Assembly: GCA_963804745.1 (NCBI GenBank) | Contig: CAWDRY010000012.1 | Span: 30,562 to 94,561 of the forward strand | From: an uncultured Gemmataceae bacterium | Lineage (GTDB): Bacteria; Planctomycetota; Planctomycetia; Gemmatales; Gemmataceae | Reading direction: 5' to 3' | DNA: 64,000 nucleotides | In this document: positions 1-64,000 of the stretch, piece by piece | Numbering within the stretch: the first letter of the stretch is position 1 | How the letters are laid out: the number at the start of each line of letters is the position of its first letter | Position numbers and translations under genes: made by a program | Notes under the pieces: model-generated | The model's input: only the letters and a program-made list of their open reading frames with translations | The model's database searches: none | What the model was told of the DNA's origin: nothing

Positions 1-1062
1 GAACTAGATTTTACGGATACTCTTGGGCGCGTACGTGATGTGTCGTTACTGGTCGGACCAAACACCTGCGGAAAGACAACTATCCTGGATGCTCTAGCCG
101 CCGCGATTGGTCCGACTACTGAGATCTACTCTCCCCGGCCGGGGTTTCTGCTAAGTCCCAGGGGCATCGTGCGAAAGGGGGCCTTGCACGCTAGAGTGAC
201 CTGCGATGTTTGGTTCACCGAAGAGGAGATCCATGCCACACGCGAAATTCTACGCCTCGCCGAAAAGAAGTGGTCCGTTCCAGATACACGCGAGATAAAG
301 GTCACCTGGCAGTACCCCGATCCCAGGAATGTAATTTCGAAATACCCGACCGGCTACACACAATTTGATCCCAAGTTCGCCTGGACACTGTTCAAAGGAA
401 GAATTGAGGCCGCGAGATTACTGTCAACAGCTCGAGTGAGCGGGGAATGGTTTAAGCGCGTTGGCGCGGTGTTCACATTTGACCAGCAGCGTACCGGCAT
501 GGGTAAGACGATCCCTCGGGATGTTTGGAATATCATCCACGGTGTTCCCAACGGTGAAGAACCGGATGGTAACGAGAGGCGTACATCAGACCCACGGACC
601 ATCTTGTTGTTTTTGGCCGTGCAATCGCTGCTTCCTCCTGCGGGCATGGGTCGGGCAGACGATTTCAAACTTATCCAAGAAAAATATGCGGAGATCTGTA
701 GCCCCCACCAGATCACCGGAGCTGCTCGAGATGACCTTGGCAACCTGGACATCCTCTTTAGCGATGGCCGTTACGAGTATGGCTATGACGGCCTGAGCAG
801 CGGTGAGCAAATGATCCTGTTGTTCCTGATCCGCATGGTAACCGAGCACATCCACCAGTCCATTGTGTTGATCGATGAAGTGGAGTTGCACGAGCATGCG
901 GTCTGGCAGCGGAAGCTCCTCCACCTGTTACCTAGAATGGGTGAAGGCAACCAGGTAATTGCGACCACGCACTCCGCTTATCTACGCGAGGTGGCCCTCC
1001 GTGGCGCCGTCAGAGACCTTGGTGATGTGAGCGAGGTTGCCGCCCCGGAAGGAGCCCAGTAG
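1..1062 (+). CDS. AAA_21 / ABC-type ATPase, AriA- or AbiLi-like; 5' end lies outside window
   Basis: Walker A GPNTCGKTT near N-terminus, ABC signature LSSGEQ, Walker B VLIDEVELHEH, H-loop ATTHS; frame open back to nt 1; stop TAG overlaps GTG start of next ORF (TAGTG). Confidence 0.6.
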   Translation, partial: ELDFTDTLGRVRDVSLLVGPNTCGKTTILDALAAAIGPTTEIYSPRPGFLLSPRGIVRKGALHARVTCDVWFTEEEIHATREILRLAEKKWSVPDTREIKVTWQYPDPRNVISKYPTGYTQFDPKFAWTLFKGRIEAARLLSTARVSGEWFKRVGAVFTFDQQRTGMGKTIPRDVWNIIHGVPNGEEPDGNERRTSDPRTILLFLAVQSLLPPAGMGRADDFKLIQEKYAEICSPHQITGAARDDLGNLDILFSDGRYEYGYDGLSSGEQMILLFLIRMVTEHIHQSIVLIDEVELHEHAVWQRKLLHLLPRMGEGNQVIATTHSAYLREVALRGAVRDLGDVSEVAAPEGAQ

Positions 1063-1969
1063 TGGCCGCCGTATACCTGTTTTGCGAAGGGGGCCCTGAC
1101 GGTTTGGACCTTCGCGCCCTCGACATCCTCGTTGCACAGCCTCCTCCAGTTTTCGTACAGATCGTGTCCGTGGGGGGCGAGAGGAACCTCAGGAGTGTTG
1201 CGTCCTGGCATGAGGAATGCTTGGGAGATGTGGCCCTAACCATAGAGGATCGGAACTATCGTACCCGCGTCGAGGCGGAGGCCACCTGGAAGACCACAGA
1301 CAACAGGCGGTTGATGTGGCTCAGGCATGAGGTTGAGAATTATCTGTTAGAACCGCGCATCGTCTGCTCGGCGTTCGAAATCCTTCCGGCGAACCGTTAC
1401 GGCCTCATGGGTACAACGGTTGCCTCGATCTCCCCAGGATGTCTTGGCATTACTGCAAGATCAGGCCCGACCCATGCTGGAGGATCACGCTGCTCGTGTC
1501 CTCCAGTGGGAGTTGCGCGAAATCAAGCGAGCGGCTGCCCAGACGGATCTTCGCCTACCAAAGCCGGATGCTCCCCAAGGCTCCTCCTACCCGCTCAGAA
1601 AACAATGGCTGGGCGCTCACCGAGGAAGTTGAGCGTCTGAAGCGGGATTGTCAAAAAGTCATCGACCTCCAGGCTCTTCATCCTGTTGCCGTTTTGGAAC
1701 GTTACGATGCCATCCTGGCACAGGTTCTCGATCCTGATTTCATCGCTTCGGGTGCGTTCTTGCGCAACATGGGCGGCCATCAACTTCTGACCGCCCTTCT
1801 TGTGCATCTCAGAAACCTGGGCCCCAGCCAGCTCGCGCTCGAGGAGATCGAAAATGAATTGCTTGGCGCGCTCCAACGGGAATATCAACCCGATCTGCTC
1901 TTTGATCCCGACGAGTTCCACATGCTGCGAGAGAGGGTGATGCGGTTTCATGGACGGCTGGGGCCGTAG
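1062..1969 (+). CDS. DUF4435 / OLD-type TOPRIM nuclease-like partner (AriB/AbiLii-like), reading frame broken twice (around 1410 and 1600)
   Basis: N-terminal VYLFCEGGPDGLDLRALD resembles the hydrophobic-x-x-EG-x-x-D TOPRIM start of DUF4435; three consecutive protein-like ORFs in frames 0,1,2 (1062..1640, 1420..1632, 1439..1969); translational coupling to upstream ATPase. Confidence 0.45.
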
Positions 1970-2753
1970 TGAACGGCTACAAGTGATTGAGGCGAACGTG
2001 AGGCAATTGAACGTCGTAACAACGCAATTGATCTCTATCATCGGGCCGGTCTATCAGGAAGCCGATAACATTAAGCCGTTTTTGCGCGAGGTGCAAACCC
2101 ACGTTAGGGAACCACACGAGATTCTTATCGTTTACGACTTCCCCGAGGACAACACCCTGCCGGCTATTGCGGCCATGCAACCGCCTTGTCCGAACGTCCA
2201 CCTCGTTCACAACACGTTAGGGAGGGGTGTGCTCAACGCCGTCAAGGCGGGGTTCCAGGCCAGCACGGGCGACGTTGTGATCGTAATGATGGCCGACCGT
2301 TCCGACGACCCGCGCGACGTGCCGGCTCTGGCCCGCCTGATTCGGGAGGGAGCAGACGTGGCCGCAGGTTCACGCTATGCCCGCGGCGGTTCCCAGGTAG
2401 GCGGGCCGTTCATCAAGCGCACGCTGTCACGTCTGGCCGGCGTTTCGTTGCACTACCTGGCCGGGCTGCCGATCCGTGATGCCACGAACAATTTTCGGGC
2501 CTACAGCCGGCGTGTCATCGAGCAGATACCCATTGAGAGCGAGGCCGGTTTTGCCCTGGCGCTGGAGTTGACCCTGAAAGCACACTGGCGAGGCTGGCGA
2601 GTTGCCGAAACGCCGACGACCTGGCGGGACCGCACGGCGGGACAATCGCGTTTTCGGCTGTTCGCCTGGTTGCCACATTATATGCACTGGTACTGGCTGG
2701 CCTTGAAACGGGCGTGGCTGGGAGGCAGTCCGCTTCAGAACCCGAGCGCCTAG
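1950..2753 (+). CDS. family 2 glycosyltransferase (DPM1-like dolichol-phosphate mannosyltransferase family); true start probably near 1986-2020
   Basis: IIGPVYQEADNI (GT2 N-terminal beta-strand + Y-N/Q-E), DxD-like ADRSDD, C-terminal two TM-like helices. Confidence 0.75.
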   Translation: MDGWGRSERLQVIEANVRQLNVVTTQLISIIGPVYQEADNIKPFLREVQTHVREPHEILIVYDFPEDNTLPAIAAMQPPCPNVHLVHNTLGRGVLNAVKAGFQASTGDVVIVMMADRSDDPRDVPALARLIREGADVAAGSRYARGGSQVGGPFIKRTLSRLAGVSLHYLAGLPIRDATNNFRAYSRRVIEQIPIESEAGFALALELTLKAHWRGWRVAETPTTWRDRTAGQSRFRLFAWLPHYMHWYWLALKRAWLGGSPLQNPSA

Positions 2754-2822
2754 CGAGGCTTCTTTCCAGCAGGAAGCCGCCAACTCGGTACTGCGGGTTC
2801 GGCATTCACGACCTTGTAAATG

Positions 2823-2915
2823 GGGACACTTTGCTGGCCGAGGGTGGCGGCACGTTTGAAACGTGCCCTACAATCGGATAAAGCCTCAAGCCAGGAAGCA
2901 AAGTGTCCCATTGTC
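2823..2915. promoter_or_regulatory. nested inverted repeats upstream of S53 peptidase gene (outer GGGACACTTTGCT arms; inner perfect 9-bp palindrome GGCACGTTT-G-AAACGTGCC)
   Basis: read directly: gggacactttgctggc ... gccaggaagcaaagtgtccc; ggcacgtttgaaacgtgcc at ~2850. Confidence 0.3.
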
Positions 2916-3025
2916 CCAATTTTTTAACTCACTTCACGCTTGACAAATAGAAAACCGTCGATTACGCTCACAATGTTAGTTTTTTCCTGTCCGAAACAGA
3001 ATTTTCCAGCATCGGGGAGGGTAAC

Positions 3026-5041
3026 ATGCGTAAACTGTTGAAGTCTCGTGGCAAGCGCTCTGGGCGATTCTCCTTACCGGCACGGTTGCGGGCTTTTCTC
3101 CGCGTGGAGGAGCTGGAATCACGGACGCTTCCTTCAACTACGCAAATCTTTCCCATGGTGGCTGACCATGTTACTCCACTAGCCCGCACTGTCAACTTGG
3201 GGCCTTATAAGCCCGCGCAGATCACGAGTGCCTATGGCTTCAACCAGCAAACCAACACCGGTGCCGGTCAGACCATCGCCATCGTCGATGCCTTCGACGA
3301 TCCCACCATTGCTTCCGACCTGCAGACCTTCAACAATTACTTCACCCCGCCCCTGCCCACCTCGACATTCATCAAGGTGAATCAGAACGGCAACACCAGT
3401 TCCTTACCGCCGCCAGCGCCGGCCAATGACGACTGGACGCTTGAAGTTTCCCTCGACGTGGAATGGGCGCACGTTGTTGCTCCCGGTGCGAACATCGTGC
3501 TGGTGGAAGCCACCTCGGACAGCTGGAGCGATATGATGACGGCCGTTAACACCGCCGCCAATCCTGCCACTTACGCCACTCTTGGGCCGCAGAATAGTAG
3601 TATACCGGCTGCTTCGGTCGTGTCGATGAGCTGGGGCGGCAGTGAGTTTACCACCACAACCACCAGAACGAGAACTGGCACGATCACGTATCCGGGCGAG
3701 ACTACCTACGATAGTATCTTTGCGGCCTATCCCAATGTCACCTTCGTGGCCTCCTCCGGCGATGACGGCGCGCCGCCCATATGGCCCGCTGTCTCGCCCT
3801 ACGTCGTTGGCGTTGGCGGCACTAGGCTCACAGTGACGAACAATACCTACGGTGGTGAAACAGGCTGGAGCGACAGCGGCGGCGGCGTCAGCAAGTACGA
3901 ACCCATGCCGTCGTATCAGAGCGTGGTTGCGCCACAGTTTCAGACCGGCACCAAAACGGCCAACCTGAAGCGAACCAGCCCCGACGTGGCCTACAATGCC
4001 GACCCGAACTCAGGCGTATACGTTCTCGACAACTATGACGGCGGCTGGTGGGAGGTCGGCGGAACCAGCGCCGGCGCACCGCAGTGGGCCGGCTTGTTCG
4101 CTGATGTTAACCAACTGCGTGCATCGCCCATCGGCAGCGCCGCTCTCCCTGCTCTCTACAGCCTGACAGGCGTCACCAAAACAACCACCAACACCACCGA
4201 TTTCCACGACATCACGTCCGGCAACAATGGCTACGCGGCTAAGACGGGCTACGATCTTGTCACCGGCTTGGGCAGCCCGATTGCCAACGGCCCGACTGTA
4301 AACGGGATTGCCACCCCCGGGATTATCTCGGCCCTGGCGGCTTCCAACGCCTCACATCTCGCACTCGCCACAAGCACCCAGGCGCCGGCAACCACCACCA
4401 CGTCGTCACGGGACGGTGACCGGTGGTCGCACTCTGTGGACATCCGCACGCTCGTAAATGATCCCAGCTTGATGAACGCCCTTCTTTCCGGCACGAACAG
4501 CACAGGCCCGTGGCACATCGTTCCGGTCTACTTCGTGGCCCAGCCGGCCCCTGTTACCAACCTCAGCAACGGCCCGGCTGTCACCACTATTCAAAGTCCT
4601 CTCCCAACCAGCAGAACAGCCGTCCCGGTTCCTCTCAGCCTGTTGTCCAGCAGTATTGAGAGCAAAACGGACCTTCCCGACGACGCGGATGCCATCGACC
4701 CGATGCAAGATCAGAGCATGTTGCTCGTGCCGGACGCTGTGGCTCCTGCGCCGCTGCCAGCGAGCCTCCGGGTTGAACCCGGAGGAGGCTCGCCGGCCCC
4801 TGTTTTGTCGCAAGACCAGGCCGTGGATGCGTGTTTCGCACATTCACTCTGGTCGGACGGACAGATTCCTTCCAGCCTGTCTCGGTCCACGGACGCAGCA
4901 CCGGCATCGACCGTTGAGCAAACCAGCACCCCGGCCAGTCGCTCAGCGGCTTCGGCGGCGTTGTTCGTCATGCTCGGTGCCGTGTGGACTTCGTCGGCCA
5001 GGGATAACAAATCTCGCGTCCGCCGCTGGAACTGGCGGTGA
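3026..5041 (+). CDS. secreted S53 (sedolisin/kumamolisin-like) serine-carboxyl peptidase with long Pro/Ser/Thr/Ala-rich C-terminal region and hydrophobic+basic C-terminal tail
   Basis: AIVDAFDDPT, SSGDDGA, GGTSAGAPQWAG (S53 catalytic Ser motif); N-terminus RLRAFLRVEELESRTLPS Planctomycete-type leader; C-term LFVMLGAVWTSSARDNKSRVRRWNWR. Confidence 0.8.
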   Translation: MRKLLKSRGKRSGRFSLPARLRAFLRVEELESRTLPSTTQIFPMVADHVTPLARTVNLGPYKPAQITSAYGFNQQTNTGAGQTIAIVDAFDDPTIASDLQTFNNYFTPPLPTSTFIKVNQNGNTSSLPPPAPANDDWTLEVSLDVEWAHVVAPGANIVLVEATSDSWSDMMTAVNTAANPATYATLGPQNSSIPAASVVSMSWGGSEFTTTTTRTRTGTITYPGETTYDSIFAAYPNVTFVASSGDDGAPPIWPAVSPYVVGVGGTRLTVTNNTYGGETGWSDSGGGVSKYEPMPSYQSVVAPQFQTGTKTANLKRTSPDVAYNADPNSGVYVLDNYDGGWWEVGGTSAGAPQWAGLFADVNQLRASPIGSAALPALYSLTGVTKTTTNTTDFHDITSGNNGYAAKTGYDLVTGLGSPIANGPTVNGIATPGIISALAASNASHLALATSTQAPATTTTSSRDGDRWSHSVDIRTLVNDPSLMNALLSGTNSTGPWHIVPVYFVAQPAPVTNLSNGPAVTTIQSPLPTSRTAVPVPLSLLSSSIESKTDLPDDADAIDPMQDQSMLLVPDAVAPAPLPASLRVEPGGGSPAPVLSQDQAVDACFAHSLWSDGQIPSSLSRSTDAAPASTVEQTSTPASRSAASAALFVMLGAVWTSSARDNKSRVRRWNWR

Positions 5042-5071
5042 TGGTGAGCGGCCGCGCGCGCTGAATCTTAA

Positions 5072-5177
5072 GGCGAGTGGCAAGTGATACCTCCCTCGCT
5101 GACGCTTCGGGCCAATGTCACACTGGCCCGAAGCGTCAGCGAGGAATGGTAAATTGTTATCCGCCGCTCGTCTAATG
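5072..5177. repeat. ~105-bp palindromic MITE/REP-like element, copy A (ends X-left, Y-right; more diverged)
   Basis: ggcgagtggcaagtgatacctccctcgctgacgcttcgggcca...tggcccgaagcgtcagcgaggaatggtaaattgttatccgccgctcg. Confidence 0.8.
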
Positions 5178-5323
5178 TTAACTTCTCGCCCTTCTTCCCT
5201 CTCCATCTTTCCCGCTCTTTCCCCATCCTCCCGAAGTGTCCAGGCGAACCAAAACTGATACCTCTCTCAAACACCCTGATTTCTTTGCCGAAAGAACTTC
5301 CACTTTTCTTGCATCTGTGTTAT

Positions 5324-5425
5324 GGCGTGCGGCAAGTGATACCATCCCTCGCTCACGCTTCGGGCTAGTCTCACACTGGCCCGAAGCGTGAGCGAGGGAT
5401 GGTAAATCATCTTCTACCGCTCGCC
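5324..5425. repeat. palindromic MITE/REP-like element, copy B (X-left, Y-right)
   Basis: near-perfect long hairpin ggcgtgcggcaagtgataccatccctcgctcacgcttcgggc...gcccgaagcgtgagcgagggatggtaaatcatcttctaccgctcgcc. Confidence 0.85.
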
Positions 5426-5474
5426 TATCCGTGTAATCTGTGGTCAAAGGTCCAGGTTAAAGTTTTGTTTTCTC

Positions 5475-6569
5475 ATGAAATCTCACGATCACCCGCCGAG
5501 TGTTGTCTTGCGGTCCAGGCTATGCGTATTGTTGCTCGCCATCGCCCTCGTCGGGCTGACGGGTTGTCAGACGCTGCCTTCCGTTCGCCTTTGGAACCCC
5601 GTGGAAGTGCCTGCCGTTCGCGCTTGCGAGGTGCAACAGTTGCGCGACATCGTCTATTGCGACGGAGCGAAGGCAGATTCCTCTCGCCACCGTCTCGATC
5701 TGTATCTGCCCAGGGGAAGCAGGATTTCCCGGTCGTCGTGCTCGTTCACGGCGGCGCCTGGGTGATGGGCGACAATCGCTGTTGCGGGCTTTACACCAGC
5801 GTCGGGGAATATCTGGCCGGCCGGGGCATTGGCGTTGTCGTGCCCAACTACCGGTTGTCGCCGGGAGTGAAGCATCCCGAACATGTCAAGGACGTGGCCC
5901 GCGCGCTGGCCTGGACCCGGACTTTCATCGGCACCTTCGGCGGCTCGCCGGACAAGATCTTCCTCGCCGGCCATTCCGCCGGCGGGCATCTCGTCTCCCT
6001 GCTGGCGACGGATGATACCTACCTGAAGGCCGTGGGGCTGCGGACCCGCGACATCAAAGGCGTGATCTCAATCTGCGGCGTCTACCGCATTCCGGCGGGG
6101 AAGATGGAAGTCACCCTGGGCGGCGACAGCGAACGGGCCTTCCGGCTGAGCGAGATTTGTCCCATTCGCGGCACAGGCGATGCAGGCGGACCCAGGCCGG
6201 CCGTCTTGCCGGGCATTCCCGTGAGCCTCAACGTATTCGGCCCGGTTTTTGGCGAGGACCCGAAGGCGCGAGAGGCTGCCTCGCCCTTGAATTACGTTCG
6301 GCCCGGCCTGCCGCCGTTCCTTATTGTTTCGGCGGAGAATGACCTGCCCACTGTTGCAGGGATGGCGGAGGAGTTCCAGAAGGCCCTCGCGAAACAAGGG
6401 TGCGGGGCTTCAGCTCATCCGGATCGCGAATCGGAACCACAACAGCGTGATGTTCCGGGCGATTCAGGATGATGATCCGCTGGCCAGGGCGATGGTGGAG
6501 TTTGTCAGGCGGCGGAGCGGGGAAGAGCCGGGCGGAAGGAAACCGGGAGATGCGCGGGGCGGGCAGTGA
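5475..6569 (+). CDS. alpha/beta-hydrolase fold esterase/lipase (Abhydrolase_3-like) lipoprotein; two apparent frameshifts (~5715 in GGGG run, ~6405)
   Basis: signal peptide + lipobox LTGC; DLYLP...VVVLVHGGAWVMGD (HGG oxyanion motif), GHSAGGHL (GxSxG nucleophile elbow); C-terminus continues in ORF 6324..6569. Confidence 0.7.
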
Positions 6570-6593
6570 CGTCGCCACAGGACGATACAGTAA

Positions 6594-6700
6594 GGCGAGC
6601 GGCAGAAGATAATTTAGCATCCCTCGCTCACGCTTCTGGCCAGTGTGACACTGGCCCGAAGCGTGAGCGAGGGATGGTATCACTTGCCGCTCGCCTAATG
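6594..6700. repeat. palindromic MITE/REP-like element, copy C (Y-left, X-right; inverted relative to A/B), immediately 3' of the giant gene
   Basis: ggcgagcggcagaagataatttagcatccctcgctcacgcttctggccagtgtgacactggcccgaagcgtgagcgagggatggtatcacttgccgctcgcctaatg. Confidence 0.85.
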
Positions 6701-6705
6701 CCGCC

Positions 6706-9700
6706 TCATCTGTCCAGCCAAACATCATCGCTCGGCTGCCAGGCGCCGGCGCCAACCCTGAACAACTCCGATGAAACTTCAAGCCCGCTTGTGAGGATAG
6801 ACAGGGAGCCGGCATCGGCATCATCACCCATCTGCAACCACACCGAATCGCCCCGTTGATCCGCGCTCGGCGACTGCTCATCGCCGGGAACAGGCACCCC
6901 AACTCCCGCCGCTGGCCCGAAGAAGATCGAGGATAGAGGATGGAGAATGGAAGATAGAGGACGGCAAAGCGCTGGTTCCATCCTCAATCCTCCATTCTCC
7001 ATCCTCTCGCGCTGTGCAGGCTTGGCTGTCTCATCTCCCACGACCGCCACCGCAAGACCTGCGTTTGCCTGCACACCGGCTGCGACGGGAGACAGCACGT
7101 TAATGCACCCATCCAGCGCATCCCCCGCCGCATTGCTCGGCCGCGGTTCCAGATCGAACAGGAAATCATTCCCCTGCGCATCCGTCCCCCCCAACGCCGT
7201 CCATGCGCTCCCGGCATTCTGCATCAAGTTGATGATCGCCGCCCCCGCCGGCGCATCCGGCTTGACATGGAACGTAATCAGCGCCAGGCTGCCACCGGAC
7301 AACTCACCACTCACCACTCCACCACTCACCACTCCACCACTCACCACTCCACCACTCACCAGTCCGCGATACCCACTGATGTAAATAATCCCCGCCGCCC
7401 GGTCGACGTTGACCGTGAAGTTATCGAATGTCTGCGTCAGACTCCCCCGCACCACATCCCCCACCGAAACCACATCCACCCGGCTCGTGTCATAAGCAAT
7501 GACCAGATTCACCGAATCCAACCCAGCGAGCGGCGGGGTTGATCCCCGCCGTCCAGCCCCCGGGTCAAGATTCACCGGCACCACTACCTCCGCTTGCGGT
7601 TTCGCGCTGACCTCTGACCTCTGACCTCTGACCTCTGACCTCTGACCTCTGACCTCTGCCTGTCCGATACTCACCACCGGGTCCGGCCCCGTAACCCCCG
7701 GCGTCACCGCCGGCAGCACGGGAACGTTCGCCTGCGTAATCCCCACCGCTTCCCGTGCAATCTGCAAAGCATCCAACCCCGTCAGCACATTATCCCCGCT
7801 CACATCCCCGACGATGAGCGGATCAGCCAGCACCCACTGCCGAAACCCCGGATCAAGCCCGACCACCACACGCGAAATGCGCTGAGCATCAAGGCCGGTG
7901 TAAATTCCATCGCCGGTAACGTCGCCGAGGAAGCCCGAAACGTGAACGGCGGCGTCGTCCAGGGCGGTGATGCTGCCGCCGTTGATCTGAATGTTTTGCA
8001 AATCGAGGATTTCCTTCGCCCCATAACCCGCCGTGCTCGGCACCAACGCCGTCAATGTGGCAAAGATTGCCGATTCATTGTGACCAAGCACGATACCCGT
8101 TGGCGAGGAGTAAGTCACCACCGCCAGTCCCGGCGTAGCTACTCCACTCACTGTCAGCAGATTGGGATCATAAGCCAGGTTCAACGTTACCGAAGTAACG
8201 GTCACCGTCGCACTGCCCTCGTTCAATAACCTTACCGGAATTCCATCCGTCCCCTCCGTCCCATTCACCGCCTGCCCCGGCCCGCGCAAAGTCCGGCAAA
8301 CTAACAACCACCGCGTTGGGCGGGTTAATAACCACGAACGTGGTGACAAAATTATCCCCCGGCGTGCCGTCGCCGTTGCCGTCGAGCAAGTTGCCGTCAA
8401 CATCCTGGAACCCGTTGCTGGCACTGCGGAGTGTGACGGTATAGGTGCCGTCGGGCAGCACGCCAAACAGAGTTCCGGCAGCAGCACTACCGAGGACACC
8501 GCTCTGTCCGGTCTGGATGAAGGTGATGCGCTGCTGCCCTGCAACTGTATCGACGACCAGCGAGCCGCGAATTGGGCCGGCGCCGGTGCCGATGAGAGTG
8601 ACGTCTTCTGACCCCAGAGTGCCGGTCGAGTTGTCGTACAGGTTGAGCGAACTGGTGTCGAGTAGCCGGTCGAACACGGCCTCGAAGCCGGTGGCCGTGG
8701 GCGCAAAGGCAGTCACCCGTAACGTGGCTGCTTGGATTGACTGGATTAGCGGCGCGGACGTACTGCCCGGGAAGCCCGTGTCCCCGCCGTAGACCGCCGT
8801 GATCGAATGCCCGCCCACCGCCAGCCCGTTCGTGGTCCACGAAGCGTTGCCGCTACTGTCGAGCAGCCCTGTCCCCAGGCTCGTACTTCCGTCCATGAAC
8901 GTGACCGTGCCCGTAGGTGTACCGTCGCTGCTGCTGACCGTAGCCGTGAAGCCCACCGTTTGGCCCACCATCGCCGGATTGAGTGAAGACACCACGGTGG
9001 TCAAGGTTGATGGCAGGACCGTTATAAGCCCGTCGAGAGCATCACCGGCTGCATCGCTGGGCGCCGGTTGCAAGGTAAAATTGCCCAGGGCGGCGCCTGT
9101 CGCATCGCTGCCGTGCAGCACCGTCGTGGTCGTCTGCACGTGTTGCTGCAAGTTGATAATGGCTGCTCCCGGCAGCGCAGCCGCCTTGATGTGGAAATGA
9201 ATGATTGCCACACTGCCGCTGCCGAAACCGAAAATCGCGCCGGCCGACCGATAGGTACTCAGCCGAACCGTGCCCGCCGTATTGTCGTAATTGGCCACAA
9301 AGCCGTCAAACGTGCTGGTCAAGGTGCCCGGCTGAATGTCCCCCGCCGACAGGATTTCAAGCCGGCTGGTGTCGTAGGAGATGGCCAGATCGGCCTGCTC
9401 CAGGCTATCGGATCGATCCAGGTTTACCGGCACTGCGATGCTGCTACCGATTCCGCCGCTGAAGGTCGTGGGGATACTGATGGTAGCCACGGGCAATACG
9501 GTTTGCGTCAGGGCAACCGAGGTGCTGCCGGCGAAGTTCGTGTCGCCGCCGTAGACCGCGCTGATCGTATGCCGGCCGGGGGTCAGTGTCGTCGTGCTGA
9601 ACGTAGCCATGCTTCCCCTCTCCCCCTGGGAGAGGGGTAGGGGTGAGGGCGGCCGTGCCCAGCGGAATGCCGCCATCCTGGAACGTCAGCACCCCGCTCG

Positions 9701-12700
9701 GCCACTGACCACTGACCACCGACCACTGACTACCGACCACGGCAGTGAAAGTGATTGCCTGGCCCGCCGCCGCTGGATTGAGCGACGAAGTCGCGACAGT
9801 GCTCGTGCTCGCCTGATCGACGGTCTCGTACACGGCAGCCGAAGTGCTCCCCAAGGAATTGACATCGCCGCCATAAACACTCCTCAACACGTGCTGGCCG
9901 ACACTAAGACTGCTGACCGCAAAGATGGCTGTCCCGCTAGTGTCCAGCGTCCCATAACACAATACCGTGCTGCCATCCAGGAACGTCACGCTGCCTGTTG
10001 GAATGATGCCTACACTCCCGTTCACGGTCGTTGTGAAACTCGCGCTTTGGCCGAAGATAGAAGTGTTGACAGATGGGAAGGCCGTGGTGATGGTCGTTTG
10101 CTGGATCGCTTGAATCAAGGCCGCCGAGGTGTTGCCGAGGAAGTTGCCGTCCCCGCCGTACACCACCGTGATGCTGTAACTATCAACAGCCAGGACAGTA
10201 CTCAGATGGAAGGTGGCGATGCCAGCGTTCAGCGTCACCGTGCTCCTGCCTGGCAGCGGGTCCCCATCCCCCAGGAAGGTGACCGTGCCTGTCGGCGTGC
10301 CAGCACCCGGAGAGGCGGCACTTATGGTGGCGGTAAACGTGATGGATCGACCAAAGCCGGATGGGTTGACCGGCGATGTCAGAGTCACGGTAGTGCTGGC
10401 TGGGTTGACTGTTTGAGGTAGTGGATTCGACGTGCTCCAGCCCAGGTTCGTATCGCCGCCGTAGATCGCCGTTAGGGTGTGGGCCCCTGCCGACAGTGTT
10501 GCGGTGCTGAAGCTGGCCGTGTCGCCGCCAACGGCAACGGTGCCGATGGAAGTGCTGCCGTCCATGAACGTCATTGTCCCCGTTGGCGTGCCCGCCCCGG
10601 GTGTACTGGCAGCAATCGTGGCCGTGAATGTCACGCTCTGACCGTAAAGGGATGGATTTACCGGCGAAGTCACGGCTGTGGTCGTGGTGGCCTTGGCTTG
10701 AATGACCGTTTGCACCGTGCTGCCGCTGCTGCTGTTGAAGTTTGCATCCCCGCCGTAAGTCGCTGTGATGCTGTGTACACCCACGGCCAATGAGGACGTC
10801 GCATAGGTCGCCATCCCACCACTCAGGGTAACTACACCGCCGGATAGCACAGCCCGTTCTCCATGAATGTCACTGTGCCGGTCGGCGTGCCGGTGCCCGG
10901 ACTGACGGCGCTCACCGTTGCCGTAAAGGTCACGCTCTGGCCGAGGACCGACTGATTGGCCGGCGCACTGACCGTGGTGCTCGTGCCGGCCTGGTTGACC
11001 GTCTGCAAGAAGTCGCCCAACGTGCTGTCGTTGAAGTATCTGTCGCCGCCGTAGATAGCAGTGATGGTGTGCGTCGCCACCGTCAGGCTGCTGGATGTGA
11101 ACGTCGCCGTGCCGCCTTGCCCCTCTCCCCCTGGGAGAGGGGTTGGGGTGAGGGTACCCGTACCGATGGAGCTGCCGCCCTCCTCGAACGTGACCGTACC
11201 TGTCGGTGCCCCCCCGCCGGGACTGACGGGACTGACCGTGGCCGTGAACGTCACCGGCTGGCCGAATACCGATGGGTTGACTGACGAGGTCACTGTCGTG
11301 GTTGTGGCTGTCTGTGCGGGCACTTGTGTCTGGTAGGCGCCGATGTCGGGGTTGCGGATTGGCCGGGGCTGGCCGCGCTGGTCGGTCGTGAGGCCGTTTT
11401 GCGCCGGCACCGATGGCGGGACTGCCCGGCAGCAAGGCCATCGTCGCTGTCGGCCCTCCATTGTTTGCCAGAGGACCAAGCAAGGGATCAATCGCGTTCG
11501 GGTCGGAGCCGGTCACCCCAACTTGATTGTGGTTGCCATCACCGTTCCTGATGCCAGTCAGGCCGGTGCCGTCGCCGATCAGGTTATAGGCGCGTAGCGC
11601 TGGTGACGCTGCCGGCAATGTCCGGATCACTGATGGTCACTGTGTTGCCGGCCACAATGGTGCTGAGCAGCGTTACCGTATCCGAATTGCCGATGCCGCC
11701 GCCATACGCAGCAGAGTTGCCGGCCAGGGTAGAGTTGCTCACCGTCACCGTGCCAGCGGCATTGAAAATGCCGCCGCCGTCCCATACGGCGGAGTTGTCG
11801 GCGAGGGTACAGTTGCTCACCGCCCCCGTGCCATTGTTGTAGATGCCGCCGCCGTAGCCGTGGGCGGCGTTACCGTAGAGGGTGCTGTTGCTCACCATCA
11901 CCGTGCCACCGAGATCGTTGCAGATGCCGCCGCCGCTCCCTTGGGCGGAGTTGCCGGACAGAGTGCAGGTGCTCACCGTCACCGGGCCATTCCTGTTGTA
12001 AATGCCGCCGCCGCTCCCTTGGGCGGAGTTGCCGGACAGAGTGCAGGTGCTCACCGTCAGCGTGCTCCAATTCCAGTAGTTGCCTACATCGATGCCGCCG
12101 CCGCTACTTTGGGCGGAGTTGCCGGAGAGAATACAGTTGCTCACCGTCACCGGGCCACCGTAGCTGAAGATGCCGCCGCCGCCGCCGCCGCCGCCCCAAT
12201 AATTAGGATAAGCGCTGTTGCCGGAGAGGGTGCAGTTGCTCACCGTCAGCGGGCCATAATTGCAGATGCCGCCGCCATTGCCGCCGTTGGATGCGGAGTT
12301 GCCGGAGAGGATGCAGTTGCTCACCGTCAGCGTGTTCCAGTTGGCCATGTCGATGCCGCCGCCATCGCCGTTGAATGCGGAGTTGCCGGACAGGGTGCAG
12401 GTGCTCACCGTCACCGGGCCACTGTTGTTGTAGATGCCGCCGCCGCTGTATGCGGAGTTGCCGGACAGGGTGCAGGTGCTCACCGTCAGCGGGCTATTGT
12501 TGTAGATGCCGCCGCCGTTGCCGTTGGAGGCGGAGTTGCCGGAGAACATGCAGTTGCTCACCGTCACCGGGCCACCGTTGTTGTAGATGCCGCCGCCGTT
12601 GTAGTATGCGGAGTTGCTGGACAGGGTGGTGTTGCTCACCGTCACCGTGCCATAATTGCAGATGCCGCCGCCGTAGGATGCAGAGTTGCCCGACAGGGTG

Positions 12701-15700
12701 GTGTTGCTCACCCACAGCATGCCACTATTGTAGATGCCGCCGCCGTAGGATGCGGAGTTGCCCGACAGGGTGGTGTTGCTCACCCACAGCATACCACTAT
12801 TGTAGATGCCGCCGCCGTAGGATGCGGAGTTGTCGGACAGGCTGCAATTGCTCACCGTCAGCGTGCCATTGTTGAGGATGCCGCCGCCTGCACCGGGGGT
12901 GGATCCATTGCTGATGGTCAGGTTTTCCAGGGTGGCGGTGGTGTTCGCTGCCACCGTGAAGAGCAAGGAGTTCCACCCGCGGCCGCCGCCCTGGATGGTC
13001 AAAGCGGCTGTCGGGCCAGCAATGATGATCGACGCGCCGAGGGTGGCGTTGTCGAGGTTCAGTGCGCCTGCGGGCGCGATCGTCTGCGGCGTGGCGAAAA
13101 CCACGGGGTCGAAGGAAATGGTGAAGAGGCCGCCGTTGCCGTCGTTGTCCGCCTGGGCCACCGCATAGGACAGGCTGCCTGGTCCCGAGCTATTGATGTT
13201 CGTAACGATGTAGTAACCGGGGACCGCCGGGGCGATAGTGAACGACTGATCGACGGGGGCGGCGGCGCTGTAGTCGATGCTGCCCGCCTGCACCGCCACG
13301 ACGGTGACCACCGTCCCTGCCGGCGTGGCGCCGAGGATGGTGATTGTGTTGCCGGAGATGCTGGCATACTGCCCGCCCGCCACAATGCGGAAGCTGACCG
13401 CCAGGCCCGAGCTGGCGCTGGCGCTCACCGTAAACGGTGCGTTGCCATAGATCTGGTTGGCCAGCGGCCCGAAGCTGATCGTCTGCCTGACCGCGGTCTG
13501 ATAGGCGCCGATGTCCGGGCTGCCGGCCGGCCGGGGCTGGCCGCGCTGGTCGGTGGTGATGCCGTTAACGATCTCGCCGGCGCCGATTGCAGGGCTGCCC
13601 GGCAGCAAGGCCATCGTAGCCGTCGGCCCGCTGTTATTTTGCAAAGGGCCAAGCAGGGGATCGATCGGGTTGGGGTCTGAGCCGGTCACCCCGACTTGAT
13701 TGTGGTTGCCATCGCCGTTGCTGATGCCGGACAGGCCGGTGCCGTCGCCGATAAGGTTATAGGCACTGCTTCCCGTGATGATGCCGTAAATGTCCGGCTC
13801 ACTGACGGTGTTGCCCGCCACGATGGTACTGAACAATGTCACCGTCCCGGCGGCAGTGCCGATGCCGCCGCCGTTACCTTGGGCGGTGTTGCCGGACAGC
13901 GTGGAGCTGCTTACCGTCACCGTGCCGTCTTGGTTCCAAATGCCGCCGCCGTTACCCTGGACGGAGTTGCCGGCGACGGTGCAGTTGCTCACCGCCAGCG
14001 TGCCGTCGTTCCAAAGGCCGCCGCCGTTACCCTGGGCCGAGTTGCCGGCGACGGTGCAATTGCTCACCGCCAGCGTGCCGTCGTTCCAGATGCCGCCGCC
14101 GCTGCTGCTCGTGTACCCATTACTGATGGTCAGGTTTTCCAGGGTCGCGGTTGTGTTCGCGGCCACCGTGAAGACCGAGAAGTTCGACCCGCTGCCGCCG
14201 CCCAGGATGGTCAGAGCAGACTGCCGGGCCGGCAATGAGCACCGAAACGCCGGGCGTGCTGTTGTCGAGGTTCAGCGTGCCTGCCAACGTTATCGTCTGC
14301 GCCGTGGCGAAAACCGTTGCATCGAAGTTGATGGTGAAGAGTTCCCCCCTGGTGTCGTTGTCCGCCTGTTCGACCGCGTAAGGCAGGCTGCCGAGCACCG
14401 TGCTGTCGTTGCTGGTATTGGTGACGGTGTAGGCCGGTGTCTGATAGGCGCCGATGTCGGGATGGCTGCTTGACCGAGCATGGCCGCACTGGTCGGTCGT
14501 GAGGCCGTTTTGCGCCGGCGCCGATGGCGGGACTGCCCGGCAGCAAGGCCATCGTCGCCGTCGGCCCACCATTGTTTGCCAGAGGACCAAGCAGGGGATC
14601 TATCGGGTTCGGGTCTGAGCCGGTCACCCCAACTTGATTGTGGTTGCCATCGCCGTTGCTGATGCCGGTCAGGCCGGTGCCGTCGCCGATCAGGTTATAG
14701 GCGCGAGCGCTGGTGACGCTGCCGGCAATGTCCGGATCACTGATGGTCACTGTGTTGCCGGCCACAATGGTGCTGAGCAGCGTTACCGTATCCGAATTGC
14801 CGATGCCGCCGCCATACGCAGCAGAGTTGCCGGCCAGGGTAGAGTTGCTCACCGTCACCGTGCCAGCGGCATTGAAAATGCCGCCGCCGTCCCATACGGC
14901 GGAGTTGTCGGCAAGGGTACAGTTGCTCACCGCCCCCGTGCCATTGTTGTAGATGCCGCCGCCGTAGCCGTGGGCGGCGTTACCGTAGAGGGTGCTGTTG
15001 CTCACCATCACCGTGCCACCGAGATCGTTGCAGATGCCGCCGCCGCTCCCTTGGGCGGAGTTGCCGGACAGAGTGCAGGTGCTCACCGTCACCGGGCCAT
15101 TCCTGTTGTAAATGCCGCCGCCGCTCCCTTGGGCGGAGTTGCCGGACAGAGTGCAGGTGCTCACCGTCAGCGTGCTCCAATTCCAGTAGTTGCCTACATC
15201 AATGCCGCCGCCGCTACTTTGGGCGGAGTTGCCGGAGAGAATACAGTTGCTCACCGTCACCGGGCCACCGTAGCTGAAGATGCCGCCGCCGCCGCCGCCG
15301 CCGCCCCAATAATTAGGATAGGCGCTGTTGCCGGAGAGGGTGCAGTTGCTCACCGTCAGCGGGCCATAATTGCAGATGCCGCCGCCATTGCCGCCGTTGG
15401 ATGCGGAGTTGCCGGAGAGGATGCAGTTGCTCACCGTCAGCGTGTTCCAGTTGGCCATGTCGATGCCGCCGCCATCGCCGTTGAATGCGGAGTTGCCGGA
15501 CAGGGTGCAGGTGCTCACCGTCAGCGGGCCACTGTTGTTGTAGATGCCGCCGCCGCTGTATGCGGAGTTGCCGGACAGGGTGCAGGTGCTCACCGTCAGC
15601 GGGCTATTGTTGTAGATGCCGCCGCCGTTGCCGTTGGAGGCGGAGTTGCCGGAGAACATGCAGTTGCTCACCGTCACCGGGCCACCGTTGTTGTAGATGC

Positions 15701-18700
15701 CGCCGCCGTTGTAGTATGCGGAGTTGCTGGACAGGGTGGTGTTGCTCACCGTCACCGTGCCATAATTGCAGATGCCGCCGCCGTAGGATGCAGAGTTGCC
15801 CGACAGGGTGGTGTTGCTCACCCACAGCATGCCACTATTGTAGATGCCGCCGCCGTAGGATGCGGAGTTGCCCGACAGGGTGGTGTTGCTCACCCACAGC
15901 ATACCACTATTGTAGATGCCGCCGCCGTAGGATGCGGAGTTGTCGGACAGGCTGCAATTGCTCACCGTCAGCGTGCCATTGTTGAGGATGCCGCCGCCTG
16001 CACCGGGGGTGGATCCATTGCTGATGGTCAGGTTTTCCAGGGTGGCGGTGGTGTTCGCTGCCACCATGAAGACCGAGGAGTTCCACCCGTGGCCGCCGCC
16101 CTGGATGGTCAAAGCGGCTGTCGGGCCAGCAATGATGATCGACGCGCCGAGGGTGGAGTTGTTGAGGTTCAGTACGCCTGCGGGCGCGATTGTCTGCGGC
16201 GTGGCGAAAATCACGGGGTCGAAGGAAATGGTGAAGAGGCCGCCGTTGCCGTCGTTGTCCGCCTGGGCCACCGCATAGGACAGGCTGCCTGGTCCCGAGC
16301 TATTGATGTTCGTAACGATGTAGTAACCGGGGACCGCCGGGGCGATAGTGAACGACTGATCGACGGGGGCGGCGGCGCTGTAGTCGATGCTGCCCGCCTG
16401 CACCGCCACGACGGTGACCACCGTCCCTGCCGGCGTGGCGCCGAGGATGGTGATTGTGTTGCCGGAGATGCTGGCATACTGCCCGCCCACCACAATGCTG
16501 AAGCTGACCGGCAGGCCCGAGCTGGCGCTGGCGCTCACCGTAAACGGTGCATTGCCGTAGGTCTGGTTGGCCAGCGGCCCGAAGCTGATCGTCTGGTTGG
16601 TCTCGCTCTGGTAGGCGCCGATGTCGGGGTTGCCGGCCGGCCGGGGCTGGCCGCGCTGGTCGGTGGTGTTGCCGGCAACGACCTTGCCGGCACCGATCGC
16701 AGGGCTGCCCGGCAGCAAGGCCATCGTAGCCGTCGGCCCGCTGTTATTTTGCAAAGGGCCAAGCAGGGGATCGATCGGGTTGGGGTCTGAGCCGGTCACC
16801 CCGACTTGATTGTGGTTGCCATCGCCGTTGCTGATGCCGGACAGGCCGGTGCCGTCGCCGATAAGGTTATAGGCACTGCTGCCCGTGATGATGCCGTAAA
16901 TGTCCGGCTCACTGACGGTGTTGCCCGCCACGATGGTACTGAACAATGTCACCGTCCCGGCGGCAGTGCCGATGCCGCCGCCGTTACCTTGGGCGGTGTT
17001 GCCGGACAGCGTGGAGCTGCTTACCGTCACCGTGCCGTCTTGGTTCCAAATGCCGCCGCCGTTACCCTGGACGGAGTTGCCGGCGACGGTGCAGTTGCTC
17101 ACCGCCAGCGTGCCGTCGTTCCAAAGGCCGCCGCCGTTACCCTGGGCCGAGTTGCCGGCGACGGTGCAATTGCTCACCGCCAGCGTGCCGTCGTTCCAGA
17201 TGCCGCCGCCGTTGCTGCTCGTATGCCCGTTGCTGATGGTCAGGTTTTCCAGGGTGGCGGTTGTGTTCATGGCCACCGTGAAGACCGAGAAGTTCGACCC
17301 GCTACCGCCGCCCAGGATGGTCAGAGCAACTGCCGGGCCGGCAATGAGGACCGAAGCGCCGGGCGTGCTGTTGTCGAGGTTTAGCGTGCCTGCCAGCGCG
17401 ATCGTCTGCGCTGTGGCGAAAACCGTTGCATCGAAGTTGATGGTGAAGAGTTCCCCCCTGGTGTCGTTGTCCGCCTGTTCGACCGCGTAAGGCAGGCTGC
17501 CGAGCACCGTGCTGTCGTTGCTGGTATTGGTGACGGTGTAGGCCGGTGTCTGATAGGCGCCGATGTCGGGATGGCTGCTTGACCGAGCATGGCCGCACTG
17601 GTCGGTCGTGAGGCCGTTTTGCGCCGGCGCCGATGGCGGGACTGCCCGGCAGCAAGGCCATCGTCGCCGTCGGCCCACCATTGTTTGCCAGAGGACCAAG
17701 CAGGGGATCGATCGGGTTCGGGTCTGAGCCGGTCACCCCAACTTGATTGTGGTTGCCATCGCCGTTGCTGATGCCGGCCAGGCCGGTGCTGTCGCCGATC
17801 AGGTTATAGGCGCTATTGCTGGTGACGCTGCCGGCAATGTCCGGATCACTGATGGTCACTGTGTTGCCGGCCACAATGGTGCTGAGCAGCGTTACCGTAT
17901 CCGAATTGCCGATGCCGCCGCCATACGCAGCAGAGTTGCCGGCCAGGGTAGAGTTGCTCACCGTCACCGTGCCAGCGGCATTGAAAATGCCGCCGCCGTC
18001 CCATACGGCGGAGTTGTCGGCGAGGGTACAGTTGCTCACCGCCCCCGTGCCATTGTTGTAGATGCCGCCGCCGTAGCCGTGGGCGGCGTTACCGTAGAGG
18101 GTGCTGTTGCTCACCATCACCGTGCCACCGAGATCGTTGCAGATGCCGCCGCCGCTCCCTTGGGCGGAGTTGCCGGACAGAGTGCAGGTGCTCACCGTCA
18201 CCGGGCCATTCCTGTTGTAAATGCCGCCGCCGCTCCCTTGGGCGGAGTTGCCGGACAGAGTGCAGGTGCTCACCGTCAGCGTGCTCCAATTCCAGTAGTT
18301 GCCTACATCGATGCCGCCGCCGCTACTTTGGGCGGAGTTGCCGGAGAGAATACAGTTGCTCACCGTCACCGGGCCACCGTAGCTGAAGATGCCGCCGCCG
18401 CCGCCGCCGCCCCAATAATTAGGATAAGCGCTGTTGCCGGAGAGGGTGCAGTTGCTCACCGTCAGCGGGCCATAATTGCAGATGCCGCCGCCATTGCCGC
18501 CGTTGGATGCGGAGTTGCCGGAGAGGATGCAGTTGCTCACCGTCAGCGTGTTCCAGTTGGCCATGTCGATGCCGCCGCCATCGCCGTTGAATGCGGAGTT
18601 GCCGGACAGGGTGCAGGTGCTCACCGTCACCGGGCCACTGTTGTTGTAGATGCCGCCGCCGCTGTATGCGGAGTTGCCGGACAGGGTGCAGGTGCTCACC

Positions 18701-21630
18701 GTCAGCGGGCTATTGTTGTAGATGCCGCCGCCGTTGCCGTTGGAGGCGGAGTTGCCGGAGAACATGCAGTTGCTCACCGTCACCGGGCCACCGTTGTTGT
18801 AGATGCCGCCGCCGTTGTAGTATGCGGAGTTGCTGGACAGGGTGGTGTTGCTCACCGTCACCGTGCCATAATTGCAGATGCCGCCGCCGTAGGATGCAGA
18901 GTTGCCCGACAGGGTGGTGTTGCTCACCCACAGCATGCCACTATTGTAGATGCCGCCGCCGTAGGATGCGGAGTTGCCCGACAGGGTGGTGTTGCTCACC
19001 CACAGCATACCACTATTGTAGATGCCGCCGCCGTAGGATGCGGAGTTGTCGGACAGGCTGCAATTGCTCACCGTCAGCGTGCCATTGTTGAGGATGCCGC
19101 CGCCTGCACCGGGGGTGGATCCATTGCTGATGGTCAGGTTTTCCAGGGTGGCGGTGGTGTTCGCTGCCACCATGAAGACCGAGGAGTTCCACCCGTGGCC
19201 GCCGCCCTGGATGGTCAAAGCGGCTGTCGGGCCAGCAATGATGATCGACGCGCCGAGGGTGGAGTTGTTGAGGTTCAGTACGCCTGCGGGCGCGATTGTC
19301 TGCGGCGTGGCGAAAATCACGGGGTCGAAGAAAATGGTGAACGGGCCGCTGCTGGTGTTGTTGTCTGCCTGGGCCAGCGCATAGGGCAGGCTGCCGATCA
19401 CCGTGTTGTCGTTGCTGGTATTGGTGACAGTGTAGAACTGGGCCTGGCTGACCATTTGCACAAAGCTGCCGCTGCTGCTTACACAATTGCCGTCGCCGCC
19501 GTAGACTGCCGTTATCGTGTGGTAGCCGGCCGTCAAGCTGCTGGTCATGAATGTGGCCGTGCCGTTGCTGTCCAGAGTGACCATGCCGTTGCTCAGTGGG
19601 AAGCCCCCGTCCTCGAACATGACCGTGCCCGTCGGCGTGCCGGCGCCCGGCGAGGTGACACTGACCGTGGCGGTAAAGCTCACACTCTGCCCGAACACCG
19701 AGGGACTGGCAGATGAAGTCACCGTTGTCGTCGTGCTCGCCGGGTTCACGGTCTGGGTGAGAGTGTCTGAGGTGCTGGCCGTGAAGTTGCCGTCGCCGCC
19801 GTAAGTCGCCGTGATCGTATGAACGCCAACGGTAAACATAGACGTGGCGAAGGTGGCCGCTACCCCGCCGCTGACTGCTCCCGTGCCCACGGAGGTGCCG
19901 CCGTCCTGGAACGTCACTATCCCCGTCGGCCACTGGCCACTGACCACTGACCACTGACCACTGCATGTGGCCGTGAAAGTCACGCCCTGGCCGAACACCA
20001 ACGGGTTGGTCGAAGAATTCACCGTGGTGGTGGTGCTCGCCTGGTTGACGGTCTGGACGGTGCTGCCGCTGCTGACGCAGTAGGTGCTGTCGCCGCCGTA
20101 GCTGGCCGTGACGGTGTGGGTGCCGGCACTCAGAGTCGAGATGGGGAAGGAAGCAGTGGCAATGGCGCCGCTGCCGCTCAATGTGCTTTGCCCAAGCGAC
20201 GTGCTGCCGTCGCTGAAGGTCACCGTGCCGCTAGGCGTCTCGGACTGGTTCCCGGTGACGGTGGCGCTGAATGTGACAACATCGCCTAAGATTGACGTAC
20301 TGGAAGACGATGTCACCGTGGTGGTAGCGGTGCCGCCCGTGACGGTCTGTAGGAAGGTGCCCGAGGCGGGGCTGGCGCTGAAGTTGGTGTCGCCGCCGTA
20401 GCTGGCCGTGATGGTATGCGTGCCAATCGACAGCGCCGTGGTCGAGAACGTCGCCGTGGTGCCGCTGATCGAACTCGTGCCGATGGAGCTGCCGCCGTCG
20501 CTGAAGGTCACCGTGCCGGTTGCGCCGGTGGGCGAACTGTGGACCGTGGCCATGAACGTCACCGTCGAGCCGTAGACTGGGGAACTGGGCGTCGCCGCCG
20601 TCACCGTGGTCGTGGTGCTCGCCTGGTTGACGGTCTGGAGGAAGGTGCCGGTGGTGCTGCTGGCGGCGTAGTTGGTCCCGCCGCCGTAGGTCGCGGTGAG
20701 CGAGTGGGTGCCGGCGGCCAGGCTGCTGGTCGTAAATGTGGCGATGCCGCGGCCGGTGCCGCTGCCGTCGTCGGTCACATTGGCGAATCCCAGGGTGGTG
20801 GCGCCGTCCATAAACATCACGCCGCCGTCGATCGTGTTGCTGGCGCCGCCTTGCACGGTTGCGGTGATGGTCACAGGCTCGCCGAAGGCCGTCGGTCCCG
20901 ACGAAGTCACGGTGGTGGTCGATGCGATCGTTCCGGGAGTCAGCACGATCAGGGTGCCGTCCACCACGTCACCGGCGGTATCGTTGGGAGGGGGATCCAG
21001 CGTGTACACATCCCCTGAGCTAATGCCATATGCCTTCGTGGGAAGGCTTTGGTTGAGGGACAGCGGGACGCTCGCTCGCAAGTTGATGATACTGTGCCCT
21101 GCAGACTGCAGGTTGGTAAAGGCAATGTCCAGCAGATCGATGGTTTGATCCGAATTGTCCAAACCGGTGAAAGAAAATGCGTCGACGGCGATTGTGCCTA
21201 CTAGACCCGGCAACAGAGTATTGTTGGGGACGATGTTCCCGGCGTAAGTGAACCCGGGGGACAGCGGTTCCTTGAAAGCTACTGCCTGTTCGTTCGAGAC
21301 AGTTGTCGCCACAAACAGCTGCGTGGGATCGTAACTCATGGCGATGTCAAACTCGCCCAGGGTAGCCGCGCCGATGGCGGCCAAGCCCACGCTGACAGGC
21401 ACTGTTTGGAACTGAAAAGCATGGAACGGTCGGACGGCGACAAACATTTCTCCCGTTGACGACGGCGTGAGGCGCTCCTCGAACGGCTCGACGGACAGCC
21501 AGCAGCGCCGGCGCTCGGTCTTGCGGCGGCCGCGATGCTTGCGCCAGCGCCTCCAGGACCAAGTGTTCAATTCGACCATTTGCACCAGGTTTTGCCACCA
21601 ACGAAAAAATGTCATAATGCGGCTCCTCAA
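6706..21630 (-). CDS. giant (~4,900 aa if contiguous) secreted adhesin-like protein fragmented into 6 overlapping ORFs by frameshifts: N-terminal Planctomycete leader, 3 cohesin-like modules, dockerin-like repeats, many Big_3-like Ig domains, PbH1 parallel beta-helix repeat arrays, choice-of-anchor-Q-like domains
   Basis: ORFs 17302..21630, 14211..17699, 11584..14235, 9444..11630, 8168..9676, 6706..8706 all minus strand, overlapping, with domain continuity; N-term ...RRRCWLSVEPFEERLTPS; SGNSAxxGGGIYN repeats; YNLIGDGTGLxGISNGDGNHNQVGVTGSDPNPIDPLLGPLxNNxGPTATMALLPGSPAIGAG; GDVSGDNVLTGLDALQIAREAVG dockerin-like; AISYDTSRLEILSAGDIQPG cohesin-like. Confidence 0.6.
7302..7370. repeat. in-frame SSR (CACCACTCACCACTC)x4 within giant gene, encodes (GVVSG)n
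   Basis: read directly; same GGTGAGT/ACTCACC heptamer family as intergenic palindromes. Confidence 0.8.
7606..7652. repeat. in-frame SSR (GACCTCT)x6.5 within giant gene
   Basis: read directly: ctgacctctgacctctgacctctgacctctgacctctgcc. Confidence 0.8.
11335..19440. repeat. near-identical tandem duplication, unit ~3106-3110 bp, ~2.6 copies (boundaries ~11335/14445/17554/19440) inside the giant gene
   Basis: spurious +strand ORFs recur at 11603/14713/17822, 12375/15485/18591 etc. with identical translations; offsets 3110, 3109, 3106. Confidence 0.85.
12171..12194. repeat. (GCC)8 trinucleotide SSR encoding poly-Gly in beta-helix module; copies at 15282-15305 (x8) and 18391-18411 (x7)
   Basis: read directly; copy 3 is one unit shorter. 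Confidence 0.8.
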
Positions 21631-21840
21631 TACTCAGGGGGAAAGTCGATAGTACGGAATAGGAAAGAAAGAACTGGCATCCTGCTCGTCCGCAGTCATT
21701 AGAAACCCGGTTTCTGTTAGTCCACTGCGGAGCCAACGCGCCAAAACCCGGCGTTCCGGCAACTGATCCTTCAATTCTCCGCTCGGGTAAACGAGAGAGG
21801 CGCGGCCCTCTGCGGAATCGGTTCGCCCCAAGCGTGTAAC

Positions 21841-22100
21841 AGGAAAGAAACGGCCGGTTTTAGCAAGGGACTCCCCCGCCGCCGCACGCCGCCGAACCCG
21901 GTGACCGAACCAGCACTGGTAAAGCTGACGAAACCAGGTGGGAATCATCGCTGCCTGCCTTTGCGAAGCAGAATGCGCGAACCAGATACCCGTTGGCGGG
22001 GCTGGACAGTGTGCATCCAGAAGGGGGGAATCGCCGTTCCCCGGAATGGGTTATCGGCCGCCATCCCTGGCTGGCCGCCGACTTGGGGTTAATGGTAAGC
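21841..22100. repeat. ~255-bp direct repeat, copy 1 (left flank of Rpn-like gene)
   Basis: ~90% identical to 23510..23775. Confidence 0.8.
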
Positions 22101-22171
22101 GAAACAGAGGGAAAGTCAATGAGAGATGTGCTAGAATAGGCTCAGATCAAGAAACGTTCGCGGAGGTGCCG

Positions 22172-23128
22172 ATGGCGGATTTCGACAGCCCTTGGAAGGA
22201 AGCTCTCGATGTTTATTTCCGGGCCTTTCTGGCCTTCTTCTTTCCCTTGATCCATGATGATATTGACTGGTCGCGGGGTTTCGAAATGCTCGACAAGGAA
22301 CTCCAGCAGATCACGCCGAAAGGTTCGCAGGGCCGCCGTCACGTGGACAAGCTGGTGAAGGTCTGGCGCAAGAACGGCTGCGAAGTTTGGGTGTTGATCC
22401 ACATCGAGGTGCAGACGCGGCGGGAACGCGGCTTTGCCCTGCGGATGTACGAGTACAATTACCGTATTTTCGACCGCTATCATCGAACAGTGGTTAGCCT
22501 GGCGGTGCTTGCGGATGACAATCCGGACTGGCGGCCGAACAGCTACGAGAATGAGCTATGGGGTTGGTCGATCCGTATGACTTTTCCGCCCGTGAAGTTG
22601 CTTGATTACGCCAACCGCGAGGCCGAGTTGGAAGCGGACAGCAACCCGTTCGCCAAGGTCGTGCTGGCGCACCTGAAAGCACTGATGACACGGCGTGATC
22701 CCGATGAACGGCGGGCATGGAAGTTCCGCCTCGTGCGCGGCCTCTACGAGCGCGGCTTCAAGGCCGACGATGTGCGGCAGCTGTTCCGCCTGATCGACTG
22801 GCTGATGGAGTTGCCGCCGCCGTTGGAAGATCGACTCTGGAAAGATATCATAAAGTACCAGGAGGAACGACGCATGCCATTCGTGACAACACCGGAGAGA
22901 TATGGAATCAGGATGGGGATGCTGCAGATGATCGAGGATACCCTGCGCATCAAGTTCGGCGAAGAAGGGGTCGGGTTAATAGCTGAGATCGAGGCCCTCC
23001 ACGACGCGGAGAAGATGCGAGCCATCCACCGCGTTCTCGTCACGGCAGATAACCTCGACGAGGTACGTGGTGCGTGTGCCGAGGCCGCCGCACCTGCCAA
23101 GCGCCGTTCTCGTTGGCGCTCAACGTAA
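22172..23128 (+). CDS. Rpn-family recombination-promoting nuclease / putative transposase (PD-(D/E)XK, YhgA/transposase_31-like)
   Basis: MADFDSPWKEALDVYFRAFLAFFFP...VWVLIHIEVQTRRERGFALRMYEYNYRI (D...E-V-Q core), C-terminal DUF4351-like helical region. Confidence 0.7.
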   Translation: MADFDSPWKEALDVYFRAFLAFFFPLIHDDIDWSRGFEMLDKELQQITPKGSQGRRHVDKLVKVWRKNGCEVWVLIHIEVQTRRERGFALRMYEYNYRIFDRYHRTVVSLAVLADDNPDWRPNSYENELWGWSIRMTFPPVKLLDYANREAELEADSNPFAKVVLAHLKALMTRRDPDERRAWKFRLVRGLYERGFKADDVRQLFRLIDWLMELPPPLEDRLWKDIIKYQEERRMPFVTTPERYGIRMGMLQMIEDTLRIKFGEEGVGLIAEIEALHDAEKMRAIHRVLVTADNLDEVRGACAEAAAPAKRRSRWRST

Positions 23129-23509
23129 ACCAGTCGAACGCCAATGCCCAGACTACAGACTGTCTGCGTACCGGGGATGAGAATCTAACGCTGTCCAGAA
23201 GAGCACCAGCGGTACACTTTCGGTAGCTACTGAAGGTTGAGAATCCGTCCTGTGATCAACGGTCACGGTACGAGCCGCAACTTCCCTCCGCCCCGGCTAT
23301 CTGCATGGTCCCTCCATCGCCTCAACCATTCCAACCAACTTGGGGAGAACATGGTGTGAACCCTCAACATTGCGTCACAGAAGCATCACAGGAACAGGAG
23401 CGAACCACTGGCGACGACAGCTTGCCGGCGCCGCGCGCAGCAAGGCGAGAAGCCGATTCCGGCCATTCTCACAGGCGCAGGAACATCAATTCGTAAACCA
23501 ACCCGGCCA

Positions 23510-23775
23510 GGAAAGAAAGGGCGGTTGTGACAATGGACTCCCCCGCCGCCGCGCGCCGCCGAACCCGGTGACCGAACCAGCGCTGGTGAAGATGACGAAA
23601 CCAGGTGGGAATCATCGCTGCCTGCCTTTGCGAAGCAGAATGCGCGAACCAGATACCCGTTGGCGGGGCTGGACAGTGTGCATCCAGAAGGGGGGATCGC
23701 CGTTCCCCGGAATGGCTTATCGGCCGCCATCCCTGGCCGGCCACAGACTTGGGGTTAATGGTAAGCGAAACAGAG
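23510..23775. repeat. ~255-bp direct repeat, copy 2 (right flank of Rpn-like gene)
   Basis: ccgccgccgcgcgccgccgaacccggtgaccgaacc...ggttaatggtaagcgaaacagaggga shared with copy 1. Confidence 0.8.
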
Positions 23776-24049
23776 GGATAGTCAAGGGTCCGGGGCCGTT
23801 CTCCCTTTTTCTCCCCCCAAACCACCCCAAAACCGGTCAGAATCCCCTCAAAAGCCCGAAGAAAAGCCGTCGAATTGGCAACAACCGGCAACGTTGTGGC
23901 AACGGGACCACTCATCACCGGCCTGTACAGATTACTCAGTAGCCTCTTTCCTCTCATCCTCCGTGATACGTTTCACCCTCCGTGAATACATCTCAGGGGG
24001 TATGTCACAAGAAGTGAGAACAAACGCCCGCATCCAGCCTCTTAACGAT

Positions 24050-26045
24050 GTCCCCGGCCGTAAATAACCGTCCAACAGGGATCGATGGCAGGTGGAAATA
24101 GGGGTAGGGAGCCTGCCTCCGGCAGGCTCCCGAGTCGATCAGGATGGGGTCGTGGGGCACAACCCGGCGTCGACGGGTTTCGGGGCGACCGAACTGCGCA
24201 GGCGTTCGCGTTCCTGAGGTGTCATGTTCCAGGGCAGGTAGCATTGCGGCTCGGGCGGCGGCCGGCCCCCAGCTTTCGCACAGTCCGACAGGTAGGCCGT
24301 GAGCCATTTGGCAACGTCCATGTCCCAAAGCTGAACCGTTTGAAACAGCGAGAACAGCATGGCTGCCAAGCGTCCGCTCCACAACGATCCCGAGCCGTAG
24401 AAGTTCTTGCGGGCAATCACCGGGCCGCGCTGCCGGCGCTCGGCTTCGTTATTGTCCATCGGCACTTCGGGATGATCCACAAACACTGTCAGGCCGGTCC
24501 AGTGTTCTTTCAGGCTGTTGAGCGCTTTGCGTTGCGGGGGCCGCAACTTCGGTTGCGTCAATTCCTCGTCACAACGCTGCCGCATGTGTTCCACTTGTTG
24601 ACGCACGAATTGGTCAGCCTCGGCATAGGCGGTGGCGTTGGCGGTGACGGCCAGGCGCTGGTCATTGAGCTGGTACAAAGTGCCGATGGCTTCAACCCAT
24701 GACCAGGCCCAGTCGGTCAGCTCCGACCAACCGGTCAGCACCTCGAGGAAGTCGCGGCGCACATGGGCCCAGCAAAACGACAGGATGATTTTCCCCGCCT
24801 TGACCTGGGCCATGGCCTTGTAGGCGCTGTAGCGATCGACGTTCATGATGCCTTTGGCACCGTCGCCCAAGTGTCCTTCGGGAACCTCGTGGGAACGCGT
24901 TGGATCGAGCACGAACACGACCGACTCTGGGGCGGCGAAGACCCAGAGCTGCCACACGAAATTGGCTTTGTTCGGCTGCTTGACGAAGATGGGCCAGCGG
25001 GTTTCGTCGCCATGCCAATGGTTTTCGCCGCGATTGTGTTCGGCGAGGAGTACGTAGAGCGGCTCAAAGAGCGGCACGAGTTTATGCAGGCCGTCGGTGA
25101 TGGTGCCGGCGGCCAAATCAAGCCCATAGCTGCGTAATTCGGCGAGGACACGGTACAGCGGCTGGAAGAATTCGAACTTGTGCTGCAGGATCAGCACCCA
25201 GATGGAAATGCCGATGGCGCTTTTGCGAATGAGTTTGTCGGGTGGCGGAGCCGTGACCACAAGCGGTTGCTTGGGGCAGTTGCAGCGCCGGCGATAACGG
25301 CGGCGCTGATAGCGGCGGCGATGGGCACGCACTTCAATTTCGAGGATGTTGCCGTCGGTGGTGCCGGCAATCTCCTCAAACGGTTGGCCGCAAGCGGGAC
25401 AACATTTTTGCTCGTCGGGCAATGAGCAGTCTTCATGGCTGGTGGGCAGATGATCGTGCTGGCGTCGGCCGTGGCCTTGGCTGCCGCGCTGTTGGCCGCG
25501 TGGCCGCCGCTGCTGGTTGGTAGGCGCGGTCTTACCCTGCGCCGGCTTCGTCGCAGATGAGGTTTCGGATTTGCGGCCGAAGAGCCGACGTTTCAACTCG
25601 CGGATTTCGCCTTGCAGCAGTTGGTTCTGTTCCGCCAACGCCACTTCGCGCTGCCGGGCGCGTTGATGTTGGGCCTGCCAATAGTTGGCCTGCCAACGCA
25701 GATCGACGAGTTGCCGCCGCAAACGGTAGACGGTCACCAGAGCGAGCAAAAAGAGCCAAGCGAGCATACAAAAACGCTGCCACAACCAGGCCGCCGGGTC
25801 AGGTTGCGAATCTTCCTGGAAGTCGGCGTCGAGGACGATGGCCGGGGAGGCCGGAACCAGCACTCCTTGCTGAGCCGGAAGAGGAACCAGAGGATAGAAA
25901 GCGTTGGCATCCATGCTCCTCAATCGTAGGCAGCCAACCAGCCGCGGATTCAGCGAATGTCAAAAAAACCGCGGATCAAGGCAATAAACCAGGCAAACTT
26001 TACGCCCAGCGGACCCCGTTGGTCGAATGTTTACCCCCGGCCCGA
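24050..26045 (-). mobile_element. IS66-family insertion sequence (single-ORF ISBst12-like organisation, no tnpA/tnpB)
   Basis: imperfect terminal IRs ccggccgtaaataaccgtccaacagggatcg (24054-24084) vs rc of cggaccccgttggtcgaatgtttacccccgg (26010-26040); internal TnpC. Confidence 0.7.
24139..25923 (-). CDS. tnpC: IS66 family transposase TnpC
   Basis: N-terminal leucine zipper/coiled coil, CPACG zinc finger, DDE core (HGDETRWP...), C-terminal NNEAERRQRGPVIARKNFYGSGS. Confidence 0.85.
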   Translation of the reverse strand: MRSMDANAFYPLVPLPAQQGVLVPASPAIVLDADFQEDSQPDPAAWLWQRFCMLAWLFLLALVTVYRLRRQLVDLRWQANYWQAQHQRARQREVALAEQNQLLQGEIRELKRRLFGRKSETSSATKPAQGKTAPTNQQRRPRGQQRGSQGHGRRQHDHLPTSHEDCSLPDEQKCCPACGQPFEEIAGTTDGNILEIEVRAHRRRYQRRRYRRRCNCPKQPLVVTAPPPDKLIRKSAIGISIWVLILQHKFEFFQPLYRVLAELRSYGLDLAAGTITDGLHKLVPLFEPLYVLLAEHNRGENHWHGDETRWPIFVKQPNKANFVWQLWVFAAPESVVFVLDPTRSHEVPEGHLGDGAKGIMNVDRYSAYKAMAQVKAGKIILSFCWAHVRRDFLEVLTGWSELTDWAWSWVEAIGTLYQLNDQRLAVTANATAYAEADQFVRQQVEHMRQRCDEELTQPKLRPPQRKALNSLKEHWTGLTVFVDHPEVPMDNNEAERRQRGPVIARKNFYGSGSLWSGRLAAMLFSLFQTVQLWDMDVAKWLTAYLSDCAKAGGRPPPEPQCYLPWNMTPQERERLRSSVAPKPVDAGLCPTTPS

Positions 26046-26280
26046 TGCAAGTACCCAACTTCGCTGACCTTACGGCCACTGCACATCATCCAGCCACGCC
26101 GGAACTTTCATCTCACCCTCAAAGCCTGGGGACATGCAATGAGAAATACATTGTGCCGCACTCTCCTGCCTAACATCCTCCTCACAACCAAGTTGGACAA
26201 ATAGATTCTTCACCTTTATCCTTCAGGTTGGGCGAGCCGAGCAGCGTAAGCTGCCGGGTGATGAACCCCATCATCTACTC

Positions 26281-27539
26281 ATGAAAGGCATTCCCATGGA
26301 CCCCATCACCATCCGTTACACCTTCCGTCCACGCCAGCGCAGCCTGGCAACCGGCCGGGTTGCCGACCTGTTCGGCGTCGATTTCGACGAGCCGCCGCAT
26401 CTTGTTGCCGACAACGTGCTACTCGACATCCGGCCCGGCGATCTCGTGCTGTTCACCGGCCCGTCCGGCAGCGGCAAATCATCGCTGCTCCGCGCCGCCG
26501 GCAAGCAACTCGGCGCCTTCGACGCCGCCTCTCTCTCCTTGCCGGACCTGCCGCTCGTCGATTGCCTGTCCGGCTCGCTGGAAGAACGGCTCGCCAAACT
26601 CTCGGCATGCGGTCTTTCCGAAGCCCGCCTGCTCCTGCGCAGCCCCGACGAACTCTCCGACGGCCAACGCTACCGTTTCCGCCTCGCCTACGCCCTGGAC
26701 CAACTGCCCACTGCCCACTGCCAACTCCCCACTGACCACTCCCCACTCACCACTCCTCACTTCCTGATGGCCGACGAGTTTGCCGCCTTTCTGGACCGCA
26801 CTCTGGCAAAGGTCCTGGCCTTCAATGTCCGCAAGTTGTGCTCGCGCAGCGGTGTCAGTTTCCTGCTGGCGACCACGCACGACGATCTGCTCGACGACCT
26901 CAATCCCGACGTGTGCGTGTACTGCCACGGCGACGGGCAGGTGGCATGTCAGCGGCGCGACGTAAAAAAAAAGACATCTCGTTTGTGCATGACCTTTGGC
27001 TGTCGGAAGGCGCCCGCGCCGATTGGCCGTACTTCGCTCGGTGGCATTACCGCAGCCATCAGCTCGCCTACGTCCGCCGGATCGTCCTGCTCTGGCACGG
27101 CGACGAGCCGATCGGCATCTGCGTCTTTAGCGCCGGCGGCGGCGCTGAAACTGCGGACTCGCTATTTTGGTCTTCACAATCCCCATTCGAGCCTGCACCT
27201 CTCGGCCCTCAATCGGCAACTCTGGCTGCTGTTGCGCGTCGTCCTGCATCCCACCTATCGCGGTGCGGGGATTGCGACGGCCTTTGTGCGGCGGGCGTGT
27301 GCGACGTGTCCGGTGGACTGGATCGAGACGCTGTCGGCGATGGGGCAGGTCAATCCTTTCTTCGAGCGCACGGCTTTACGCGCGTCGGCGTCATTCGCAG
27401 AGAGCGAAAGAATAACCGGGGCCGGTCGTATGGCGCGATCTACGGCGGGCACGATGTGCGTGTCAGCGCCGAGACGGTCCGGAAGAGCCGGTACAGCGAG
27501 CCGGTGTATTATGTGATGGATAATCGGCAGAAAGGATGA
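26281..27539 (+). CDS. soluble ABC-type ATPase domain fused to C-terminal GNAT-like acetyltransferase domain; frame broken at least three times (A9 run at 26964-26972, ~27150, ~27370)
   Basis: Walker A GPSGSGKSS, signature LSDGQRYRFRLAYAL, Walker B LMADEFAAFLD, H-loop LATTHD; GNAT motif A RVVLHPTYRGAGIATAFVRRA and motif B NPFFERAGFTRVG in alternating frames; embedded heptamer SSR 26700-26760. Confidence 0.55.
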
Positions 27540-27712
27540 AGGATGAAGGATGAAGGATGAATCGGAAAGGATGAGCGGTCACTGGCCCGAAGCGTTACCG
27601 AGGCAGGATTTACCCTCGCTAACGCTTCGGGCCAGTGTTCAAACTCGTTCCCACGGTCCGCCGTGGGAACGAGAGGAAGTCTTCATCTCATCCTTCATCC
27701 TTCATCCTTTCT
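27520..27712. repeat. composite palindrome between convergent genes: outer (GGATGAA)n/(TTCATCC)n arms, inner rearranged MITE core hairpin (cactggcccgaagcg...cgcttcgggccagtg) plus 13-bp-stem hairpin ctcgttcccacgg/ccgtgggaacgag
   Basis: read directly at 27530-27715. Confidence 0.75.
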
Positions 27713-28121
27713 TAAGAAGCTCTAACACTGGAACAACGTTGACAGTACCGAACTGGCGGAAGTGATCGTCGAAAGCAAACGCACATTGGATGCCAAGGCG
27801 ATCCATGACTACCCGGCTGACACAGTCGGTGAAACTCCACTTCTTATCGTGAAACCGGCGGAACACCTGCCAGGCAGCTCGGACGTCCGCCGTCGAGATC
27901 CATTCGAGACGAGAGATCGATTCGTCCAGAAGATTTTCGCCGATATGGAAAGCGCGGGAGAACTCACGCCGCATCTTGAGAAGCGTCAGCAACTCGTCCA
28001 GGACGTAATCGGTCGTCAATAGCTGTTCTGAATTTTGGGTCAACCAGGTGTGGGCTGCAAGATGATTGGGATCGTTGGGCACAAAGGCTGCAAACCACGC
28101 ACTTGTATCAACAAAGATCAC
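27702..28121 (-). CDS. vapC: type II toxin VapC (PIN domain)
   Basis: IFVDTSAWFA..., TDYVLDEL, SFTDCVS, AFDDHF PIN acidic residues. Confidence 0.85.
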   Translation of the reverse strand: MIFVDTSAWFAAFVPNDPNHLAAHTWLTQNSEQLLTTDYVLDELLTLLKMRREFSRAFHIGENLLDESISRLEWISTADVRAAWQVFRRFHDKKWSFTDCVSRVVMDRLGIQCAFAFDDHFRQFGTVNVVPVLELLKKG

Positions 28122-28399
28122 GACGCCTCTCCGTAGAGTAGTTCGTCAATATCGCTACTGGAGAATCCGTCTGCGGGGTTCTGAACCGGCAACGCTGCCA
28201 AGGTGCGTTGCAGGTCGCGGAGCGCACGTTGTTGCTCCGAAGTGGAAACAGGCTCGGGCCGGGATCGTAGCGATCTGGCCAAACTTTCGATCAATTCCAG
28301 TTTCTGCACATCGTTCAAGTGCTGAAGCGATCGTTCGAACATTTCCCTTTCGGATGCGCTCATGATCTCCCCCACGCAGAGTGATGAGTCTATTGCCAA
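28118..28399 (-). CDS. VapB-like antitoxin (start possibly at 28363, MSASERE)
   Basis: small ORF overlapping vapC start by 4 nt (ATGA), helical/acidic C-terminus. Confidence 0.6.
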   Translation of the reverse strand: MAIDSSLCVGEIMSASEREMFERSLQHLNDVQKLELIESLARSLRSRPEPVSTSEQQRALRDLQRTLAALPVQNPADGFSSSDIDELLYGEAS

Positions 28400-28562
28400 C
28401 AGATATTATAAGAGATTTACCTGGAGCGATCAAAGAGTCTTCAAGGGCTATTTCATTTCCGCCGCGAATTGTATATTATTGAAGTACAGCGGCGGTCAGG
28501 TTTCCGGAGTGTCGCCCGGAGGGGCCGCCGCGTAACGCCTCCTTACCTGGAGCCGCACCCTG

Positions 28563-28955
28563 ATGGACTCCGCTTCTCCCGAACGTCCGCAACCGACTGT
28601 GCTGGTTGTGGAAGACGACGAATTGATTCGCGACGGACTGGCAGCAGTTCTCGTTCACGCCGGATACCTCGTATTGACAGCCGGTACGGGCCACGATGCT
28701 ATCGGTCTGCTGCGCACGCCGCTATCTCCCGTCGACATCCTTTTGCTGGATGTTCAGTTGCCCGACGTCAACGGCGTCGATCTGTGTACACGGATGCGGG
28801 AGATTTTCCCCAAGCTCCCCGTCGTCGTTTGCAGCGGCGATACCAGTTCCGGGGAAAGGGCGGCGCTGCGGAAACTCGGTATTCAGGGGTTCCTTCAGAA
28901 GCCGGTGGACATGGAACAAGTAATCGCCGCGTTGGCGAAAGCTTTGTCACACTAA
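28563..28955 (+). CDS. single-domain response regulator (CheY-like receiver)
   Basis: VLVVEDDELIRD, phospho-acceptor D in ILLLDVQLPDVNG, conserved T and K (GFLQKP). Confidence 0.85.
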   Translation: MDSASPERPQPTVLVVEDDELIRDGLAAVLVHAGYLVLTAGTGHDAIGLLRTPLSPVDILLLDVQLPDVNGVDLCTRMREIFPKLPVVVCSGDTSSGERAALRKLGIQGFLQKPVDMEQVIAALAKALSH

Positions 28956-28968
28956 CCCGACTTGAAAG

Positions 28969-29081
28969 TGGTGAGTGGTGAGTGGTGAGTGGTGAGTGGT
29001 GAGTGGTGAGTGGTCCAAATGGTTACCACTCACCACTCACCTACTCACCACTCACTCCTCTTCTCCACTCACCACTAACTC
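28969..29081. repeat. heptamer-repeat palindrome HPR-1: (GGTGAGT)6-ggtccaaatggttacc-(ACTCACC-like)6, 14 nt after response-regulator stop
   Basis: read directly. Confidence 0.85.
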
Positions 29082-29109
29082 CGTACTGATTTGCTGAAAG
29101 AGCCTGACG

Positions 29110-29763
29110 ATGAATCCCATTCGCATCCTGCTTGTCGAGGATCATCACCTGGTCAGGGCGGGGATTCGCTCCTTGCTCCTGGGGGTGGCCGGCGTCCAGG
29201 TTGTCGGCGAGACGGGGGACGGGAGGGAGGCGCTGCGCTTGATTGCCGAGGTGCGCCCCAATGTGGTGTTGATGGACATTGCCTTGCCCGGACTCAACGG
29301 TCTGGAAGCGACCGCGCGGGCCGTCAAGGATTTTCCGAATGTCCGCGTGATCATGCTGTCGATGAACCGCGCTGAAGAGTACGTCCTGCGGGCGCTGCGC
29401 TGCGGCGCTGCCGGCTACCTGCTCAAGGACAACACTCCCGTCGAGCTGGAGCAGGCCATCAGAGTGGTTGCGCGCGGCGAAACCTATCTCAGTCCCGATG
29501 TCTCGAAGCACGTGATCGCGGCGTATGTCCAACGCCGTGACAGCAAGCCGACTTCTCTGGAGCGGCTAACACCCCGCCAGCGCGAAGTTCTGCAGCTCAT
29601 CGCGGAAGGACGTTCTACCAAGGAAATTGCCAAGACCCTCGCCATCAGCATCAAAACGGTGGAAATGCACCGCCAGCAATTGCGCGAGGCCCTCGACATC
29701 CACGACACCGCCAGCCTGGTGCGCGATGCGCTGCGCATGGGGGTGGTGTCCGCGGACAAGTGA
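29110..29763 (+). CDS. NarL/FixJ-family response regulator (REC + LuxR-type HTH)
   Basis: ILLVEDHHLVRAG, VVLMDIALPGLNG, C-terminal LTPRQREVLQLIAEGRSTKEIAKTLAISIKTVEMHRQQL. Confidence 0.9.
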   Translation: MNPIRILLVEDHHLVRAGIRSLLLGVAGVQVVGETGDGREALRLIAEVRPNVVLMDIALPGLNGLEATARAVKDFPNVRVIMLSMNRAEEYVLRALRCGAAGYLLKDNTPVELEQAIRVVARGETYLSPDVSKHVIAAYVQRRDSKPTSLERLTPRQREVLQLIAEGRSTKEIAKTLAISIKTVEMHRQQLREALDIHDTASLVRDALRMGVVSADK

Positions 29764-30453
29764 CGGGGTTTGGTGATTGAACCCACATGATTTGACAGGC
29801 GAACCAGGCAGCGTGAACTGCCGGGTGATGGAATTGGCGACTCCCCTTCTTGCGCCGGTCGTTGAATTCCCCGGCCTTGTGCCGGGGATGGTATTGTGCG
29901 GCTGACACGGGCATGGATCGAGGGTGTCGTGAGGCGCAGACCATTCGCCACGCCGGATGCCAGAATGGCGTGACTGATCGTCGTTGGCACGGTGCCGATC
30001 CTGATTGCCGGGGTCGCTCTCAAGGATTACGTCGAGGGACCGTTGCGCTCCCTCTATGTGATCGCGGCGGCCGCCATCGTGCTCGCGCTGGTTATCATGG
30101 TGGCGGAAGGATTGGTGCGCTGGCGGCAGCGAACACGGCGACTGCCACGCGACATGGACCATCTGATCCACGTCCGAGCCTGAAGCGTCAGCGAAGAGTG
30201 CTGAGCGCTATACATCCGAACACAAAGCCTCAAACCCCGTTCGTGGTCTGGCGCAAAGAAATCGCACCGACCCACGAATTACATTGCGCGGACTACCCGG
30301 TCGCAAACACGGTTCGTTCCATATAATTGACAAAGGCAACACGGGCTGTGCATCTTTCGTCGTTACCGTCACCGATTCTTTCGGAAATAGATTGACGACC
30401 GCCCTTTGCGAAAGGATCATGGGGAAACCGCATCCCTGGAAGGGCAATCGGTC

Positions 30454-31056
30454 ATGGACACCATCTTCTGGATTTGTGCCGTTGTCGGCGGGACGCTGCT
30501 GGTTTGCCAGTTTCTCCTGAGTTTCCTGGGGATTGGCGAACACCAGGACGTCGACGGTCATGACGTCCATGCCGGCGTTGGGCATGATGTGTCTCATCAC
30601 GATGCCGAGCACGAGCAAAGCGAATCCTGGTTCTTCAGCGTCTTGACCTTCCGTACCGTCGTGGCCGCCGTCACCGTTTTTGGACTGGCTGGCCTGGCCG
30701 CGTCTGCGGGGCAAGTCGAACAGCCGATCAGGCTCGTGATTGCACTGGCCGGCGGGGGTGGAGCCATGTTCATGGTGGCCGGCCTCATGCGGCTGATGAT
30801 GAGACTCAAATCCGATGGAACGGTCCGCGTGGAACGCGCGGTTGGCAAGACCGGCACCGTCTACCTCACGATCCCCGGACAGAAGGCCGGCGCAGGCAAA
30901 GTTACCTTGAACTTGCAAAACCGTACCGTGGAATACCAGGCCGTCACTTCCGATCAGGAGCTGCCCACCGGAGCCAAAGTCGTCATTGTCGCGGTGGTCT
31001 GCTCGGATACCGTCGAAGTCGCCCCGGCACAAGTTTCAGTAATGAGTAATGAGTGA
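30454..31056 (+). CDS. NfeD/YqiJ-family membrane protein (flotillin-associated)
   Basis: N-terminal TM helices MDTIFWICAVVGGTLLVCQFLLSFLG, C-terminal OB-fold GKTGTVYLTIPGQKAGAGKVTLNLQNRTVEYQAV; immediately upstream of flotillin. Confidence 0.7.
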   Translation: MDTIFWICAVVGGTLLVCQFLLSFLGIGEHQDVDGHDVHAGVGHDVSHHDAEHEQSESWFFSVLTFRTVVAAVTVFGLAGLAASAGQVEQPIRLVIALAGGGGAMFMVAGLMRLMMRLKSDGTVRVERAVGKTGTVYLTIPGQKAGAGKVTLNLQNRTVEYQAVTSDQELPTGAKVVIVAVVCSDTVEVAPAQVSVMSNE

Positions 31057-31152
31057 TGAGTGGAGAAGAAGAGTGAGTGGTGAGTAGGTGAGTGGTGAGT
31101 GGGTACCATTTGGACCACTAACCACTAACCACTAACCACTCACCACTTTGGA
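31038..31152. repeat. heptamer-repeat palindrome HPR-2 (same family as HPR-1 in opposite orientation), begins within last codons of nfeD-like gene
   Basis: agtaatgagtaatgagtgatgagtgg...gagtgggtaccatttggaccac(taaccac)n. Confidence 0.85.
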
Positions 31153-31163
31153 AAGGGCTAACA

Positions 31164-32837
31164 ATGTTTAACGCTTCTCTCCTGGCACAGGCGCCTAACG
31201 CGGGACCATTCCCCGACATCTATTTCTGGACGGCAGGCATCGTCGCGATCACCGCCATCGTCTTCCTCAGCTCGATTATGTTCCTGGTCAAACGCTACAG
31301 GCGTTGCCCCAGCAACCGCGTGCTTGTCATCTTCGGCAAGGTACGCGGCGGCGACGCGGCCAAATGTATTCACGGCGGCGCCGCCTTCGTTCTGCCGCTC
31401 ATCCAGGACCATGCCTATCTCAACCTGGAGCCGATCCAGATCGAGATTCCGCTCAAGGGCGCCCTGTCCATCGAGAACATCCGCGTCAACGTGCCCAGCG
31501 TCTTCACCGTGGCCATAGGAACTGAAATGGAAGTCATGCAGAATGCTGCGATTCGCCTCCTGGGCCTGAACAGCGAGGAGATTCAGGAGCAGGTCGAGCA
31601 CATCATCTTCGGCCAGCTCCGCCAGGTCATCGCCTCGATGCGCATCGAAGACATCAACCGGCACCGCGAGCAATTCCTGCACAAAATACAGGAATCGCTG
31701 GAGCCGGAGTTGCGCAAGATCGGCATGGTGCTCATCAACGTCAACATCACCGACGTGACCGACGAGTCCGGGTATATTGAAGCCATTGGCCGCAAGGCCG
31801 CTTCCCAAGCCGTGCAGCAGGCCAAGGTCGATGTGGCCCAGCAGGAAAAGATGGGGCAGATCGGCATTGCCGAGGCTGAACGCGAAAAGGCCATCCAGGT
31901 CGCCAACGCCGGCAAGCTCCGCGAGATCGGCACCCGCGAGGCCATGCGCGAGCAAGCCGTCCGCATCGCGCAACTGGAAAAGGAACAGAAGATCGGCGAG
32001 CAGACCGCTGGCTTCGAGCGTGAGGCTCAGGTCAAAGATGCTGAACGGCAGATGCGTATTGCCACCGCCGGTTTCAACGCCAAGGCCGTGGCCGGCGAAG
32101 CCGAATCTCAGGCCGAAATCGCTCTTGCCCAGGCCAATTTGCAAGTGAAACAGGCTGAAGCATTCCGGCTCGGTGAGACCCGCAAGCGCGAGGCCGAAGC
32201 CGCTGTGCAGGAAGCACAGAACCGGGCCATGGCCAAGGCCGCCCTGGCCCAGGCGGAACGTGTCGAGGCCGAGAAGCGGGCCGCCGTGGAAGCTCCTGCA
32301 AAGGCCGAAAAGGCCCGCGTCATCGTTGAGGCCGAGGCCGAGGCCGAGAAGCGCCGCATTGAGGCGGAAGGCCAGGCGAAAGCCATCTTCGCCAAGCTCG
32401 AAGCCGAGGCCAACGGCCAGTACGAGATTCTGGCCAAGAAGGGCGAAGGTCTCAAGAGAATCATCGACGCCTGCGGCGGCGCGCCGCAAGCGTTCCAACT
32501 GCTCATGTTGGAACACCTCGATACGCTGGCCCAGACGGCGTCGCAAGCCATCGCCAACATCAAGTTCGACAAGGTCGTCGTCTGGGAAGGCGGCAGCAAC
32601 GCCAACGGCACCACCAACACGGCACACTTCCTGCAAAACATGGCCCGGTTCATGCCGCCCATGATGCAGGTCATGAAGGACATCGGCGGCGTCGAGATGC
32701 CGGAATACCTGGCCAGGCTGTCGCCGGAAAGCAAAACGGACGGCGCCCCTGCGCCGGTTTCTCCCGTGGCCTCCGTCCGGCCTGAACCCATGCAGGAGAA
32801 GCCCGCCCCGGCGAAGGCGCCGGCGCCAAAAGTATGA
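31164..32837 (+). CDS. floT: flotillin (SPFH/band-7 domain protein with Glu/Ala-rich coiled-coil repeats)
   Basis: N-terminal TM, SPFH core, AEAEAEKRRIEAEGQAKA repeats, Ala/Pro-rich tail. Confidence 0.85.
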   Translation: MFNASLLAQAPNAGPFPDIYFWTAGIVAITAIVFLSSIMFLVKRYRRCPSNRVLVIFGKVRGGDAAKCIHGGAAFVLPLIQDHAYLNLEPIQIEIPLKGALSIENIRVNVPSVFTVAIGTEMEVMQNAAIRLLGLNSEEIQEQVEHIIFGQLRQVIASMRIEDINRHREQFLHKIQESLEPELRKIGMVLINVNITDVTDESGYIEAIGRKAASQAVQQAKVDVAQQEKMGQIGIAEAEREKAIQVANAGKLREIGTREAMREQAVRIAQLEKEQKIGEQTAGFEREAQVKDAERQMRIATAGFNAKAVAGEAESQAEIALAQANLQVKQAEAFRLGETRKREAEAAVQEAQNRAMAKAALAQAERVEAEKRAAVEAPAKAEKARVIVEAEAEAEKRRIEAEGQAKAIFAKLEAEANGQYEILAKKGEGLKRIIDACGGAPQAFQLLMLEHLDTLAQTASQAIANIKFDKVVVWEGGSNANGTTNTAHFLQNMARFMPPMMQVMKDIGGVEMPEYLARLSPESKTDGAPAPVSPVASVRPEPMQEKPAPAKAPAPKV

Positions 32838-32893
32838 TCCAATCACCGTGCCGAAAAGGTGTCAGCTAGCATGATGGCGCTCACGGTGGCGAC

Positions 32894-33193
32894 TCATTTG
32901 GTTTTCCCAGGATTTGTCGGAGAAGCCTGCGAAATGAACGCTCGGATGAGCAGCGGGGCTGAGGCACCGACGTTAACGGCGAGAATTGGTTTAAGGGGAA
33001 TATCTGATTCGAGGTAGACGATGACAAGTACCCCGCCCGCGCAGATCATGAGAATCGTGAGAAACCAATAAAACCATGACTTGAACCAATCTGGCAGATC
33101 ATCGGGTGACTGCCGTCGGAGTTCAAAGAGGCCCACCAATTCCGCCAACAATCCGCCAAGAACACCAAAGAGGAACCCTGCGGGCAAGCTCAT
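32894..33193 (-). CDS. small hypothetical membrane protein (2-3 TM)
   Basis: hydrophobic segments; operonic with 33212..33508. Confidence 0.4.
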   Translation of the reverse strand: MSLPAGFLFGVLGGLLAELVGLFELRRQSPDDLPDWFKSWFYWFLTILMICAGGVLVIVYLESDIPLKPILAVNVGASAPLLIRAFISQASPTNPGKTK

Positions 33194-33211
33194 GTCCCCT
33201 CCTTTCAGAGA

Positions 33212-33508
33212 TTACCGGAAGGACTTGGCCAGCACCGCACGCATGAAAGCAAGCGCTTCCTGAACTGTTGTCGGTCGATCCTTCAGAGTGAACAACTTAC
33301 GGCCTTGCACATCTGGTACCAGGGCTTTGCGAACAAGATCAGAGTGTTTGTCCAGAACGTTCGCAACCTCGGATTCAGAGAGACGCGTATCTTCTGCAAT
33401 TCCGGAAATGGTTCGGAAGTCCCATTCAGGATTAGCAAGCGCCGCGAACACCTCTCGTTCCTTCGGATCAGTGATCCGATCTTCCCATGTCATTGTTGCA
33501 GTTGCCAT
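33212..33508 (-). CDS. hypothetical small cytoplasmic protein downstream of rpoN
   Basis: 98-aa ORF, no recognised motif. Confidence 0.4.
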   Translation of the reverse strand: MATATMTWEDRITDPKEREVFAALANPEWDFRTISGIAEDTRLSESEVANVLDKHSDLVRKALVPDVQGRKLFTLKDRPTTVQEALAFMRAVLAKSFR

Positions 33509-33535
33509 CGCTGTCCTCCCTGTGATGTCGTTGTT

Positions 33536-35037
33536 CTACTCCGTCCAGTCCTTCCGCTGCCTTGACGAAGGGATGTTCAGCATCTTGCGATATTTGGTCA
33601 CGGTTCGCCGCGCCAACGGATAGCCCGTGTCGTGCAGCTTGTTGACCAGGTCCTCGTCGGAGAGCGGGGCGGCCTTGTCTTCTTTCTCGATGATTTCCAA
33701 CAACTTCTGCTTGATCGTCTCCCAGGCGACTTCCTCTCCCGTCGCGGTATGCGTGCCGCCGCCGAAGAAACGCTTGAGGGGGAAGATGCCGCGCGGCGTC
33801 TGCACCCATTTGTCGTCCACCGCCCGGCTGACCGTGGTGACGTGGACGCCGACCTGGTCGGCAATCTGCTGCATCTTGAGCGGCTCGATGAACTCCGGCC
33901 CCTTGTCGAGAAAGCACCGCTGGTGCTGGATGATCGCCCGCGTAACCTTCTCCAGGGTGCCGCGCCGCTGCTCGATGGACTCCAGGAGCCACTGGGCCGC
34001 CTGAATCTTGCGTTTGAAGTATTCCTTGTCCTTGGGGCTGGTGTTCTTGTCGCGGTACAGCTCCAGATAGCGCCGGCTGATGTAGATGTTGGGCACCCAG
34101 TCGTCGACCAGACGGACCGTGTACTCACCGGTTTCGGCTCTGTCGACGATGATGTCCGGGACCACGTAGGGAATGTTTTCGGCGCTGAAGCGGGCGCCCG
34201 GCTTCGGGTTGAGATGCCGCAGCGCTTCAATGGCCGTCTTGATGACCGTCAGATCGAAGCCGGTCCGCCGCTGGATCACGGGCAGGCGGTTGTGCTGAAT
34301 GTCTTCGAGATGGTTGAGAATGAGCACGCGCAGCACGTCGCGGTGCAGCGTTTCCGGGGTCAACTGCAAAAGCAGACACTCGCTCAAATCGCGGCGCCGA
34401 CTCCTGGAGGATCGAGCTTTTGGACGATCCGCAGAGATTCCTCAATCTGCTCGCTGGTGACCGGCTGCTCGAAGCTCCTGGCCAGATCCTCGCTCCTGGC
34501 CAGTTCCTCCAGAGAAGTTCGCAGGTAGCCGTTATCGTCAATGGAAGCGATCAGGTAGCGTAACAGCTTGAGCTGATCCGGCTTGAAATCGAGAAATGTA
34601 AGCTGGTCGTTCAGGTAATCCTGTAACGACTGAGGCCGTGAAGCCATGTTCTGCATGGCGTCGTGCTTCTTGTCGCCCTCTTCGTCCATGCCGTTGCGCG
34701 ACGGGCGGTGCTCTTCGTTGAAGTGATCTTCCCAATCCTTGCTCATGGCCTCCAGCCGGTCGAAGTCCAGCTCGTTGGCGCCGGTCTCCTCGATGATCAG
34801 CTCCGTGTTGTCGGGGTCGCTGGTTTCTTCGACCTCCGCGGCCGGGGCCTCCCCCTCTTCCTCCGACGTCTCGGAGCTTTCCTTCAATTCCAGCACAGGG
34901 TTCTCTTGCAGCTCCTGCTCAATGCGCTCTTGCAACGCCATGATGGGCAGTTGCAGGATTTCCATCGATTGAATCATCCGCGGAGCCAGAATCATCCTCT
35001 GGTCCATCCGCTGTGTCATCGTCGTGTCAAGTCGCAT
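33536..35037 (-). CDS. rpoN: RNA polymerase sigma-54 factor; one frameshift at ~34385 (missing C in CC/CCC run)
   Basis: region I LAPRMIQSMEILQLPIMALQERIEQELQENP, acidic region II, HTH and RpoN box ARRTVTKYR in downstream ORF. Confidence 0.9.
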
Positions 35038-35071
35038 GGCCTACATACCCTGTGACTGAATTCCTTGATAC

Positions 35072-35680
35072 TCAGAATGCCCGCCGCCCTTCGAGAGCGT
35101 CGGCCAACATTTGGCTGTTGGCAAATTCTAGCACCGAACCTGACGGCACACCACGCGCCAGCCGCGTGATCCGCACTCCCGTGGGCGCCAGCAGATTGGA
35201 AAGGTACAGCGCCGTGCCGTCGCCTTCCAACGTCGGATTGGTCGCCATGATCACTTCCTGCACGCCGCCCTGCCGGACACGCTGCAAGAGCGCCTCGATT
35301 GTCAACTGCTCCGGACCGACATTGTCCAGCGGAGCCAGACGCCCGTGCAGCACGTGGTACAGACCGCGGTAATTCCCGGCCCGCTCCAGTGCGGTCAGGT
35401 CGCGGGGCTGCTCGACCACACAGACCAGCGACGGATCGCGCCGGGCGTCCCCGCACAGATTGCACAGATCGTTTTCTGTAAGGTTGAAGCACTGCCGGCA
35501 CTGCCGTACTTCGTCCTTGACCGCTCGCAAGGCCTCCGCCAGCGCCAGGACCACCTCACGATCCGCCGCCAGCAGGTAGTGCGTCAAGCGTTCCGCCGTC
35601 TTGGGTCCGATACCCGGCAGCTTGCTCAACTCCAGAACAAGACGGGCAATGGCTCCTGCCGGCTCTATGTCCACGTTCAT
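35072..35680 (-). CDS. recR: recombination protein RecR
   Basis: HhH LSKLPGIGPKTAERL, C4 zinc finger CRQC...CNLC, Toprim VVEQPRD. Confidence 0.9.
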   Translation of the reverse strand: MNVDIEPAGAIARLVLELSKLPGIGPKTAERLTHYLLAADREVVLALAEALRAVKDEVRQCRQCFNLTENDLCNLCGDARRDPSLVCVVEQPRDLTALERAGNYRGLYHVLHGRLAPLDNVGPEQLTIEALLQRVRQGGVQEVIMATNPTLEGDGTALYLSNLLAPTGVRITRLARGVPSGSVLEFANSQMLADALEGRRAF

Positions 35681-35825
35681 CTGCTCCGTAGGTTAGGCTT
35701 TCCAGCCTGACCCAGCGTAACTGTACCCTCGCTTGCGCGTTCGGGCTAGTGTCCTATCGTTAGCCCGACTGCGCAAGCGAGGGTAAACTAACTGCTGCCG
35801 CTCGCCTTAGCGCTGTCGTCTTAGC

Positions 35826-36179
35826 TCACTCGCCGGGTTCTCCATCTCCCGGCGAACTTAGCCCCGGCATGAGATTGAACCCCGATGTGACCTTGCTCGT
35901 CTCCTCGGCCATCAACTGCCGGGCACGCTCCAGCGCCTGATTGACGGCGGAACGGATCAGGTCTTCGAGCATTTCCAGGTCGTTCATCCGGAAAGCTTCT
36001 TCACTGATTCGGCACGAGACAACCTCGAGCCGGCCGTTGACCCGGGCGCGGACCATGCCGCCGCCCGCGTCGCCTTCAGCGTAAATCTGACCCAAACGCT
36101 GCTGGAGACGCTCCATTTCCTCGCGGATTTTCGGCAACTGCCGCATCAGGCCGGCGATCTGTCCCAACTCTTTAAGCAT
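35826..36179 (-). CDS. ybaB: YbaB/EbfC nucleoid-associated protein
   Basis: ~115 aa, GGGMVRARVNGRLEVVSCRISEE typical of DUF149. Confidence 0.85.
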   Translation of the reverse strand: MLKELGQIAGLMRQLPKIREEMERLQQRLGQIYAEGDAGGGMVRARVNGRLEVVSCRISEEAFRMNDLEMLEDLIRSAVNQALERARQLMAEETSKVTSGFNLMPGLSSPGDGEPGE

Positions 36180-36182
36180 AGG

Positions 36183-38005
36183 TCACGCTTCCTCGGCATT
36201 TACCGTCGCGGCTCGGTCCTCGGATTGTCCGGAAACGGCTGCAAAACCTTCATCCACCCGGTCGCGGATAAAGCGCGCTCCCAGCACTTCCATGGCCCTT
36301 TGAATCAACGGTTCCTTTTCCGCCTCGCTCAGGGGCTGTCGTTGCCTTGCCGGGGCCGCCGCCGGATGCTCAACGGCCGGGGCCGGCGAGTCTTGGCCCA
36401 GGATCCTATTCGCTTCAATCCGGAGCTGACACGCAGGGCCGGCCACTCGACGCAGAGTTTCCATCATTCGTGCTAGACGTTCCGGCTCCTCGCAGTACTT
36501 ACGTTCCGAATTATACTGAGGTGGGAAACGCAATACTAGTGTGTTTGGCGCAGTAATTGCAGGGAGACCAGCTCTACCGAGATGGCTAGCAATGATTGTG
36601 CCGACTTGAGCGAGAACTTGCTGCCAAATCGCGGACAAAGTCTCCGGGGATAGGCTCACCGGCGCCGGGGGGGAACTGGGGCTAGCGGCCTCTCGTTCCT
36701 TTTTTTTTATGTGCTCGGCCAGAGTTGCCGGACGGGGTGATGGGGTGCCAGGAACAGAACGACTGTCCGCTGAAGCCGTTCCGCCGGCATTTCCTGCTTT
36801 ACCCTTAGGATCGGCAGACCCGGCACTTCCTGACCTGTCAAGCCATTCGGCCAGTTGCGCCAGCGGAACCAGATCGTCGAGACGAGCCAGTCGAACGAGG
36901 GCCATTTCCACCAGGACGCGGCCATGCGCGCTGCCGCGCATCCGCGCCTTGGCGCTGGCCAGGATGTCGAGGCCAGCCAGGACCGTGTCCGGCTTCAGGG
37001 AAGCGGCCTGCTTGACGAGCGCATCTCGATACCGGGAGGTTACGCTCAATTCTTGGTTCTCTGCGCCGCACAATTCACCACCATCAAATCTCGCCAGTAC
37101 TCGATCAGTTGATCGAGCAATTCACCAAGCTGCAACCCCTGGTGCGCCGCCTCTCCCAACAGTTCCAGCGCTTTCCGCGCATCGTGCTCCAGCACTGCGG
37201 TTGCCAGACTGGTGACGCGCTCGTCGTTGGCCGTGCCCAGCAACTGATGGACCTGATCGACCGTTAACTTCTCGTTGCCGAAAGCCAGCAACTGGTCGAG
37301 GAGCGACTGCGAGTCGCGCATCGATCCGCCGGCGCGCCTGGCCACCAGAGCAAGGGCCTCGTCGTCGGCCTCCATCCCCTCGTTCGCTACGATCTCGCGC
37401 AACCGTTCCACAATGGCCTGCGTGCCGATGCCGGCAAAATCGAAGCGCTGACAACGCGACAGGATCGTCACCGGGATCTTCTGTGCCTCGGTGGTGGCAA
37501 AGATGAACTTGACATGGGATGGCGGCTCCTCAAGCGTCTTGAGCAAGGCGTTGAAGGCCGGGGGCGTGAGCATGTGGACTTCGTCGATAATGTATATCTT
37601 GTAACGTCCGCGGCTGGGCCGGTACTGAACATTGCTGCGAATCTCACGAACCTCGTCGATGCCCCGATTGCTGGCGCCGTCGATCTCGAGCACGTCCACA
37701 TCCTCGCCGGTGGCAATGCTGCGACAGGCGTCGCAGACGCCACAGGGAGTCGCCGTGGGTCCCTTGACGCAGTTGAGCGCCTTGGCCAGGATGCGTGCCG
37801 TTGAGGTCTTACCGACGCCGCGAGCACCGGTGAACAGGTAGGCATGGGCGACACGATTGCTCTTCAGAGCGTTGATCAGGGCACGGGCGACCGGTTCCTG
37901 GCCAACGAGATCGCTAAACTGCTGCGGCCGATAACGCCGCGCCAGCACGGTGTATTCTTCCGGCGGTTTGGGATTGTCACTCTTGGATTTTCGACTGGTT
38001 GCCAT
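36183..38005 (-). CDS. dnaX: DNA polymerase III subunit gamma/tau; frameshift at ~37050-37070
   Basis: GARGVGKTS Walker A, CGVCDACR zinc module, IIDEVHML Walker B, SRCQRF sensor; domains IV-V continue in ORF 36183..37073. Confidence 0.9.
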
Positions 38006-38037
38006 ATCCCTGTTGTCCTTGCCTTGATGCGAATCAG

Positions 38038-38128
38038 CAATCGAAAATCGTCAGAAGCTCAGAGGTCAGAAATCACAGGTCGCCCTGCAGGTTGCCTTCT
38101 GCCTTCTGACCTCTGCCTTCTGATCTCT
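38038..38128. promoter_or_regulatory. imperfect palindrome built on GACCTCT/AGAGGTCAG heptamers upstream of dnaX
   Basis: tcagaagctcagaggtcagaa ... ttctgacctctgccttctga. Confidence 0.5.
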
Positions 38129-38278
38129 GCGAAAAAAACGCCCGCGGCAAGTCGCTGAGAGAGGCTGATCCACGCCACTCGGTCCGTTGTTTATGGCTGC
38201 ACCTTCCGGCCTGACCAGGTTCACAACTTTCCTCTGGGTGGGTCCCCTCCCCGTTTCTCACCGCGGGCAATATTCATC

Positions 38279-38363
38279 TGGTGAGTGGTGAGTGGTGAGT
38301 GGTGAGTGGTCCACAAGTTCCTCACCTACTCACCACTCACCTACTCACCACTCACTTACTCAC
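38279..38363. repeat. heptamer-repeat palindrome HPR-3, overlapping last 3 codons/stop of the cyclophilin gene
   Basis: ggtgagtggtgagtggtgagtggtgagtggtccacaagttcctcacctactcaccactcacctactcaccactcacttactcac. Confidence 0.85.
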
Positions 38364-39319
38364 AATCGTCACCTTGCGAATAACAGCCGGTTTGAGCGGG
38401 CGGCCATCCTGGTCCGGATCGTTGTCGTCGCGGCGCACAGGCTGCCGAAATATCTTATGGGCAACGTCCATCCCCTGCGTGACCTTGCCGAACACCGTGT
38501 AGGCTCCGTTGAAGAACGACATCTTGCACAGAGTAATATAGAACCTACAGGCCGCGCTGTCATCCTCCCTCCAGCGGCAGGCGCCGATTACGCCCTCCTC
38601 GTGGTCCACACTCACATTGAATTCCGACTTCATCCAGTAGCCGATGGAGCCGTGTCCGGCCTCGCCCGTGCCGAGCGGGCAACCTCCTTCAAGCTTTTCA
38701 ATGGCCAGCTTGTTGCCCTCCTCGTCTTCCAGCACGTCATGCACGGCGCGTTCAAAGACCAGACCGTCGTAGTAACCGGCCTTGGCCAGTGCCACGAAGT
38801 TGCGCACTTGATTCGGCGCCCAGTCCGGCGCAAGGCGATCTCAATGTTCCCCTGATCGGTTTCCAGCGTTGCCGTGTAGGTCAGCGGCTTGCCGTCATCG
38901 TTAACGAAACGGATCGTGTCCCACATCTGTTCCACATCAGTGTAGAGCTTGCCGACCGATTTGCCCGTCAGCGTGGTGTCCGGCGGACGCTGGAAGTCGG
39001 GAGAATCGGACGGAGGCTCCTGAATAGTAGCTTCCTTGAACGGCTGGTGCATGCGTGGATCGCCCAGCCTGGCAGAATCGCCAGGTTTTCCCTGGTTCGC
39101 AGGATTGGGCGTCTTGTCAGCCGCCTCAGGTTCCTGCTTGTGCCGGACGCAGCCAGCCGAAAAGGAGACAAGGAAAAGGAGCGACAAGGACACAAGGAGA
39201 CAGAAAAGCGCAATTACTTTCCGTGTCTCCGTGTCTCCTTGTCTCCTTGTCTCCTTCTGAAACCTTGCCCAACCCCACGTTTTCCCGCAAGCTTCCATGC
39301 CTCTTATCCTCCCGAGCAA
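38352..39319 (-). CDS. ppiB: cyclophilin-type peptidyl-prolyl cis-trans isomerase, lipoprotein; frameshift ~38815 (missing C); start uncertain
   Basis: signal/lipobox LFLVSFSAGC, KPLTYTATLETDQGNIEIAL then (frame change) PDWAPNQVRNFVALAKAGYYDG...AACRFYITL...YTVFGKVTQGMDVAHKI. Confidence 0.75.
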
Positions 39320-39510
39320 TCGTTCCCACGGCCGACCGTGAAAACGAGAGAAATATAGGCCGCTGATCCTAGTCTAGCGCACCGGAAGCGTCAATTGAGA
39401 TTCCCCGGAACCAGCAGTGCGACCAGTTCAGTTCCTTGAATCTCATTATTCCCCGCCCACCCCAACGTCACCAACGCCGTACAAACCGCCGGATCAACCG
39501 CCATAATCAC

Positions 39511-39614
39511 CTGCTCATACGTTGGCGAGCGGCGGGGTTCACCCCCGCCGTGCGTTGCCGGCGAGCGGCGGGCTTCACCCCCGCCGTGCGTTGCCGGCGA
39601 GCGGCGGGCTTCAC
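39511..39614. repeat. 36-bp tandem repeat x3, each unit a 7-bp-stem hairpin (cggcggg-cttcacc-cccgccg), followed by short CATCAGTCC-like repeats; in a >700-bp apparently noncoding region
   Basis: gttgccggcgagcggcgggcttcacccccgccgtgc repeated. Confidence 0.8.
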
Positions 39615-40094
39615 CCCCGCCGTGTTTCCCATCAGTCCCATCGCTCCCATCAGTCCCATCTCCCTCCACCCAATACCGCACCCACTCCCCCCGAATCGGC
39701 ACATCCTCCTCCGGAATACACACCAGCCGATACGCCCGCGCAGTTGGTGTCCATTGTGGGCCAGCCAGAAAGGCGTGACAAGAAACGCGGCCCCAGCGTA
39801 ACCCCGGACGCCGGGCCAGCTCGCGGAGAAACAGTTCCGCGGCCAGCGACCGTAACATATACAGGCGTATAGTCAAGGTCGGTAGAATAAGAGACAAAAG
39901 CACTCGTGTCAGGGTTTGAAGCTCCCGGCCACGGTCTGATTTGCATAACTGGTTGCTGAGATAAGCATTACGGAAAATGAGGGTGCTGTAAAATGGCCGT
40001 TTTGCTGGCCAAATGTGGCCGCGCCAAACGGCCATTCTTGGCCCCTGCTCTCGGTCTTCTTCTTTGTGCTCTTTGTGTCTTTGTGTTGAAAAAT

Positions 40095-41204
40095 TCAGAC
40101 TAAACCGCCGCCAGCGGATTGGCGATCCCCTTTTTCGGACTTACCTCCGCGAAGGAGCCGGAGCGCCGCGTAGAGCACCGCCGCCGATCCGAGAACGAGT
40201 ACGAGGATCATGGCGGAAGAGTAGAGTGCTTGAGGTACGTCGAAAAACGTCGGCAATGCCCCCAACACGAACGCCAAGGAGGCGCAGCCAAAGGCAAAGG
40301 CCGGCTTGGTTGGCAGCAGGACGGCCAAGGCGGCTAGAGTGACCGCCATCGTCATTTGAAAAAAAAGCATCCCCACAACCACCGCTACTGTATATCCCCC
40401 GGCAAAGGCAAGAAACGGCGCCGACATCACGAGCGCAGTCACGCTCACGGCAATCCATCCGAAACGGTCCGCGAGCATACCTCCAAGTGCCTTGCCGGCA
40501 AAAGCAGCTCCGGCGATAGCAAAGGCGACCTCGGGTAGCTTGGAGCAGCCCTGAACGCCGGCAACCCCGACATAAGAGCGCACCCCAATGGAGAGCAGAA
40601 GCAGCAGCGCGATGATGAGAGAGATGTGCGGTTTCCTCGTTCCCAGGCTCCCGCCTGGGAACCAGGACTTGCCTTGCTCGCCATAAGGGGTCTGAGGCGG
40701 CTTCCAGACAAGGGACATCGCGAAAGCAGCGATCAGCGCGGCGATGAAGGGAAGACTCGACACCACCTGCCCGCCCTTGCCGAGATAAGTGCCAAGTGCT
40801 AGCCCCAGCGCTCCGGGCGCAACGAAAAGACCCGGCTGCGTCGCCCGGCCAGGAGCAGCGCAAAGAGACAAGCCGCCGGCGCCCACGTGAAAGAGCGCGT
40901 TTCCACAACCGGCCAGAATGAGTGTTGTGACCGGCTCATGGGGCAGGGCAATGACGCACAGTGCCGTGAGGGCGATGCCGGCAAGTAGCGCCAGCCGAGG
41001 CCGCCTCAGAATATCCACGATCCCACCGAACAGTATCTGCCCGCCGAACGCCAACACGCCGTAGGCGATGACATAGTAGAACGCTTCCAGGTCATTCAGC
41101 TCGTGAAGTCGAATTGCGCTGAAGGTCACCCACACGGTCGTAGCGTCGATGATCGCGTGGATGATGCCCTGGACAATTGGGAAATGGCGTGCATTCCCGA
41201 TCAT
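40095..41204 (-). CDS. MFS-type transporter (~11-12 TM)
   Basis: hydropathy pattern, Gly/Ala-rich TM helices, DRFGW-like loop motif. Confidence 0.7.
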   Translation of the reverse strand: MIGNARHFPIVQGIIHAIIDATTVWVTFSAIRLHELNDLEAFYYVIAYGVLAFGGQILFGGIVDILRRPRLALLAGIALTALCVIALPHEPVTTLILAGCGNALFHVGAGGLSLCAAPGRATQPGLFVAPGALGLALGTYLGKGGQVVSSLPFIAALIAAFAMSLVWKPPQTPYGEQGKSWFPGGSLGTRKPHISLIIALLLLLSIGVRSYVGVAGVQGCSKLPEVAFAIAGAAFAGKALGGMLADRFGWIAVSVTALVMSAPFLAFAGGYTVAVVVGMLFFQMTMAVTLAALAVLLPTKPAFAFGCASLAFVLGALPTFFDVPQALYSSAMILVLVLGSAAVLYAALRLLRGGKSEKGDRQSAGGGLV

Positions 41205-41293
41205 GGCGGGTTGCCCCTCCGAAATATCTTGTCAATCCTTGACGTGACGGTCATTGGTATGATACAAAAATCAGCGAATCTCAATCCTACGTG

Positions 41294-41412
41294 AGGGCAA
41301 TTTCCATGAAGACCGCGATGATATGATGGTGACCCCCGTCCGTGTCCGAGCCTGAAGCGTAAGCGAAGAGGGCAATTTCCATAAAGACCGCGATGATATG
41401 ATGGTGACCACT
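41294..41412. repeat. two 41-bp direct repeats (agggcaatttccatRaagaccgcgatgatatgatggtgacc) separated by 34-bp spacer resembling a MITE-core fragment; upstream of MFS gene
   Basis: read directly. Confidence 0.7.
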
Positions 41413-41819
41413 GAACTCTGGAGATTCTTGCTTGCCTACGCACTCACGGTGTTGATCGAAACGCCGATTCTGCTGATCGGTCTATCGGCCCGACACTCGC
41501 TCGCGCGGCGCTGTTCGCCGGCGTTTGGCTGAATGCCTGTTCTTATCCAATTGTCTGGCTGGTGCTGCCAACCCTGATAGACGCCAATGACTCGAGGGCC
41601 GTCTACCTGGCAGTTGCGGAAACCTTCGCGCCGGTGTCGGAATGCGCCCTGTTTTGGCTTGCCTTCGGTCAGCGCGATCAGTGGGGCCGCTGGTCGATGT
41701 GGCGCAACCTGTGTACAATCGTGCTGGCCAACCTGGCATCGTTCGGAGCAGGAGTAGTCCTGTACAGGTTTGAGTGGTTAAAATGAGCCTGGCGGCAATA
41801 GTGTTCGGCACAGTGCATG

Positions 41820-42050
41820 CTGGAATGCCACGGCCTTGAGCCGTGGAGGTTCACGTTGGTTTCTACATCGACAAGGCCCGTTTGCTGGGATGCCACGGCC
41901 TTGAGCCGTGGAGGTTCACGTTGGTTTCTATCTGTAGACGACCAACCTAACCATCCACGGGGCAAGCCCGTGGGATTCGATTCCTGGGGCGGGGAGGGTT
42001 GTAGAAACCAACCTAACCAACCACGGGGCAAGCCCGTGGGATTGAAGCAT
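41820..42050. promoter_or_regulatory. array of four hairpins (2x ccacggccttgagccgtgg units, 2x ccacggggcaagcccgtgg units) plus gttggtttctac/gtagaaaccaac inverted repeat in 5' region of oxidoreductase gene
   Basis: read directly. Confidence 0.6.
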
Positions 42051-42117
42051 TCTTCGTGCCGAACGCTATTGCACAAACTCTCGGTTTTTCCGTTCACAAT
42101 GCACAAAGGAGACATTC

Positions 42118-43523
42118 ATGGCGTTCAAGCAGTGGACTCGGCGTGATTTCCTCAAGGCAGGCACGGCTGCCCTTGCCGCCCCGGCCATCGTGCCGGCGCG
42201 CGTGCTGGGGCTGGACGGGGCTGCTCCGCCGAGCGAGACGGTACGCATCGGCGTCATCGGCTGCGGCGGCCGGGCCAGCTTCATCAAAGAGGGACGCGAT
42301 GTCAAAGCGTTCCGCGTCGTCGCGGCCTGTGACATTCAAATTGACAAGGCGGAGAAGTTCGCCAGGACCCATGCCGGCGGCGCGAAATGGGGCGTCTATG
42401 ACGATTTCCGCCAGATGATCGAGAAGGAAAAACTCGACGGGGTCATGGTCGAGACCCCCACGCATCCCCGAGCCTGGATCAGCATCCTGGCGATGCAGGC
42501 CGGCGCCGACGTGTACATTGAGAAACCCATGTGCTTGACCGTTGCGGAAGGTCGCGCAATCGTCAAGGCGGCCCGGAAACTCAAGCGCGTGACCCAGATT
42601 GGTACCCAGCAACGTTCCATGCCGATCAACAACTGGGCCAGCGACCTGATCAAGAACGGCGCCCTCGGCAAGATCAAGACAGTGCTGGCCCCGAACTTCG
42701 TCGGGCCGTTCCGCTGGACCAGGACCTCGGCAAAGGATGTCCAGACGCCGGTGGACCGCTGGTGGGACATCTGGCTCAACCAGACCGAGTTGCGTCCTTA
42801 CGATACGGCCCTGCACCGCGACTGGATGCGCTGGTGGGATTACGACGGCGGCGGGCTTACCTTCGGCGTGACCGGCTGGGGGGCCCATTCTTACGATCAG
42901 GTCAACCGGGCCTTGGGGACCGACAATACGGGTCCGGTGGCAGTGATCCTTGAAGAAAAAGTGGCGGAGCTCCCATCCGGCAAGTTCGATCGGATAATCA
43001 AGAAAGACGAACCGGTGATCGGCTTGACAGGAGACATCGATACCGGCATCAAGTACTTCGGCATGGCCAAACAGACGGGTCCGCGCGCCGCGTGACCATG
43101 AAGTTCGCCGGCGGGACGGAACTGAAGCTGCACCTGGACGCCGACAAGGGACCGGGCCTGGGCGCCGTCTTCATCGGCGCGAAGGGCACGATCGATATGA
43201 ACCGCGACTTGCTTGCGAGCGATCCCAAGGATATTGTACGTGTCAAGGACAACCCTGGTCCCAACACTCGGCCGGAATCCGCCTATCACCTGGAGAATTG
43301 GGTCCAGTGCATCAAGAGCCGCAAGACCTGCGCTGCGGATGTCGAGATCGGCCAGCGCGCCAATACTCTTTGTTGCCTGGTGAACATCGCCCGCGACCTC
43401 GGCCGCGTTGGCGAGGCCCTCCATTGGGACCCGGTAGCCGAGCGCTTCACCAACTGTGACGAGGGCAACAAGATGCTCACCCGCGACCGTCGCAAGGGCT
43501 ACGAACTGCCCGATGTCGGCTAA
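42118..43523 (+). CDS. Gfo/Idh/MocA-family NAD(P)-dependent oxidoreductase with twin-arginine signal; frameshift ~43085
   Basis: TAT motif TRRDFLKAG; Rossmann IGVIGCGGRA; EKP motif YIEKPM; C-terminal dimerisation domain continues in ORF 43092..43523. Confidence 0.8.
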
Positions 43524-43611
43524 AAACTGTGGAAAGAGTGAGTGGTGAGTGGTGAGTGGTGTGAGGGAAGGAAGGTTTGTGTGGGGCAGCAGAAGCGATG
43601 AGTGATGAGTA

Positions 43612-43712
43612 ACGGCACTGCTGGTTCTGGCGGCTGTGGCGGCGGTTGCCGCGATTGATAACATGGTAGCAATAGCCGCCAACGGCGGCTCTGGCGGTGC
43701 GTGGCATGAAGT
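43612..43712. repeat. ~100-bp direct repeat copy 1 containing 5' end of an IS200-like Y1 transposase gene (minus strand: MPRTARAAVGGYCYHVINRGNRR)
   Basis: shares ggcactgctggttctggcggctgtggcggcggttgccgcgattgata... with 44770..44872. Confidence 0.7.
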
Positions 43713-43833
43713 ATGCCTCAGGTCTGGGCTATTGGCATCGCCCGTGCAAACCTGAGCAGCTATACTGACTGAAGGCGAAGCACTCCACCCCCCAAGTATC
43801 GGTACACTCTAATTCTGCCAGGAGAGACACGCC

Positions 43834-44124
43834 ATGGCACCATTGCTTGAATTGACGCCTGGCCACGTGGATGAGCCGCAAGCAGCCCAGGAGTTCGCTG
43901 CTGTCCTCAGCCGCGTCGCCGCGGATCGAAAGCCAATCATTGTCCGCCGCGCGGGTGCCGACTTGGCAGCCGTCGTCCCGCTTGAATATTTGGAGTGGGT
44001 GCAGGACATGCTAGCACGCCAAGAAGCCGAACGGCTTGCTTCCCAACTCGATTGGGACCGGCTAGTGAAAGCCTCACCTCCGCCGCAAAGTTGGTTTGAC
44101 CGAGACGAGCCGAAACCGTTTTAG
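43834..44124 (+). CDS. Phd/YefM-family antitoxin
   Basis: KPIIVRRAGADLAAVVPLEYLEWVQDMLA. Confidence 0.7.
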   Translation: MAPLLELTPGHVDEPQAAQEFAAVLSRVAADRKPIIVRRAGADLAAVVPLEYLEWVQDMLARQEAERLASQLDWDRLVKASPPPQSWFDRDEPKPF

Positions 44125-44142
44125 CGGCCAGGGAAGACGGAC

Positions 44143-44545
44143 ATGAAGCCGGTGCAATTCGGCCAGATAATCTGGGCGGAAGTTGCCGAACGCCAACGGC
44201 GTTCGCAAGTTGCGGCCAGCCGTTATTGTCACGGCCAATGATCGAATCACCGCATCGGGGCAATTGGAAGTAGTTGCCGTCACCAGCCAGGTTCCTCAGC
44301 CGCTGCCAGCGGACCATGTATTGCTCCCCTGGGATCCGCGCGGCCATCCACGTACCGGCCTCAACCGGAAGTGTGCGGCCGTATGCAGTTGGCTAGCTCG
44401 AATCGTTCCCAGTGACATCCAGAGCGTGGCAGGGTGGGTACCTGGAACGATCTTGCTGGACATTATGTCCAGAGTCGTTCCGGCGCCAGCTACGCCAAGC
44501 CCATCCTCTCCACCGGATTCCGGGGCCGGGTCATCGGGAAGTTAG
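44143..44545 (+). CDS. MazF/PemK-family toxin (frameshift ~44185)
   Basis: MKPVQFGQIIWAEV then KLRPAVIVTANDRITASGQLEVVAVTSQ. Confidence 0.6.
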
Positions 44546-44769
44546 AGATGCGCCAAGCCCCTCCAGCAACGAGCGGAAAATTGATGTGACACCGATTCAT
44601 CCTTGCGCTGGCGGAGCAGTTCTGACGTGAAACTGAAGCGCTTCGACATCGGCGTTTACGTCCACGAGGCGAAGAAGGACAACACGGTGTGGTACGACGA
44701 CGTGATGCTCTCGACCTGCTACATTGGCCCGGATAAGGCAAAGTGACAAGGAAACAGGCATGCAAATGG

Positions 44770-44872
44770 CACTGCTGGTTCTGGCGGCTGTGGCCGGCGG
44801 TTGCCGCGATTGATAGTATGGCAGCAATAGCCGCTGACGGCGGCTCTGGCGGTGTGTGGCATGGGTTCATTG
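44770..44872. repeat. ~100-bp direct repeat copy 2 (Y1 transposase 5' remnant MPHTARAAVSGYCCHTINRGNRR on minus strand)
   Basis: as copy 1. Confidence 0.7.
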
Positions 44873-45305
44873 TGAGCGACGGCGCGGGGGAAGGCAAGAA
44901 GAATCAAGTACATTCCTATTGAAGCGGTGAATGGCTGTGGGAATACAGTGGCAAGCCGTCCCGAGCATCGATGGGGGCAGTTTATGTGGCAATGGATAAC
45001 AGTGGCGTGGGAAGGGGTCAAATCGCTTTTGGGAGGAAAGGGAACGCTGCAAGTTGGCTCGCGCAACAAGTCCATCTCCGGTGTTACTATCGGTGACCAT
45101 GCCGGAAATGTCATCCTAGGCGACATTATGATTTCTACGCCGCCGGTCCTGCCGCCTCCCCAGCCACAGCTTTCAGATTACGCAAAACAGATTCTTCTTG
45201 GTGGGGCAGACGATGCCAGAGGCACAATCTATTTTAACCATACACAATTTGGATACGATCTCCATGCAGGAAAGACCCAGATTCGGGATTGCTCAGATAA
45301 TCGCC

Positions 45306-46518
45306 TGGTGTCCTTCTCGTATTGCACGGTAAGGCAGTCGTTTTGTATAAACTGGGTCGCCTTGTAACCAACGCACATGCCACGGAGGGCAAAGCATGGA
45401 CAACCTGTCACGGTTTTGTTGCCTGGATCCGGAGTGTCCAGACTATGGCAAACGTGGAGCCGGCAACCTGAGTGTCTGCAATCGCTACGGGGCCAACAAA
45501 CAACATCGCATGCTTCGCTGTGCTACATGCAAGGCCCGATTTTGCGAGCGGAAAGGCACGCCGCTCTTCCGAGCATGCTTACCCCAAGAGAAGATTCTCT
45601 CGATCTTGGCCCATATTGACGAAGGCTGTGGCGTCCGCAAGACCGGTCGGTTGGTCGGAGTGAACAAGGATACCGTTGTCCGTTACAGCAAACTTGCCGG
45701 CGAGCACGCCAAAAACCTCCACGACGAACTCGTGGCTTTTTCCCCCTCAGACGCGGGAGGTGCAGTTCGACGAAAAATGGGCGTTCGTCGGCAAGAAAGA
45801 GAAGAACTGCGACCCTGCCGATCCCGCTGATGACCGGCAGGGGGATAACTGGGACCATGTGGCTTTCGACCCCGAACACCGCTTGGTCGTGAGTGTTGTG
45901 CCAGGAGAACGCATCTCGGAGAATACCCAGGAAGTGGTGCAAGACTTCAAGAAGCGTACCGAAGGCCGGATTCCGAATCTCATCACCACGGACGAATATG
46001 CTGCTTACAAGACGGCCATCCTGGAGGCGTATGGGGAAGAGGTCATCCCCGAGCGGACTGGAAAACCGGGACGGCCCAAGGCGCCGTACCAGGTGCCGCT
46101 GGCCGACTTGAAGTATGCCACCGTGCATAAGACCCGGAAAAAAGGCCGGGTTGTGAAGATCGACCATCGAGTGGTGTTCGGGACGTTCGTGGCCGTAATG
46201 GCCGCGCTGGCATTGTCGAAGGCAAGCCGAGCGATCAACACAGCGTTCGTGGAACGGCACAACGGGACTGACCGGAACCGCAATGCTCGAAAGGTGCGGA
46301 AGACCTACTGCTTCTCCAAGGATTGGGACGTGCATCAGGCGGTGACCTATTTCACGATGTACAGCTACAACTTCTGCTGGCCGGTGCGAACCCTGCGTCA
46401 GCGTGACAGCGAAGGAGGATGGCAGGAGCGGACGCCAGCAATGGCCGCGGGTCTGGCCGATCATGTCTGGACCCTCACCGAATGGCTGACATTCCCAGCT
46501 TTGCAACGCGAATAGGAC
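45306..46518 (+). mobile_element. IS1-family insertion sequence (~1.2 kb)
   Basis: IRs ggtgtccttctcgtattgca (45306-) vs rc of tgcaacgcgaataggacacc (-46518); stop codon of orfB inside right IR as in IS1. Confidence 0.65.
45396..46515 (+). CDS. IS1-family transposase, InsA-like zinc-finger/HTH part (45396..45830) and InsB-like DDE part (45676..46515) in +1-offset frames
   Basis: CCLDPECPDYGKRG...CATCKARF; FDEKWAFVGKKEKN, ITTDEYAAYKTAI, AFVERHNGTDRNRNARKVRKTYCFSKDWDVH. Confidence 0.7.
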
Positions 46519-46847
46519 ACCAGGGATAATCGCAAAGTTGCTGAAATAAGGGCTGCCCTTCAAGAATTGCAGGACGTGGGGGCGATCGAAGTCTATGGAA
46601 ACGTCGGTTACAAGATCACTGATTCCGGATATAGACTCGCCACTGCCCTAAAGTTGTCAAGCAATTCTCAGCTCTGATCCTCTCGCATCATCGACATTTT
46701 GCGGTATTTTCGGCGGCGGGGTCAGAACTATGAAGAAAGGCGAAAAAAACGCAGGCCGCTGCCCGCGGTGCGATGGCCGAATTAAGTCGCCACTGAGTTC
46801 AGCTAATCTGTCGCGAGAAGCGAACCACGCCCCGTATTTCGGCCTCC

Positions 46848-47339
46848 TTGGTACTGTCACGGAGCATGAACATGTTTAGACCACACATTCCCAACCCTCA
46901 AGTGGTCGGCAACGTCGGCCTGTATTATGTTTGCTTCAAACTGTCGCTCAATGGCTGGAACGTCATGCCAACGTCGCGAAATGCGCCGGGCATTGATATC
47001 CTAATCTACAGCCAAGACGCGTCTCGAAAGCAGACAATCCAAGTTAAGGCGCGGAGGAAGGAGACTGATATCGATTTGGGAGACAATCAGACTTTCTTGT
47101 TTGATTTTCTAGTTGTCTGTCCGAACGTGATGACCGAGGAAGCCCCAAGATGTTTTGTACTGACCGAGGAGGAAGTCCGGCGGCTGTGTCGGCGCAAAAA
47201 GGATGGCAAATTCTGGTTGCGAGCGCGTGACTATAGGACCGATGGGTTTCGCGAGAACTGGGAGTTGATTGGATCGGGCCTCACTCCTCTCGCACCCTCA
47301 TCACGACCGCAGGCCGGGCCGATCACGTTGGGAAGGTGA
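46848..47339 (+). CDS. small Mrr-like restriction-endonuclease-fold protein
   Basis: GNVGLYYVCFKLSLNGWNV...APGIDILIYS...KQTIQVKARR (GxE...G(I/V)DI...QxK Mrr_cat-like). Confidence 0.45.
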   Translation: MVLSRSMNMFRPHIPNPQVVGNVGLYYVCFKLSLNGWNVMPTSRNAPGIDILIYSQDASRKQTIQVKARRKETDIDLGDNQTFLFDFLVVCPNVMTEEAPRCFVLTEEEVRRLCRRKKDGKFWLRARDYRTDGFRENWELIGSGLTPLAPSSRPQAGPITLGR

Positions 47340-47805
47340 CAGGTCGGGCCTCACTCCTCTCGCACCCTTAGTGCCGCTATTTGCCGCCGCGAATTCGGCC
47401 AACTAACTGGCAACCGCAACCATTGCAGCCTCCGAAGGCGGTTCGCCATGGCTTGTCGTGAGTTCGACGAGCAGGTCACCCAGCCGTGTCGGACCCGTTC
47501 CGGCCAGTGCCAACGGTCGAACAGATAGGCTCCAGCGGCAATGGGGACGGACTTGATATTAAAATCTCTGAGAATATGAAGTTCGTTCCCGTCGCCTTCC
47601 ATTGCCGCCAATGACCATACTGTAATAAGATGGACCAGAAGTAGGGAGGATCGTTCATGGTTCGCATTGTTCTTCATTCGCGCGTAGGCTCGTGGGGGGC
47701 CAAAGGGGACATTCCTCAATTCAAAAGTGGCCCAGCGTATCACGAACCGTAATGTATCAGCAACGTCATCTGCTCCGATCCCATTAGCGAAAAGCGAGGC
47801 ACCAC

Positions 47806-48021
47806 ATGAAAGTTGCGACCTTCCAGGGAATCATCGAAAACGGTCAAATCCGCTTGGCAGCTGGCGTGCGCCTGCCAGAGAAGGCAACAGTATACGTGGT
47901 CATCCCTGATGCGGACATTCCCGAGATAGCTCACATGAGCAGCCCAAGGCTCGCGCATCCAGAGCAAGCTGCGGACTTCAAGAAAGAAGTTGTTGAGGAG
48001 AATGCTGATGTCAGCCTATGA
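47806..48021 (+). CDS. DUF104-like small antitoxin-like protein
   Basis: MKVATFQGIIENGQIRLAAGVRLPEKATVYVVI. Confidence 0.4.
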   Translation: MKVATFQGIIENGQIRLAAGVRLPEKATVYVVIPDADIPEIAHMSSPRLAHPEQAADFKKEVVEENADVSL

Positions 48022-48398
48022 CGATGGCCGTTTCAACCCGCCTGCGCCACTGGCTAGAGTGACTCTTCGCCATCCAGAGAAGGGTAACACACTTCCTGAC
48101 GTGCCGCTGTTGATCGACTCGGGCGCCGATGTTACCTTGATTCCGCTCGTTTCTGCTAACCTGCTTGGCGTGACCGTCAATATGGGACAAGGTTATGAGT
48201 TGATGGGGTTTGATGGCAGCAGGAGTGTCGCGCGCCGTGCAACTCGATCTCCTCTTCCTGCGGCGAGCTTTCAAAGGGCGTTTTCTGCTCATCGACCAGG
48301 AATGGGGCGTCATGGGTCGCGATATTCTCAATCATCTGGCAATGTTGCTGCATGGCCCGCAACTGACCTGGAGCGAGCACCTGGATACTGAGAATTAG
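47990..48398 (+). CDS. retropepsin-like (clan AA) aspartic protease; frameshift ~48215
   Basis: PLLIDSGADVTLIP (D-S/T-G-A), downstream GRDILNHL in shifted frame. Confidence 0.5.
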
Positions 48399-48433
48399 TC
48401 AATCAAGGCCTGCAATCTGTCAAGGAGCTTTCC

Positions 48434-49222
48434 ATGCCTTCTCCGTTTCCCGGGATGGATCCTTACATTGAGAGAGCTGAGATCTGGCCCGATTTCCATG
48501 ATCGGCTCATCACGCACCTGTGCGGGGCACTCAACCCGCTCTTGCGACCGCGCTATGTGGCGTTGACCCAGGATCGTTTGTACGTGGTGGAATCGGAACG
48601 GCCCATTTGGCCCGATGTATCTCTCATTCGCACCTCGGTGCCGCAAGCCTCCACCGCCACTGCCTTACTCGAACCTGATGCGCCGGCAGTATTCGAGTTA
48701 TGGCGCGAAGAAATCCGCCAGCCGCTGATCCACATCCTGGAACCAGCCGCGGGCAACCGCATCGTGACGGCCATTGAGGTGCTTAGCCCCGACAACAAGG
48801 CGCCGGGGCCGGGCCGGGTGGCCTACATGAAAAAGCGTGAGGAATTCTGGGGCAGCGGTACGAACCTGATGGAAATCGACTTGCTGCGCGACGGCGAACT
48901 AACCGTGCGCGTTTCCGCTGAGAAGCTGGCGGGGTTGCGTCCCTGGCACTATCTGGTTGCCGTGACACGCCGCTGGCCTTCTCGCCAAGAAGTTTATGCC
49001 GTTCTTCTTCGACGCCGCCTGCCGTGTGTTGCGGTCCCTCTCGCCGAGAATGACCGCGACGTGCCACTCGATCTTCAGGCCGTGTTCACGCGCTGCTGGG
49101 AAGAAGGTCCTTACCCGGAACTGCTCCGCTACGACGGTCCGCCACCCAGTCCCCTGGCTGCTGATGAAGTGAGCTGGTGCGAAGAGCTGTTACATGCCGC
49201 CGGCTTACGGCCGTCAGCATAG
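48434..49222 (+). CDS. DUF4058-family protein (Uma2-like restriction-endonuclease fold)
   Basis: N-terminal PFPGMDPYIE...WPDFH; IVTAIEVLSPDNK...Y..KREEF..G.NLMEIDLL resembles Uma2 E-V-L-S-P-x-N-K core. Confidence 0.6.
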   Translation: MPSPFPGMDPYIERAEIWPDFHDRLITHLCGALNPLLRPRYVALTQDRLYVVESERPIWPDVSLIRTSVPQASTATALLEPDAPAVFELWREEIRQPLIHILEPAAGNRIVTAIEVLSPDNKAPGPGRVAYMKKREEFWGSGTNLMEIDLLRDGELTVRVSAEKLAGLRPWHYLVAVTRRWPSRQEVYAVLLRRRLPCVAVPLAENDRDVPLDLQAVFTRCWEEGPYPELLRYDGPPPSPLAADEVSWCEELLHAAGLRPSA

Positions 49223-49488
49223 CGATGGTTGATACATCGGTTCATGCGGGACCCATGACGAGTGTGTATGTGTGCATTGCGATTGTCAAGAAAAAAATAC
49301 CGAGGTTGCTTGACAGGGCTGGTGGGCAATGCTTGAATGATTGCGAACTGAGTGCCAACATCCGGTGATACGATGCCGGCACCGTGTCACGGTGCCGGCG
49401 CTGGGTGATATGGTCCTGGCAACTTACATATGGTGCCGGCGCCGGTTGGTATACTCACCAGTCAGGCCCTCGACAAGAGGAACAAGTC

Positions 49489-50280
49489 ATGACCCTTCCT
49501 GCCCCTGAACAGTTGCTGGCAAGCGCCGCTCGCTACCTGCTTGACGGTAAGGAGTATGACGCGGCGAGTCTCTTGGTCGCTTGTTCCCTGACGGTCGAAT
49601 CGGTCCTGCAGCACCAGAATGACTACCGCTCGGCTAAAGTGTCAATCCGTTGCCCCCGTACTCTTTGCGATATGGCGTTGGCCGTTGAGGCTTATTGGGA
49701 CAACATGGCGTGCGGCTACGAAGAGGCTGAGAAGGCGGTGATTGATTCCACCACCAAGACTCTTCGGCGCATCGAGACGGCAATCAAAGTTGTGATGCCT
49801 TCGACGATCAACGAGGTGGCGGTCAGCTTTCGCGCACAGTTGGTGGAACTGGATGAAGACTGGCGAAGAGAGCTAGCGGAGATCGCCCGCGGCAAGAGTG
49901 TACATAATCAGGCTACCGAAGCAGAGCGAGTGCTTATCTGGGCTAATCACCGGTTTCGCTCGCAGGCTGAGATCCGAATTGCCCAAGCTCTCGAAAAAGA
50001 AAAAATTCTGTTCTTTCCCAATTGCAAGGCTCGTCTGGGTTTTTCGTTGCGCGAGAACCGCGAGCCCGATTTCCTTGTTTGTTTCAAAGGCAAATGGGGA
50101 ATCCTCGAAGTAGATGGAGAGTTATTTCATCCGCCTTCCCGCACAGTAGAGGATCACGAGCGAGATCGGCTGTTTCAGGCTCATGGCATCAAGCTGGTTC
50201 AGCATTTTGATGCCGGTGAATGCTTCGAGAATGCTGGTGGTATTGTCAAGAAGTTCCTGTTTTTGCTGGAGCGGTCGTAG
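49489..50280 (+). CDS. hypothetical protein with C-terminal DUF559 / Vsr-like endonuclease domain
   Basis: REPDFLVCFKGKWGILEVDGELFHP...EDHERDRLFQAHGIKLVQHFDAGECFENAGGIV matches PDF...IExDG..H....D..RD..L...G..V.RF. Confidence 0.6.
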   Translation: MTLPAPEQLLASAARYLLDGKEYDAASLLVACSLTVESVLQHQNDYRSAKVSIRCPRTLCDMALAVEAYWDNMACGYEEAEKAVIDSTTKTLRRIETAIKVVMPSTINEVAVSFRAQLVELDEDWRRELAEIARGKSVHNQATEAERVLIWANHRFRSQAEIRIAQALEKEKILFFPNCKARLGFSLRENREPDFLVCFKGKWGILEVDGELFHPPSRTVEDHERDRLFQAHGIKLVQHFDAGECFENAGGIVKKFLFLLERS

Positions 50281-50330
50281 GTGCCTAACTAACAATGCCG
50301 TTGCTGTAGGCCCGTCCACGGGGGTGCTTT

Positions 50331-51182
50331 TTGTTCAAGAGGCTATTGACCACTCCGGAGGATGCGACATACGACCGGCTTCGCGAAACGTGCCGGCGCA
50401 ACTCGTCGGAAGTTTTCGCCAAGGTTCGCCTGGCGGATGTGCTGCCAATCGAGAGCAGTGGTATAGCCAACGACTTATTTCGGTTTGCCTTGCAGTCGCA
50501 CTTCGATTTTGTGATTGCGGATTTGTGTCACCTGCCACTCTTCGGGGTAGAATTCGATGGCCCTTCCCACGCTCAGGAGCCGCAAGTATTTCGAGACTCA
50601 AAGAAGAAACTGCTTTGCGAGCGGTTTCAGTTTCCTTTACTTCGAGTCAACGCAGCATACCTCAATCGGAGCTATCGCAATTTAGACTTGCTCACTTGGT
50701 TCGTGGAGACTTGGTTTTGCGCGAAGGGGTTCGAGGAAGCCCAACGAACAGGCCAGATTCCCTTGGACGAACCTTTCGATCCCTGCACGTTTCTATCTAT
50801 TCCGGGCTTACAGGGTCATTTTCCACTGTGGCTATCATCCGAACCCATGATGAAACTTCGCCAACTCGCAGAAGCCGGCAAGTGCGAAGACGCCGTGCCT
50901 GACTTTGTCATCGGTATCGACAACGATGGTATCTATCGAGGCGTCGAACACCTCCGTGTCAACAAAGAAGCTGCCATCATCACCTACACAGCCATGCGTA
51001 GCCAATACTTCCCTGTTTCAGAGGTGGACGCTATTCATGAGATTCTGCCCTTTCAAACCCACCAACTTCTTTTGGATGTACTTAACGGGGACGAACGCCC
51101 TCGGCCGGTTGCTGAGGTTAAGGCAGCGGCACAAGGGTTTTCTAAGTATGTTCGCCCGATACTCTCCGGGTCCAGTGGGTAG
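50331..51182 (+). CDS. hypothetical protein with N-terminal DUF2726 (NERD/REase-like) domain and unknown C-terminal domain
   Basis: SHFDFVIADLCHLPLFGVEFDGPSHAQEPQVFRDSKKKLLCERFQFPLLRV. Confidence 0.6.
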   Translation: MFKRLLTTPEDATYDRLRETCRRNSSEVFAKVRLADVLPIESSGIANDLFRFALQSHFDFVIADLCHLPLFGVEFDGPSHAQEPQVFRDSKKKLLCERFQFPLLRVNAAYLNRSYRNLDLLTWFVETWFCAKGFEEAQRTGQIPLDEPFDPCTFLSIPGLQGHFPLWLSSEPMMKLRQLAEAGKCEDAVPDFVIGIDNDGIYRGVEHLRVNKEAAIITYTAMRSQYFPVSEVDAIHEILPFQTHQLLLDVLNGDERPRPVAEVKAAAQGFSKYVRPILSGSSG

Positions 51183-51239
51183 GCCGGGCCTAACTTGCGT
51201 ATCGAGTAACTCCTGACTCTCAAATCGGAGGAGACCAAA

Positions 51240-51542
51240 ATGGCGACAACAGCGAAACAAAAGATAAGAAAGGGAATCATCGCCACGGCCCAACAAATAC
51301 TGGACTTCGCCCAGAAACGCGCTCCCGAAGTGGCCGACTGGCTGGAGTTACATTTTGCTCTCTTCGGTGCAGGCGGCAAGGCTGATAAGCTGTTTCCGAC
51401 AGAGGCCGAGCGAGCAGCGTTCTTGCGAACCACAGAATACAAGCAGCTTCTGGCGTTGATGGACCGCCTGCCTGCTTCGGGTCTGGTGTTGGGCAAGGTT
51501 GACAACCCCCATCCGATTCTGTCACAATCGCAATGTTCCTGA
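51240..51542 (+). CDS. hypothetical 100-aa protein
   Basis: ORF with plausible RBS (ggaggagaccaaaatg); no motif recognised. Confidence 0.35.
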   Translation: MATTAKQKIRKGIIATAQQILDFAQKRAPEVADWLELHFALFGAGGKADKLFPTEAERAAFLRTTEYKQLLALMDRLPASGLVLGKVDNPHPILSQSQCS

Positions 51543-51601
51543 ATCGCAAGTGAAAGCGCAACGAAGATGGAGAAATGCCCGTCCCAGGCGAGGAATCAGC
51601 C

Positions 51602-52378
51602 ATGTCGAGTCCTTTTCCCGGAATGGACCCCTATCTGGAACTCCCCGCCTATTGGTCTGATTTCCACTCGACGTTTATTAATTACTGGCGCGAGGCGATC
51701 GCGGATGCGTTGCCTCCGGACTACGAAGCTGCGCTCGGCGAGCGCGTCTACCTGGTCGAATACGACCCCGACGCACGCAAGCTAGGTTTTCCCAACGTCG
51801 CGGTCACCGAGATCGACCGCTCCCAACAAACCTCAGCCCAATCAACGGGGATTGCCACTCTGGAGCCAATCACCATCCCGCTCACCATCCTGGAAGGCCC
51901 CCGTGAAACGTACATCGAGATACTGCACCAGCCCGAGCGTCGCCTGGTCACGGCTCTGGAATTGCTTTCGCCGGCCAACAAGGAGCAACCAGGGCGCGCC
52001 GAATACCTGGCGAAGCGGCGGGCGTTACTCCACCAGGACGTGCATCTCATTGAACTCGATTTGCTACTGGGTGGCCAGCGAGTGCCACTTGAGCGACCGC
52101 TGCCCACGGCCGACTATTACTACCTCGTCGCCCGCACTGATCTACGTCCCGATTGTCAGGTGTACCCCTGGTCGCTGTCTGCGCCATTGCCGACTCTACC
52201 GGTTCCCTTGCGCACACCGGATTCGGATATTTTCATCAATCTAGCATCAGTCTTCGCGACAGCCTACGAGCGCGGCAGGTTCCGCCGCCGTCTCCCTTAC
52301 CGGGGACCGGTGCCCGGTTTTGTGCCCAAACAATCCCGCGCCTGGGTTGAATCGGTGTGCGCACAGATCATTCCTTGA
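51602..52378 (+). CDS. DUF4058-family protein, second paralog
   Basis: MSSPFPGMDPYLELPAYWSDFH; LVTALELLSPANKE...AEYLAKRRALLHQDVHLIELDLL. Confidence 0.6.
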   Translation: MSSPFPGMDPYLELPAYWSDFHSTFINYWREAIADALPPDYEAALGERVYLVEYDPDARKLGFPNVAVTEIDRSQQTSAQSTGIATLEPITIPLTILEGPRETYIEILHQPERRLVTALELLSPANKEQPGRAEYLAKRRALLHQDVHLIELDLLLGGQRVPLERPLPTADYYYLVARTDLRPDCQVYPWSLSAPLPTLPVPLRTPDSDIFINLASVFATAYERGRFRRRLPYRGPVPGFVPKQSRAWVESVCAQIIP

Positions 52379-52481
52379 TTATGGTCGGTAACCGATTCTT
52401 TGCGGTCGCTCGCCCTTCCAGTGACATTGCCGCCAATGACCATACTGTAATAAGATGGACCAGAAGTTGGGAGGATCGATC

Positions 52482-52727
52482 ATGGATCGCATTGTTCTTC
52501 ATTCGCGCGTAGGCACGAATGGCATCTTGCAACTTGCCGTGCCCATCGGTCCGGCTGACGCGGACCGGGAGGTGGAAGTTACCATCGCACCTGCTGAACC
52601 GAAACACAGAACAGTCTCGGAGCAGGAAGAATGGCGGCGGTTCGTCCTGGAAACCGCCGGAGCCTGGCAAGGCGACCTGGTGCGCCCCGAGCAGGGTGAC
52701 TACGAGCAGCGAGATGAATTGCCGTGA
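52482..52727 (+). CDS. DUF104-like small protein (second copy, shares 5' leader + first 11 codons with degenerate copy at 47657)
   Basis: MDRIVLHSRVGTNGILQLAVPIGPADADREVEVTI. Confidence 0.4.
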   Translation: MDRIVLHSRVGTNGILQLAVPIGPADADREVEVTIAPAEPKHRTVSEQEEWRRFVLETAGAWQGDLVRPEQGDYEQRDELP

Positions 52728-52842
52728 TTTACTTCCTCGAGCACTGGGGACGGACTTGAAATCTCTGAGGATATCAAGTCCGTCCCATTGCCGTCACAAT
52801 ATCTTGGCTGATTGGCAAGTTCGTCGGTAAGACCCGTCTGCT

Positions 52843-53214
52843 TCACATCCCCAGCAGCGGCTTGAGTTTGGCACGCACCTCGGCGGGCACGATCGCGATG
52901 TGGTCACTGCCCCGTTCTTGCCAATCGGCGCTCTTGACATGATCGGCCAGCACCACGCCTTGCACCGGCAGGCCCTGTGGAAGGGCGACCTCGAAGGCGT
53001 ACCCTTTCGCTTGTTGCGTCACTGGACACACCAGACAAAGCCCGACCTTCGCGTTATACGCGCGCGGCGACAACACCAACCCCGGACGCCGGCCCGCCTG
53101 TTCGCGGCCAGCATGCGGCGTGAAGGACAGCCAGATCAAATCGCCAGCGTCGGGAGAGTTCGCAGGGTCACCACGCCTCGCGCCCAACGGCCGAGCCCCA
53201 GTCCGTTTCGCCAT
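52843..53214 (-). CDS. mazF: MazF/PemK-family toxin
   Basis: GDLIWLSFTPHAGREQAGRRPGLVLSPRAYNAKVGLCLVCPVTQQ. Confidence 0.8.
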   Translation of the reverse strand: MAKRTGARPLGARRGDPANSPDAGDLIWLSFTPHAGREQAGRRPGLVLSPRAYNAKVGLCLVCPVTQQAKGYAFEVALPQGLPVQGVVLADHVKSADWQERGSDHIAIVPAEVRAKLKPLLGM

Positions 53215-53405
53215 GTATGTGCTCCGGTTTGATCTGCTTGAGCAACTCTTCCAGCGTGTACTCGGGCTTTCGCAGGCGGAGCAGCAAGCCGCCGTTCACG
53301 CGTGTCACTTCAAGTTCAGCCCCTTCTTCGAGTTCGAGTTCCCTGGCATAGGTTCCAGGAATACGGACCGCAAGGCTGTTGCCCCACTTGCCAACCTGTG
53401 TGTTC
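53168..53405 (-). CDS. mazE: MazE/AbrB-type antitoxin
   Basis: MNTQVGKWGNSLAVRIP SpoVT/AbrB swapped-hairpin motif; overlaps mazF start. Confidence 0.75.
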
Positions 53406-53479
53406 ATTATGGTTCTCCGTGTTTCTACTAAGTATATCACAGCAGCGGAGTCTGGCAACAGCGCTACTTGCGTTAACCC

Positions 53480-54796
53480 TCACCCCTTCCCCGCCTTCCT
53501 TTTCTCCCTGCCCCGCTCCACCCCTTCCGCTTCTTTCTTCGCCCGCTTGAACAGTTCCCGCTCCGACAATCCCCGATAGTACTCTGGCAACTCCAACGGC
53601 TCCAGCGGCTCCAACGGTTCCAACTCCGGCAGTTCCTCCAGATAGCAGGGATCATCCCGCCATTTCTCCTCCTTCCCCGGCAACCAGTACCGAAACGGAT
53701 CGCTCTTCCGCCCCGTCCCCGAGTGACACAGCAATCCCTGCTGCACCGCCCGCTCCAGCCAGCGCAGGAGACTTCTCTCCGAGGGACGATCCCACAGGCT
53801 CGGCCAGGCCTTGAGGATTTCGGTCCGCGACATCTTGTCCGTTGCATCGTCCAGCACCGTTCGCAGCCGATCCAGGTTCGTCATGTACTCCTCATCCTGA
53901 AAATCGCCATGTGCCAGGTAATCGTTGCCGTCGGCGTTCAGCTCGATCACCAGTTGCCGGGTCGTCTCCTAGTAACGCGACCAGGCTTGCAACCGGCGCC
54001 GCCGATCATCCGGCTCGGACGGATCGGCACAGGTCATCTCAATGATAATATCGACGTACCCGGCCAGAGCGCCGCTCCCTCGTGCCGCCTGGCCTGCTGA
54101 GCTTTCCCCCTTGCGAGGGTGGTGCATTACCAGCACGCTCATCCCGGCGTTGGCAAGGTGCTGCAACGGCCCCAGCGTTTCCAACATGCAGGCGGCATTG
54201 CTCTCGCCACGGCCGGGCAAGAACGATGCCAGCGGGTCGATCACTACCAGGTCGATGCCATGCTCGGCGTGCAGGTCGCTCAGGTGGTCCATGAATGCCA
54301 GCCATTGCTCCGCAGTCGGCTTGCCGCGGAACGGTCGGCAGAAGAAATGAACATGATTGCCGATGCCGAGCTTGCGGCCGCGCCGCGACCAGTGTGCCAG
54401 CCCCTCTTCGGAAACGACGACCGCCTTGCCGCGAGCGAGCGCCAGCCCCGCCAGTGTGCCGCCCTCCTTGAGCCGGGCCAGCAGGACCGATAGGAGCGTC
54501 GTCTTCCCCGTCTTCCATTGGCTTGTGAGCAGAGTGATGTTCCCCGGCGCCAGATAACCATGCCACAACCAGGCCATTTTCTCCTCGGCCGCTGAATGCA
54601 CCTCTTCCATCCATAACCCGAAAGCAGCGGCAGCTGGTGATGCTCCCGGATTCGTGCCACTCGAAGTGGCAATCGGCCTCGAAATCACGTTCTGTTCAAT
54701 GGGCAGACACGATGACGTTGCGGCCTCCGGAACTGTAACCGGAACGGATGTCATGACTTGCGGCTCACTCATCGCTGGCTCCTTTCTGGACAACAT
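53480..54796 (-). CDS. AAA_25 (RepA/RecA-like) P-loop ATPase typical of integrated elements, with C-terminal domain; frameshift ~53960; contains short CCAACGGYT SSR (53590-53640)
   Basis: LLTSQWKTGKTTLL, DLVVIDPLASF, SVLVMHHPRKG. Confidence 0.6.
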
Positions 54797-55030
54797 GGAT
54801 GAAATGCGGGACAGGGGTATCCCGTGACCAGTGTCCCGAATTGTCCTATGGAAGCAGGATAATCACAGGAATGGCGGGAATGCAAACTCGGTTGCGGAAG
54901 ATTATCCAGGCCAGCCGAGACTTTCCCCGGAGGCCGCGATTTGGCATAATCTCTGAGGCGGAGTACCGCGGACCCAGAGTGTCAGAAACCGTTTTGCTCT
55001 GCGAGCACCGAACTCCCGGAGTCTGTTGTC

Positions 55031-57421
55031 TTGCAGAGATGGAGTCAGACCATGAAGACTTTGCGGTGTGTTAGTTACTGCCTGTGCGGATTGGGATTGC
55101 TGCTTACCACTGTTGCTGCCGCGGCGGAGTTGCCCGCGTTACGCCTCGACTGGCACCACAAGGCCCCACCACTGCCGGCGCCTGCCGGCGAGGTGATCCA
55201 CGTCAAGAACGTGGACGAATTGTTTGCCGCTGCCGCGAAAATCAAACCCGGCGGCACCATTACCGTTGCCGAAGGGCGCTACGTGTTGCCGAGGCATCTG
55301 GAACTGAAGACCGACCGTGTCACTCTTCGCGGCGAATCCGGCCGCCGGGATGCTGTCATTTTCGACGGCGGCCCGTCGTCCCTGGGCGAGTTGGTATGGG
55401 TCAGCAAATCCTCGGGAGTGACCGTCGCCGACCTGACGATCGAGAACGCCCGCTGGAACGGTTTTAAGATCAACTCCGACATGGGCGCTACCCAGGTGAC
55501 GATCCACAATTGCGTGATCCACAACATTTGGCAACGAGGTGTCAAGGGGCCGGCCGTGCCGAAAGAGAAACGCGAGCATGATCGGCCAGAGCGTTGCCGG
55601 ATACAATATTGCCTTTTCTTCAACGATCGGGCGAAACAATACAACGACGATTCGGCGGACCGGGCCGACAACTTCGGCGGCAATTACGTCGGCGGCATCG
55701 ACGCGATGTATGCCAAGGGCTGGACAATCAGCGACAATGTGTTCTGCGGCATTCAGGGCCGAACCCGCGAAGGCCGAGGCGCGATTTTCCTCTGGCACGA
55801 TACCCAGGACTGCGTGATCGAGCGCAACGTGATCGTCGATTGCGACTGCGGCATCTGCCTGGGCAATTCCCACCGTCCTGCCAACGTGTCGGTCCACTGC
55901 ACTCGCTGCACGGTGCGCAACAATTTCGTCACGCGCTGCCCCGAGAACGGCATCCTGGCCGACTACACGCGCAACTGCAAAATCATCCACAACACGGTTC
56001 ACGATCCAGGTTCGCGGCTCGGGCGCCTGATCCGCCTGGTACACGACAACGACGGCCTGTTGGTGGCCAACAATCTCCTGAGCGGCCCGGCGATCCGCAT
56101 CGAGACCAAGAGTACGATAAAGATCGAGAACAATCTGACGAAGGAGTCCACAAGCCTGTTCCGTGACGCGGCACGGGGAGACTTGCACCTGAAGGCAGCA
56201 CTGCCGGAAGGCGGTCTGGTGCATCGTCTTGACGACGCGCCAGAGGACTTTGATCGCCGGAAGCGGGGAACCCCGACACCGGTCGGCGCCGATGATCCCC
56301 CAGCAGGTAAAGCGAGCGGCGAGGCAGGTAAAGCGAGCGGCGAGACAGGTAAAGCGAGCGGCGAGGCAGGTAAAGCGAGCGGCGAGGCAGGTAAAGCAAG
56401 CGGCGAGGCAGGTAAAGCAAGCGGCGAGGCAGGTAAAGCGAGTGGCGAGGCAGGTAAAGCGAGCGGCGAGGCAGGTAAAGCGAGCGGCGAGGCAGGTAAA
56501 GCGAGCGGCGAGGCAGGTAAAGCGAGCGGCGAGGCAGGTAAAGCGAGCGGCGAGGCAGGTAAAGCGAGCGGCGAGGCAGGTAAAGCGAGCGGCGAGGCAG
56601 GTAAAGCGAGCGGCGGGCTTGATGCCCGCCGTAACGAGGCCGATGTCGAAGACTGGGTTAAGCCGATGCGAGCAGTCCATGCCCGTTTCCACGGCAAGGC
56701 GGGCACGTTGGCTCAATATGGTGACAGCATCACCACGACCATGGCCTTCCTCGGCCCCCACGCCTGGGGTGAGAAAATTGACCCCAAGAACTGCCCGGCC
56801 GACATGCGCGCCGACCTGGATCTCGTCCAGCGCTACGCCAACCGCAAGTTGTGGACCGAGTGGAAAGGACCGCAATGGGGCAACGAAGGCTCGACGAAAT
56901 CCGACTGGCTGCTGGCACACGTGGACGAGTGGCAGAAGAAGATGCAGCCCGAGGCAGCCGTCATCCTCTTCGGCACGAACGACATCGGCCAAATCCCGCC
57001 CAAGCGCTATGCCGAGAACCTGGAAGCCGCGCTGCGCCGGATGATAGCCGACGGCACGGTCCCCATCCTGACAACGATCCCGCCGAAGTCGGGTGCGGAA
57101 GCGGCGGCACGCGAATATCGGGACACGGCACTCGCAGTGGCCCGCAAACTCCAGATACCGGTCATCGATTACCAGGCCGAGATTTTGCGGCGGCGGCCGA
57201 AGGACTGGGACGGCCGGCTGGAGAAGTTCGGTCCCGTGAAGGACGTGTACGAAGTACCCACTCTCATCTCCGGCGACGGCGTACACCCGTCGAATCCCAA
57301 GCAATACCAGAACGATTTCAGCCAGGAAGCCCTGGATGGCAGCGGCTACAATTTGCGCAACTATATGACGCTTCGCGTCTACGCGCAGGTGATCCGGAAG
57401 GTGTTGGCGAAGGGCGAGTAG
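55031..57421 (+). CDS. secreted multidomain protein: signal peptide, PbH1 right-handed beta-helix domain, (GKASGEA)n linker, C-terminal SGNH/GDSL-like hydrolase domain
   Basis: signal MKTLRCVSYCLCGLGLLLTTVAAAA; NCVIHN/NNFVTRC beta-helix rungs; ILFGTNDIG SGNH block; real start maybe 55052. Confidence 0.7.
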   Translation: MQRWSQTMKTLRCVSYCLCGLGLLLTTVAAAAELPALRLDWHHKAPPLPAPAGEVIHVKNVDELFAAAAKIKPGGTITVAEGRYVLPRHLELKTDRVTLRGESGRRDAVIFDGGPSSLGELVWVSKSSGVTVADLTIENARWNGFKINSDMGATQVTIHNCVIHNIWQRGVKGPAVPKEKREHDRPERCRIQYCLFFNDRAKQYNDDSADRADNFGGNYVGGIDAMYAKGWTISDNVFCGIQGRTREGRGAIFLWHDTQDCVIERNVIVDCDCGICLGNSHRPANVSVHCTRCTVRNNFVTRCPENGILADYTRNCKIIHNTVHDPGSRLGRLIRLVHDNDGLLVANNLLSGPAIRIETKSTIKIENNLTKESTSLFRDAARGDLHLKAALPEGGLVHRLDDAPEDFDRRKRGTPTPVGADDPPAGKASGEAGKASGETGKASGEAGKASGEAGKASGEAGKASGEAGKASGEAGKASGEAGKASGEAGKASGEAGKASGEAGKASGEAGKASGEAGKASGEAGKASGGLDARRNEADVEDWVKPMRAVHARFHGKAGTLAQYGDSITTTMAFLGPHAWGEKIDPKNCPADMRADLDLVQRYANRKLWTEWKGPQWGNEGSTKSDWLLAHVDEWQKKMQPEAAVILFGTNDIGQIPPKRYAENLEAALRRMIADGTVPILTTIPPKSGAEAAAREYRDTALAVARKLQIPVIDYQAEILRRRPKDWDGRLEKFGPVKDVYEVPTLISGDGVHPSNPKQYQNDFSQEALDGSGYNLRNYMTLRVYAQVIRKVLAKGE
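56303..56613. repeat. 21-bp tandem repeat (ggtaaagcgagcggcgaggca) x~15, in-frame
   Basis: read directly. Confidence 0.9.
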
Positions 57422-57551
57422 GGGATGACTGCCCTTACTTTCTCGCGCAGTCCTGATGGAGAGTGCTTGGTATAATGGGTTGTCGTAAGAGGTTCCCATG
57501 ATCTCGGAAAAGGGCTTGCGCCAGTAGACAGCAATCGAACGGAGAACGACC

Positions 57552-57821
57552 ATGACGGTGATGCTTGACCTACGGGCGGAAATCGAACGACTCTTGAAAG
57601 AGAAGGCTGCGACCACAGGCCAAACGCTTGAAGGTTATCTTGAAGGGCTGGCGGAGCGGGAGGCACATGCCAGGAACGGCACTCGAAATGGTCCTGCGCA
57701 ATTGACGGTCGAGCAGTGGTCCGCCGAATGGCGGGCCTGGGCAGATGCAAACAGAAAACTGCCAGCGGGCCTCATGATTGACGACAGCCGAGAGAGCATT
57801 TACGCCGGGCGAGGCGAATGA
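57552..57821 (+). CDS. VapB-family antitoxin
   Basis: small ORF overlapping PIN gene start by 4 nt. Confidence 0.6.
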   Translation: MTVMLDLRAEIERLLKEKAATTGQTLEGYLEGLAEREAHARNGTRNGPAQLTVEQWSAEWRAWADANRKLPAGLMIDDSRESIYAGRGE

Positions 57822-58267
57822 GTACCCTCCTCGATACAAGTATTTTGACTCGCAGCGTGTACAAGTCTGACCCGATGCATCAATTGGCGATCGATGCTAC
57901 AGACAGTTTGCGCCACCAGAACGATCTACTCTGCCTTGTGCCGCAAAGTTTTTATGAGTTCTGGGTCGTGTGTACCCGCCCTCTTGCACAAAACGGGCTC
58001 GGGATGAGTCCAACCGAAGTGGAAACGGAAATCCGTCGATTGGAACGCCTTTTTACGGTGTTCGAAGACGGTCCAAGTCTTTTCCCCGAGTGGAAGCGGA
58101 TTGTCTTGCAGTACCAGGTGATTGGCAAAAGTGCCCACGACGCCCGCCTCGTGGCCGCGATGCATATTCACGGCATCGGTCGAATTCTGACTTTCAACGT
58201 GCAAGACTTCCAGCGGTACCCGAACGTTGTTGTCGTTTCTCCTCAGCAGGTAATGGCCACTCTATGA
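57818..58267 (+). CDS. vapC: type II toxin VapC (PIN domain)
   Basis: LLDTSIL..., conserved acidic positions, TFNVQDFQRY. Confidence 0.8.
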   Translation: MSTLLDTSILTRSVYKSDPMHQLAIDATDSLRHQNDLLCLVPQSFYEFWVVCTRPLAQNGLGMSPTEVETEIRRLERLFTVFEDGPSLFPEWKRIVLQYQVIGKSAHDARLVAAMHIHGIGRILTFNVQDFQRYPNVVVVSPQQVMATL

Positions 58268-58440
58268 TCTTTGTCTCTCATCGCATCGTCATTCAAGACA
58301 TGGCCGGCCTACGTCCGTAATCGGAATAATTCGTTTCAACTTTTTCATCTGGTCGATTGACAAACTCTCCCGCCATGAGATAATGCACGCCGAACAAACC
58401 GGATCGTCGTGGTCCAACAAACTCTGTTGGAGGACAGGCC

Positions 58441-59330
58441 ATGTCACATAACATTCGCAGTCCCTTGTCCTTTTGTAGCTTTCTTGGCGTCGGTGTGCTG
58501 GTCATGTTGCTCGGCCTCACGCGGCTGTCGGCCATGCCGGCTCCGGATCGCGAAATCACCAACTCCATCGGCATGAAGCTGGCCCTGATCCCGGCTGGCA
58601 AGTTCCTGATGGGCTCGCCGAAGGACGAGAAGCAGCGCAACCTGGACGAAGAACAGCACGAAGTGTCGATCACCAAGCCGTTTTACCTGGGCGTATATGT
58701 GGTGACCCAGGCCGAGTACGAACAAAGTCATGGGGAACAATCCCAGTTACTTCTCCCCCAAGGGCGACGGCAAGGCCAGCGTCAAGGACATGGACACTGG
58801 GCAGTTTCCGGTGGAAATGGTCTCCTGGGATGATGCCGTGGCATTCTGCAAGAAGCTGTCGGAGTTGCCGGAAGAGAAGAAGGCGGGGTGGGTTTATCGT
58901 CTGCCGACAGAGGCCGAGTGGGAGTATGCCTGCCGCGCCGGCACCAAGACGGTCTTCCACTACGGCAACTCGCTGTCGTCCAAGCAGGCCAACTTTCCTG
59001 GCAACTTCGCATATGGAGGAGCCGACAAGGGGCCGAATCTAGGGGAGAACGGCGAAGGTCGGCTCGTATGCGCCCAATGCATTCGGCCTGTACGACATGC
59101 ACGGCAACATCTTTGAGTGGTGCCAGGACTGGTATGATGAGGACTACTACAAGAACAATCCCAGAGAAGATCCACCGGGGCCTGCGAAGGTCTCGGACCG
59201 GGTTGTTCGCGGCGGGTGCTGGGGCAGCGACGGCAGGCGCTGCCGGTCCGCGAACCGCTTCTGGTTCGAGCCCGGCAACCGGCGCAACAACCTCGGCTTC
59301 CGCGTGGCCGCAGTTCAGTCCGGGAGTTGA
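58441..59330 (+). CDS. formylglycine-generating enzyme (SUMF1/FGE) family protein with signal peptide; two frameshifts (~58735, ~59100)
   Basis: NSIGMKLALIPAGKFLMGSP, RLPTEAEWEYACRAG, GNIFEWCQDWY, RVVRGGCW, LGFRVA. Confidence 0.8.
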
Positions 59331-59800
59331 GCCGGGTTGAGCAAGAGCGGAGCCTGTCGCGTGGGCCGGTAGCGGCGGAGGGCGGTAGCCCCGCCGCGAA
59401 GAGCCGGAGTGCAGGCGAAGCGGGTGGTGTTCGTCATGCCAGGGTTGACCAGTCAATCGAAACCGCCATAATATGCACGAGGATTTCACATCCAAGATGT
59501 GAGCCAGTTGTCATGATCGCTAGGAAGGAGAATTGTCCATGGCCGGTTTAGTCTGTGAACAGGTAGGTCCTGGTATGCGCGACGAGGAGCGTACCGTGGC
59601 TGTCAAAGATGTGCAAGGCCGCCGCGAATTTCTAAGAGTTCCTCATGGCTTCTTGACAGCGGTGGGCGAGCAGTACTATCTGCCGGTTGGAATCGTCCAG
59701 GAAGACAGAACCAGTCAACTTGTCCTGGTTGAGCTGCCACAAGAGGGAGAATGCGGAAGCTGGCGTCTGTGGGTGCGCTTAACCGATTTGATCCGGGCTA

Positions 59801-60408
59801 ATGGAATGCACGTGCATGATCCTTTGCGACCGCGAAATCCGAGCCGCCTTGGCCCGCAGCGCGATCCGTATTACTCCCGACCCCTTGACCAATGGCTCTG
59901 TCTGGTCCTCCACGGCATTGGACCTTCAACTCGGGGCGCAGCTTGCCTGCTGGGATTTCTCCGTACAGCCGGCGATCCAGGAGTTCCGACCGGGTGATCC
60001 GGATTACGATCTCATTCGCTTGACCGCGCAATTCACCCGGCGCATTGCCATTCCGGCTATCGGATACCCGATCGAACCAAGCAAACTGTATCTGGGCTGG
60101 ACTCAGGAGCAGATACAACTCCCGCACCGCTCGCGCATCGCGGCTCGTGTTGAAGGCAAGAGCAGTCTGGCGGCATCGGTCTGGGGGTTCACGTGACGGC
60201 ACCGACCATTCACGCCGGGTTTGGTTTCAACGAACTGGATCCGGCGTGGGTCGGCAACCCGATCCAACTGGAGATCTGGAACGTGGGCCCGTTGCCCGTC
60301 GTCCTGAAGCCCGGCATGCGCATTTGCCAACTCATCTTCGAGTACGTGGACGGCACACCAGAGCAGGGCTACGCCGGCCAGTTCGCGGTCCAGGGCCCAG
60401 CCTGCTGA
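59801..60408 (+). CDS. dcd: dCTP deaminase; frameshift ~60190
   Basis: MILCDREI, RVEGKSSLA, TAPTIHAGFGF, ICQLIFE. Confidence 0.8.
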
Positions 60409-60427
60409 TCCGATTTTTGCGCGAGCG

Positions 60428-60763
60428 TCAGGAACAGGTACACCTGTAGGCAGGAAGTTCCCCACGAAGCTCACGAATGGCCGGAACGCCGATGTTGAGG
60501 ACTCCATGCCGCTTGCGGATTTCTTCCCCGAGGCGGTCCATGTCCTCTGCTGCCTGCCGCATAACTTCGGGGTCGTGGATGCCGGACATGGCCCGCCGGA
60601 TCGCCTCGTCAAGTTGGGCATCAAGTTGTGTGGAGGTTAGGTTCTTCTCGGCTGTTTTCACGAATGCATTTTCACAAGGTTCTGGATCGACGTCAACGGC
60701 AAGACGCCTCAGTCGGTTTTCTCGGGCCGTCCACCCCACCGCCGCTCCGTTAATCGGACCCAC
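60428..60763 (-). CDS. hypothetical small protein (possibly RHH antitoxin-like)
   Basis: ORF only. Confidence 0.3.
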   Translation of the reverse strand: MGPINGAAVGWTARENRLRRLAVDVDPEPCENAFVKTAEKNLTSTQLDAQLDEAIRRAMSGIHDPEVMRQAAEDMDRLGEEIRKRHGVLNIGVPAIRELRGELPAYRCTCS

Positions 60764-60768
60764 TACTC

Positions 60769-62095
60769 TTACCCTGCCTTGGGAACGTATTCATAAGCTC
60801 CCAGGTCCGGTTTGTCGCGCACGGCCCGTTCCTTGTAGCCGGGCGGGGAGACGAATTCGTAGAGGTTGCCGTCGAGCGGTTTGAGCAAGTAGAAAGCGGC
60901 GGGACTTCTATCGCCATTTACTGGACACGGCGGTCCCCCTTGCGCCAGGTGGTAGTCGCCCTTAGCGGGATTGACGAACAGCGGTGGATCTCCAGGCTTG
61001 CCCACGATGGTCGCAGTCCACTCCAAGGCGGCGGCGTTGGCTCCGAATCCCGGCGCCACCAGGTTCTCCCTGCCCGTGGCCGCGTCCTTTCCGGCCTTGC
61101 CGGTGTCCACGAGCTTCTGGCCCTGTTGCCGGCTGCCGCCGTCCCAAATAATGTTGTTCAGAAAGTGTACACGCGCCTTCGGCGCATCGAGCGCGACTAC
61201 CGGCGAGATATATGGCGTGACGATGGTGTTGTTCAGGAGCGTGAGCGTGCCGTCGTGCTCGTTGCCGCCGTCCTGCCCGAAGTGAATGACCCCCCGATTG
61301 CCCTCGCACTGGGCGGCCTTGATGATGATGTTGCCCGCCAGCAGTGCGTTGCTCTGGGGGACCGTGGTGTCGCCCTTGGCGTCCACCAGGTCGAATTCGC
61401 GATTGGCGGAATCGTGGACGTAACAGCCGGCAACCACGGTCAGGTGTGCCCGGCTCTTGACATTGTGGCCTGTCAAGCTGGAGTGGACTTCGCAGCCCTT
61501 GAGCGTGACGCTGGTTCCGCCCAGGTAGAGGTTGTGGTTGTAACCGGGGTTGGCCTTGTCGCCGTTCGAGTAAATGAGACACGATTCGATGAGCTGGCCG
61601 GTAGCGGTCTTCGGTGTGCCGTCGCCGTTCGACATGATGCCCATGTCGTTGCCGTGGATGCGGCAATTGCGGATGGTCACGTCGTTGGCCTGATTGATGC
61701 GGACGCCGGCGCCGTTGTGGCTGTCGTTGTGTGTACCGGACAGGTCAAAACCGTCGAGCACGCAGCCGTTGGCGCCAGGGCTGAACTGAAAGATCGCGCA
61801 GGGGGATGCTGCCGCGCCCGCTGTAGTCGAAGTCCTTGCCGCTCAAGGCCACGCGCTCGCCGGCCGCCTTGAAGGTGATGTGGCTCTTGGCGACGTAGAC
61901 CGCCACTTTTTCATAGGCTGCGCCATCGGCACCTGGCAGAACCAGTATCGTGTCACCGTTCTGGGCCTTGGCCAGGGCATCTTCGATCCGCTGGAACGGT
62001 TTGCCCGGCCCCACCGTGAGTTCAGCGGCCGAGAGAATACCGGTCGCCGCAAGAACAAAAGTCGTTGACAAGACACAAGACCAAAATCGGCTCAT
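60769..62095 (-). CDS. secreted right-handed parallel beta-helix (pectate-lyase-like) protein; frameshift ~61750
   Basis: signal peptide MSRFWSCVLSTTFVLAATGILSAAE; repeated NxxIxxN/HGN rungs (IRNCRIHGNDMGI). Confidence 0.7.
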
Positions 62096-62213
62096 AGCTG
62101 TACTCCAATAAAAGACCGAACACTACCCAGAATCTTACAACTTGGCCGCCGGCTGGCCAGAAAATTCCCGCCGGGTGCCATGCCTCCCTGTCCGTCGCGG
62201 CTGCGCACGGTAA

Positions 62214-62320
62214 GGCGACTGGCAGAAGATAATTTACCATCCCTCGCTCACGCTTCGGGCCAGTGTCACACTGGCCCGAAGCGTGAGCGAGGGATGGTAT
62301 CACTTGCCGCTCGCCTAATG
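62214..62320. repeat. palindromic MITE/REP-like element, copy E (Y-left, X-right) in divergent promoter region
   Basis: ggcgactggcagaagataatttaccatccctcgctcacgcttcgggccagtgtcacactggcccgaagcgtgagcgagggatggtatcacttgccgctcgcctaatg. Confidence 0.85.
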
Positions 62321-62439
62321 AGGGAGCTTCTTCCGAATGGACACACTTGCTGGCACAAGTTGCCTATCCTCGCAACTGTGACTACAACAGACCTGCCCAC
62401 AGCCCTTGTTTACGAATGAGTCATAGCCTGTGAGCGCCG

Positions 62440-63753
62440 GTGATGTCATCATCCAAGATGAGCAACTGCCGCTGGATCATTTGTGGTCTGCTCTTTTATG
62501 CCACCACCATCAACTACATCGACCGTAGCGTCCTCAACGCATTGGCCTCGACTCTCCAGAAGCCTGAAGCCATCGGCTGGACGGACACGGAATACGGCTA
62601 CATTGGCGCCGCCTTCACTGTCGCTTATGCCATCGGCTTCCTGTTAATGGGCCGTCTCATTGATGCAGTCGGTACGCGCTGGGGCTACGCCATCGCCTTG
62701 ACACTCTGGACCGTTGCCGGGGCGTGTACTGCACTCACACGTAATGCGTTCCAGTTCGGCGTGGCGCGTTTCTTCTTGGGTCTGGGCGAAGCCGGCAACT
62801 TCCCCGCCGCCATCAAGACCACAGCTGAATGGTTCCCCCAACGGCAGCGGGCCACGGCCACTGGAATCTTCAACGCCGGGTCAAACGTCGGGGCAATTCT
62901 CGCCCCGTTGCTCGTACCAATCGTCGTGCTTACTTGGGGCTGGGGCTGGCAAGCCGGGTTTCTCATCACCCCCTTGCTCGCGGCCGTCTGGATTGTTCTT
63001 TGGCTTTGGCTTTTTCGCAACCCGGCCGTCCATCCCCTGGTCAATCAGGCCGAACGCGATTTTATCAACTCTGATGGCCCGCCCGTCGCTCCTGCTGCCC
63101 CGGTCCGCTGGCGGCAGATCATCCCTCATCGTCAGGCCTGGGCGATTATGGTGGGCAAGTTCCTCACGGACCCCATCTGGTGGTTCTATCTCTTCTGGTC
63201 CGGCAAGTTCCTATTCGACAAGTTCAAAGTTGATCTCAAGGAAGTCGGCCTCCCGCTGGTCGTCATTTATCTCCTGGCGGATGTCGGTTCCATTGCCGGC
63301 GGCTGGTTGTCCTCCACCTTGATCAGACGTGGCTGGAGCGCCAACGCCGCACGCAAGACCGCGATGTTTGGCTGTTCATTGGCAGTCCTACCTGTCTCCC
63401 TCGCGCCGGTGGTTCCGGTGACCGTCCTTGGTCTGTGGACCGCCGTCATCCTCATCGGCGTCGCTGCGGCCGCTCACCAGGGCTTTTCCGCCAACATCTT
63501 CACGCTTACGTCCGACATGTTTCCCAAACGCGCTGTCGGCTCCGTGGTCGGCCTTGCCGGACTTTGCGGTGCTGTGGGCGGCGCACTCATGCAATTCGGC
63601 TCCGGCCACATTAAGGAAAGCACTGGCAGTTACCTGATCATGTTCATCATCGCCAGTACCGTCTACCTCCTCGCCGTGACATTCGTCCACCTCTTGGCCC
63701 CGCGTCTCGCGCCGGTTGATCTCACGGAGCCGCCGAGTGACCCCATCAAGTGA
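62440..63753 (+). CDS. exuT: MFS transporter, ACS family (hexuronate transporter ExuT-like)
   Basis: TINYIDRSVLNALAS, GYIGAAFTVAYAIG, GLGEAGNFPAAIKTTAEWFPQRQRATATGIFNAGSNVGA. Confidence 0.8.
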   Translation: MMSSSKMSNCRWIICGLLFYATTINYIDRSVLNALASTLQKPEAIGWTDTEYGYIGAAFTVAYAIGFLLMGRLIDAVGTRWGYAIALTLWTVAGACTALTRNAFQFGVARFFLGLGEAGNFPAAIKTTAEWFPQRQRATATGIFNAGSNVGAILAPLLVPIVVLTWGWGWQAGFLITPLLAAVWIVLWLWLFRNPAVHPLVNQAERDFINSDGPPVAPAAPVRWRQIIPHRQAWAIMVGKFLTDPIWWFYLFWSGKFLFDKFKVDLKEVGLPLVVIYLLADVGSIAGGWLSSTLIRRGWSANAARKTAMFGCSLAVLPVSLAPVVPVTVLGLWTAVILIGVAAAAHQGFSANIFTLTSDMFPKRAVGSVVGLAGLCGAVGGALMQFGSGHIKESTGSYLIMFIIASTVYLLAVTFVHLLAPRLAPVDLTEPPSDPIK

Positions 63754-63769
63754 GAAACCGTCTTGGAAA

Positions 63770-64000
63770 TCAAGGTCTTGCCGTCAGCGGCGGCCTCCAG
63801 CTTGCCAGCCCGACTACGACATGGGTAGTTCCCGCCATTTTCTGCACGAGTTTGTCATCGGCGCTGATGTGGGGAATGCCGTGCCGTTGGGCCAGGGCCA
63901 GGTAACAAGCATCGTAGGCGGTGATCCCATGTGTCACGGCAATGGTCAAGGCGTCGGCGGCTAGATCATAGGTTGGAGTTCGCTGCAAGGGCAGAGCAGA
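63770..64000 (-). CDS. PIN-domain (VapC-like) toxin, C-terminal part; start beyond window end
   Basis: YDACYLALAQRHGIPHISADDKL typical PIN C-terminal helix/acidic residue. Confidence 0.5.
   Translation of the reverse strand, partial: SALPLQRTPTYDLAADALTIAVTHGITAYDACYLALAQRHGIPHISADDKLVQKMAGTTHVVVGLASWRPPLTARP

Follow-up and report, generated by a model that had tools for sequence, protein, structure and literature searches.

Results

A short ABC ATPase gene coupled to a partner gene

The first 1,969 positions of the window, by which we mean the whole 64,000-nucleotide stretch of Gemmataceae DNA analysed here, hold two genes on the forward strand. The upstream gene (1-1062) encodes an ABC-type ATPase of the AAA_21/AAA_15 kind. 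The edge of the window removes its 5' end, and its frame is unbroken from base 1 to a TAG stop at 1060-1062, giving 354 codons. A Walker A motif, GPNTCGKT, is encoded at 55-78; it is followed by the ABC signature LSSGEQ (793-810), whose S, G and E are invariant or nearly so in an alignment of 27 ATPase sequences, by the Walker B motif IVLIDEVE (862-885) and by the H-loop ATTHS (961-975). The window ATPase aligns in one piece, at 63% identity, to residues 18-358 of a 366-aa homologue from a related locus, L001. Since this alignment begins at residue 18, roughly 17 residues of the N-terminus fall beyond the window edge, in agreement with the truncation noted in an earlier, sequence-only reading of this DNA.

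Even with the N-terminus missing, both Pfam families pass their cut-offs: AAA_21 at E 2.1e-15 (58 bits, cut-off 27) and AAA_15 at E 1.4e-12 (48.4 bits, cut-off 32.1). The AAA_21 motif set that had been read from the letters is thus borne out. An ABC transporter ATP-binding subunit is ruled out, as Pfam ABC_tran reaches 19.4 bits against a cut-off of 25 and covers the P-loop only, and the NCBIfam transporter models, with cut-offs in excess of 200, reach 11-17 bits. The PADLOC models for PtuA and AriA both match at about 1e-16. A profile of the ATPase family searched against the PDB finds PtuA and retron ATPases at 2e-19, the N-terminus of Thermus OLD at 9e-11 and AriA at 1e-9, the AriA alignment being restricted to the C-terminal 80 residues (263-341). 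Judged by these sequence matches, the protein is a short ABC ATPase (∼366 aa) of the OLD/PtuA/AriA superfamily.

The ATPase and its downstream partner meet in a coupling junction at 1047-1064. A Shine-Dalgarno-like sequence, GGAAGGAG, occupies 1047-1054, and its AGGAG (1050-1054) ends 7 nt 5' of the partner's GTG start (1062-1064), which shares one base with the ATPase stop in the string taGtg (1060-1064). The proposed translational coupling therefore holds, and the homologous pair at L001 (3801-5815) overlaps similarly, through ATGA.

The partner gene is read in three frames

The partner gene (1062-1969) had been described as running through three frames, and this is confirmed by intact 305-aa homologues, P0002 and P0003, which match it by tblastn in three colinear pieces (frames +3, +1 and +2; joint E 6e-58). 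Segment 1, the Toprim core, spans 1062-1378 in the frame of 1062 and carries the motifs CEG (1083-1091), DRN (1248-1256) and HEVENY (1326-1343); P0002 aligns to it over 1068-1391 with 49% identity. Segment 2, a helical middle region at 1380-1612 in the frame of 1420, keeps L131, A135 and W182 (1420-1611, 45% identity). Segment 3, a C-terminal helical domain at 1614-1969 in the frame of 1439, keeps G238, L241, L266, F285 and L288 (1616-1942, 39% identity) and ends with a TAG stop at 1967-1969.

Comparison with another homologue, P0012, moved both frame breaks from where they had first been placed. The first, assigned earlier to 1400-1450, lies in the AAA run at 1377-1379 (GAAATCC), with one A too many for the reading ...AFESFRRTV... 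that the homologues require; P0012 reads TFDSFRRTV here. The second lies in the GGG run at 1611-1613, within CTGGGCGCTC (CTGGGCG), and can be explained by an additional G or by a GC unit lost from GCGCGC. Once a single base is removed at each site, an A and a G, the result is a single ORF of 301 codons that runs to the TAG at 1967-1969 with no internal stop. Of 36 positions that at least 80% of homologues conserve, 35 are retained in this repaired partner.

The partner belongs to an AriB-like nuclease family

The partner opens with LFCEGGPDGLD, in which the C, E and G of CEG are invariant or nearly invariant in its family. This family comprises 213 cluster representatives, and the members listed are all unnamed or "hypothetical" and without a Pfam domain. 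More than 100 homologues are each encoded by one continuous ORF of 285-315 aa. The Toprim motifs CEG, DR[ND] and RHExENY are conserved across the family, and the window copy keeps E9, D63, R64, E90, E92 and N93.

The partner had been proposed as a DUF4435 protein, and Pfam does not bear this out. The repaired window partner has no DUF4435 (PF14491) or OLD-like_TOPRIM match at E≤1, a result that the sequence-only reading had itself named as counting against the assignment. Its closest intact homologues, P0002 and P0003, have no Pfam match at E≤10, and among 67 family members DUF4435 touches no more than 5, none better than E 0.017. Nor was there an HNH match in Pfam or PADLOC.

Despite this failure of Pfam, the family is AriB-like. 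The sole PADLOC model that matches the partner is the fused AriAB model, at E 9e-5 for the window copy and down to 9e-10 for homologues. When the family profile was searched against the PDB, AriB was the best sequence match (E 0.009), with the EG, DRx and HxxENY motifs in register: DR[DN] falls on DRE, HExENY on HSLENY, and the Glu of CEG on the catalytic E26 of AriB, as the suggested TOPRIM-like N-terminus would have it. Mutation E26A abolishes AriB toxicity (PMC11464382). The AF2 model of P0002, built from an alignment of 67 sequences, has a pLDDT of 97.6. AriB matches far better than any Toprim of OLD or GajA, and it aligns over 206 residues, extending into the helical domain, as compared with 113-155 residues for those Toprims. 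The partner thus has the AriB fold, a Toprim core followed by a helical domain. A search of the BFVD viral fold library gave no significant match.

Loci and neighbours

An ATPase homologue lies directly upstream of the partner in all 33 loci with upstream DNA, so that adjacency is strict across Chloroflexota, Planctomycetota, Myxococcota, Acidobacteriota, Armatimonadota and a Heliomicrobium MAG. The best match in a scan of genome contigs is 46% identical, and searches for exact protein matches to P0001, a 671-aa peptidase, the glycosyltransferase and a 557-aa ORF found no record. No conserved third gene was found around the loci, and no copy of the partner was found by tblastn in plasmid and phage collections. 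The genomic context is mostly housekeeping; of ten neighbours sampled, just one is a restriction enzyme, and the sampled flanks are otherwise unrelated (MnmG, MoxR, PTA, CstA, GT2, type I R subunit). In the window, the cassette is followed by a glycosyltransferase gene.

Frame breaks in the window

Frame switches across the window were located by an iteratively trained Viterbi segmentation. Several of those within tandem paralogues at 11.6-21.6 kb recur with a 3109-nt repeat period and are therefore probably gene boundaries; these were left out of the error count. Outside the cassette, an FGE-sulfatase gene at 58486-59309 falls into three frames (PF03781 positions 6-51, 84-143 and 164-254) and a dCTP deaminase gene is split at about 60160 (PF22769 positions 4-100 and 104-151). 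Genes for an esterase, a cyclophilin and other proteins of the window show the same pattern, and the located breaks lie in or beside runs of at least 3 identical bases. A GC3 frame plot was uninformative, as the genome has 60% GC and the GC3 of the partner is modest.

Discussion

Comparison with known defence systems

PARIS consists of AriA, an ABC ATPase, and AriB, a DUF4435/Toprim nuclease (Rousset et al. 2022, PMC9122126; Burman et al. 2024, PMC11464382). The published rule calls PARIS where AAA_15 scores at least 32 bits or AAA_21 at least 27 bits beside a DUF4435 (PF14491) hit of at least 27 bits (PMC9122126). The window ATPase exceeds both of its thresholds and the partner fails the DUF4435 one, so this rule would not call the cassette. 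The likeness to PARIS lies in the order of the genes, ATPase then nuclease, in their tight coupling, in the AAA_21/AAA_15 scores, in the PADLOC AriAB match and in the aligned Toprim motifs, including the Glu on AriB E26. The differences are also considerable. The partner is ∼19% identical to AriB, the ATPase is nearer to PtuA than to AriA in sequence, no copy turned up on phages, satellites or plasmids, and the family occurs in environmental hosts of the Planctomycetota, Chloroflexota, Myxococcota and similar groups. At ∼366 aa, compared with 464 aa in AriA, the ATPase falls some 100 aa short and must lack some of the helical insertion that lies between Walker A and the signature motif. In AriA, the insertion sequences IS1 and IS2 build a hexamer, a trimer of dimers, which sequesters AriB; given the shorter ATPase and an AriA match limited to residues 263-341, a scaffold of this type is putative in the present case. 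With these likenesses and differences, the cassette is a divergent, unannotated relative of PARIS.

Other systems share one half of the cassette or its general logic. PtuA, of Septu and of retrons Ec78 and Ec83, gives the best ATPase sequence matches in the PDB, PADLOC and NCBIfam, but PtuA has the HNH nuclease PtuB for a partner, whereas the present partner is Toprim/AriB-like. Moreover, PtuA proteins have 450-550 aa, and the NCBIfam PtuA model gives the window ATPase 46 bits against a 500-bit cut-off. The OLD family and GajA of Gabija also join an ATPase to a Toprim domain; there the two are fused, whereas the window and the 33 related loci have two ORFs, and the C-terminal helical domain of the partner is like that of AriB and unlike the corresponding parts of OLD and GajA. 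For AbiL of Lactococcus, the PADLOC AbiLi model covers the full length of the ATPase (E 1e-10 in the window, 6e-18 in a homologue), but with weaker scores than PtuA and AriA, and the PADLOC AbiLii models have no match to the partner at E≤10. Of the PARIS/AbiL architecture first suggested for this locus, then, the PARIS-like pairing stands, and for AbiL the match is limited to the ATPase.

Assembly errors or decay of the nuclease gene

The breaks in the nuclease gene are real in the sequence as assembled. The sequence-only reading singled out a doubly broken effector and left open whether it was inactivated or the assembly carried indels; the breaks prove not to be special to it, with Pfam-verified frame switches splitting unrelated genes of the window, and indels in short base runs are the better supported of the two. 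Since ordinary genes in other parts of the window are broken in the same manner, the two breaks are most likely single-base assembly errors, in which case the organism probably carries an intact nuclease gene. The density of breaks counts against this reading: two per 0.9 kb in the partner, compared with a mean of about one per 4 kb in the window and with none in the adjacent 1-kb ATPase gene. A true pseudogene, in which two slippage mutations inactivated a potentially toxic nuclease in vivo while the ATPase was kept, has precedents among relatives. In the isolate genome of Gemmata algarum JC673, a 5-bp duplication (AATTA|AATTA) places a TAA inside the ENY motif of the partner and CEG is changed to CEC, with the ATPase intact, and in a short-read Gemmata MAG (L036) it is the ATPase that is spread over three frames. 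We nevertheless regard decay in the window as unlikely, since breaks of one class in the dCTP deaminase, FGE-sulfatase, esterase and cyclophilin genes, all within the same 64 kb, would together be unexpected in a viable genome. The stop-free repaired ORF, with its 35 conserved residues kept in all three segments, further implies that inactivation, if real, was very recent. The two breaks move the frame alike, each by +1, as would be expected if programmed ribosomal frameshifting produced the full-length nuclease; this idea is effectively refuted by the more than 100 intact single-ORF homologues, and the break sites are not conserved and unrelated genes are broken similarly. The frame breaks of this assembly should thus not be taken as biology and, with several ordinary genes broken alike, pseudogene calls on this contig call for read-level confirmation.

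A possible PARIS-like mechanism

We consider it probable that the locus encodes a coupled ATPase and AriB-fold nuclease that work by a PARIS-like mechanism, with the frame breaks as assembly errors. In PARIS, a phage anti-restriction protein activates the system and tRNA cleavage follows. By analogy, the two proteins encoded here may form a complex and give defence; the ATPase would most likely hold the nuclease inactive, sense a phage-derived trigger in an ATP-dependent manner and then release the nuclease. The released nuclease would use the Glu of CEG together with the acidic cluster of DR[ND] and ExEN for metal-dependent cleavage of host nucleic acid, which in PARIS is tRNA, and this cleavage would stop growth. 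The mostly housekeeping neighbourhoods, and the lack of copies in the phage and plasmid collections, count against this model.

The cassette could instead be a split system of the OLD/Gabija type, whose nuclease nicks or degrades DNA, of the phage or of the host, under control of the ATPase and does not cleave tRNA. The match of the ATPase profile to Thermus OLD points in this direction, and so do the poor alignment and the variability, in the partner family, of the region around AriB K60 and K64, which reportedly hold the anticodon loop of tRNA (PMC12409363). The far longer alignment to AriB than to the OLD and GajA Toprims, taking in the helical domain, argues against it, and we hold it to be unlikely, about on a par with decay of the nuclease gene. 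A role outside immunity, in which the cassette would be an accessory module acting together with SNF2/SWIM helicase genes to repair or remodel nucleic acids, is suggested by the SNF2-family helicase that 5 of about 35 loci have beside the cassette, and by L001 and L003, where an SNF2 (DUF3670) gene lies on one side of it and a SWIM zinc-finger gene on the other. Yet about 30 loci have no SNF2 neighbour and otherwise unrelated flanks, a glycosyltransferase comes next in the window, and at L001 the cassette looks inserted between the two genes and not like a member of their operon. Such a role is therefore very improbable.

One may tentatively propose, at somewhat less than even confidence, that these cassettes form a distinct unannotated clade of PARIS-like immune systems, in which a short PtuA-like ATPase is paired with an AriB-fold Toprim nuclease, which detection based on DUF4435 misses, and which is spread over Planctomycetota, Chloroflexota, Myxococcota, Acidobacteriota and Armatimonadota. 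Its scaffold, trigger and RNA or DNA target could differ from those of E. coli PARIS, and within Gemmataceae it would be lost time and again by disruption of the effector gene. If the cassettes are functional, the theme of an ATPase plus a Toprim nuclease seen in PARIS, OLD and Gabija reaches into poorly studied environmental phyla, and rules that rely on Pfam DUF4435 miss a whole branch of 213 cluster representatives. The shorter ATPase also lends itself to comparison with AriA, to learn what portions of AriA sensing and sequestration of the nuclease require.

Partner gene and its two frame breaks

The stop codon of the ATPase gene and the GTG start of its partner (1062-1064) have a G in common, and an AGGAG lies 7 nt upstream of that GTG, in agreement with the TAGTG coupling of both genes proposed in a sequence-only reading of this DNA. 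The ORF from GTG 1062 starts MAAVYLFCEGGPDGLD and meets a stop in that frame at 1640. That the partner continues in two other frames, as the same reading held, was confirmed by tblastn of intact homologues against the window, which gave three colinear pieces at 1068-1391 (frame +3), 1420-1611 (frame +1) and 1616-1942 (frame +2), with a joint E of 6e-58. The first switch had been placed at 1400-1450. It lies further upstream, at GCGTTCGAAATCC (AAA 1377-1379), because a closer homologue (P0012) reads TFDSFRRTV there, and one A fewer at this site results in AFESFRRTV in the window partner; the second switch is at CTGGGCGCTC. Without one A of the 1377-1379 run and one G of the 1611-1613 run, the partner becomes a single ORF of 301 codons ending in TAG 1967-1969.

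The repaired partner, used as a query, retrieved two intact metagenome proteins of 305 aa (P0002 and P0003; 42-43% identity, 97% of the query covered), as well as P0001, a 192-aa fragment called on the source contig. At 35 of the 36 positions kept in at least 80% of 52 partner homologues it carries the consensus residue, the exception being a conservative I-to-V, and these positions are distributed across all three frame segments. Both breaks are genuinely present in the given sequence.

A remote AriB homologue

The partner had been described as a DUF4435 protein, a description that Pfam does not support: the repaired protein has no match at E<=1, nor do P0002 and P0003 at E<=10. Matches below threshold, among 67 full-length members of the family, were to DUF4435 (5 members, best E 0.017), DUF3226 (4) and OLD-like_TOPRIM (2), all of which are Toprim families. 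The PADLOC model for fused AriAB matches the partner portion (window 9e-5, P0002 2e-7, P0003 9e-10), and the AriB model matches P0003 at 1e-3. An exhaustive profile search covering 1.84 billion cluster representatives yielded 213 matches at E<=1e-3, of which 58 reach E<=1e-30; most of these proteins are 285-315 aa long. In a second database, members among the matches listed are unnamed or called 'hypothetical protein' and carry no precomputed Pfam domain. The partner family is small and unannotated.

Within the family alignment the E of CEG and a D-R pair are invariant, while C, G, D(+7), W, R-H-E-x-E-N-Y-L and P are nearly so. When the family profile was compared with all PDB sequences the best match was AriB (8ux9_A, E 0.009), with the partner EG aligned to E26-G27 of AriB, DR[DN] to D-R-E (D-R-A in 8v46) and RHEIENY to GHSLENY. 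The CEG motif, read earlier as a Toprim-like start, thus falls on a known active-site position, E26A being a non-toxic AriB active-site mutant in PARIS structural work (PMC11464382; PMC12409363). An AlphaFold2 model of P0002, built from a 67-sequence alignment, is very confident (pLDDT 97.6, pTM 0.91), and in a Foldseek search against the PDB it matched AriB 8ux9_A and 8v46_D at ~2e-5, the next match having an E of 0.23. Judged by profile and predicted fold, the partner family is a remote homologue of AriB, with a likeness reaching past the Toprim core, and is nearer to AriB than to any other Toprim protein. One database protein, P0026 (436 aa, ENA, on a contig of 162,500 bp), has AAA_15/AAA_21 domains followed by partner-family sequence at residues 113-315, which points either to a fusion occurring in nature or to a frameshift that lets one gene read through into the other.

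The ATPase and known systems

The ATPase frame (frame 1, forward strand) is open from base 1 to the TAG at 1060-1062, giving 354 codons. A full-length ATPase of this kind has ~366 aa, and since the alignment of the window copy begins at residue 18, the window edge removes ~17 N-terminal codons, in line with the truncation noted earlier. Its earlier assignment as a canonical AAA_21 ATPase holds, with Pfam matches to AAA_21 (E 2.1e-15, 58 bits, cut-off 27) and AAA_15 (E 1.4e-12, 48.4 bits, cut-off 32.1) and a motif set complete in the window copy: Walker A GPNTCGKT (nt 55-78), a Q-loop region (478-498), the ABC signature LSSGEQ (793-810), Walker B IVLIDEVE (862-885) and the H-loop ATTHS (961-975), all on the forward strand. 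A transporter identity was rejected, as ABC_tran reaches 19.4 bits, under its cut-off and over the P-loop only, and NCBIfam transporter models are far under theirs.

PADLOC scores the ATPase about equally with its PtuA and AriA models (near 1e-16), and with AbiLi at 1e-10. A profile built from 27 ATPases of related loci matched, in the PDB, retron Ec83/Ec78 and Septu PtuA (2e-19 to 1e-13), Thermus OLD (9e-11) and AriA (1e-9, across the C-terminal 80 residues only). By sequence, the ATPase clearly falls in the OLD/PtuA/AriA branch of ABC ATPases; orthology with AriA is not demonstrable.

The published detection rule for PARIS asks for AAA_15 or AAA_21 together with DUF4435 at >=27 bits (PMC9122126). 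The cassette is not PARIS by this rule, because its partner has no DUF4435 match. Its ATPase is ~100 residues shorter than AriA (464 aa). A fused OLD or GajA enzyme is ruled out by the two-gene organisation, and Septu by the lack of an HNH partner. Of the PARIS/AbiL architecture first suggested, the PARIS-like part stands, through gene order and an AriB-fold partner; AbiL identity is not demonstrable, since the partner has no AbiLii match. On present evidence the cassette would work like PARIS, with a remote AriB homologue as its effector, and we file it among PARIS-like systems, as a divergent branch that lacks annotation. Specialists should find this extension of such systems useful, though no surprise.

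Linkage and genomic context

Scanning genomes, one for each species, gave 52 loci. Of these, 33 include an unambiguous partner homologue together with DNA upstream of it, and in all 33 an ATPase homologue precedes the partner gene at a distance of 0-45 nt; the arrangement is kept in distant loci (L038-L054) with ATPases 27-31% identical. The hosts are MAGs of Anaerolineae/Chloroflexota, Gemmataceae, Pirellulaceae, other Planctomycetota, Polyangia, Nannocystis, Acidobacteriota, Armatimonadota and a Heliomicrobium, besides Gemmata algarum. No conserved third gene was found among the related loci, the sole recurrent neighbour being an SNF2-family helicase in 5 loci (L001, L003, L021, L027, L035). 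Most of ten neighbours sampled have housekeeping roles (MnmG, MoxR, DUF58, nitrilase, PTA, CstA, GT2), and one of the ten is the R subunit of a type I restriction enzyme. The gene that follows the cassette in the window encodes a family-2 glycosyltransferase. No copies were found in a plasmid collection, a phage collection or viral structure predictions. The cassette looks like an autonomous two-gene unit that has landed at varied chromosomal sites, which would suit a defence or toxin-like module but, taken by itself, is weak evidence of one. At L001 (296-6730) and L003 (275-6387) the cassette has an SNF2 gene (RNA_pol_A_CTD and DUF3670) on one side and a SWIM zinc-finger gene on the other, which gives the impression of an insertion into this pair.

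Proposed mechanism

In PARIS, a hexamer of AriA holds AriB monomers and, on ATP-dependent binding of phage Ocr, frees AriB, which dimerises and cuts host tRNA-Lys by two-metal catalysis, stopping translation; the system depends on both of its genes and on both active sites (PMC9122126; PMC11464382; PMC12409363). The cassette fits this model in gene order and coupling, intact ATPase motifs, the partner's AriB fold and aligned acidic residues, and these four features make the best-supported candidate mechanism one in which the effector, a metal-dependent nuclease, is sequestered and then released once a trigger is sensed. According to this model, the ATPase would hold the partner nuclease in a putative complex, whose stoichiometry may differ from that of PARIS given the ~100 AriA residues that the ATPase lacks, and would sense a presumed trigger and release the partner, which would cleave a putative tRNA or DNA substrate in a metal-dependent manner.

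Assembly artefact or gene decay

Ordinary genes of the window are split like the partner. On the forward strand, an FGE-sulfatase (SUMF1-like) gene occupies three frames (58486-58722, 58723-59054, 59055-59309; PF03781 6-51, 84-143, 164-254) with junctions at CAAAG (~58722) and CTAGGGGAG (~59054), and a dCTP deaminase gene (59828-60396) switches at ~60160, matching PF22769 4-100 and, in the next frame, 104-151. A lipoprotein esterase gene (BD-FAE/Abhydrolase_3; 5475-6563, forward) runs through frames 0, 2 and 0, reading LDLYLPRG in the first frame, KQDFPVVVLVHGGAW in the second, where BD-FAE matches from profile position 11, and RIANRNHNSVMF back in the first; its breaks are at CAGGGGAAG (~5715) and near 6400-6410. 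On the reverse strand, a cyclophilin-type PPIase gene (38361-39139) switches at ~38828, its domain beginning at profile position 21 right after the switch. Inspection by eye and codon-model segmentation indicated at least two probable single-base switches in a P-loop ATPase/GNAT gene (26236-27539, forward) and others in genes for an Ig-repeat surface protein (~9587, reverse) and a right-handed beta-helix protein (~61795, reverse). Three tandem units of ~3.1 kb (11595-21591, reverse) encode large paralogous proteins in different frames because their period, 3109 nt, is not a multiple of 3, and the third has a further switch at ~14218. Programmed frameshifting is known for IS1, so the two-frame IS1-family transposase (45588-46488, forward; HTH and DDE_Tnp_IS1 pieces) could reflect either this or an assembly error.

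Leaving out the switches that match the 3109-nt period, there are ~10 further breaks besides the partner's two, roughly one per 4-5 kb of window, and every located break falls within or beside at least 3 identical bases in a row. Since a working genome would not carry all these splits, the economical reading is that the assembly still contains indel errors of one base in such runs, and we consider the partner's breaks to be probably an assembly artefact. Split genes also occur at related loci from long-contig MAGs (L027, L034). The other possibility raised at the outset, an inactivated effector, is less favoured, and that the partner is a true pseudogene seems to us rather unlikely. Such loss does have precedents: in Gemmata algarum JC673 (NZ_JAXBLV010000177.1; L032, 10216-10280) a 5-bp tandem duplication (AATTA AATTA) puts a TAA inside the ENY motif of the partner, its CEG is changed to CEC and the ATPase is undamaged, so that this isolate genome seems to carry a true pseudogene, and in the MAG Gemmata sp. 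SMAG_U3706 (L036, 8757-9915) the ATPase is in three frames. These two disruptions suggest that real loss of the cassette occurs in the same family of organisms, and the contig name in the second case (k141_...) points to a short-read assembly. As it stands, the doubly broken partner is mainly a warning on the quality of the assembly.

Both cassette genes also extend across two frames in a Gemmataceae MAG (MFD01248.bin.2.72; L027, 8761-10878); this split and that of L036 are either further Gemmataceae decay or assembly errors. Either side of the esterase gene, palindromic repeat copies of ~60-100 nt (5092-5174, 5340-5427, 6593-6702) share the core CCCTCGCTCACGCTTCGGGCCAGTGT / ACACTGGCCCGAAGCGTGAGCGAGGG and resemble an intergenic element of the REP or MITE kind.

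Follow-up and report, generated by a model that had tools for sequence, protein, structure and literature searches.

We found that the window, by which we mean the whole 64-kb stretch of DNA analyzed here, carries a genuine family of ~102-bp non-coding DNA hairpins that have been copied into intergenic spaces. The element belongs to an ordinary class of small mobile repeats in bacteria, and its core motif is common to the whole phylum Planctomycetota. The reading that we favor, at somewhat better than even confidence, is that of a lineage-specific, non-autonomous MITE-like element of ~102 bp that is built in two layers and has a REP doublet as its body.

Extent, number and identity of the copies

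The four full copies and their flanking trinucleotides, read on the (+) strand, are as follows:

5069-5071, no strand assigned: left direct repeat TAA of copy A, with its partner TAA at 5173-5175
5072-5172, (−) strand: copy A, X end left; the most diverged, with 84-87% identity to the other full copies
5324-5425, (−) strand: copy B, X end left; 92-93% identity to copies C and E; flanked by TAT (5321-5323) and TAT (5426-5428)
6594-6695, (+) strand: copy C, Y end left; perfect 11-bp terminal inverted repeats GGCGAGCGGCA/TGCCGCTCGCC; flanked by TAA (6591-6593) and TAA (6696-6698)
62214-62315, (+) strand: copy E, Y end left; 95% identity to copy C; perfect 32-nt inner arm pair; flanked by TAA (62211-62213) and TAA (62316-62318)

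These copies share 84-95% identity, and each measures 101-102 bp (GGCGAG...CTCGCC). Repeat detection grouped 5059-5172, 5312-5425, 6587-6700 and 62207-62320 as a single family whose members match one another in inverted orientation over 82-110 nt. The 16-mer core occurred 10 times in the window (1.2 expected), a 23-mer with ≤3 mismatches also occurred 10 times (0 in 100 shuffles), and the core motif gave 13 matches, counted over the 64 kb of the window, against 0.45 expected. The first-pass annotation had described a five-copy family of ~105 bp; all of its copies were found where it had placed them, but the element proper spans 101-102 bp and a sixth, diverged copy (copy F, described below) had been overlooked. 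The full copies and copy F are dispersed at 5.1, 5.3, 6.6, 35.7 and 62.2 kb.

Similarity between copies ended within a few bases of the element termini, and the 200-nt flanks on each side were unrelated, except where those of copies A and B overlap in their common spacer. The unrelated flanks indicate that the copies are not parts of a single larger duplicated segment, and this alternative, raised when the family was first noted, is ruled out. The 101-102-bp elements have no coding capacity; the ORFs found there, already described as spurious, are read-through artifacts only.

Hairpin structure and two-layered architecture

Folded as single-stranded DNA, copies A, B, C and E reached −37.4, −50.0, −53.5 and −52.6 kcal/mol, respectively, compared with approximately −15 kcal/mol for shuffled sequences (z-scores of −9.2, −15.0, −14.1 and −13.8), and none of 200 shuffles folded as well. 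Among the aligned copies, 95.7% of 163 stem cells were paired, a proportion that fell to 36-39% when the partner was slid by 1-3 columns. An earlier description of the copies as near-perfect hairpins agrees with this stem pairing and with the folding values (−37 to −54 kcal/mol, z of −9 to −15).

The body of a full copy is an inverted, foot-to-foot pair of the 26-nt unit ACACTGG-CCC-GAA-GC-GTNA-GC-GA-GGG. This unit by itself makes a very small hairpin, in which a G/A internal loop separates a 3-bp stem from a 2-bp stem capped by a GYNA tetraloop. Around this core lies an outer layer of 11-bp terminal inverted repeats (GGCGAGCGGCA/TGCCGCTCGCC), with 90.9% of cells paired over the four full copies. 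Spacers of unequal length (10 nt and 5 nt) join this layer to the core, so the element is oriented, and the full copies carry an asymmetric internal loop of 10 nt versus 5 nt. Copy A has GTCA in both REP loops and one arm that is 1 nt short. The alignment bore out the X-type and Y-type ends proposed in the first-pass annotation, as well as the opposite orientation of A and B to C and E, and both halves of its MITE/REP-like label for an oriented, asymmetric palindromic family hold.

Differences between copies were mostly one-sided and pair-breaking. A two-sided change occurred just once, a score that was equaled in 104 of 500 shuffles. Selection on the long hairpin is unsupported by the four full copies. 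Single-base differences between copies may be errors, since the assembly contains frameshifts (in an esterase gene).

Three-base-pair direct repeats at the element ends

A 3-bp direct repeat brackets 4 of 4 full copies (TAA for A, TAT for B, TAA for C and TAA for E on the (+) strand), which in the orientation of the element reads TTA/TTA, ATA/ATA, TAA/TAA and TAA/TAA, respectively. The trinucleotides were direct rather than inverted at all six discriminating positions and took three different values, while the chance of a 3-mer match at such spacing was 0.0165 per site. Judged from the letters themselves, these copy-specific repeats look like a target-site duplication. A target-site signature, listed earlier as a test of the family, is thus present as a putative duplication at every full copy. 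The bracket taaggcgag...ctcgcctaatg had also been drawn around all copies; the ends are real, but taa...taa in it is the flanking 3-bp direct repeat, which in copy B is tat...tat. With n = 4 copies, three of them flanked by TAA on the (+) strand, a strong target preference combined with chance may be an alternative. A search for close orthologs of the neighboring S53 peptidase and MFS genes returned none, the next best being 47% and 74% identical, and for the close relative L030 no ortholog of the neighboring genes is on record.

Diverged copies, nested doublets and single units

Five further features carry the same core or a variant of it:

27532-27709, no strand assigned: composite palindrome; −75.4 kcal/mol, z −15.7
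27580-27637, no strand assigned: head-to-head REP doublet with GTTA loops and outward feet; −28.6 kcal/mol, z −9.2
30173-30198, (+) strand: single REP unit TCCGAG-CCT-GAA-GC-GTCA-GC-GA-AGA-G, with the canonical class-3 foot CCGA
35724-35806, (−) strand: copy F, diverged and one-ended, in the ybaB-recR spacer; −33.4 kcal/mol, z −6.6
41345-41370, (+) strand: single REP unit TCCGAG-CCT-GAA-GC-GTAA-GC-GA-AGA-G

Copy F is an inverted doublet of the variant unit CCC-GAA-CGC-GCAA-GCG-A-GGG with a Y-type 10-nt loop, and its mini-hairpin is kept in altered sequence (CGC-GCAA-GCG). It has a single terminal repeat, TGCCGCTCGCC, followed by TTA; the opposite terminal repeat is absent. Copy F is also present in the close relative L030. 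The ybaB-recR spacer measures 145-149 nt with copy F (window and L030) and 66, 13 and 3 nt in relatives at ~80% RecR identity. Each arm of copy F differs by 1 nt in length between the two strains, in a placement that keeps the arms pairing.

The doublet at 27580-27637, reported in the first-pass annotation as a rearranged core inside the composite palindrome, is real and forms the center of this nested structure. The outer arms consist of heptamer repeats, (AAGGATG)n and (CATCCTT)n, which enclose the doublet and a second small hairpin (27644-27673). Convergent ATPase and PIN genes flank the palindrome, which also occurs in L030. In both genomes, head-to-head doublets sit at the center of heptamer palindromes and differ between the two strains, and no consistent flanking repeat was found around them in the window or L030, which fits a separate, HUH-type mode for the core.

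Two half-fragments had been noted at ~30170-30205 and ~41340-41372. Both are real, but each consists of one unit whose 5′ foot, CCGAG, differs from that of the full copies. The first lies at the stop codon of a gene remnant, within a 540-bp segment that is absent from L030, and the second lies in the 33-nt junction of two 42-bp direct repeats (41293-41334 and 41368-41409). We rejected 41293-41409 as an in-frame gene disruption; deleting one repeat together with the insert restored no long ORF.

The core motif across Planctomycetota

The 19-base core, CCCGAAGCGTNAGCGAGG, matched at least 29 genome loci, with 22 Planctomycetota among the matches listed (Pirellulales, Gemmataceae, Planctomycetaceae and Phycisphaerae, mostly as inverted pairs), and was also found in 20 viral contigs. 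Throughout the phylum, the third loop base alone is free. Units have multiplied in tandem in situ in L024 and L046. As for the 5′ foot, CCGA is present in the two single units of the window, CCGA or CGGA in some other Planctomycetota loci, and ACTG in the four full copies.

The unit of the window, CACTGGCCCGAAGCGTGAGCGAGGGAT, is identical at 22 of 27 positions to CACGAGCCGGAAGCGTGAGCGACGGGT, the REP that adjoins the class-3 HUH-Y1 transposase gene of Planctopirus limnophila (ADG69454.1); REP-like hairpins flank class-3 TnpA(Y1) HUH genes also in Solibacter usitatus and Legionella pneumophila (Quentin et al. 2018, PMC6006769, Table S1). One stem pair has changed from G:C to C:G: it is G:C in P. 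limnophila, C:G in the window family and T:A in two single units. The link of the core to a class-3 enzyme, which we regard as probable, is drawn from one published supplementary table and not from a gene in the window. Literature searches on the motif returned only PMC6006769, and a DNA-string search gave just unrelated primer matches. In JGI metagenomes, the X-end 20-mer matched coding DNA by chance only, the whole element had no match in plasmids or phages, and neither the foot-to-foot centre nor the end pattern had one in viral contigs.

Genomic setting and RNA-level signals

Copies A and B share one spacer, copy C lies between convergent genes (the frameshifted esterase at 5475-6569, which requires two frame changes, and a cohesin/dockerin-like gene), and copy E lies upstream of an MFS transporter gene. 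The copies had been placed in intergenic positions near secreted or accessory genes; the intergenic part stands, but the rest is only partly true because one copy lies within the housekeeping ybaB-recR operon.

We found no pattern of an intrinsic (Rho-independent) terminator, as there is no T-run after the copies and 0 terminator-like sites were detected in 4900-6900 against 1.8 expected. A known RNA family was likewise rejected, with 0 Rfam matches at the gathering threshold in the window and generic miRNA-hairpin models scoring far below it. Of 22 single units in viral contigs, 8 preceded a sense ORF of coding-like GC3 by ≤60 nt (0 antisense), and the GAGG of the unit was frequently located 1-11 nt before an ATG.

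Search for a cognate transposase

Within the 64-kb window, no cognate transposase was found, whether of the IS200/IS605 type or of a DDE type giving 3-bp duplications. An HUH...Y motif regex applied to six frames of the window and all fetched loci detected no HUH-Y1 gene, and no HUH-Y1 transposase was returned by tblastn searches that used IS608 TnpA and E. coli RayT as queries or by Pfam on ~50 window ORFs. One regex candidate, in viral locus L062, proved not to be a Y1 protein. The sole transposase in the window is of the IS66 family, which makes 8-bp duplications. We rejected the IS66 element (24139-25923) as a parent; it lacks recognizable inverted repeats, and its sequence does not resemble the ends of the element. 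No IS with GGCGAGCGGCA termini was seen in the 64-kb window, where the end motif is confined to the elements.

How the elements may have been copied

Under the two-layer reading, the enzyme that inserted the 102-bp unit would have cut A/T-rich trinucleotides with a 3-bp stagger, leaving the 3-bp target-site duplication. Such a duplication implies behavior like that of a MITE, probably mobilized in trans by a DDE-type transposase whose gene lies in another part of the genome. The REP doublet at the core would belong to a phylum-wide repeat system that tends to settle in the loops of existing palindromes. Class-3 HUH-Y1 enzymes (TnpA/RAYT-like), which act on single-stranded DNA, most likely made and disseminated this system. 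Inserted copies would then decay through ordinary point mutation, and effects on neighboring genes (hairpins at transcript 3′ or 5′ ends, spurious ORFs) would be secondary.

A less probable account, which we nevertheless treat as the main competitor, is that of a pure REPIN, in which a class-3 HUH-Y1 (RAYT-like) enzyme moves the whole hairpin, a REP doublet, in single-stranded form. The outer GGCGAGCGGCA stems would then be a hairpin extension, and the 3-nt flanks a preferred TAA-like target and not a duplication, as the TAA found on the (+) strand at three of four copies would suggest. The 22/27 match of the core to a published class-3 REP, with its compensatory change, argues for this account, as do the phylum-wide occurrence of the motif, usually in inverted pairs, the doublets nested in hairpin loops that vary between close strains, and the tandem multiplication of units in L024 and L046, which resembles BIME/REP clusters. 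However, the trinucleotides at the two ends of a copy vary together (TTA, ATA, TAA and TAA), and HUH-Y1 transposition (IS200/IS605, REP/RAYT) is not known to duplicate its target. The full copies also depart from the CnGA foot, and neither the window nor any fetched locus holds a Y1 gene.

We consider it quite unlikely that the copies are a host-selected structure spread by recombination, such as a bidirectional terminator, an mRNA-stabilizing hairpin or a conserved site for a DNA- or RNA-binding protein. All copies are intergenic, with copy C and the composite palindrome (27532-27709) between convergent genes and copy F in an operon, and the conservation of the 19-nt core across the phylum with only its third loop base free, the position of viral units upstream of sense ORFs (8 of 22, 0 antisense) with GAGG near the ATG, and the pairing preserved despite the 1-nt arm length differences of copy F would all suit a selected role. 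Against it, there is no T-tract (0 versus 1.8 expected) and no Rfam family, the changes between copies are mostly uncompensated, copy E occupies a divergent or upstream position, one spacer contains both A and B, and recombination is not expected to give copy-specific 3-bp direct repeats. An artifact, with the copies explained as pieces of a larger duplicated block or as fold-back errors in a long-read assembly, is hardly credible. Frameshifts typical of long-read consensus errors do occur, as in the esterase with its two frame changes, but similarity stops at the element ends, copy F and the composite palindrome recur in L030, an independent assembly from another sample, and the core motif is present in dozens of unrelated assemblies; the independent assembly and the unrelated flanks refute this explanation.

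A further idea concerns the core itself. It is doubtful, though conceivable, that the 19-nt motif is more than selfish DNA and serves as a strand-specific functional hairpin throughout Planctomycetota and their phages, either a site recognized by domesticated class-3 HUH enzymes or an RNA leader/ribosome-binding module. If this were true, the window would show two tiers, with DDE-type MITE shells carrying HUH-type REP doublets inside them.

Taken with the two-layer reading, the data suggest that one nested palindrome can be subject to both a single-strand HUH and a staggered-cut mode of mobilization, and if the 3-bp duplication is true, the family offers a clean test case for hybridization between REP-type and MITE-type repeats. 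It also links a barely described repeat system, previously known just as hairpins beside class-3 HUH-Y1 genes in one supplementary table (PMC6006769), to a motif found repeatedly throughout the phylum and in its phages. The hairpins yield spurious ORF calls and mark intergenic sites with fast turnover between ~96-97% identical strains, and they should, therefore, be masked when Planctomycetota MAGs are annotated.

Comparison with known systems

The closest published counterparts are the class-3 REPs (PMC6006769), which share the GC stem, G/A internal loop, 2-bp stem and GTNA loop of the window unit (CCC-GAA-GC-GTNA-GC-GA-GGG), its intergenic location, a putatively high copy number (13 core matches in 64 kb), the phylum and, in the two single units, the CCGA foot. 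Unlike them, the full copies have ACTGG in place of a CnGA foot, their units form a foot-to-foot doublet inside terminal inverted repeats and 3-bp flanking repeats, and the window is without a class-3 gene. In REPINs and BIMEs, REP doublets in inverted orientation depend on RAYT (Bertels & Rainey 2011, cited in PMC3733652 and PMC6006769). The window family resembles them in that an inverted doublet of short REPs gives one long hairpin, in being non-coding, intergenic and multi-copy, and in being a lineage-specific variant of a wider motif; the head-to-head doublets resemble them further in having no 3-bp direct repeats. The window elements differ in their foot (ACTGG in full copies and CCGAG in single units, with no GTAG/GTGG tag), in the extra terminal-repeat shell and asymmetric internal loop, and in the apparent 3-bp target-site duplication of the full copies, which REPINs are not known to make.

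PATEs and other miniature elements derived from IS200-IS605 likewise have HUH-type subterminal hairpins and no transposase gene. Their two hairpins are in direct orientation on one strand with no duplication, whereas the units here are inverted and flanking repeats are present.

Bacterial MITEs (Correia/CREE, ERIC and RUP) and Tourist-type MITEs share with the window family a length of ~100 bp, a hairpin over the whole length, terminal inverted repeats starting with GG, 3-bp A/T-rich flanking direct repeats (TAA/TTA), and dispersed intergenic copies with small spurious ORFs. Tourist-type MITEs (IS5/PIF-Harbinger superfamily) make 3-bp TWA duplications, from which the TAT/ATA of one window copy departs, and the 64-kb window holds no parent IS with matching ends. 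Other features by which MITEs are recognized were found here: a size of less than ~500 bp, no coding capacity, terminal inverted repeats, a putative 3-bp duplication, and dispersed copies with unrelated flanks. The family also differs from MITEs in its body, a REP doublet common to elements without the duplication.

A family of ~102-bp palindromic elements

Repeat detection within the window grouped positions 5059-5172, 5312-5425, 6587-6700, and 62207-62320 into one family, with inverted matches of 82-110 nt between members and perfect or near-perfect arm pairs of 30-32 nt within each copy. The core 16-mer occurred 10 times in the window (1.2 expected), as did a 23-mer with ≤3 mismatches (0 in 100 shuffles). 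Folded as single-stranded DNA, copies A, B, C, and E reached −37.4, −50.0, −53.5, and −52.6 kcal/mol, respectively, compared with approximately −15 kcal/mol for shuffled copies (z from −9.2 to −15.0). The four copies are 84-95% identical in pairwise comparisons (102 columns), and 95.7% of the stem cells in their alignment are paired, versus 36-39% for slid partners. Repeat detection, folding, and stem pairing thus bear out the four palindromic copies reported in the first-pass annotation. Nor are they parts of one duplicated block: over 200 nt on each side, the flanks have nothing in common, except where those of A and B overlap in a single spacer. The family is neither a product of chance nor one larger duplication, and the original observation is confirmed.

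Taken in the Y-to-X direction, i.e., on the (+) strand for C and E and on the (−) strand for A and B, the segments sum to 101-102 bp.

Segments of a full copy
Left terminal repeat, 11 nt, GGCGAGCGGCA
Y loop, 10 nt, GAAGATAATT
Left arm, 32 nt, TACCATCCCTCGCTCACGCTTCGGGCCAGTGT
Centre, 1 nt, one base
Right arm, 32 nt, ACACTGGCCCGAAGCGTGAGCGAGGGATGGTA
X loop, 5 nt, TCACT
Right terminal repeat, 11 nt, TGCCGCTCGCC

Each arm contains one unit, the mini-hairpin CCC-GAA-GC-GTNA-GC-GA-GGG, and the two units of a full copy lie foot to foot. Because the Y and X loops are unequal in length (10 versus 5 nt), the palindrome is oriented, with unlike X and Y ends, as originally proposed.

Further members in the window

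Four additional features contain the family unit or a variant of it.

35724-35806, copy F, in the ybaB-recR spacer (repeat detection)
27580-27637, head-to-head doublet of the family unit, with GTTA loops
30173-30198, single unit with a different foot and stem, TCCGAG-CCT-...-AGA
41345-41370, single unit of the same kind

The copies listed in the first-pass annotation stood, and its copy count did not, as copy F had been missed. The unit of copy F is the variant CCC-GAA-CGC-GCAA-GCG-A-GGG, so the mini-hairpin and its tetraloop are preserved in another sequence; its Y-type 10-nt loop is identical to the main family at 7 of 10 positions, and it has a single terminal repeat. The core said to lie inside the composite palindrome proved to be the head-to-head doublet, which forms the centre of a 178-bp palindrome whose outer arms are (AAGGATG)n repeats. 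The half-fragments suspected near 30170 and 41340 are real and correspond to the two single units. The second lies in a 33-nt insert between two 42-bp direct repeats (41293-41409; 41/42 identical; period, 75 bp), and removing one repeat and the insert did not restore a long ORF there.

Comparison with a close relative

We found that an ENA contig of a close relative (L030) encodes a RecR 98% identical to that of the window, while its DNA is 96-97% identical to window positions 26173-39491. L030 shares copy F and the composite palindrome, so both are real rather than assembly artefacts; in copy F, the two sequences differ by a 1-nt length change per arm, positioned such that the arms still pair. 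The ybaB-recR spacer measures 145-149 nt with copy F versus 66, 13, and 3 nt in relatives with ~80% RecR identity, indicating that copy F is an insertion in the window lineage. In a 9.3-Mb relative (L043, 9935-10000), this spacer carries a different, ~50-nt perfect palindrome (TAGCCCCCGGCTTGCCGGGGG...), and hence it attracts unrelated palindromes in different lineages.

L030 also contains head-to-head REP doublets at sites where the window has none: one in the middle of an irregular palindrome that occupies the position of the window heptamer palindrome 38275-38364, and one at a homology break after a Band_7 gene. These doublets showed no consistent flanking repeat, which fits a different, HUH-like insertion mode with a preference for hairpin loops. 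In the small hairpin at 27644-27673 (CTCGTTCCCAC-GGTCCGC-CGTGGGAACGAG), the loop and adjoining stem base are inverted in L030, i.e., the palindrome centre has flipped. L030 lacks a 540-bp window segment (29757-30296), with 32 bp in its place; the segment seems to hold the end of a membrane protein gene, a C-terminal remnant that stops exactly at the single REP unit of 30173-30198.

Heptamer and other repeats

Distinct from this family, the window also carries intergenic repeats of a second class: heptamer tandems, (7-mer)n, after which there usually come a loop and (7-mer)n in reverse complement.

Heptamer repeats
6921-7006
7302-7365
7607-7658
9702-9740
19930-19963
26703-26761
27532-27709
28967-29079
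31038-31149
38093-38130
38279-38363
39159-39256
43538-43561

The heptamer differs by locus, although some recur, and the class is far commoner than expected; we know of no described family to which it belongs. Heptamer palindromes are polymorphic in presence between the window and L030 (~96-97% identical). Specifically, the 113-bp palindrome at 28967-29079, a 93% copy of 31052-31147, is precisely absent from L030, without a duplication; an 86-bp (TCAGAGR)n palindrome lies right after recR in L030 and is absent from the window (35071-35076); and at 38275-38364 the two bear different palindromes. Elsewhere, 9444-21630 on the (−) strand holds a very large gene region whose 72-78-bp repeat units form a 3.1-kb super-repeat (×3); it is split into several long ORFs and probably encodes a giant secreted repeat protein. 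A 21-bp tandem repeat (×14.9; 97% matches) lies within a long ORF at 56303-56615.

Flanking trinucleotides and mode of insertion

The 3 nt outside the terminal repeats are identical on the left and right of each full copy and vary among copies: in element orientation, TTA/TTA (A), ATA/ATA (B), TAA/TAA (C), and TAA/TAA (E), or TAA, TAT, TAA, and TAA on the (+) strand. The probability of such a 3-mer match at this spacing is 0.0165 for a random window site. All six discriminating flank positions (6/6) follow a direct repeat, while extension of the palindrome would need complementary bases. Target-site signatures were thus found at four of four full copies, and by sequence these flanks read as a 3-bp target-site duplication. 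IS200/IS605 and REP/RAYT-type enzymes are not known to make target duplications; taken with the 3-bp repeats, this leads us to infer a staggered-cut, DDE-type insertion. The whole 102-bp unit would then have been inserted in trans by such a transposase, as a MITE. Ends starting with GG and a 3-bp A/T-rich duplication are together reminiscent of some IS5-family subgroups and PIF/Harbinger-Tourist MITEs.

Pfam scans of ~50 window ORFs found a single transposase, of the IS66 family, and none of the IS5-like sort.

24139-25923, (−) strand, IS66-family transposase ORF (DDE_Tnp_IS66, E = 3.6e-54)

We rejected this ORF as the parent: it lacks recognisable inverted repeats and does not resemble the element ends. 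The L030 contig terminates inside or beside it. At 39524-39624, a 36-bp tandem repeat (×2.8) has a unit start, GGCGAGCGGCG, that resembles the element terminal repeat, probably by coincidence.

Gene context and nature of the element

Gene context of the copies
A and B, placed in tandem, with an S53 peptidase gene on one side and a frameshifted esterase gene on the other
C, between convergent genes
Composite palindrome, between convergent genes
E, upstream of an MFS gene
F, within an operon (ybaB-recR spacer)

Reading through the alpha/beta-hydrolase (esterase) gene at 5475-6569 needs two frame changes. Splits also affect the dnaX, rpoN, and oxidoreductase genes of the window, pointing either to indel errors in the consensus of a long-read assembly or to pseudogenes.

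The family very likely represents a mobile repeat that is dispersed, non-autonomous, and hairpin-forming. A host-selected structural or regulatory hairpin is improbable: differences among the copies are mostly one-sided and pair-breaking, and the only two-sided pair change, involving a free loop base in copy A, is equalled in 104 of 500 shuffles. The long hairpin thus derives from a palindromic master and has since decayed, which is the pattern of MITEs and REPINs, rather than being kept up as a selected RNA would be. Moreover, the copies showed no T-run or terminator pattern and no match to Rfam families. An artefact or segmental duplication is scarcely credible, given the unrelated flanks and the conservation of copy F and the composite in L030.

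A pure REPIN, mobilised by an HUH enzyme, would account for the REP doublet and is a minority possibility; the 3-bp flanking repeats argue against it, as HUH-Y1 transposition is not known to duplicate the target. We lean, somewhat, toward a class-3-type REP doublet enclosed in a MITE shell with a 3-bp duplication.

The core beyond the window

A scan with the core GGCCCGAAGCGTNAGCGAGG, using one genome per species, returned at least 29 loci. Among those listed, 22 were from Planctomycetota (Pirellulales, Gemmataceae, Planctomycetaceae, and Phycisphaerae), where the core usually has an inverted partner at a distance of 10-30 nt. Of the seven non-Planctomycetota loci listed, six were single, without an inverted partner, and four of these were within long ORFs; the six unpaired matches look like chance. 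The seventh, L025, from a MAG labelled Alcaligenaceae, has a perfect REP doublet at 466-532 that carries the canonical CCGA foot and reflects either mis-binning of a Planctomycetota contig or horizontal transfer. The third loop base of the core alone varies freely (GTAA, GTGA, GTCA, and GTTA), with GCAA and GCCA also found; a relative with 67% G+C has the version CCC-G[A/C]A-GC-GCCA-GC-[G/A]A-GGG. We found no match of the whole element to plasmids and phages, none of the foot-to-foot centre to viral contigs, and only chance matches of the X-end 20-mer in JGI metagenomes. Since the family-specific parts are unmatched and the core is widespread, the shell is lineage-specific and the core phylum-wide.

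The core motif occurred in 20 IMG/VR viral contigs, with single units oriented with genes in L047, L048, L049, L050, L051, L058, and L060. An ORF with coding-like GC3 started ≤60 nt downstream of 8 of 22 viral units in sense and of 0 in antisense, and the terminal GAGG often lies 1-11 nt ahead of an ATG, resembling a ribosome-binding site.

REP units also multiply in place as head-to-tail tandems with a period of ~28-29 nt (five units in viral contig L046, 439-568; two in a Pirellulales MAG, L024, 653-746). Another lineage, represented by the Pirellulales MAG SMAG_U4204, has a composite element of its own (L002, 95-275; L003, 3425-3600; L024, 585-790) with a head-to-head REP doublet within outer inverted repeats, CCGCATTATTCATC, plus an asymmetric extra segment. 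Its flanks (CTAA/CTAA, CTAA/CTAA, and CGAG/CTAG) may reflect either a preferred target or a YTAR-type target duplication of 4 bp. In a Planctomycetaceae MAG (L020, 2180-4110), a cluster of five REP units separates and flanks two ORFs, one reverse-transcriptase-like (YMDD motif) and the adjacent one putatively HRDC-like by eye.

Resemblance to class-3 REP-like hairpins

A small class 3 of HUH-Y1 proteins occurs mainly in Planctomycetes, Acidobacteria, and Proteobacteria; on either side of its genes lie weak hairpins of an atypical kind whose 5′ foot is CnGA and of which Solibacter has ~600 copies, and Planctopirus limnophila ADG69454.1 has the hairpins CACGAGCCGGAAGCGTGAGCGACGGGT and ACGAGCCGGAAGCGTCAGCGACGGGCATTT (Table S1 of Quentin et al. 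2018, PMC6006769). Neither the window nor any of the fetched loci yielded a class-3 gene. Comparison of CACGAGCCGGAAGCGTGAGCGACGGGT with the window unit CACTGGCCCGAAGCGTGAGCGAGGGAT revealed 22 of 27 identical positions, with two of the five differences compensating for each other in the 3-bp stem (G:C to C:G). The single units of the window match ACGAGCCGGAAGCGTCAGCGACGGGCATTT at 21 of 26 positions, with T:A at the variable stem pair and the canonical CCGA foot as in class 3, whereas the foot of the full copies, ACTGG, departs from CnGA. Legionella and Solibacter hairpins have a plan in common with the window unit: stem, GA, 2-bp stem, GTNA, 2-bp stem, GA, stem. On the match to the P. limnophila hairpins and this common plan, we take the core, as distinct from the whole element, to be a member of the class-3 REP-like hairpins.

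Follow-up and report, generated by a model that had tools for sequence, protein, structure and literature searches.

A 15-kb, frame-interrupted gene from a planctomycete-like genome encodes a beta-helix and Ig-like protein with a cohesin-dockerin-cohesin tail

Proteins carrying cohesin and dockerin modules outside the cellulosome have already been described for Planctomycetes together with a 'planctosome' hypothesis (Andrei et al., 2019, PMC6461901), in a paper that also cites an earlier survey of non-cellulosomal cohesin/dockerin proteins (Peer et al., 2009). In these bacteria cohesins and dockerins occur on large, secreted, multi-domain proteins with no cellulase context, and Ca-dependent pairing is proposed to give extracellular multiprotein assemblies. 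Anchor, adaptor and enzyme are separate proteins in the published model, which relies on Sec signal peptides and a lamin-tail anchor. The gene described here occupies 6706..21630 on the minus strand of the analysed stretch of 64,000 nucleotides (the window), and its product resembles the planctosome proteins in module content and in the kind of assembly that may be proposed for it; in addition, some relatives sharing its C-terminal cassette carry peptidase domains. It differs from that model in placing four cohesins and one dockerin on a single chain with a beta-helix and Ig-like passenger, in its non-Sec-like ExLExR leader and in that no recognised anchor was found. The fixed order of beta module, cohesin, dockerin and cohesin that makes up the cassette is not described in the passages of PMC6461901 consulted.

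The cohesins also recall those of the cellulosomal scaffoldins (CipA and OlpA of Clostridium thermocellum, ScaB of Acetivibrio), whose fold they share. TM-scores normalised to the target ran from 0.37 to 0.75 for the best structural matches (3ul4_A, 4ums, 3kcp_A and 4fl4) and from 0.6 to 0.75 where the matched chain holds a single cohesin. In the dockerin the F-hand segment is duplicated, and the best PDB sequence match is the type I dockerin 4dh2_B. However, the cohesins are only 10-20% identical in sequence to the cellulosomal chains, and the host belongs to another phylum. Cohesin and dockerin adjoin in the conserved tail of the window protein, whereas scaffoldins consist of a cohesin array and the dockerins are on the enzymes. 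Profile searches found no CBM, SLH or glycoside hydrolase domain in any segment of the protein, which thus falls outside the definition of a scaffoldin.

Two further groups are comparable. Pmp-type and choice-of-anchor-Q proteins have the same GGxIxN/xGNSA coils, with each helix capped by choice_anch_Q, and homologues of the window protein are named by their sources 'parallel beta-helix repeat protein' or 'predicted outer membrane repeat protein'. Unlike those proteins, the window protein ends in the cohesin-dockerin-cohesin cassette, and profile searches of all its segments detected neither an autotransporter beta-barrel nor the usual C-terminal anchor. Giant genes of PVC-superphylum bacteria (Reva and Tummler, 2008, a reference of PMC6461901) are similarly very long, repetitive, extracellular in type and multi-domain, and here too the genome is planctomycete-like. 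Public assemblies often break such genes into fragments, long-read assemblies carry indels, and bacterial proteins of at least 10,000 aa are known from Planctomycetota and of up to 85,804 aa from Omnitrophota (bioRxiv 10.1101/2023.11.21.568195); at about 5,000 aa the window protein is modest against these.

The original prediction took six overlapping minus-strand ORFs (17302..21630, 14211..17699, 11584..14235, 9444..11630, 8168..9676 and 6706..8706) to be one gene of about 15 kb. All six are present, as are the peptide motifs quoted for them, and the single gene is upheld; the description was nevertheless incomplete, since the gene is split by eight single-position indels into nine frame segments and includes two short segments (about 14513-14219 and 11400-10855) extra to the six ORFs. 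Eight one-base edits, one per site, restore a single ORF of 4,973 codons, and the only in-frame stops are those created by the shifts. An independent GC3-phase scan reproduced the nine-segment path in order, with strong periodicity (0.75-0.85) across the whole repeat core. Domain models are cut midway at the breaks, the downstream ORFs start mid-domain and lack a leader, and homologues read uninterrupted across the break sites. The stretch from 21630 to 6706 is therefore one gene for a multi-domain protein of about 4,970 residues; six separate genes were rejected on account of the mid-model cuts and the leaderless downstream ORFs. The likely start codon is an ATG at about 21615, giving MTFFRWWQ.

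Plus-strand ORFs of 600-720 aa (11860-13680, 14634-16790 and 17743-19716) were rejected as antisense shadows, as GC3 fits the minus frames and their translations are of low complexity. No second copies of the gene's modules were found by tblastn in the window outside 6600-21700, and the neighbouring genes include an esterase, a glycosyltransferase and an IS66 transposase. Judged by its nearest matches, which are Gemmataceae, the source is a planctomycete-like bacterium. In public annotation the source contig is likewise given fragments (P0005, P0020), and database 'proteins' such as its 480-aa and 499-aa calls are pieces of one gene of about 5,000 aa.

The protein begins with a leader (21460..21615, minus strand, as are all features below) that has a W-rich start, a basic stretch and then the motif SVEPFEERLTPS, which reads EPFEERLTPS at residues 49-58. 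In the present, uncurated definition of the family the pattern is a basic stretch followed by [EQ]x[LFM][EQ]xRxx[LPVMI][ASTV] ("ExLExR"). It was found in 28 of 40 cassette-bearing ORFs from other genomes, compared with one match in 55,546 other residues, and the predicted planctomycete-type leader is thus a real, recurrent motif. Inspection of the leader by eye revealed no hydrophobic core of Sec type, neither Pfam nor NCBIfam models the leader or the cassette as a whole, and a literature search returned nothing on an LEDR leader motif in Planctomycetes.

Directly after the leader lies the first of the four cohesin-like modules (20935..21456; AMSYDPTQLFVATT, 'AMSYDPTQLF'). It aligned over its full length with the family cohesin profile (hhalign 97.3%, E = 2.4e-11, 141 columns). 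The N-terminal 240 aa, which include this module, had no Pfam or NCBIfam match; a single homologue, the fragment P0001, was found in a collection of 5.8 billion sequences, and the contigs of GTDB representative genomes gave no match to the module, so that the source species is not one of these representatives. Its AF2 model had a mean pLDDT of 43.9, too poor for a fold search.

The other three cohesins exceed the gathering threshold of Pfam Cohesin (PF00963, 24.1 bits): module 2 (9008..9496; AISYDTSRLEILSAG) with 43.7 bits (E = 4e-11), module 3 (7942..8308; LNLAYDPNLLTVSG) with 27.4 bits, and module 4 (7060..7680; LVIAYDTSRVDVVSVG) with 26.3 bits once its inserts are removed and 24.0 with them. 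An AF2 model of 7075-8283 (mean pLDDT 84) agrees with the cohesin fold, a nine-stranded beta-sandwich, in that its top 49 PDB matches are all cellulosomal cohesins (E down to 5e-9). Three cohesin-like modules had been predicted; with three recognised by Pfam and the N-terminal one by hhalign, the count is four.

Between modules 3 and 4 lies the dockerin (7708..7941), with two F-hand repeats, GDVTGDGIYTGLDAQR (GDVTGDG...LDAQR) and GDVSGDNVLTGLDALQ (GDVSGDN...LDALQ), each with a helix in the model, where helices occupy residues 130-140, 155-159 and 169-179. Against a cut-off of 22.9 bits, Dockerin_1 (PF00404) reaches 24.8 bits when the 89-aa segment is searched by itself and 17.7 within the 666-aa ORF, and a phmmer search of PDB sequences matched dockerins only (best 4dh2_B, E = 0.0027); the predicted Ca-binding repeats are accordingly dockerin-like. 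The cassette opens with a beta module of about 140 aa (8309..8728; motif DGNLLDGNGDGTPGD) that is conserved in homologues and had no Pfam or NCBIfam match. In the order beta module, cohesin, dockerin and cohesin, the cassette measures about 510 aa and corresponds to residues 4301-4856 of the window protein; over 13 aligned sequences 52 columns are invariant and DFxRGPGQ is nearly so. The pTM of its model (0.53) is too low for reliable cohesin-dockerin geometry. A C-terminal tail follows (6709..7059), of which the last 55 or so residues are conserved in the relative P0003.

The passenger between leader and cassette is made up of Ig-like domains and beta-helices. Profile searches placed five Big_3_5 domains at 19444..20928, six at 9509..11329 and a twelfth at 8729..9007. 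Big_3_5 (PF16640, cut-off 35.5 bits) scored 247, 217 and 105 bits in three ORFs (E = 1e-74, 4e-65 and 4e-30), with 5, 5 and 2 matched stretches, respectively, and the 12 units, of about 95 aa each, end in YGGD or YGGG; the original prediction of more than 10 Big_3-like domains agrees with this number. The beta-helix core (11326..19443) holds three long PMP-type and two short helices, five choice-of-anchor-Q caps and two beta modules of about 100 aa without family assignment. The predicted SGNSAxxGGGIYN arrays scored 93-95 bits with Beta_helix (PF13229, cut-off 25.9) and 36-61 bits with Chlam_PMP (PF02415, cut-off 20.6), in tandem coils of about 24 aa that include 38 xGNSA coils. Likewise, the repeated YNLIGDG...LLPGSPAIGAG domains were recognised as five copies of choice_anch_Q (NF041518; 132, 78, 45 and 44 bits, against a criterion of more than 25 bits over the 58-position model). 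All of the module assignments of the original prediction survived the profile, profile-profile and fold tests. As assembled, the core repeats a 3,108-nt unit in tandem about 2.6 times at 97-100% identity. Each unit is exactly 1,036 codons after repair, and the core grew by recent tandem duplication of this unit.

It was also observed that heptanucleotide arrays and palindromes are inserted in frame into domain loops. One array (19930-19963) lies in the fourth Big_3_5 domain on the N-terminal side, where it encodes SGQWSVVSGQW, and another (9702-9740) in one of the six domains of 9509..11329. The palindrome CCCCTCTCCCAGGGGGAGAGGGG occurs in frame in two Big_3_5 domains (11120-11142 and 9615-9637). 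Cohesin module 4 carries two repeat-derived loop inserts (7607-7658 and 7302-7361), the second disordered in the model (pLDDT < 50), and the inserts vary among relatives. The C-terminal tail contains an in-frame hairpin with 30-nt arms (6935-7007) that is missing from P0003, and a second hairpin, with 32-nt arms (6615..6679, z = -9.6), just 3' of the stop codon, may act as a terminator or be a repeat element. A literature search for heptanucleotide tandem repeats in Planctomycetes found nothing relevant.

The eight breaks are of several kinds. J1 (17618..17621) lies in GCAAAACGG inside a choice-of-anchor-Q domain, and J2 (14509-14512) and J5 (11398-11401) are identical to it; NCBIfam choice_anch_Q matches end at model position 31 of 58 exactly at these three sites and span positions 1-57 in the unbroken copies, and homologues are uninterrupted through the GCAAAACGG site. 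At J3 (14219) there is one C more than in the sister repeat unit (17329), and at J4 (11595) one A more than in both sister units; each is an insertion outside a homopolymer. J6 (10853..10857) is a G-run one base short within a Big_3_5 domain, J7 (9608..9614) is directly 3' of the palindrome, and J8 (8279..8286) falls in the near-invariant motif LPDFARGPGQ, where two extra G regain the family consensus. Shortened homopolymer runs fit J6 and J8 and possibly also J1, J2, J5 and J7. A metagenome scan with DNA spanning J1 gave zero matches and hence no independent copy of that site.

The most likely origin of these breaks is error in the consensus of an assembly prone to indels, in which case the real product would be intact. 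Two housekeeping genes in the same window (33.5-38.0 kb) are broken as well: dnaX is split inside DNA_pol3_gamma3 (model positions 2-69 and 69-140) and rpoN inside Sigma54_CBD (2-81 and 85-185), where a C is missing from the conserved GVGARDL codons. The assembly is thus error-prone, and since the density of breaks is similar (2 in about 4.5 kb for dnaX and rpoN, 8 in 14.9 kb for the giant gene), the indels are not specific to the latter. For the same reason the genome should be polished before any inference on gene content is drawn from it. Taken jointly, the reading that this is one gene, that its breaks are consensus errors, and that its intact product is an exported protein of a cohesin-dockerin network is given a probability of about 0.7.

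An unlikely alternative is that the gene is a genuine decaying pseudogene, whose frameshifts are real mutations and which yields no full-length protein. The identical GCAAAACGG lesion in three repeat units could be a real mutation that gene conversion or duplication spread, and not a systematic error; the two non-homopolymer insertions J3 and J4 are each peculiar to one unit, the coding frame has taken in repeat elements and a hairpin, and public annotation offers only fragments. Against decay stand the breaks in the conserved, essential dnaX and rpoN, the restoration of 4,973 codons with no stops beyond those due to the shifts, and the GC3 periodicity that is retained throughout the repeat core. 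Moreover, every repeat-derived insert keeps the frame, which is what selection on the gene would lead one to expect. Many close relatives in the databases are also short fragments, which fits either error-prone assemblies or lineage-wide decay.

Artefactual expansion or collapse of the 3.1-kb units, or the fusion in our reading of several independent adjacent genes, appears very unlikely. Tandem units that are nearly identical are difficult to assemble, and this assembly is demonstrably imperfect, as dnaX and rpoN attest. However, 74 positions distinguish the units, grouped in certain segments, and the units are therefore distinct copies and not one sequence pasted twice; after repair their junctions are in register and in frame. 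The leaderless, mid-domain starts of the downstream ORFs speak against independent genes, as do intact relatives that carry the same cassette and reach about 3,900 aa or more.

Programmed frameshifting or phase variation, by slippage at the breaks or by length changes in the heptanucleotide arrays, can be set aside as extremely improbable: one break site does occur three times, and four 7-nt-period arrays of copy number variable among relatives lie within the coding sequence and could in principle switch frame, but the eight sites share no slippery motif, no break falls inside an array, all arrays are at present in frame, the mid-domain breaks in dnaX and rpoN favour errors, and the break site GCA AAA CGG is not known as a +1 or a -1 slippery site of the prfB and dnaX types.

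The window protein is an ordinary member of a widespread, uncharacterised family. The cassette had 59 protein matches and 155 tblastn-confirmed stretches in Planctomycetota and some Betaproteobacteria, the best 80 of these 155 representing 78 distinct loci, and its best identity in GTDB representative genomes was about 43%. Intact ORFs that have it at their C-terminus measure from about 770 to more than 3,900 aa and carry diverse passengers, among them clostripain and PPC domains, and the Pfam domains annotated by the sources of relatives include Calx-beta, FG-GAP and Peptidase_M10. Single Gemmataceae genomes contain at least nine paralogous cassette loci. The combination of cohesin and dockerin is thus common to many paralogues and genomes and not special to this gene, and both cassette and leader are conserved.

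Concerning location, Pfam and NCBIfam searches detected no Sec signal, lipobox, PEP-CTERM, T9SS, beta-barrel anchor or sorting domain. Export and surface location are accordingly treated here as assumptions, and they are inferred, as is the cohesin partner of the dockerin. The leader would direct export by a route other than classical Sec, and the Ig domains and beta-helices may together make up a long, extended stalk like that of an adhesin. The single Ca-binding dockerin is predicted to pair with one of the four cohesins, and the partner might be supplied by a neighbouring copy, by one of the many cassette-bearing paralogues or by the same chain. Such pairing could tie the proteins into a network at the cell surface or outside the cell, a non-cellulosomal, 'planctosome-like' assembly, and the self-assembling, scaffold-like surface architecture of the original prediction is plausible.

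It is possible, though rather doubtful, that leader and cassette together mark an uncharacterised export-and-assembly system, in which dozens of passengers would be exported by a non-Sec route and cross-linked head to tail through cohesin-dockerin pairs into an extracellular matrix, with loops made variable by the arrays. If so, among the passengers would be beta-helix adhesins, peptidases of the clostripain and M10 types, and Calx-beta and FG-GAP proteins, and the in-frame heptanucleotide arrays of variable copy number would provide hypervariable or phase-variable surface loops.

The leader and the cohesin-dockerin-cohesin tail, which many large proteins of Planctomycetota and some Betaproteobacteria have in common, offer a concrete handle on how these bacteria build an extracellular protein layer, and extend the 'planctosome' idea.

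The six minus-strand ORFs from which the original prediction assembled a giant gene (minus strand, 21630 to 6706) were found where it had placed them, and a stop-codon map showed long open stretches passing from one to the next of the three minus frames. Three-frame reading of every junction placed eight frame breaks, numbered J1 to J8 from 5' to 3' along the gene. J1 (17618-17621), J2 (14509-14512) and J5 (11398-11401) all lie within the same string, GCAAAACGG, while J3 (14219) has an additional C compared with the sister repeat unit and J4 (11595) an additional A compared with both sister units. At J6 (~10855) a G-run is short by one base (GGG where GGGG is needed), J7 (~9611) is directly 3' of a 23-nt palindrome and J8 (~8284) falls within GCGCGGGCC. 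A one-base edit at each of the eight sites gave a single ORF of 4,973 aa with zero internal stops. The nine segments were recovered in the right order by a homology-free sliding GC3-phase scan, with GC3-like values of 0.75-0.85 in the core of the gene. The repaired tandem unit is exactly 3,108 nt (1,036 codons), residues 1276, 2312 and 3348 of the repaired ORF being the starts of choice-of-anchor-Q domains after long helices, and homologues from other genomes read through the break sites uninterrupted. Given this clean repair, GC3 phase, exact unit length and read-through, 21630-6706 is one gene now, or was until very recently, as had been proposed.

The observation is real and the module reading correct, with one count amended. 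The more than 10 Big_3-like Ig domains proposed correspond to Pfam Big_3_5 (E = 1e-74, 4e-65 and 4e-30, with 5, 5 and 2 matched stretches) and number 12 by count of their YGGD ends. The predicted beta-helix arrays (SGNSA/GGGIxN) comprise 38 coils under Beta_helix (93-95 bits) and Chlam_PMP (36-61 bits), and the YNLIGDG...LLPGSPAIGAG...DIGAYQ units match five copies of NCBIfam choice_anch_Q, over model positions 1-57 in unbroken copies and ending at 31 exactly at J1, J2 and J5. The dockerin-like repeats were likewise upheld, the two-repeat segment alone scoring 24.8 bits against a cut-off of 22.9 and its PDB sequence matches being dockerins only. Three cohesin modules had been claimed; Pfam Cohesin was above threshold at three places (repaired residues 4045-4207, 4441-4562 and 4650-4856), and the stretch 7075-8283, modelled with AlphaFold2 (mean pLDDT 84), folds into two beta-sandwiches separated by a short helical domain, with cellulosomal cohesins making up 49 of the 50 PDB matches listed (the exception is the last). 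The N-terminal cohesin-like module 1 had no Pfam match and its structure model was of unusably low quality; hhalign aligned it to a profile built from cohesins of the family itself (97.3%, E = 2.4e-11, 141 columns). Together with the three Pfam Cohesins, this profile alignment raises the number, and on sequence grounds the chain is read as four cohesin-like modules and one dockerin. Two ~100-aa modules (16308-16607 and 13198-13497) and one of ~140 aa (8309-8728) received no Pfam or NCBIfam assignment.

Among 5.8 billion proteins, the first 240 aa had one homologue, a 164-aa fragment. The last ~510 aa, a cassette of the 8309-8728 beta module, cohesin, dockerin and cohesin, had 59 protein matches, two of which (P0005 and P0020) are fragmentary public gene calls of the window locus on a 336,610-bp contig. 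Scanning GTDB species representatives for the cassette yielded 155 tblastn-confirmed stretches, and the best 80, representing 78 distinct loci, were kept. These best 80 of 155 include Gemmataceae, with two genomes bearing at least nine loci each, Isosphaeraceae, Phycisphaera and Pirellulaceae (including Stieleria and Rhodopirellula), as well as Betaproteobacteria such as Accumulibacter, Sulfuritalea and Aquabacterium. In these loci the cassette forms the C-terminal end, or lies close to it, in intact ORFs of ~770 to 3,913 aa, several of them exceeding the 10-kb flank. The 3,913-aa Gemmataceae ORF carries clostripain and PPC as passengers, an 882-aa protein with Calx-beta is intact in two independent assemblies, and FG-GAP, Peptidase_M10 and cadherin-like domains occur among other relatives. 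At the extreme C-terminus of one locus (L050, 269-12007) a second dockerin follows the last cohesin (Dockerin_1 at residues 3854-3908), and the relatives P0025 and P0054 likewise carry such an additional dockerin, ending in DxNxDG-type repeats; in the window protein this place is taken by a different tail of ~115 aa.

The planctomycete-type N-terminal leader that had been claimed recurs in 28 of 40 cassette ORFs, the motif [EQ]x[LFM][EQ]xRxx[LPVMI][ASTV] lying in their first 150 residues and occurring once in the remaining 55,546. In the N-termini of L003-L080 and at 21460-21615 of the window, the leader has a W/F-rich start, an Arg-rich stretch and (L/V)ExLE(D/E/Q)Rxx(L/P)(A/S/T); no hydrophobic Sec-type core was seen in it. 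Neither the leader nor the cassette as a unit has a Pfam or NCBIfam model, and a literature search found no paper on the leader motif. The spread of the cassette, the differing passengers and the common leader indicate that the window gene is a member of a modular family, composed of leader, variable passenger and conserved tail.

Domain identities and their order are established, and the remaining mechanism is extrapolated from the behaviour of these families in other proteins: long, extended stalks outside the cell in the case of Ig repeats and PMP-type beta-helices, and Ca-dependent binding of cohesins in that of dockerins. The protein is assumed to be exported; profile searches detected no known anchor in it. 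As each chain has four cohesins to one dockerin and the tail is shared by many paralogues, the simplest model would be intermolecular cohesin-dockerin pairing that ties the proteins together in a network at the surface or outside the cell. An alternative is an intramolecular clasp inside the tail, and the tail model (pTM = 0.53) does not separate the two. Such a network has precedent: for Planctomycetes, non-cellulosomal cohesin/dockerin proteins and a 'planctosome' have already been proposed (PMC6461901).

Tandem arrays of 7-nt period (CCACTGA, CTGACCT, ACTCACC, AGTGGTG, GTGAGTG, AAGGATG and others) are frequent in the window. Outside the gene they lie at 27532-27561/27688-27709, 28967-29014/29025-29076, 31073-31104/31114-31147, 38279-38310/38321-38363 and 43538-43561, and the intergenic arrays are inverted pairs that form long, very stable hairpins (z = -11.4 for 28960-29080). 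All four arrays within the giant gene are in frame on the minus strand: two Ig domains each contain SGQWSVVSGQW in the same loop, specified by 19930-19963 and 9702-9740 respectively; 7607-7658 gives EVRGQRS repeats where cohesin 4 begins, and 7302-7361 gives VSGGV repeats in a loop disordered in the AlphaFold2 model. The same two cohesin sites hold other arrays, other copy numbers or no array in relatives. A literature search found no paper on such arrays in Planctomycetes; they resemble cyanobacterial STRR repeats. The perfect 23-nt palindrome CCCCTCTCCCAGGGGGAGAGGGG (minus strand, 11120-11142 and 9615-9637, absent from the rest of the window) contributes TPTPLPGGEG, in frame, to corresponding loops of two Big_3_5 domains, one copy being directly followed by J7, and the relative P0021 has a related PLPLSQGE stretch in a cohesin loop. 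A further in-frame element, a hairpin (6935-7007, z = -7.2) with 30-nt arms of GAGGATG-type heptamers, lies in the C-terminal tail within the last ~100 codons, inside a ~58-aa stretch missing from the close relative P0003. Just past the stop codon, a hairpin with 32-nt arms (6615-6679, z = -9.6) might act as a terminator or represent a repeat element.

The fragmentation of the giant gene is most probably due to assembly errors. In the same window, single-base indels interrupt dnaX (36183-38005) midway through DNA_pol3_gamma3, where one ORF stops and the next starts at model position 69, and rpoN (33536-35037) midway through Sigma54_CBD (model 2-81, then 85-185), the conserved GVGARDL codons being one C short; recR (35072-35680), between them, is unbroken. 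Since a broken dnaX is non-viable, the assembly must contain indel errors, and break density is essentially equal in these housekeeping genes (2 per ~4.5 kb) and the giant gene (8 per 14.9 kb). Several breaks would fit homopolymers written too short: the G-run at J6 is one, two added G at J8 restore the near-invariant family motif DFARGPGQ, and A6 for A4 at J1, J2 and J5 would give AIGAGAKNGLTTDQ, which agrees with homologue spacing more closely than deleting one base does. The recurrence of one break in all three repeat copies would likewise be explained by systematic error in a particular sequence context. J3 and J4 are insertions outside homopolymers and speak for the main rival, that the gene is a genuine pseudogene. 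We consider this unlikely, given that dnaX and rpoN are broken at matching density and that the repeat-derived insertions were kept in frame, which suggests that selection kept the reading frame open and favours an intact gene.

The repeat core consists, as assembled, of ~2.6 tandem 3.1-kb units, 97-100% identical by self-comparison (minus strand, 11326-14436, 14437-17545 and 17546 to ~19500). Between units 2 and 3 there are 74 differing positions, grouped in a few segments, which argues for distinct copies, recently duplicated or conversion-homogenised, and against assembly duplication. Plus-strand ORFs of 600-720 aa opposite the beta-helix repeats (11860-13680, 14634-16790 and 17743-19716) were rejected as antisense shadows of the GC-rich repeat, since their translations are of low complexity and GC3 phase agrees with the minus-strand frames.

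Elsewhere in the window, a 21-nt tandem repeat (56303-56615, 14.9 copies, 97% identity) sits within mirror ORFs of ~800 aa (plus-strand 55031-57421 and minus-strand 55139-57616, the latter with no Pfam match). The 36-nt unit GGCGAGCGGCGGGCTTCACCCCCGCCGTGCGTTGCC, with an internal GC-rich inverted repeat, occurs in 2.8 head-to-tail copies at 39524-39624 (98% identity); spacers are absent, and a CRISPR-like array was ruled out. An IS66-family transposase (24139-25923) lies near the 5' side of the giant gene, and two full-length DUF4058 paralogues are found at 48434-49222 and 51575-52378. A separate smaller Beta_helix ORF (60769-61761), with short same-strand ORFs on its flanks, may with these be another frameshifted gene.

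Proteins of at least 5,000 aa are common in PVC phyla (bioRxiv 10.1101/2023.11.21.568195), and among the known giant planctomycete multi-domain proteins the window gene is an ordinary member of its kind. The leader-plus-cassette family may, with a probability that we put at roughly one in four, be a so far uncharacterised system for export and assembly in which repeats drive loop variation.

Follow-up and report, generated by a model that had tools for sequence, protein, structure and literature searches.

The stretch of DNA analysed here (64,000 nucleotides, the window) carries its repeat locus on the minus strand, within one gene of about 15 kb that runs from position 21615 down to 6706. As assembled, this gene is scattered over the open reading frames (ORFs) 17302–21630, 14211–17699, 14120–14590, 11584–14235, 9444–11630, 10832–11491, 8168–9676 and 6706–8706, and eight single-base edits, one per break, merge them into one ORF of 4,967 codons with zero nonsense codons. 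The encoded protein is composed of Ig-like Big_3_5 repeats, right-handed beta-helices capped by choice-of-anchor-Q domains, and cohesins, in the order N-terminal region (no match in Pfam), five Big_3_5 domains, the beta-helix array, about eight Big_3_5 domains, cohesin, Big_3_5, cohesin and C-terminal tail. Against the Pfam gathering cut-offs, Beta_helix (PF13229) scores 93–95 bits (cut-off 25.9) and Chlam_PMP (PF02415) 36–61 bits (cut-off 20.6). Cohesin (PF00963, cut-off 24.1) scores 39.8 and 37.2 bits in the ORF pieces and 66.5 bits, over two matched stretches, once the C-terminus is repaired. The repaired C-terminal 968 residues match only Big_3_5 and Cohesin in Pfam, and no autotransporter beta-barrel was found there or in any ORF piece. 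There was likewise no Pfam match to dockerin in the giant gene at E ≤ 0.01; a dockerin-like duplicated motif, DV(T/S)GDG..TGLDA, was seen in it by eye only. One full repeat unit had no match among PDB sequences, no Rfam families or tRNAs were detected in the window, and a GC3 frame plot did not mark off the frames of this gene, which is rich in Gly, Ser, Thr and Asn. The domain content supports a putative giant protein that a Gemmataceae planctomycete secretes or displays on its surface, and nothing narrower; the term adhesin, applied in the sequence-only reading, was a guess.

The tandem array spans positions 11326–19395 and consists of about 2.6 head-to-tail copies of a unit of about 3.11 kb at 97.4–98% identity. 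It comprises three long beta-helix modules of 1.85 kb interleaved with two modules of 1.26 kb, each made of a short beta-helix, a choice-of-anchor-Q domain and an Ig-like domain. Self-BLAST aligned 11326–16289 with 14437–19395 (4964 bp, 98.0% identity, 93 mismatches, 3 gaps) and 11326–13179 with 17546–19395 (97.4% identity), so that an earlier estimate of near-100% identity proved too high. The copy number of three given with it also has to be lowered, as copy A (17650–19395) is partial and contains the long beta-helix module only; its homology to copies B and C begins abruptly at 19395, and the 5' homology edge of the array is sharp (19395/19396). Unit B (14541–17649), bounded by junctions J1 and J2, is 3109 nt as assembled and is a single reading frame throughout. 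Unit C (11430–14540), between J2 and J3, has an assembled length of 3111 nt that includes two private one-base insertions, and the lower end of the array, at 11326, lies about 70 nt downstream of J3. Subtraction of one base per break from these junction-to-junction periods gives 3108 nt. A repeat search placed the copies of the lower pair 3110/3111 apart and those of the upper pair 3109/3106 apart, in agreement with the tandem repeat and unit lengths first read from the letters. The reported (GCC)n counts of 8, 8 and 7 were also recovered, at 12172–12195 (Gly8, copy C), 15282–15305 (Gly8, copy B) and 18391–18411 (Gly7, copy A), all on the minus strand; because the unit of this tract is 3 nt, it is unable to shift the frame.

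The 61 substitutions that distinguish the repeat copies form a mosaic, and three-way comparison resolves tracts in which A=B≠C and others in which A=C≠B, which supports an earlier proposal of recent duplication or gene conversion, with the two acting together. Substitutions private to copy A include those at 17778–17817. Differences between units B and C (29 synonymous, 33 non-synonymous) give a dN/dS of 0.38 in the inferred frame, compared with 1.25 and 0.93 in the two wrong frames. Both units lie downstream of the first break, and we therefore infer that they were translated while diverging. Substitutions in this number and with this coding signature argue against a duplicated-assembly artefact, as a mis-duplication would not yield them, and the suspicion raised earlier that the repeat itself is an artefact of assembly is not supported in that form. 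Judged from the sequence, the 3.1-kb internal tandem duplication is genuine.

At each junction the motif PGSPAIGAG is followed by a +1 break at GGCGCAAAACGG, giving three occurrences on the minus strand, so the recurrent frame break described before this analysis is indeed present at every junction. In plus-strand coordinates the motif starts at 17649, 14540 and 11429 and the breaks lie at 17622, 14513 and 11402, within the same 12-mer at J1 (17614–17625), J2 (14505–14516) and J3 (11394–11405). The break falls inside the choice-of-anchor-Q domain, at position 31 of the 58-position profile NF041518 (curated cut-off 25 bits). Whereas two intact paralogous sites match positions 1–57 of 58, the junction sites match only positions 1–31. 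These intact sites, one in unit B (16572–16712, PGSPAIGAGKVVAGNTTDQRGQPRP...) and one in unit C (13462–13602), both on the minus strand, served as in-frame references for the junctions. ORFs with intact sites score 77.9–132.4 bits and one intact cap alone 83.4 bits, compared with about 45–51 bits for the junction sites as assembled. Three minimal repairs of one or two bases raised the junction score from 51 to 79–85 bits, with matches to positions 1–56 or 1–58 of 58, so that the repaired domain equals the intact paralogue (83 bits); the three candidate repairs (84.9, 85.3 and 85.5 bits) are indistinguishable by score. The junction measures 19 nt compared with 24 nt at the intact paralogous sites, and because it is 5 nt short a 5-nt deletion is possible instead, which would be a real mutation. 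The residues right after J1 and J2 (DQCGHARSSSHP) deviate from the family consensus DQRGQPRP. The J1 and J2 flanks are identical across about 250 nt; at J3, differences from both set in no more than 8 nt before the break and 24 nt after it.

The remaining five breaks in the giant gene, also on the minus strand, do not recur. Two are the frame-breaking one-base insertions private to copy C, at 14219 and 11595, both outside homopolymers. Outside the array, a −1 break at 10853 fits GGGG read as GGG, a +1 break at about 9626 lies inside a G/C-run palindromic element (9616–9636), and a +1 break at about 8283 lies in GCGCGGGCCGGGG (8275–8295). Several breaks were placed within ambiguous stretches, guided by nearby homopolymer runs. 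The eight breaks in 15 kb are denser than in the rest of the window, and 7 of the 8 are +1, compared with three of four in other genes that are −1. Of about eight independent breaks, five have GCGC within 6 nt, where the background is 0.10; we attach little weight to this association with a methylation motif because break placement was partly free.

Breaks of this kind also affect conserved genes elsewhere in the window. The genes for RpoN, DnaX, a GFO/IDH/MocA oxidoreductase and an FGE-sulfatase are all split mid-domain: rpoN inside Sigma54_CBD (positions 81/85), dnaX inside domain III (position 69), the oxidoreductase gene in the C-terminal domain of GFO_IDH_MocA (116/119) and the FGE-sulfatase gene between profile positions 146 and 164. 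The four breaks lie, in that order, at 34390, about 37060, 43085 and about 59040, and all read as short-homopolymer length changes. With one C added, the rpoN product aligns over 100% of its length, at 75–81% identity, to Gemmataceae sigma-54 proteins of about 500 amino acids; the stretch GVGARDL is invariant across the break in these homologues, and their alignment demands GCGCCCGCG where the assembly has GCGCCGCG. The k-mer GCGCCGCG is found at the break of the oxidoreductase gene as well, and the reading frames there point to the same repair, GCGCCGCG to GCGCCCGCG. The break in the FGE-sulfatase gene fits GGG read as GGGG. The dnaX gene is essential in the bacteria that have been studied.

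Choice-of-anchor-Q and beta-helix homologues number in the thousands in Planctomycetota, Chloroflexota, Verrucomicrobiota and other phyla. The closest homologue (P0001) is 64% identical and reads straight through the equivalent junction. Scans of genomes and metagenome contigs with a 500-residue junction query recovered only distant loci, at 56% identity or less. In 109 related loci, 13 internal direct repeats reach 400 bp or more, and every one has an offset divisible by 3. Multi-kilobase internal repeats recur in related genes of other genomes, in line with the earlier suggestion that unequal crossing-over could alter protein length at this locus. We found nothing in the literature on the term "choice-of-anchor Q" or on heptanucleotide arrays in Gemmataceae.

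The reading that we consider probable is that of one giant gene in which a module was duplicated by recombination, with the unit in frame and the breaks being one-base errors of the consensus. Unequal homologous exchange between a pair of long beta-helix modules would have duplicated one module, in which an Ig-like domain separates a short from a long beta-helix, each helix with a choice-of-anchor-Q cap. The outcome would be an arrangement helix–X–helix–X–helix of about 2.6 repeats in a repaired protein of about 4,970 residues, with gene conversion holding the copies at 97–98% identity. The +1 at each junction and the five other breaks would then be one-base consensus errors of an indel-prone assembly, and the identical sequence context would produce the identical error in all three copies. 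Over-calling of AAA as AAAA at the junction would make the unit 3108 nt, and omission of a GC dinucleotide would make it 3111 nt. The frame breaks are thus probably errors rather than mutations, and the oddity of the locus, namely a recurrent frameshift and a period not divisible by 3, is more likely an artefact. Given the split genes, the repair of ORF and domain and the in-frame periods of related repeats, the true period is most likely 3108 nt (1036 codons).

Passages of PMC8812927 describe leftover homopolymer-length errors as well documented in long-read assemblies and as persisting especially in repeats, and passages of that paper and of PMC12007338 describe long-read indel errors as denser in repeats, where polishing is unreliable. 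The breaks seen here resemble such errors in that they are one-base changes, mostly placeable at short homopolymers, that split conserved genes too. Unlike typical long-read homopolymer errors, those at 14219 and 11595 lie outside homopolymers. It also counts against consensus error that a random error would not strike the same base in three copies; a context-specific, systematic error is needed, and the A4 run is short for that.

The strongest competitor, which we hold to be unlikely although far from negligible, is that the breaks are real and the giant gene is a recently inactivated pseudogene, its junction indel having arisen once, in a long beta-helix module, before duplication or gene conversion took it to all three copies. 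An identical break in three copies is the expected result of inheritance or conversion, and the shared J1 and J2 flanks, the shortness of the junction relative to the intact paralogous sites and the higher break density in the giant gene fit such a history. Homologues in the nearest relatives (P0001, P0004 and P0121) are moreover fragments that start mid-domain and end out of frame, but these come from long contigs of metagenome-assembled genomes and possibly share the same technical problem. A pseudogene is difficult to reconcile with a dN/dS of 0.38 in units downstream of the first break and with 4,967 repaired codons free of nonsense codons. The differing J3 flanks would further require a break that predates the divergence of B and C, or a very short conversion tract. 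As dnaX and rpoN show breaks of the same kind, a technical cause is the more economical one.

We regard it as improbable that the array or its copy number was created in assembly, through concatenation of strain variants or through expansion or collapse of the repeat. Multi-kilobase repeats at 98% identity are hard to assemble, and this assembly is error-prone elsewhere, but the copies carry 61–90 fixed substitutions with mosaic tracts and a coding signature, J1 and J2 each link distinguishable flanks, and comparable internal repeats, with offsets of 3363, 3522, 3222 and 2424, occur in related genes of other genomes.

Very unlikely, in our judgement, is a programmed +1 recoding site that ends every long beta-helix module and yields a ladder of surface-protein isoforms differing by 1036-residue modules. 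A detailed version, just as implausible to us, has most ribosomes terminating 105 codons past the first junction, with an occasional +1 shift adding modules to give nested isoforms. The same site does stand at each module boundary, and occasional read-through would account for downstream frames that are open and under purifying selection. The junction, however, has no stop or recognisably slow codon (the zero frame runs on for 105 codons), no Shine-Dalgarno-like element upstream and no sign of RNA structure downstream of it (z-scores −0.03 and +0.36); it is intact in the closest homologue, and the five non-recurrent breaks would be left to explain. Programmed frameshifting was rejected for want of downstream structure and of a slippery or stop context. 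A simple-sequence contingency locus of the kind used in phase variation was likewise discarded, as the junction holds only A4 and (GC)2, no long homopolymer or multi-unit short repeat, and the (GCC)7–8 tract is frame-neutral, and so were separate tandem genes, as the breaks fall inside a 58-position domain and are followed by no start or secretion signal.

Under the reading of a single giant gene with an in-frame unit, the protein can be set beside several known systems. As in choice-of-anchor-Q beta-helix proteins (NF041518; PF13229, PF02415), each module ends in ...LLPGSPAIGAG...TTDQRG...DIGAYQ; unlike them, five modules are strung together in one protein of about 4,970 residues with Ig and cohesin domains, and in the present assembly the frame is broken in three of the five caps. 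It shares with the chlamydial Pmp autotransporters the GGxI/FxxN-type repeat (PF02415) and the architecture of a beta-helix passenger, but it lacks their autotransporter beta-barrel, belongs to another phylum and is multi-modular and far larger. Surface proteins in which recombination changes the number of near-identical intragenic tandem repeats include the streptococcal alpha-C/Rib and the staphylococcal Aap/Ebh proteins. The repeats described here are likewise coding, head-to-tail, nearly identical and apparently homogenised by conversion, and unequal crossing-over would similarly gain or lose whole modules, although their multi-domain unit, at about 1036 codons, is unusually long and present in only about 2.6 copies. 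Freshwater Planctomycetes are described as having giant genes and cohesin/dockerin proteins (PMC6461901). Like these giant genes and the non-cellulosomal cohesin–dockerin proteins of the "planctosome" proposal, the present gene encodes a very large multi-domain and presumably secreted protein with cohesins; it differs in coming from Gemmataceae and not Nemodlikiaceae, in its domain set and in having no Pfam dockerin.

Automated annotation would list the giant gene as 6–8 fragments. Given that breaks of the same kind split dnaX and rpoN, the frame breaks in this assembly are no evidence for pseudogenes or recoding, and pseudogene counts and screens for recoding or phase variation on this genome would call for indel correction first. 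Recombination at the giant gene may vary the length of its protein. Taken together, the locus appears to encode one more giant modular planctomycete surface protein, whose length could be changed by recombination between long near-identical modules; such length change is expected for this class of giant surface proteins, and with the junction frameshift most likely a repeated one-base error the locus is an ordinary one.

Self-BLAST of the window, a repeat search and motif positions bore out the long direct repeat with a junction frame break described in the sequence-only reading, and tract positions confirmed its (GCC)n glycine-run lengths of 8, 8 and 7 (12172-12195, 15282-15305 and 18391-18411). 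The claimed near-100% identity and three copies did not hold: 11326-16289 matches 14437-19395 at 98.0% (93 mismatches and 3 gaps over 4964 bp) and 11326-13179 matches 17546-19395 at 97.4%, start-to-start spacings in the repeat search are 3110/3111 and 3109/3106, and the 8,070-bp array amounts to ~2.6 units. The strand also needs correcting: every long ORF over the array (17302-21630, 14211-17699, 11584-14235 and 9444-11630) lies on the minus strand. On Pfam and NCBIfam matches, the ORF pieces belong to one predicted multi-domain protein (the giant gene, 21615 down to 6706) with Big_3_5 Ig-like repeats, right-handed beta-helix regions with Chlam_PMP-type repeats, choice-of-anchor-Q (NF041518) caps and cohesin domains; the same searches of the pieces found no autotransporter barrel, and Pfam gave no dockerin match. 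Earlier work on Planctomycetes has reported giant genes as well as cohesin/dockerin proteins of the non-cellulosomal type (PMC6461901). The giant protein (SVEPFEERLTPSS; 21470-21615, minus strand) and a neighbouring 671-residue protein (RVEELESRTLPS; 3026-3140, plus strand) have in common an N-terminus rich in arginine and, after it, the motif E-x-(L/F)-E-x-R-x-(L/T)-P-S; this may be a lineage-specific export signal.

Each unit comprises, in order, a short beta-helix with an intact choice-of-anchor-Q cap, an Ig-like domain and a long beta-helix with a broken cap. In a three-way alignment of units B (14541-17649) and C (11430-14540) with the partial top copy A (17650-19395), the likeness of A to the others begins sharply at 19395/19396. 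Because A holds just the long-helix module, the array reads helix-X-helix-X-helix, where X is the short beta-helix, cap and Ig-like module; this arrangement is what a single unequal crossover between two long-helix modules already in place should leave, rather than what triplication would leave.

Between B and C there are 61 substitutions, grouped in blocks, and two one-base insertions in C alone (14219 and 11595). The three-way alignment contains tracts in which A and B agree against C and also sites at which A and C agree against B, and this block-wise, mixed sharing is a signature of gene conversion. Read in the inferred frame, 29 of the changes are synonymous and 33 non-synonymous (dN/dS 0.38), against dN/dS of 1.25 and 0.93 in the two wrong frames. 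An artefactual duplication, which the sequence-only reading had allowed, would yield no third-codon-position bias, so the copies are distinct sequences that diverged while translated; their number is as assembled.

PGSPAIGAG occurs five times on the minus strand of the window. At three sites (plus-strand 17649, 14540 and 11429) the protein-like reading shifts to the +1 frame at GGCGCAAAACGG, a 12-mer found exactly three times in the window (J1, 17614-17625; J2, 14505-14516; J3, 11394-11405), and the other two, at 16712 and 13602, stay in frame, reading ...GAGKVVAGNTTDQRGQPRP... and ...GAGEIVNGITTDQRGQPRP.... The break falls at position 31 of the 58 in the choice-of-anchor-Q profile, and the severed cap scores 51 bits as assembled; three minimal repairs are each full-length at 79-85 bits, and the intact paralogue scores 83 bits.

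This restoration of the cap is one of several signs that the frame breaks are technical indels. Eight one-base edits (deletions at 17622, 14513, 11402, 14219, 11595, 9626 and 8283, and one G inserted at 10853, where the break fits GGGG read as GGG) give a single 4,967-codon ORF with no nonsense codons. Purifying selection is seen on B and C though both lie downstream of the first break, which also counts for technical indels. In 109 related loci, found in other genomes and in metagenomes, the internal direct repeats 400 bp or longer number 13, and every one has an offset that is a multiple of 3; the multi-kb ones among them include offsets of 3363, 3522, 3222 and 2424. The equivalent junction is read straight through in P0001, the closest homologue (64% identity). 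One of the 109 loci, a 3,914-bp metagenome contig with a homologue (L066), has 100% identical ends (1-1490 and 2425-3914; 1,490 bp, offset 2424), probably a collapsed or wrapped repeat of short-read assembly. Leftover homopolymer-length errors that persist in repeats are documented for long-read assemblies (PMC8812927).

A further sign is that conserved genes elsewhere in the window carry one-base breaks of the same kind, each placeable at a short homopolymer: rpoN (33536-35037, within Sigma54_CBD), dnaX (36183-38005, domain III), a GFO_IDH_MocA oxidoreductase gene (42118-43523, C-terminal domain) and an FGE-sulfatase gene (58706-59330, catalytic domain; the break fits GGG read as GGGG). P-loop ATPase ORFs 26281-27516 and 26838-27539 may be a fifth split gene. 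Repaired rpoN matches sigma-54 proteins labelled Gemmataceae at 75-81% identity over its full length, which identifies the organism as a planctomycete of the Gemmataceae; GVGARDL is invariant in five of five such proteins exactly where rpoN is one C short. The k-mer GCGCCGCG stands at the break in both rpoN and the oxidoreductase gene; alignment of rpoN calls for GCGCCCGCG instead and, judging from its frames, the oxidoreductase gene would need the same repair. If right, this indicates a context-specific error, and an error of that kind is what the same miscall in three matching contexts would call for.

It is unlikely, by our estimate, that the breaks are real and the giant gene a recent pseudogene. 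In favour of real breaks, the A4 at the junction is a short run for systematic error, two breaks lie outside homopolymers, the residues past J1 and J2 (DQCGHARSSSHP) depart from the family consensus, and the junction measures 19 nt against 24 nt at intact paralogous sites, so that a genuine 5-nt deletion is conceivable. The closest homologues (P0001, P0004 and P0121; 62-70% identity, on 100-145-kb contigs) likewise start mid-domain and end in out-of-frame-looking sequence, so in the closest relatives at hand the orthologues of the giant gene are fragmented too, which could reflect common technical problems or true decay in the family. However, J3 departs in sequence from J1 and J2 as near to the break as 8 nt on the upstream side and 24 nt on the downstream side, so a real mutation would have to be older than the B/C divergence or have spread by a very short conversion tract, and an older mutation conflicts with the dN/dS of 0.38. 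Programmed +1 frameshifting was rejected, as the zero frame stays open for 105 more codons, the site is not conserved in P0001, no Shine-Dalgarno-like element lies upstream of the junction and the RNA past it is no more stably folded than shuffled sequence (z = -0.03 and +0.36).

The window also holds many short heptanucleotide arrays, such as (CCACTGA)n, (ACTCACC)n and (CTGACCT)n. Four lie in the giant gene's frame (7302-7365, 7607-7658, 9702-9740 and 19930-19963) and encode 7-residue repeats (SGQWSVVSGQWP twice, VSGGVVSGGVVSGG and RGQRSEVRGQRSEV); several of those elsewhere (26700-26761, 27532-27561, 28967-29076, 31073-31147, 38098-38363 and 39220-39256) are arranged as inverted pairs with a few bases between them. 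On arrays of this sort in Gemmataceae, a search of the literature turned up nothing. A hairpin-forming element of ~36 nt (CCCTCACCCCWACCCCTCTCCCAGGGGGAGAGGGG, minus strand) occurs in two near-identical copies (9601-9640, core 9616-9636; 11106-11145, core 11121-11141; 0.01 chance matches expected). Both copies encode LTPTPLPGGEG and keep the frame, and they occupy the same loop in two Big_3_5 domains that have otherwise diverged; the element is like the small palindromic ones that enter genes in frame. Within ORF 55031-57421, a beta-helix/NosD plus GDSL-lipase protein, 14.9 copies of a 21-nt unit (97% identity; 56303-56615) give ~15 copies of GKASGEA, and at 39524-39624 a 36-nt unit (GGCGAGCGGCGGGCTTCACCCCCGCCGTGCGTTGCC) recurs 2.8 times at 98% identity. 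The giant gene has an intact IS66-family transposase gene (24139-25923, minus strand) 2.5 kb upstream; an IS1-like fragment (45676-46515) and two DUF4058 paralogues (48434-49222 and 51575-52378) are on the plus strand.

On the most likely reading of the locus, a module of 3108 nt (1036 codons) that keeps the frame was duplicated within a surface-protein gene of ~4,970 codons and kept alike by conversion. The period that is not a multiple of 3 and the recurrent frameshift would then be base-calling errors, with one base too many, or two too few, called in the context that all copies share. The main lesson of the locus is that broken frames here are not to be taken for biology. A change of one or two units in a heptanucleotide array would shift the frame, given the 7-nt unit, and the large array would permit gain or loss of whole modules through unequal crossing-over.
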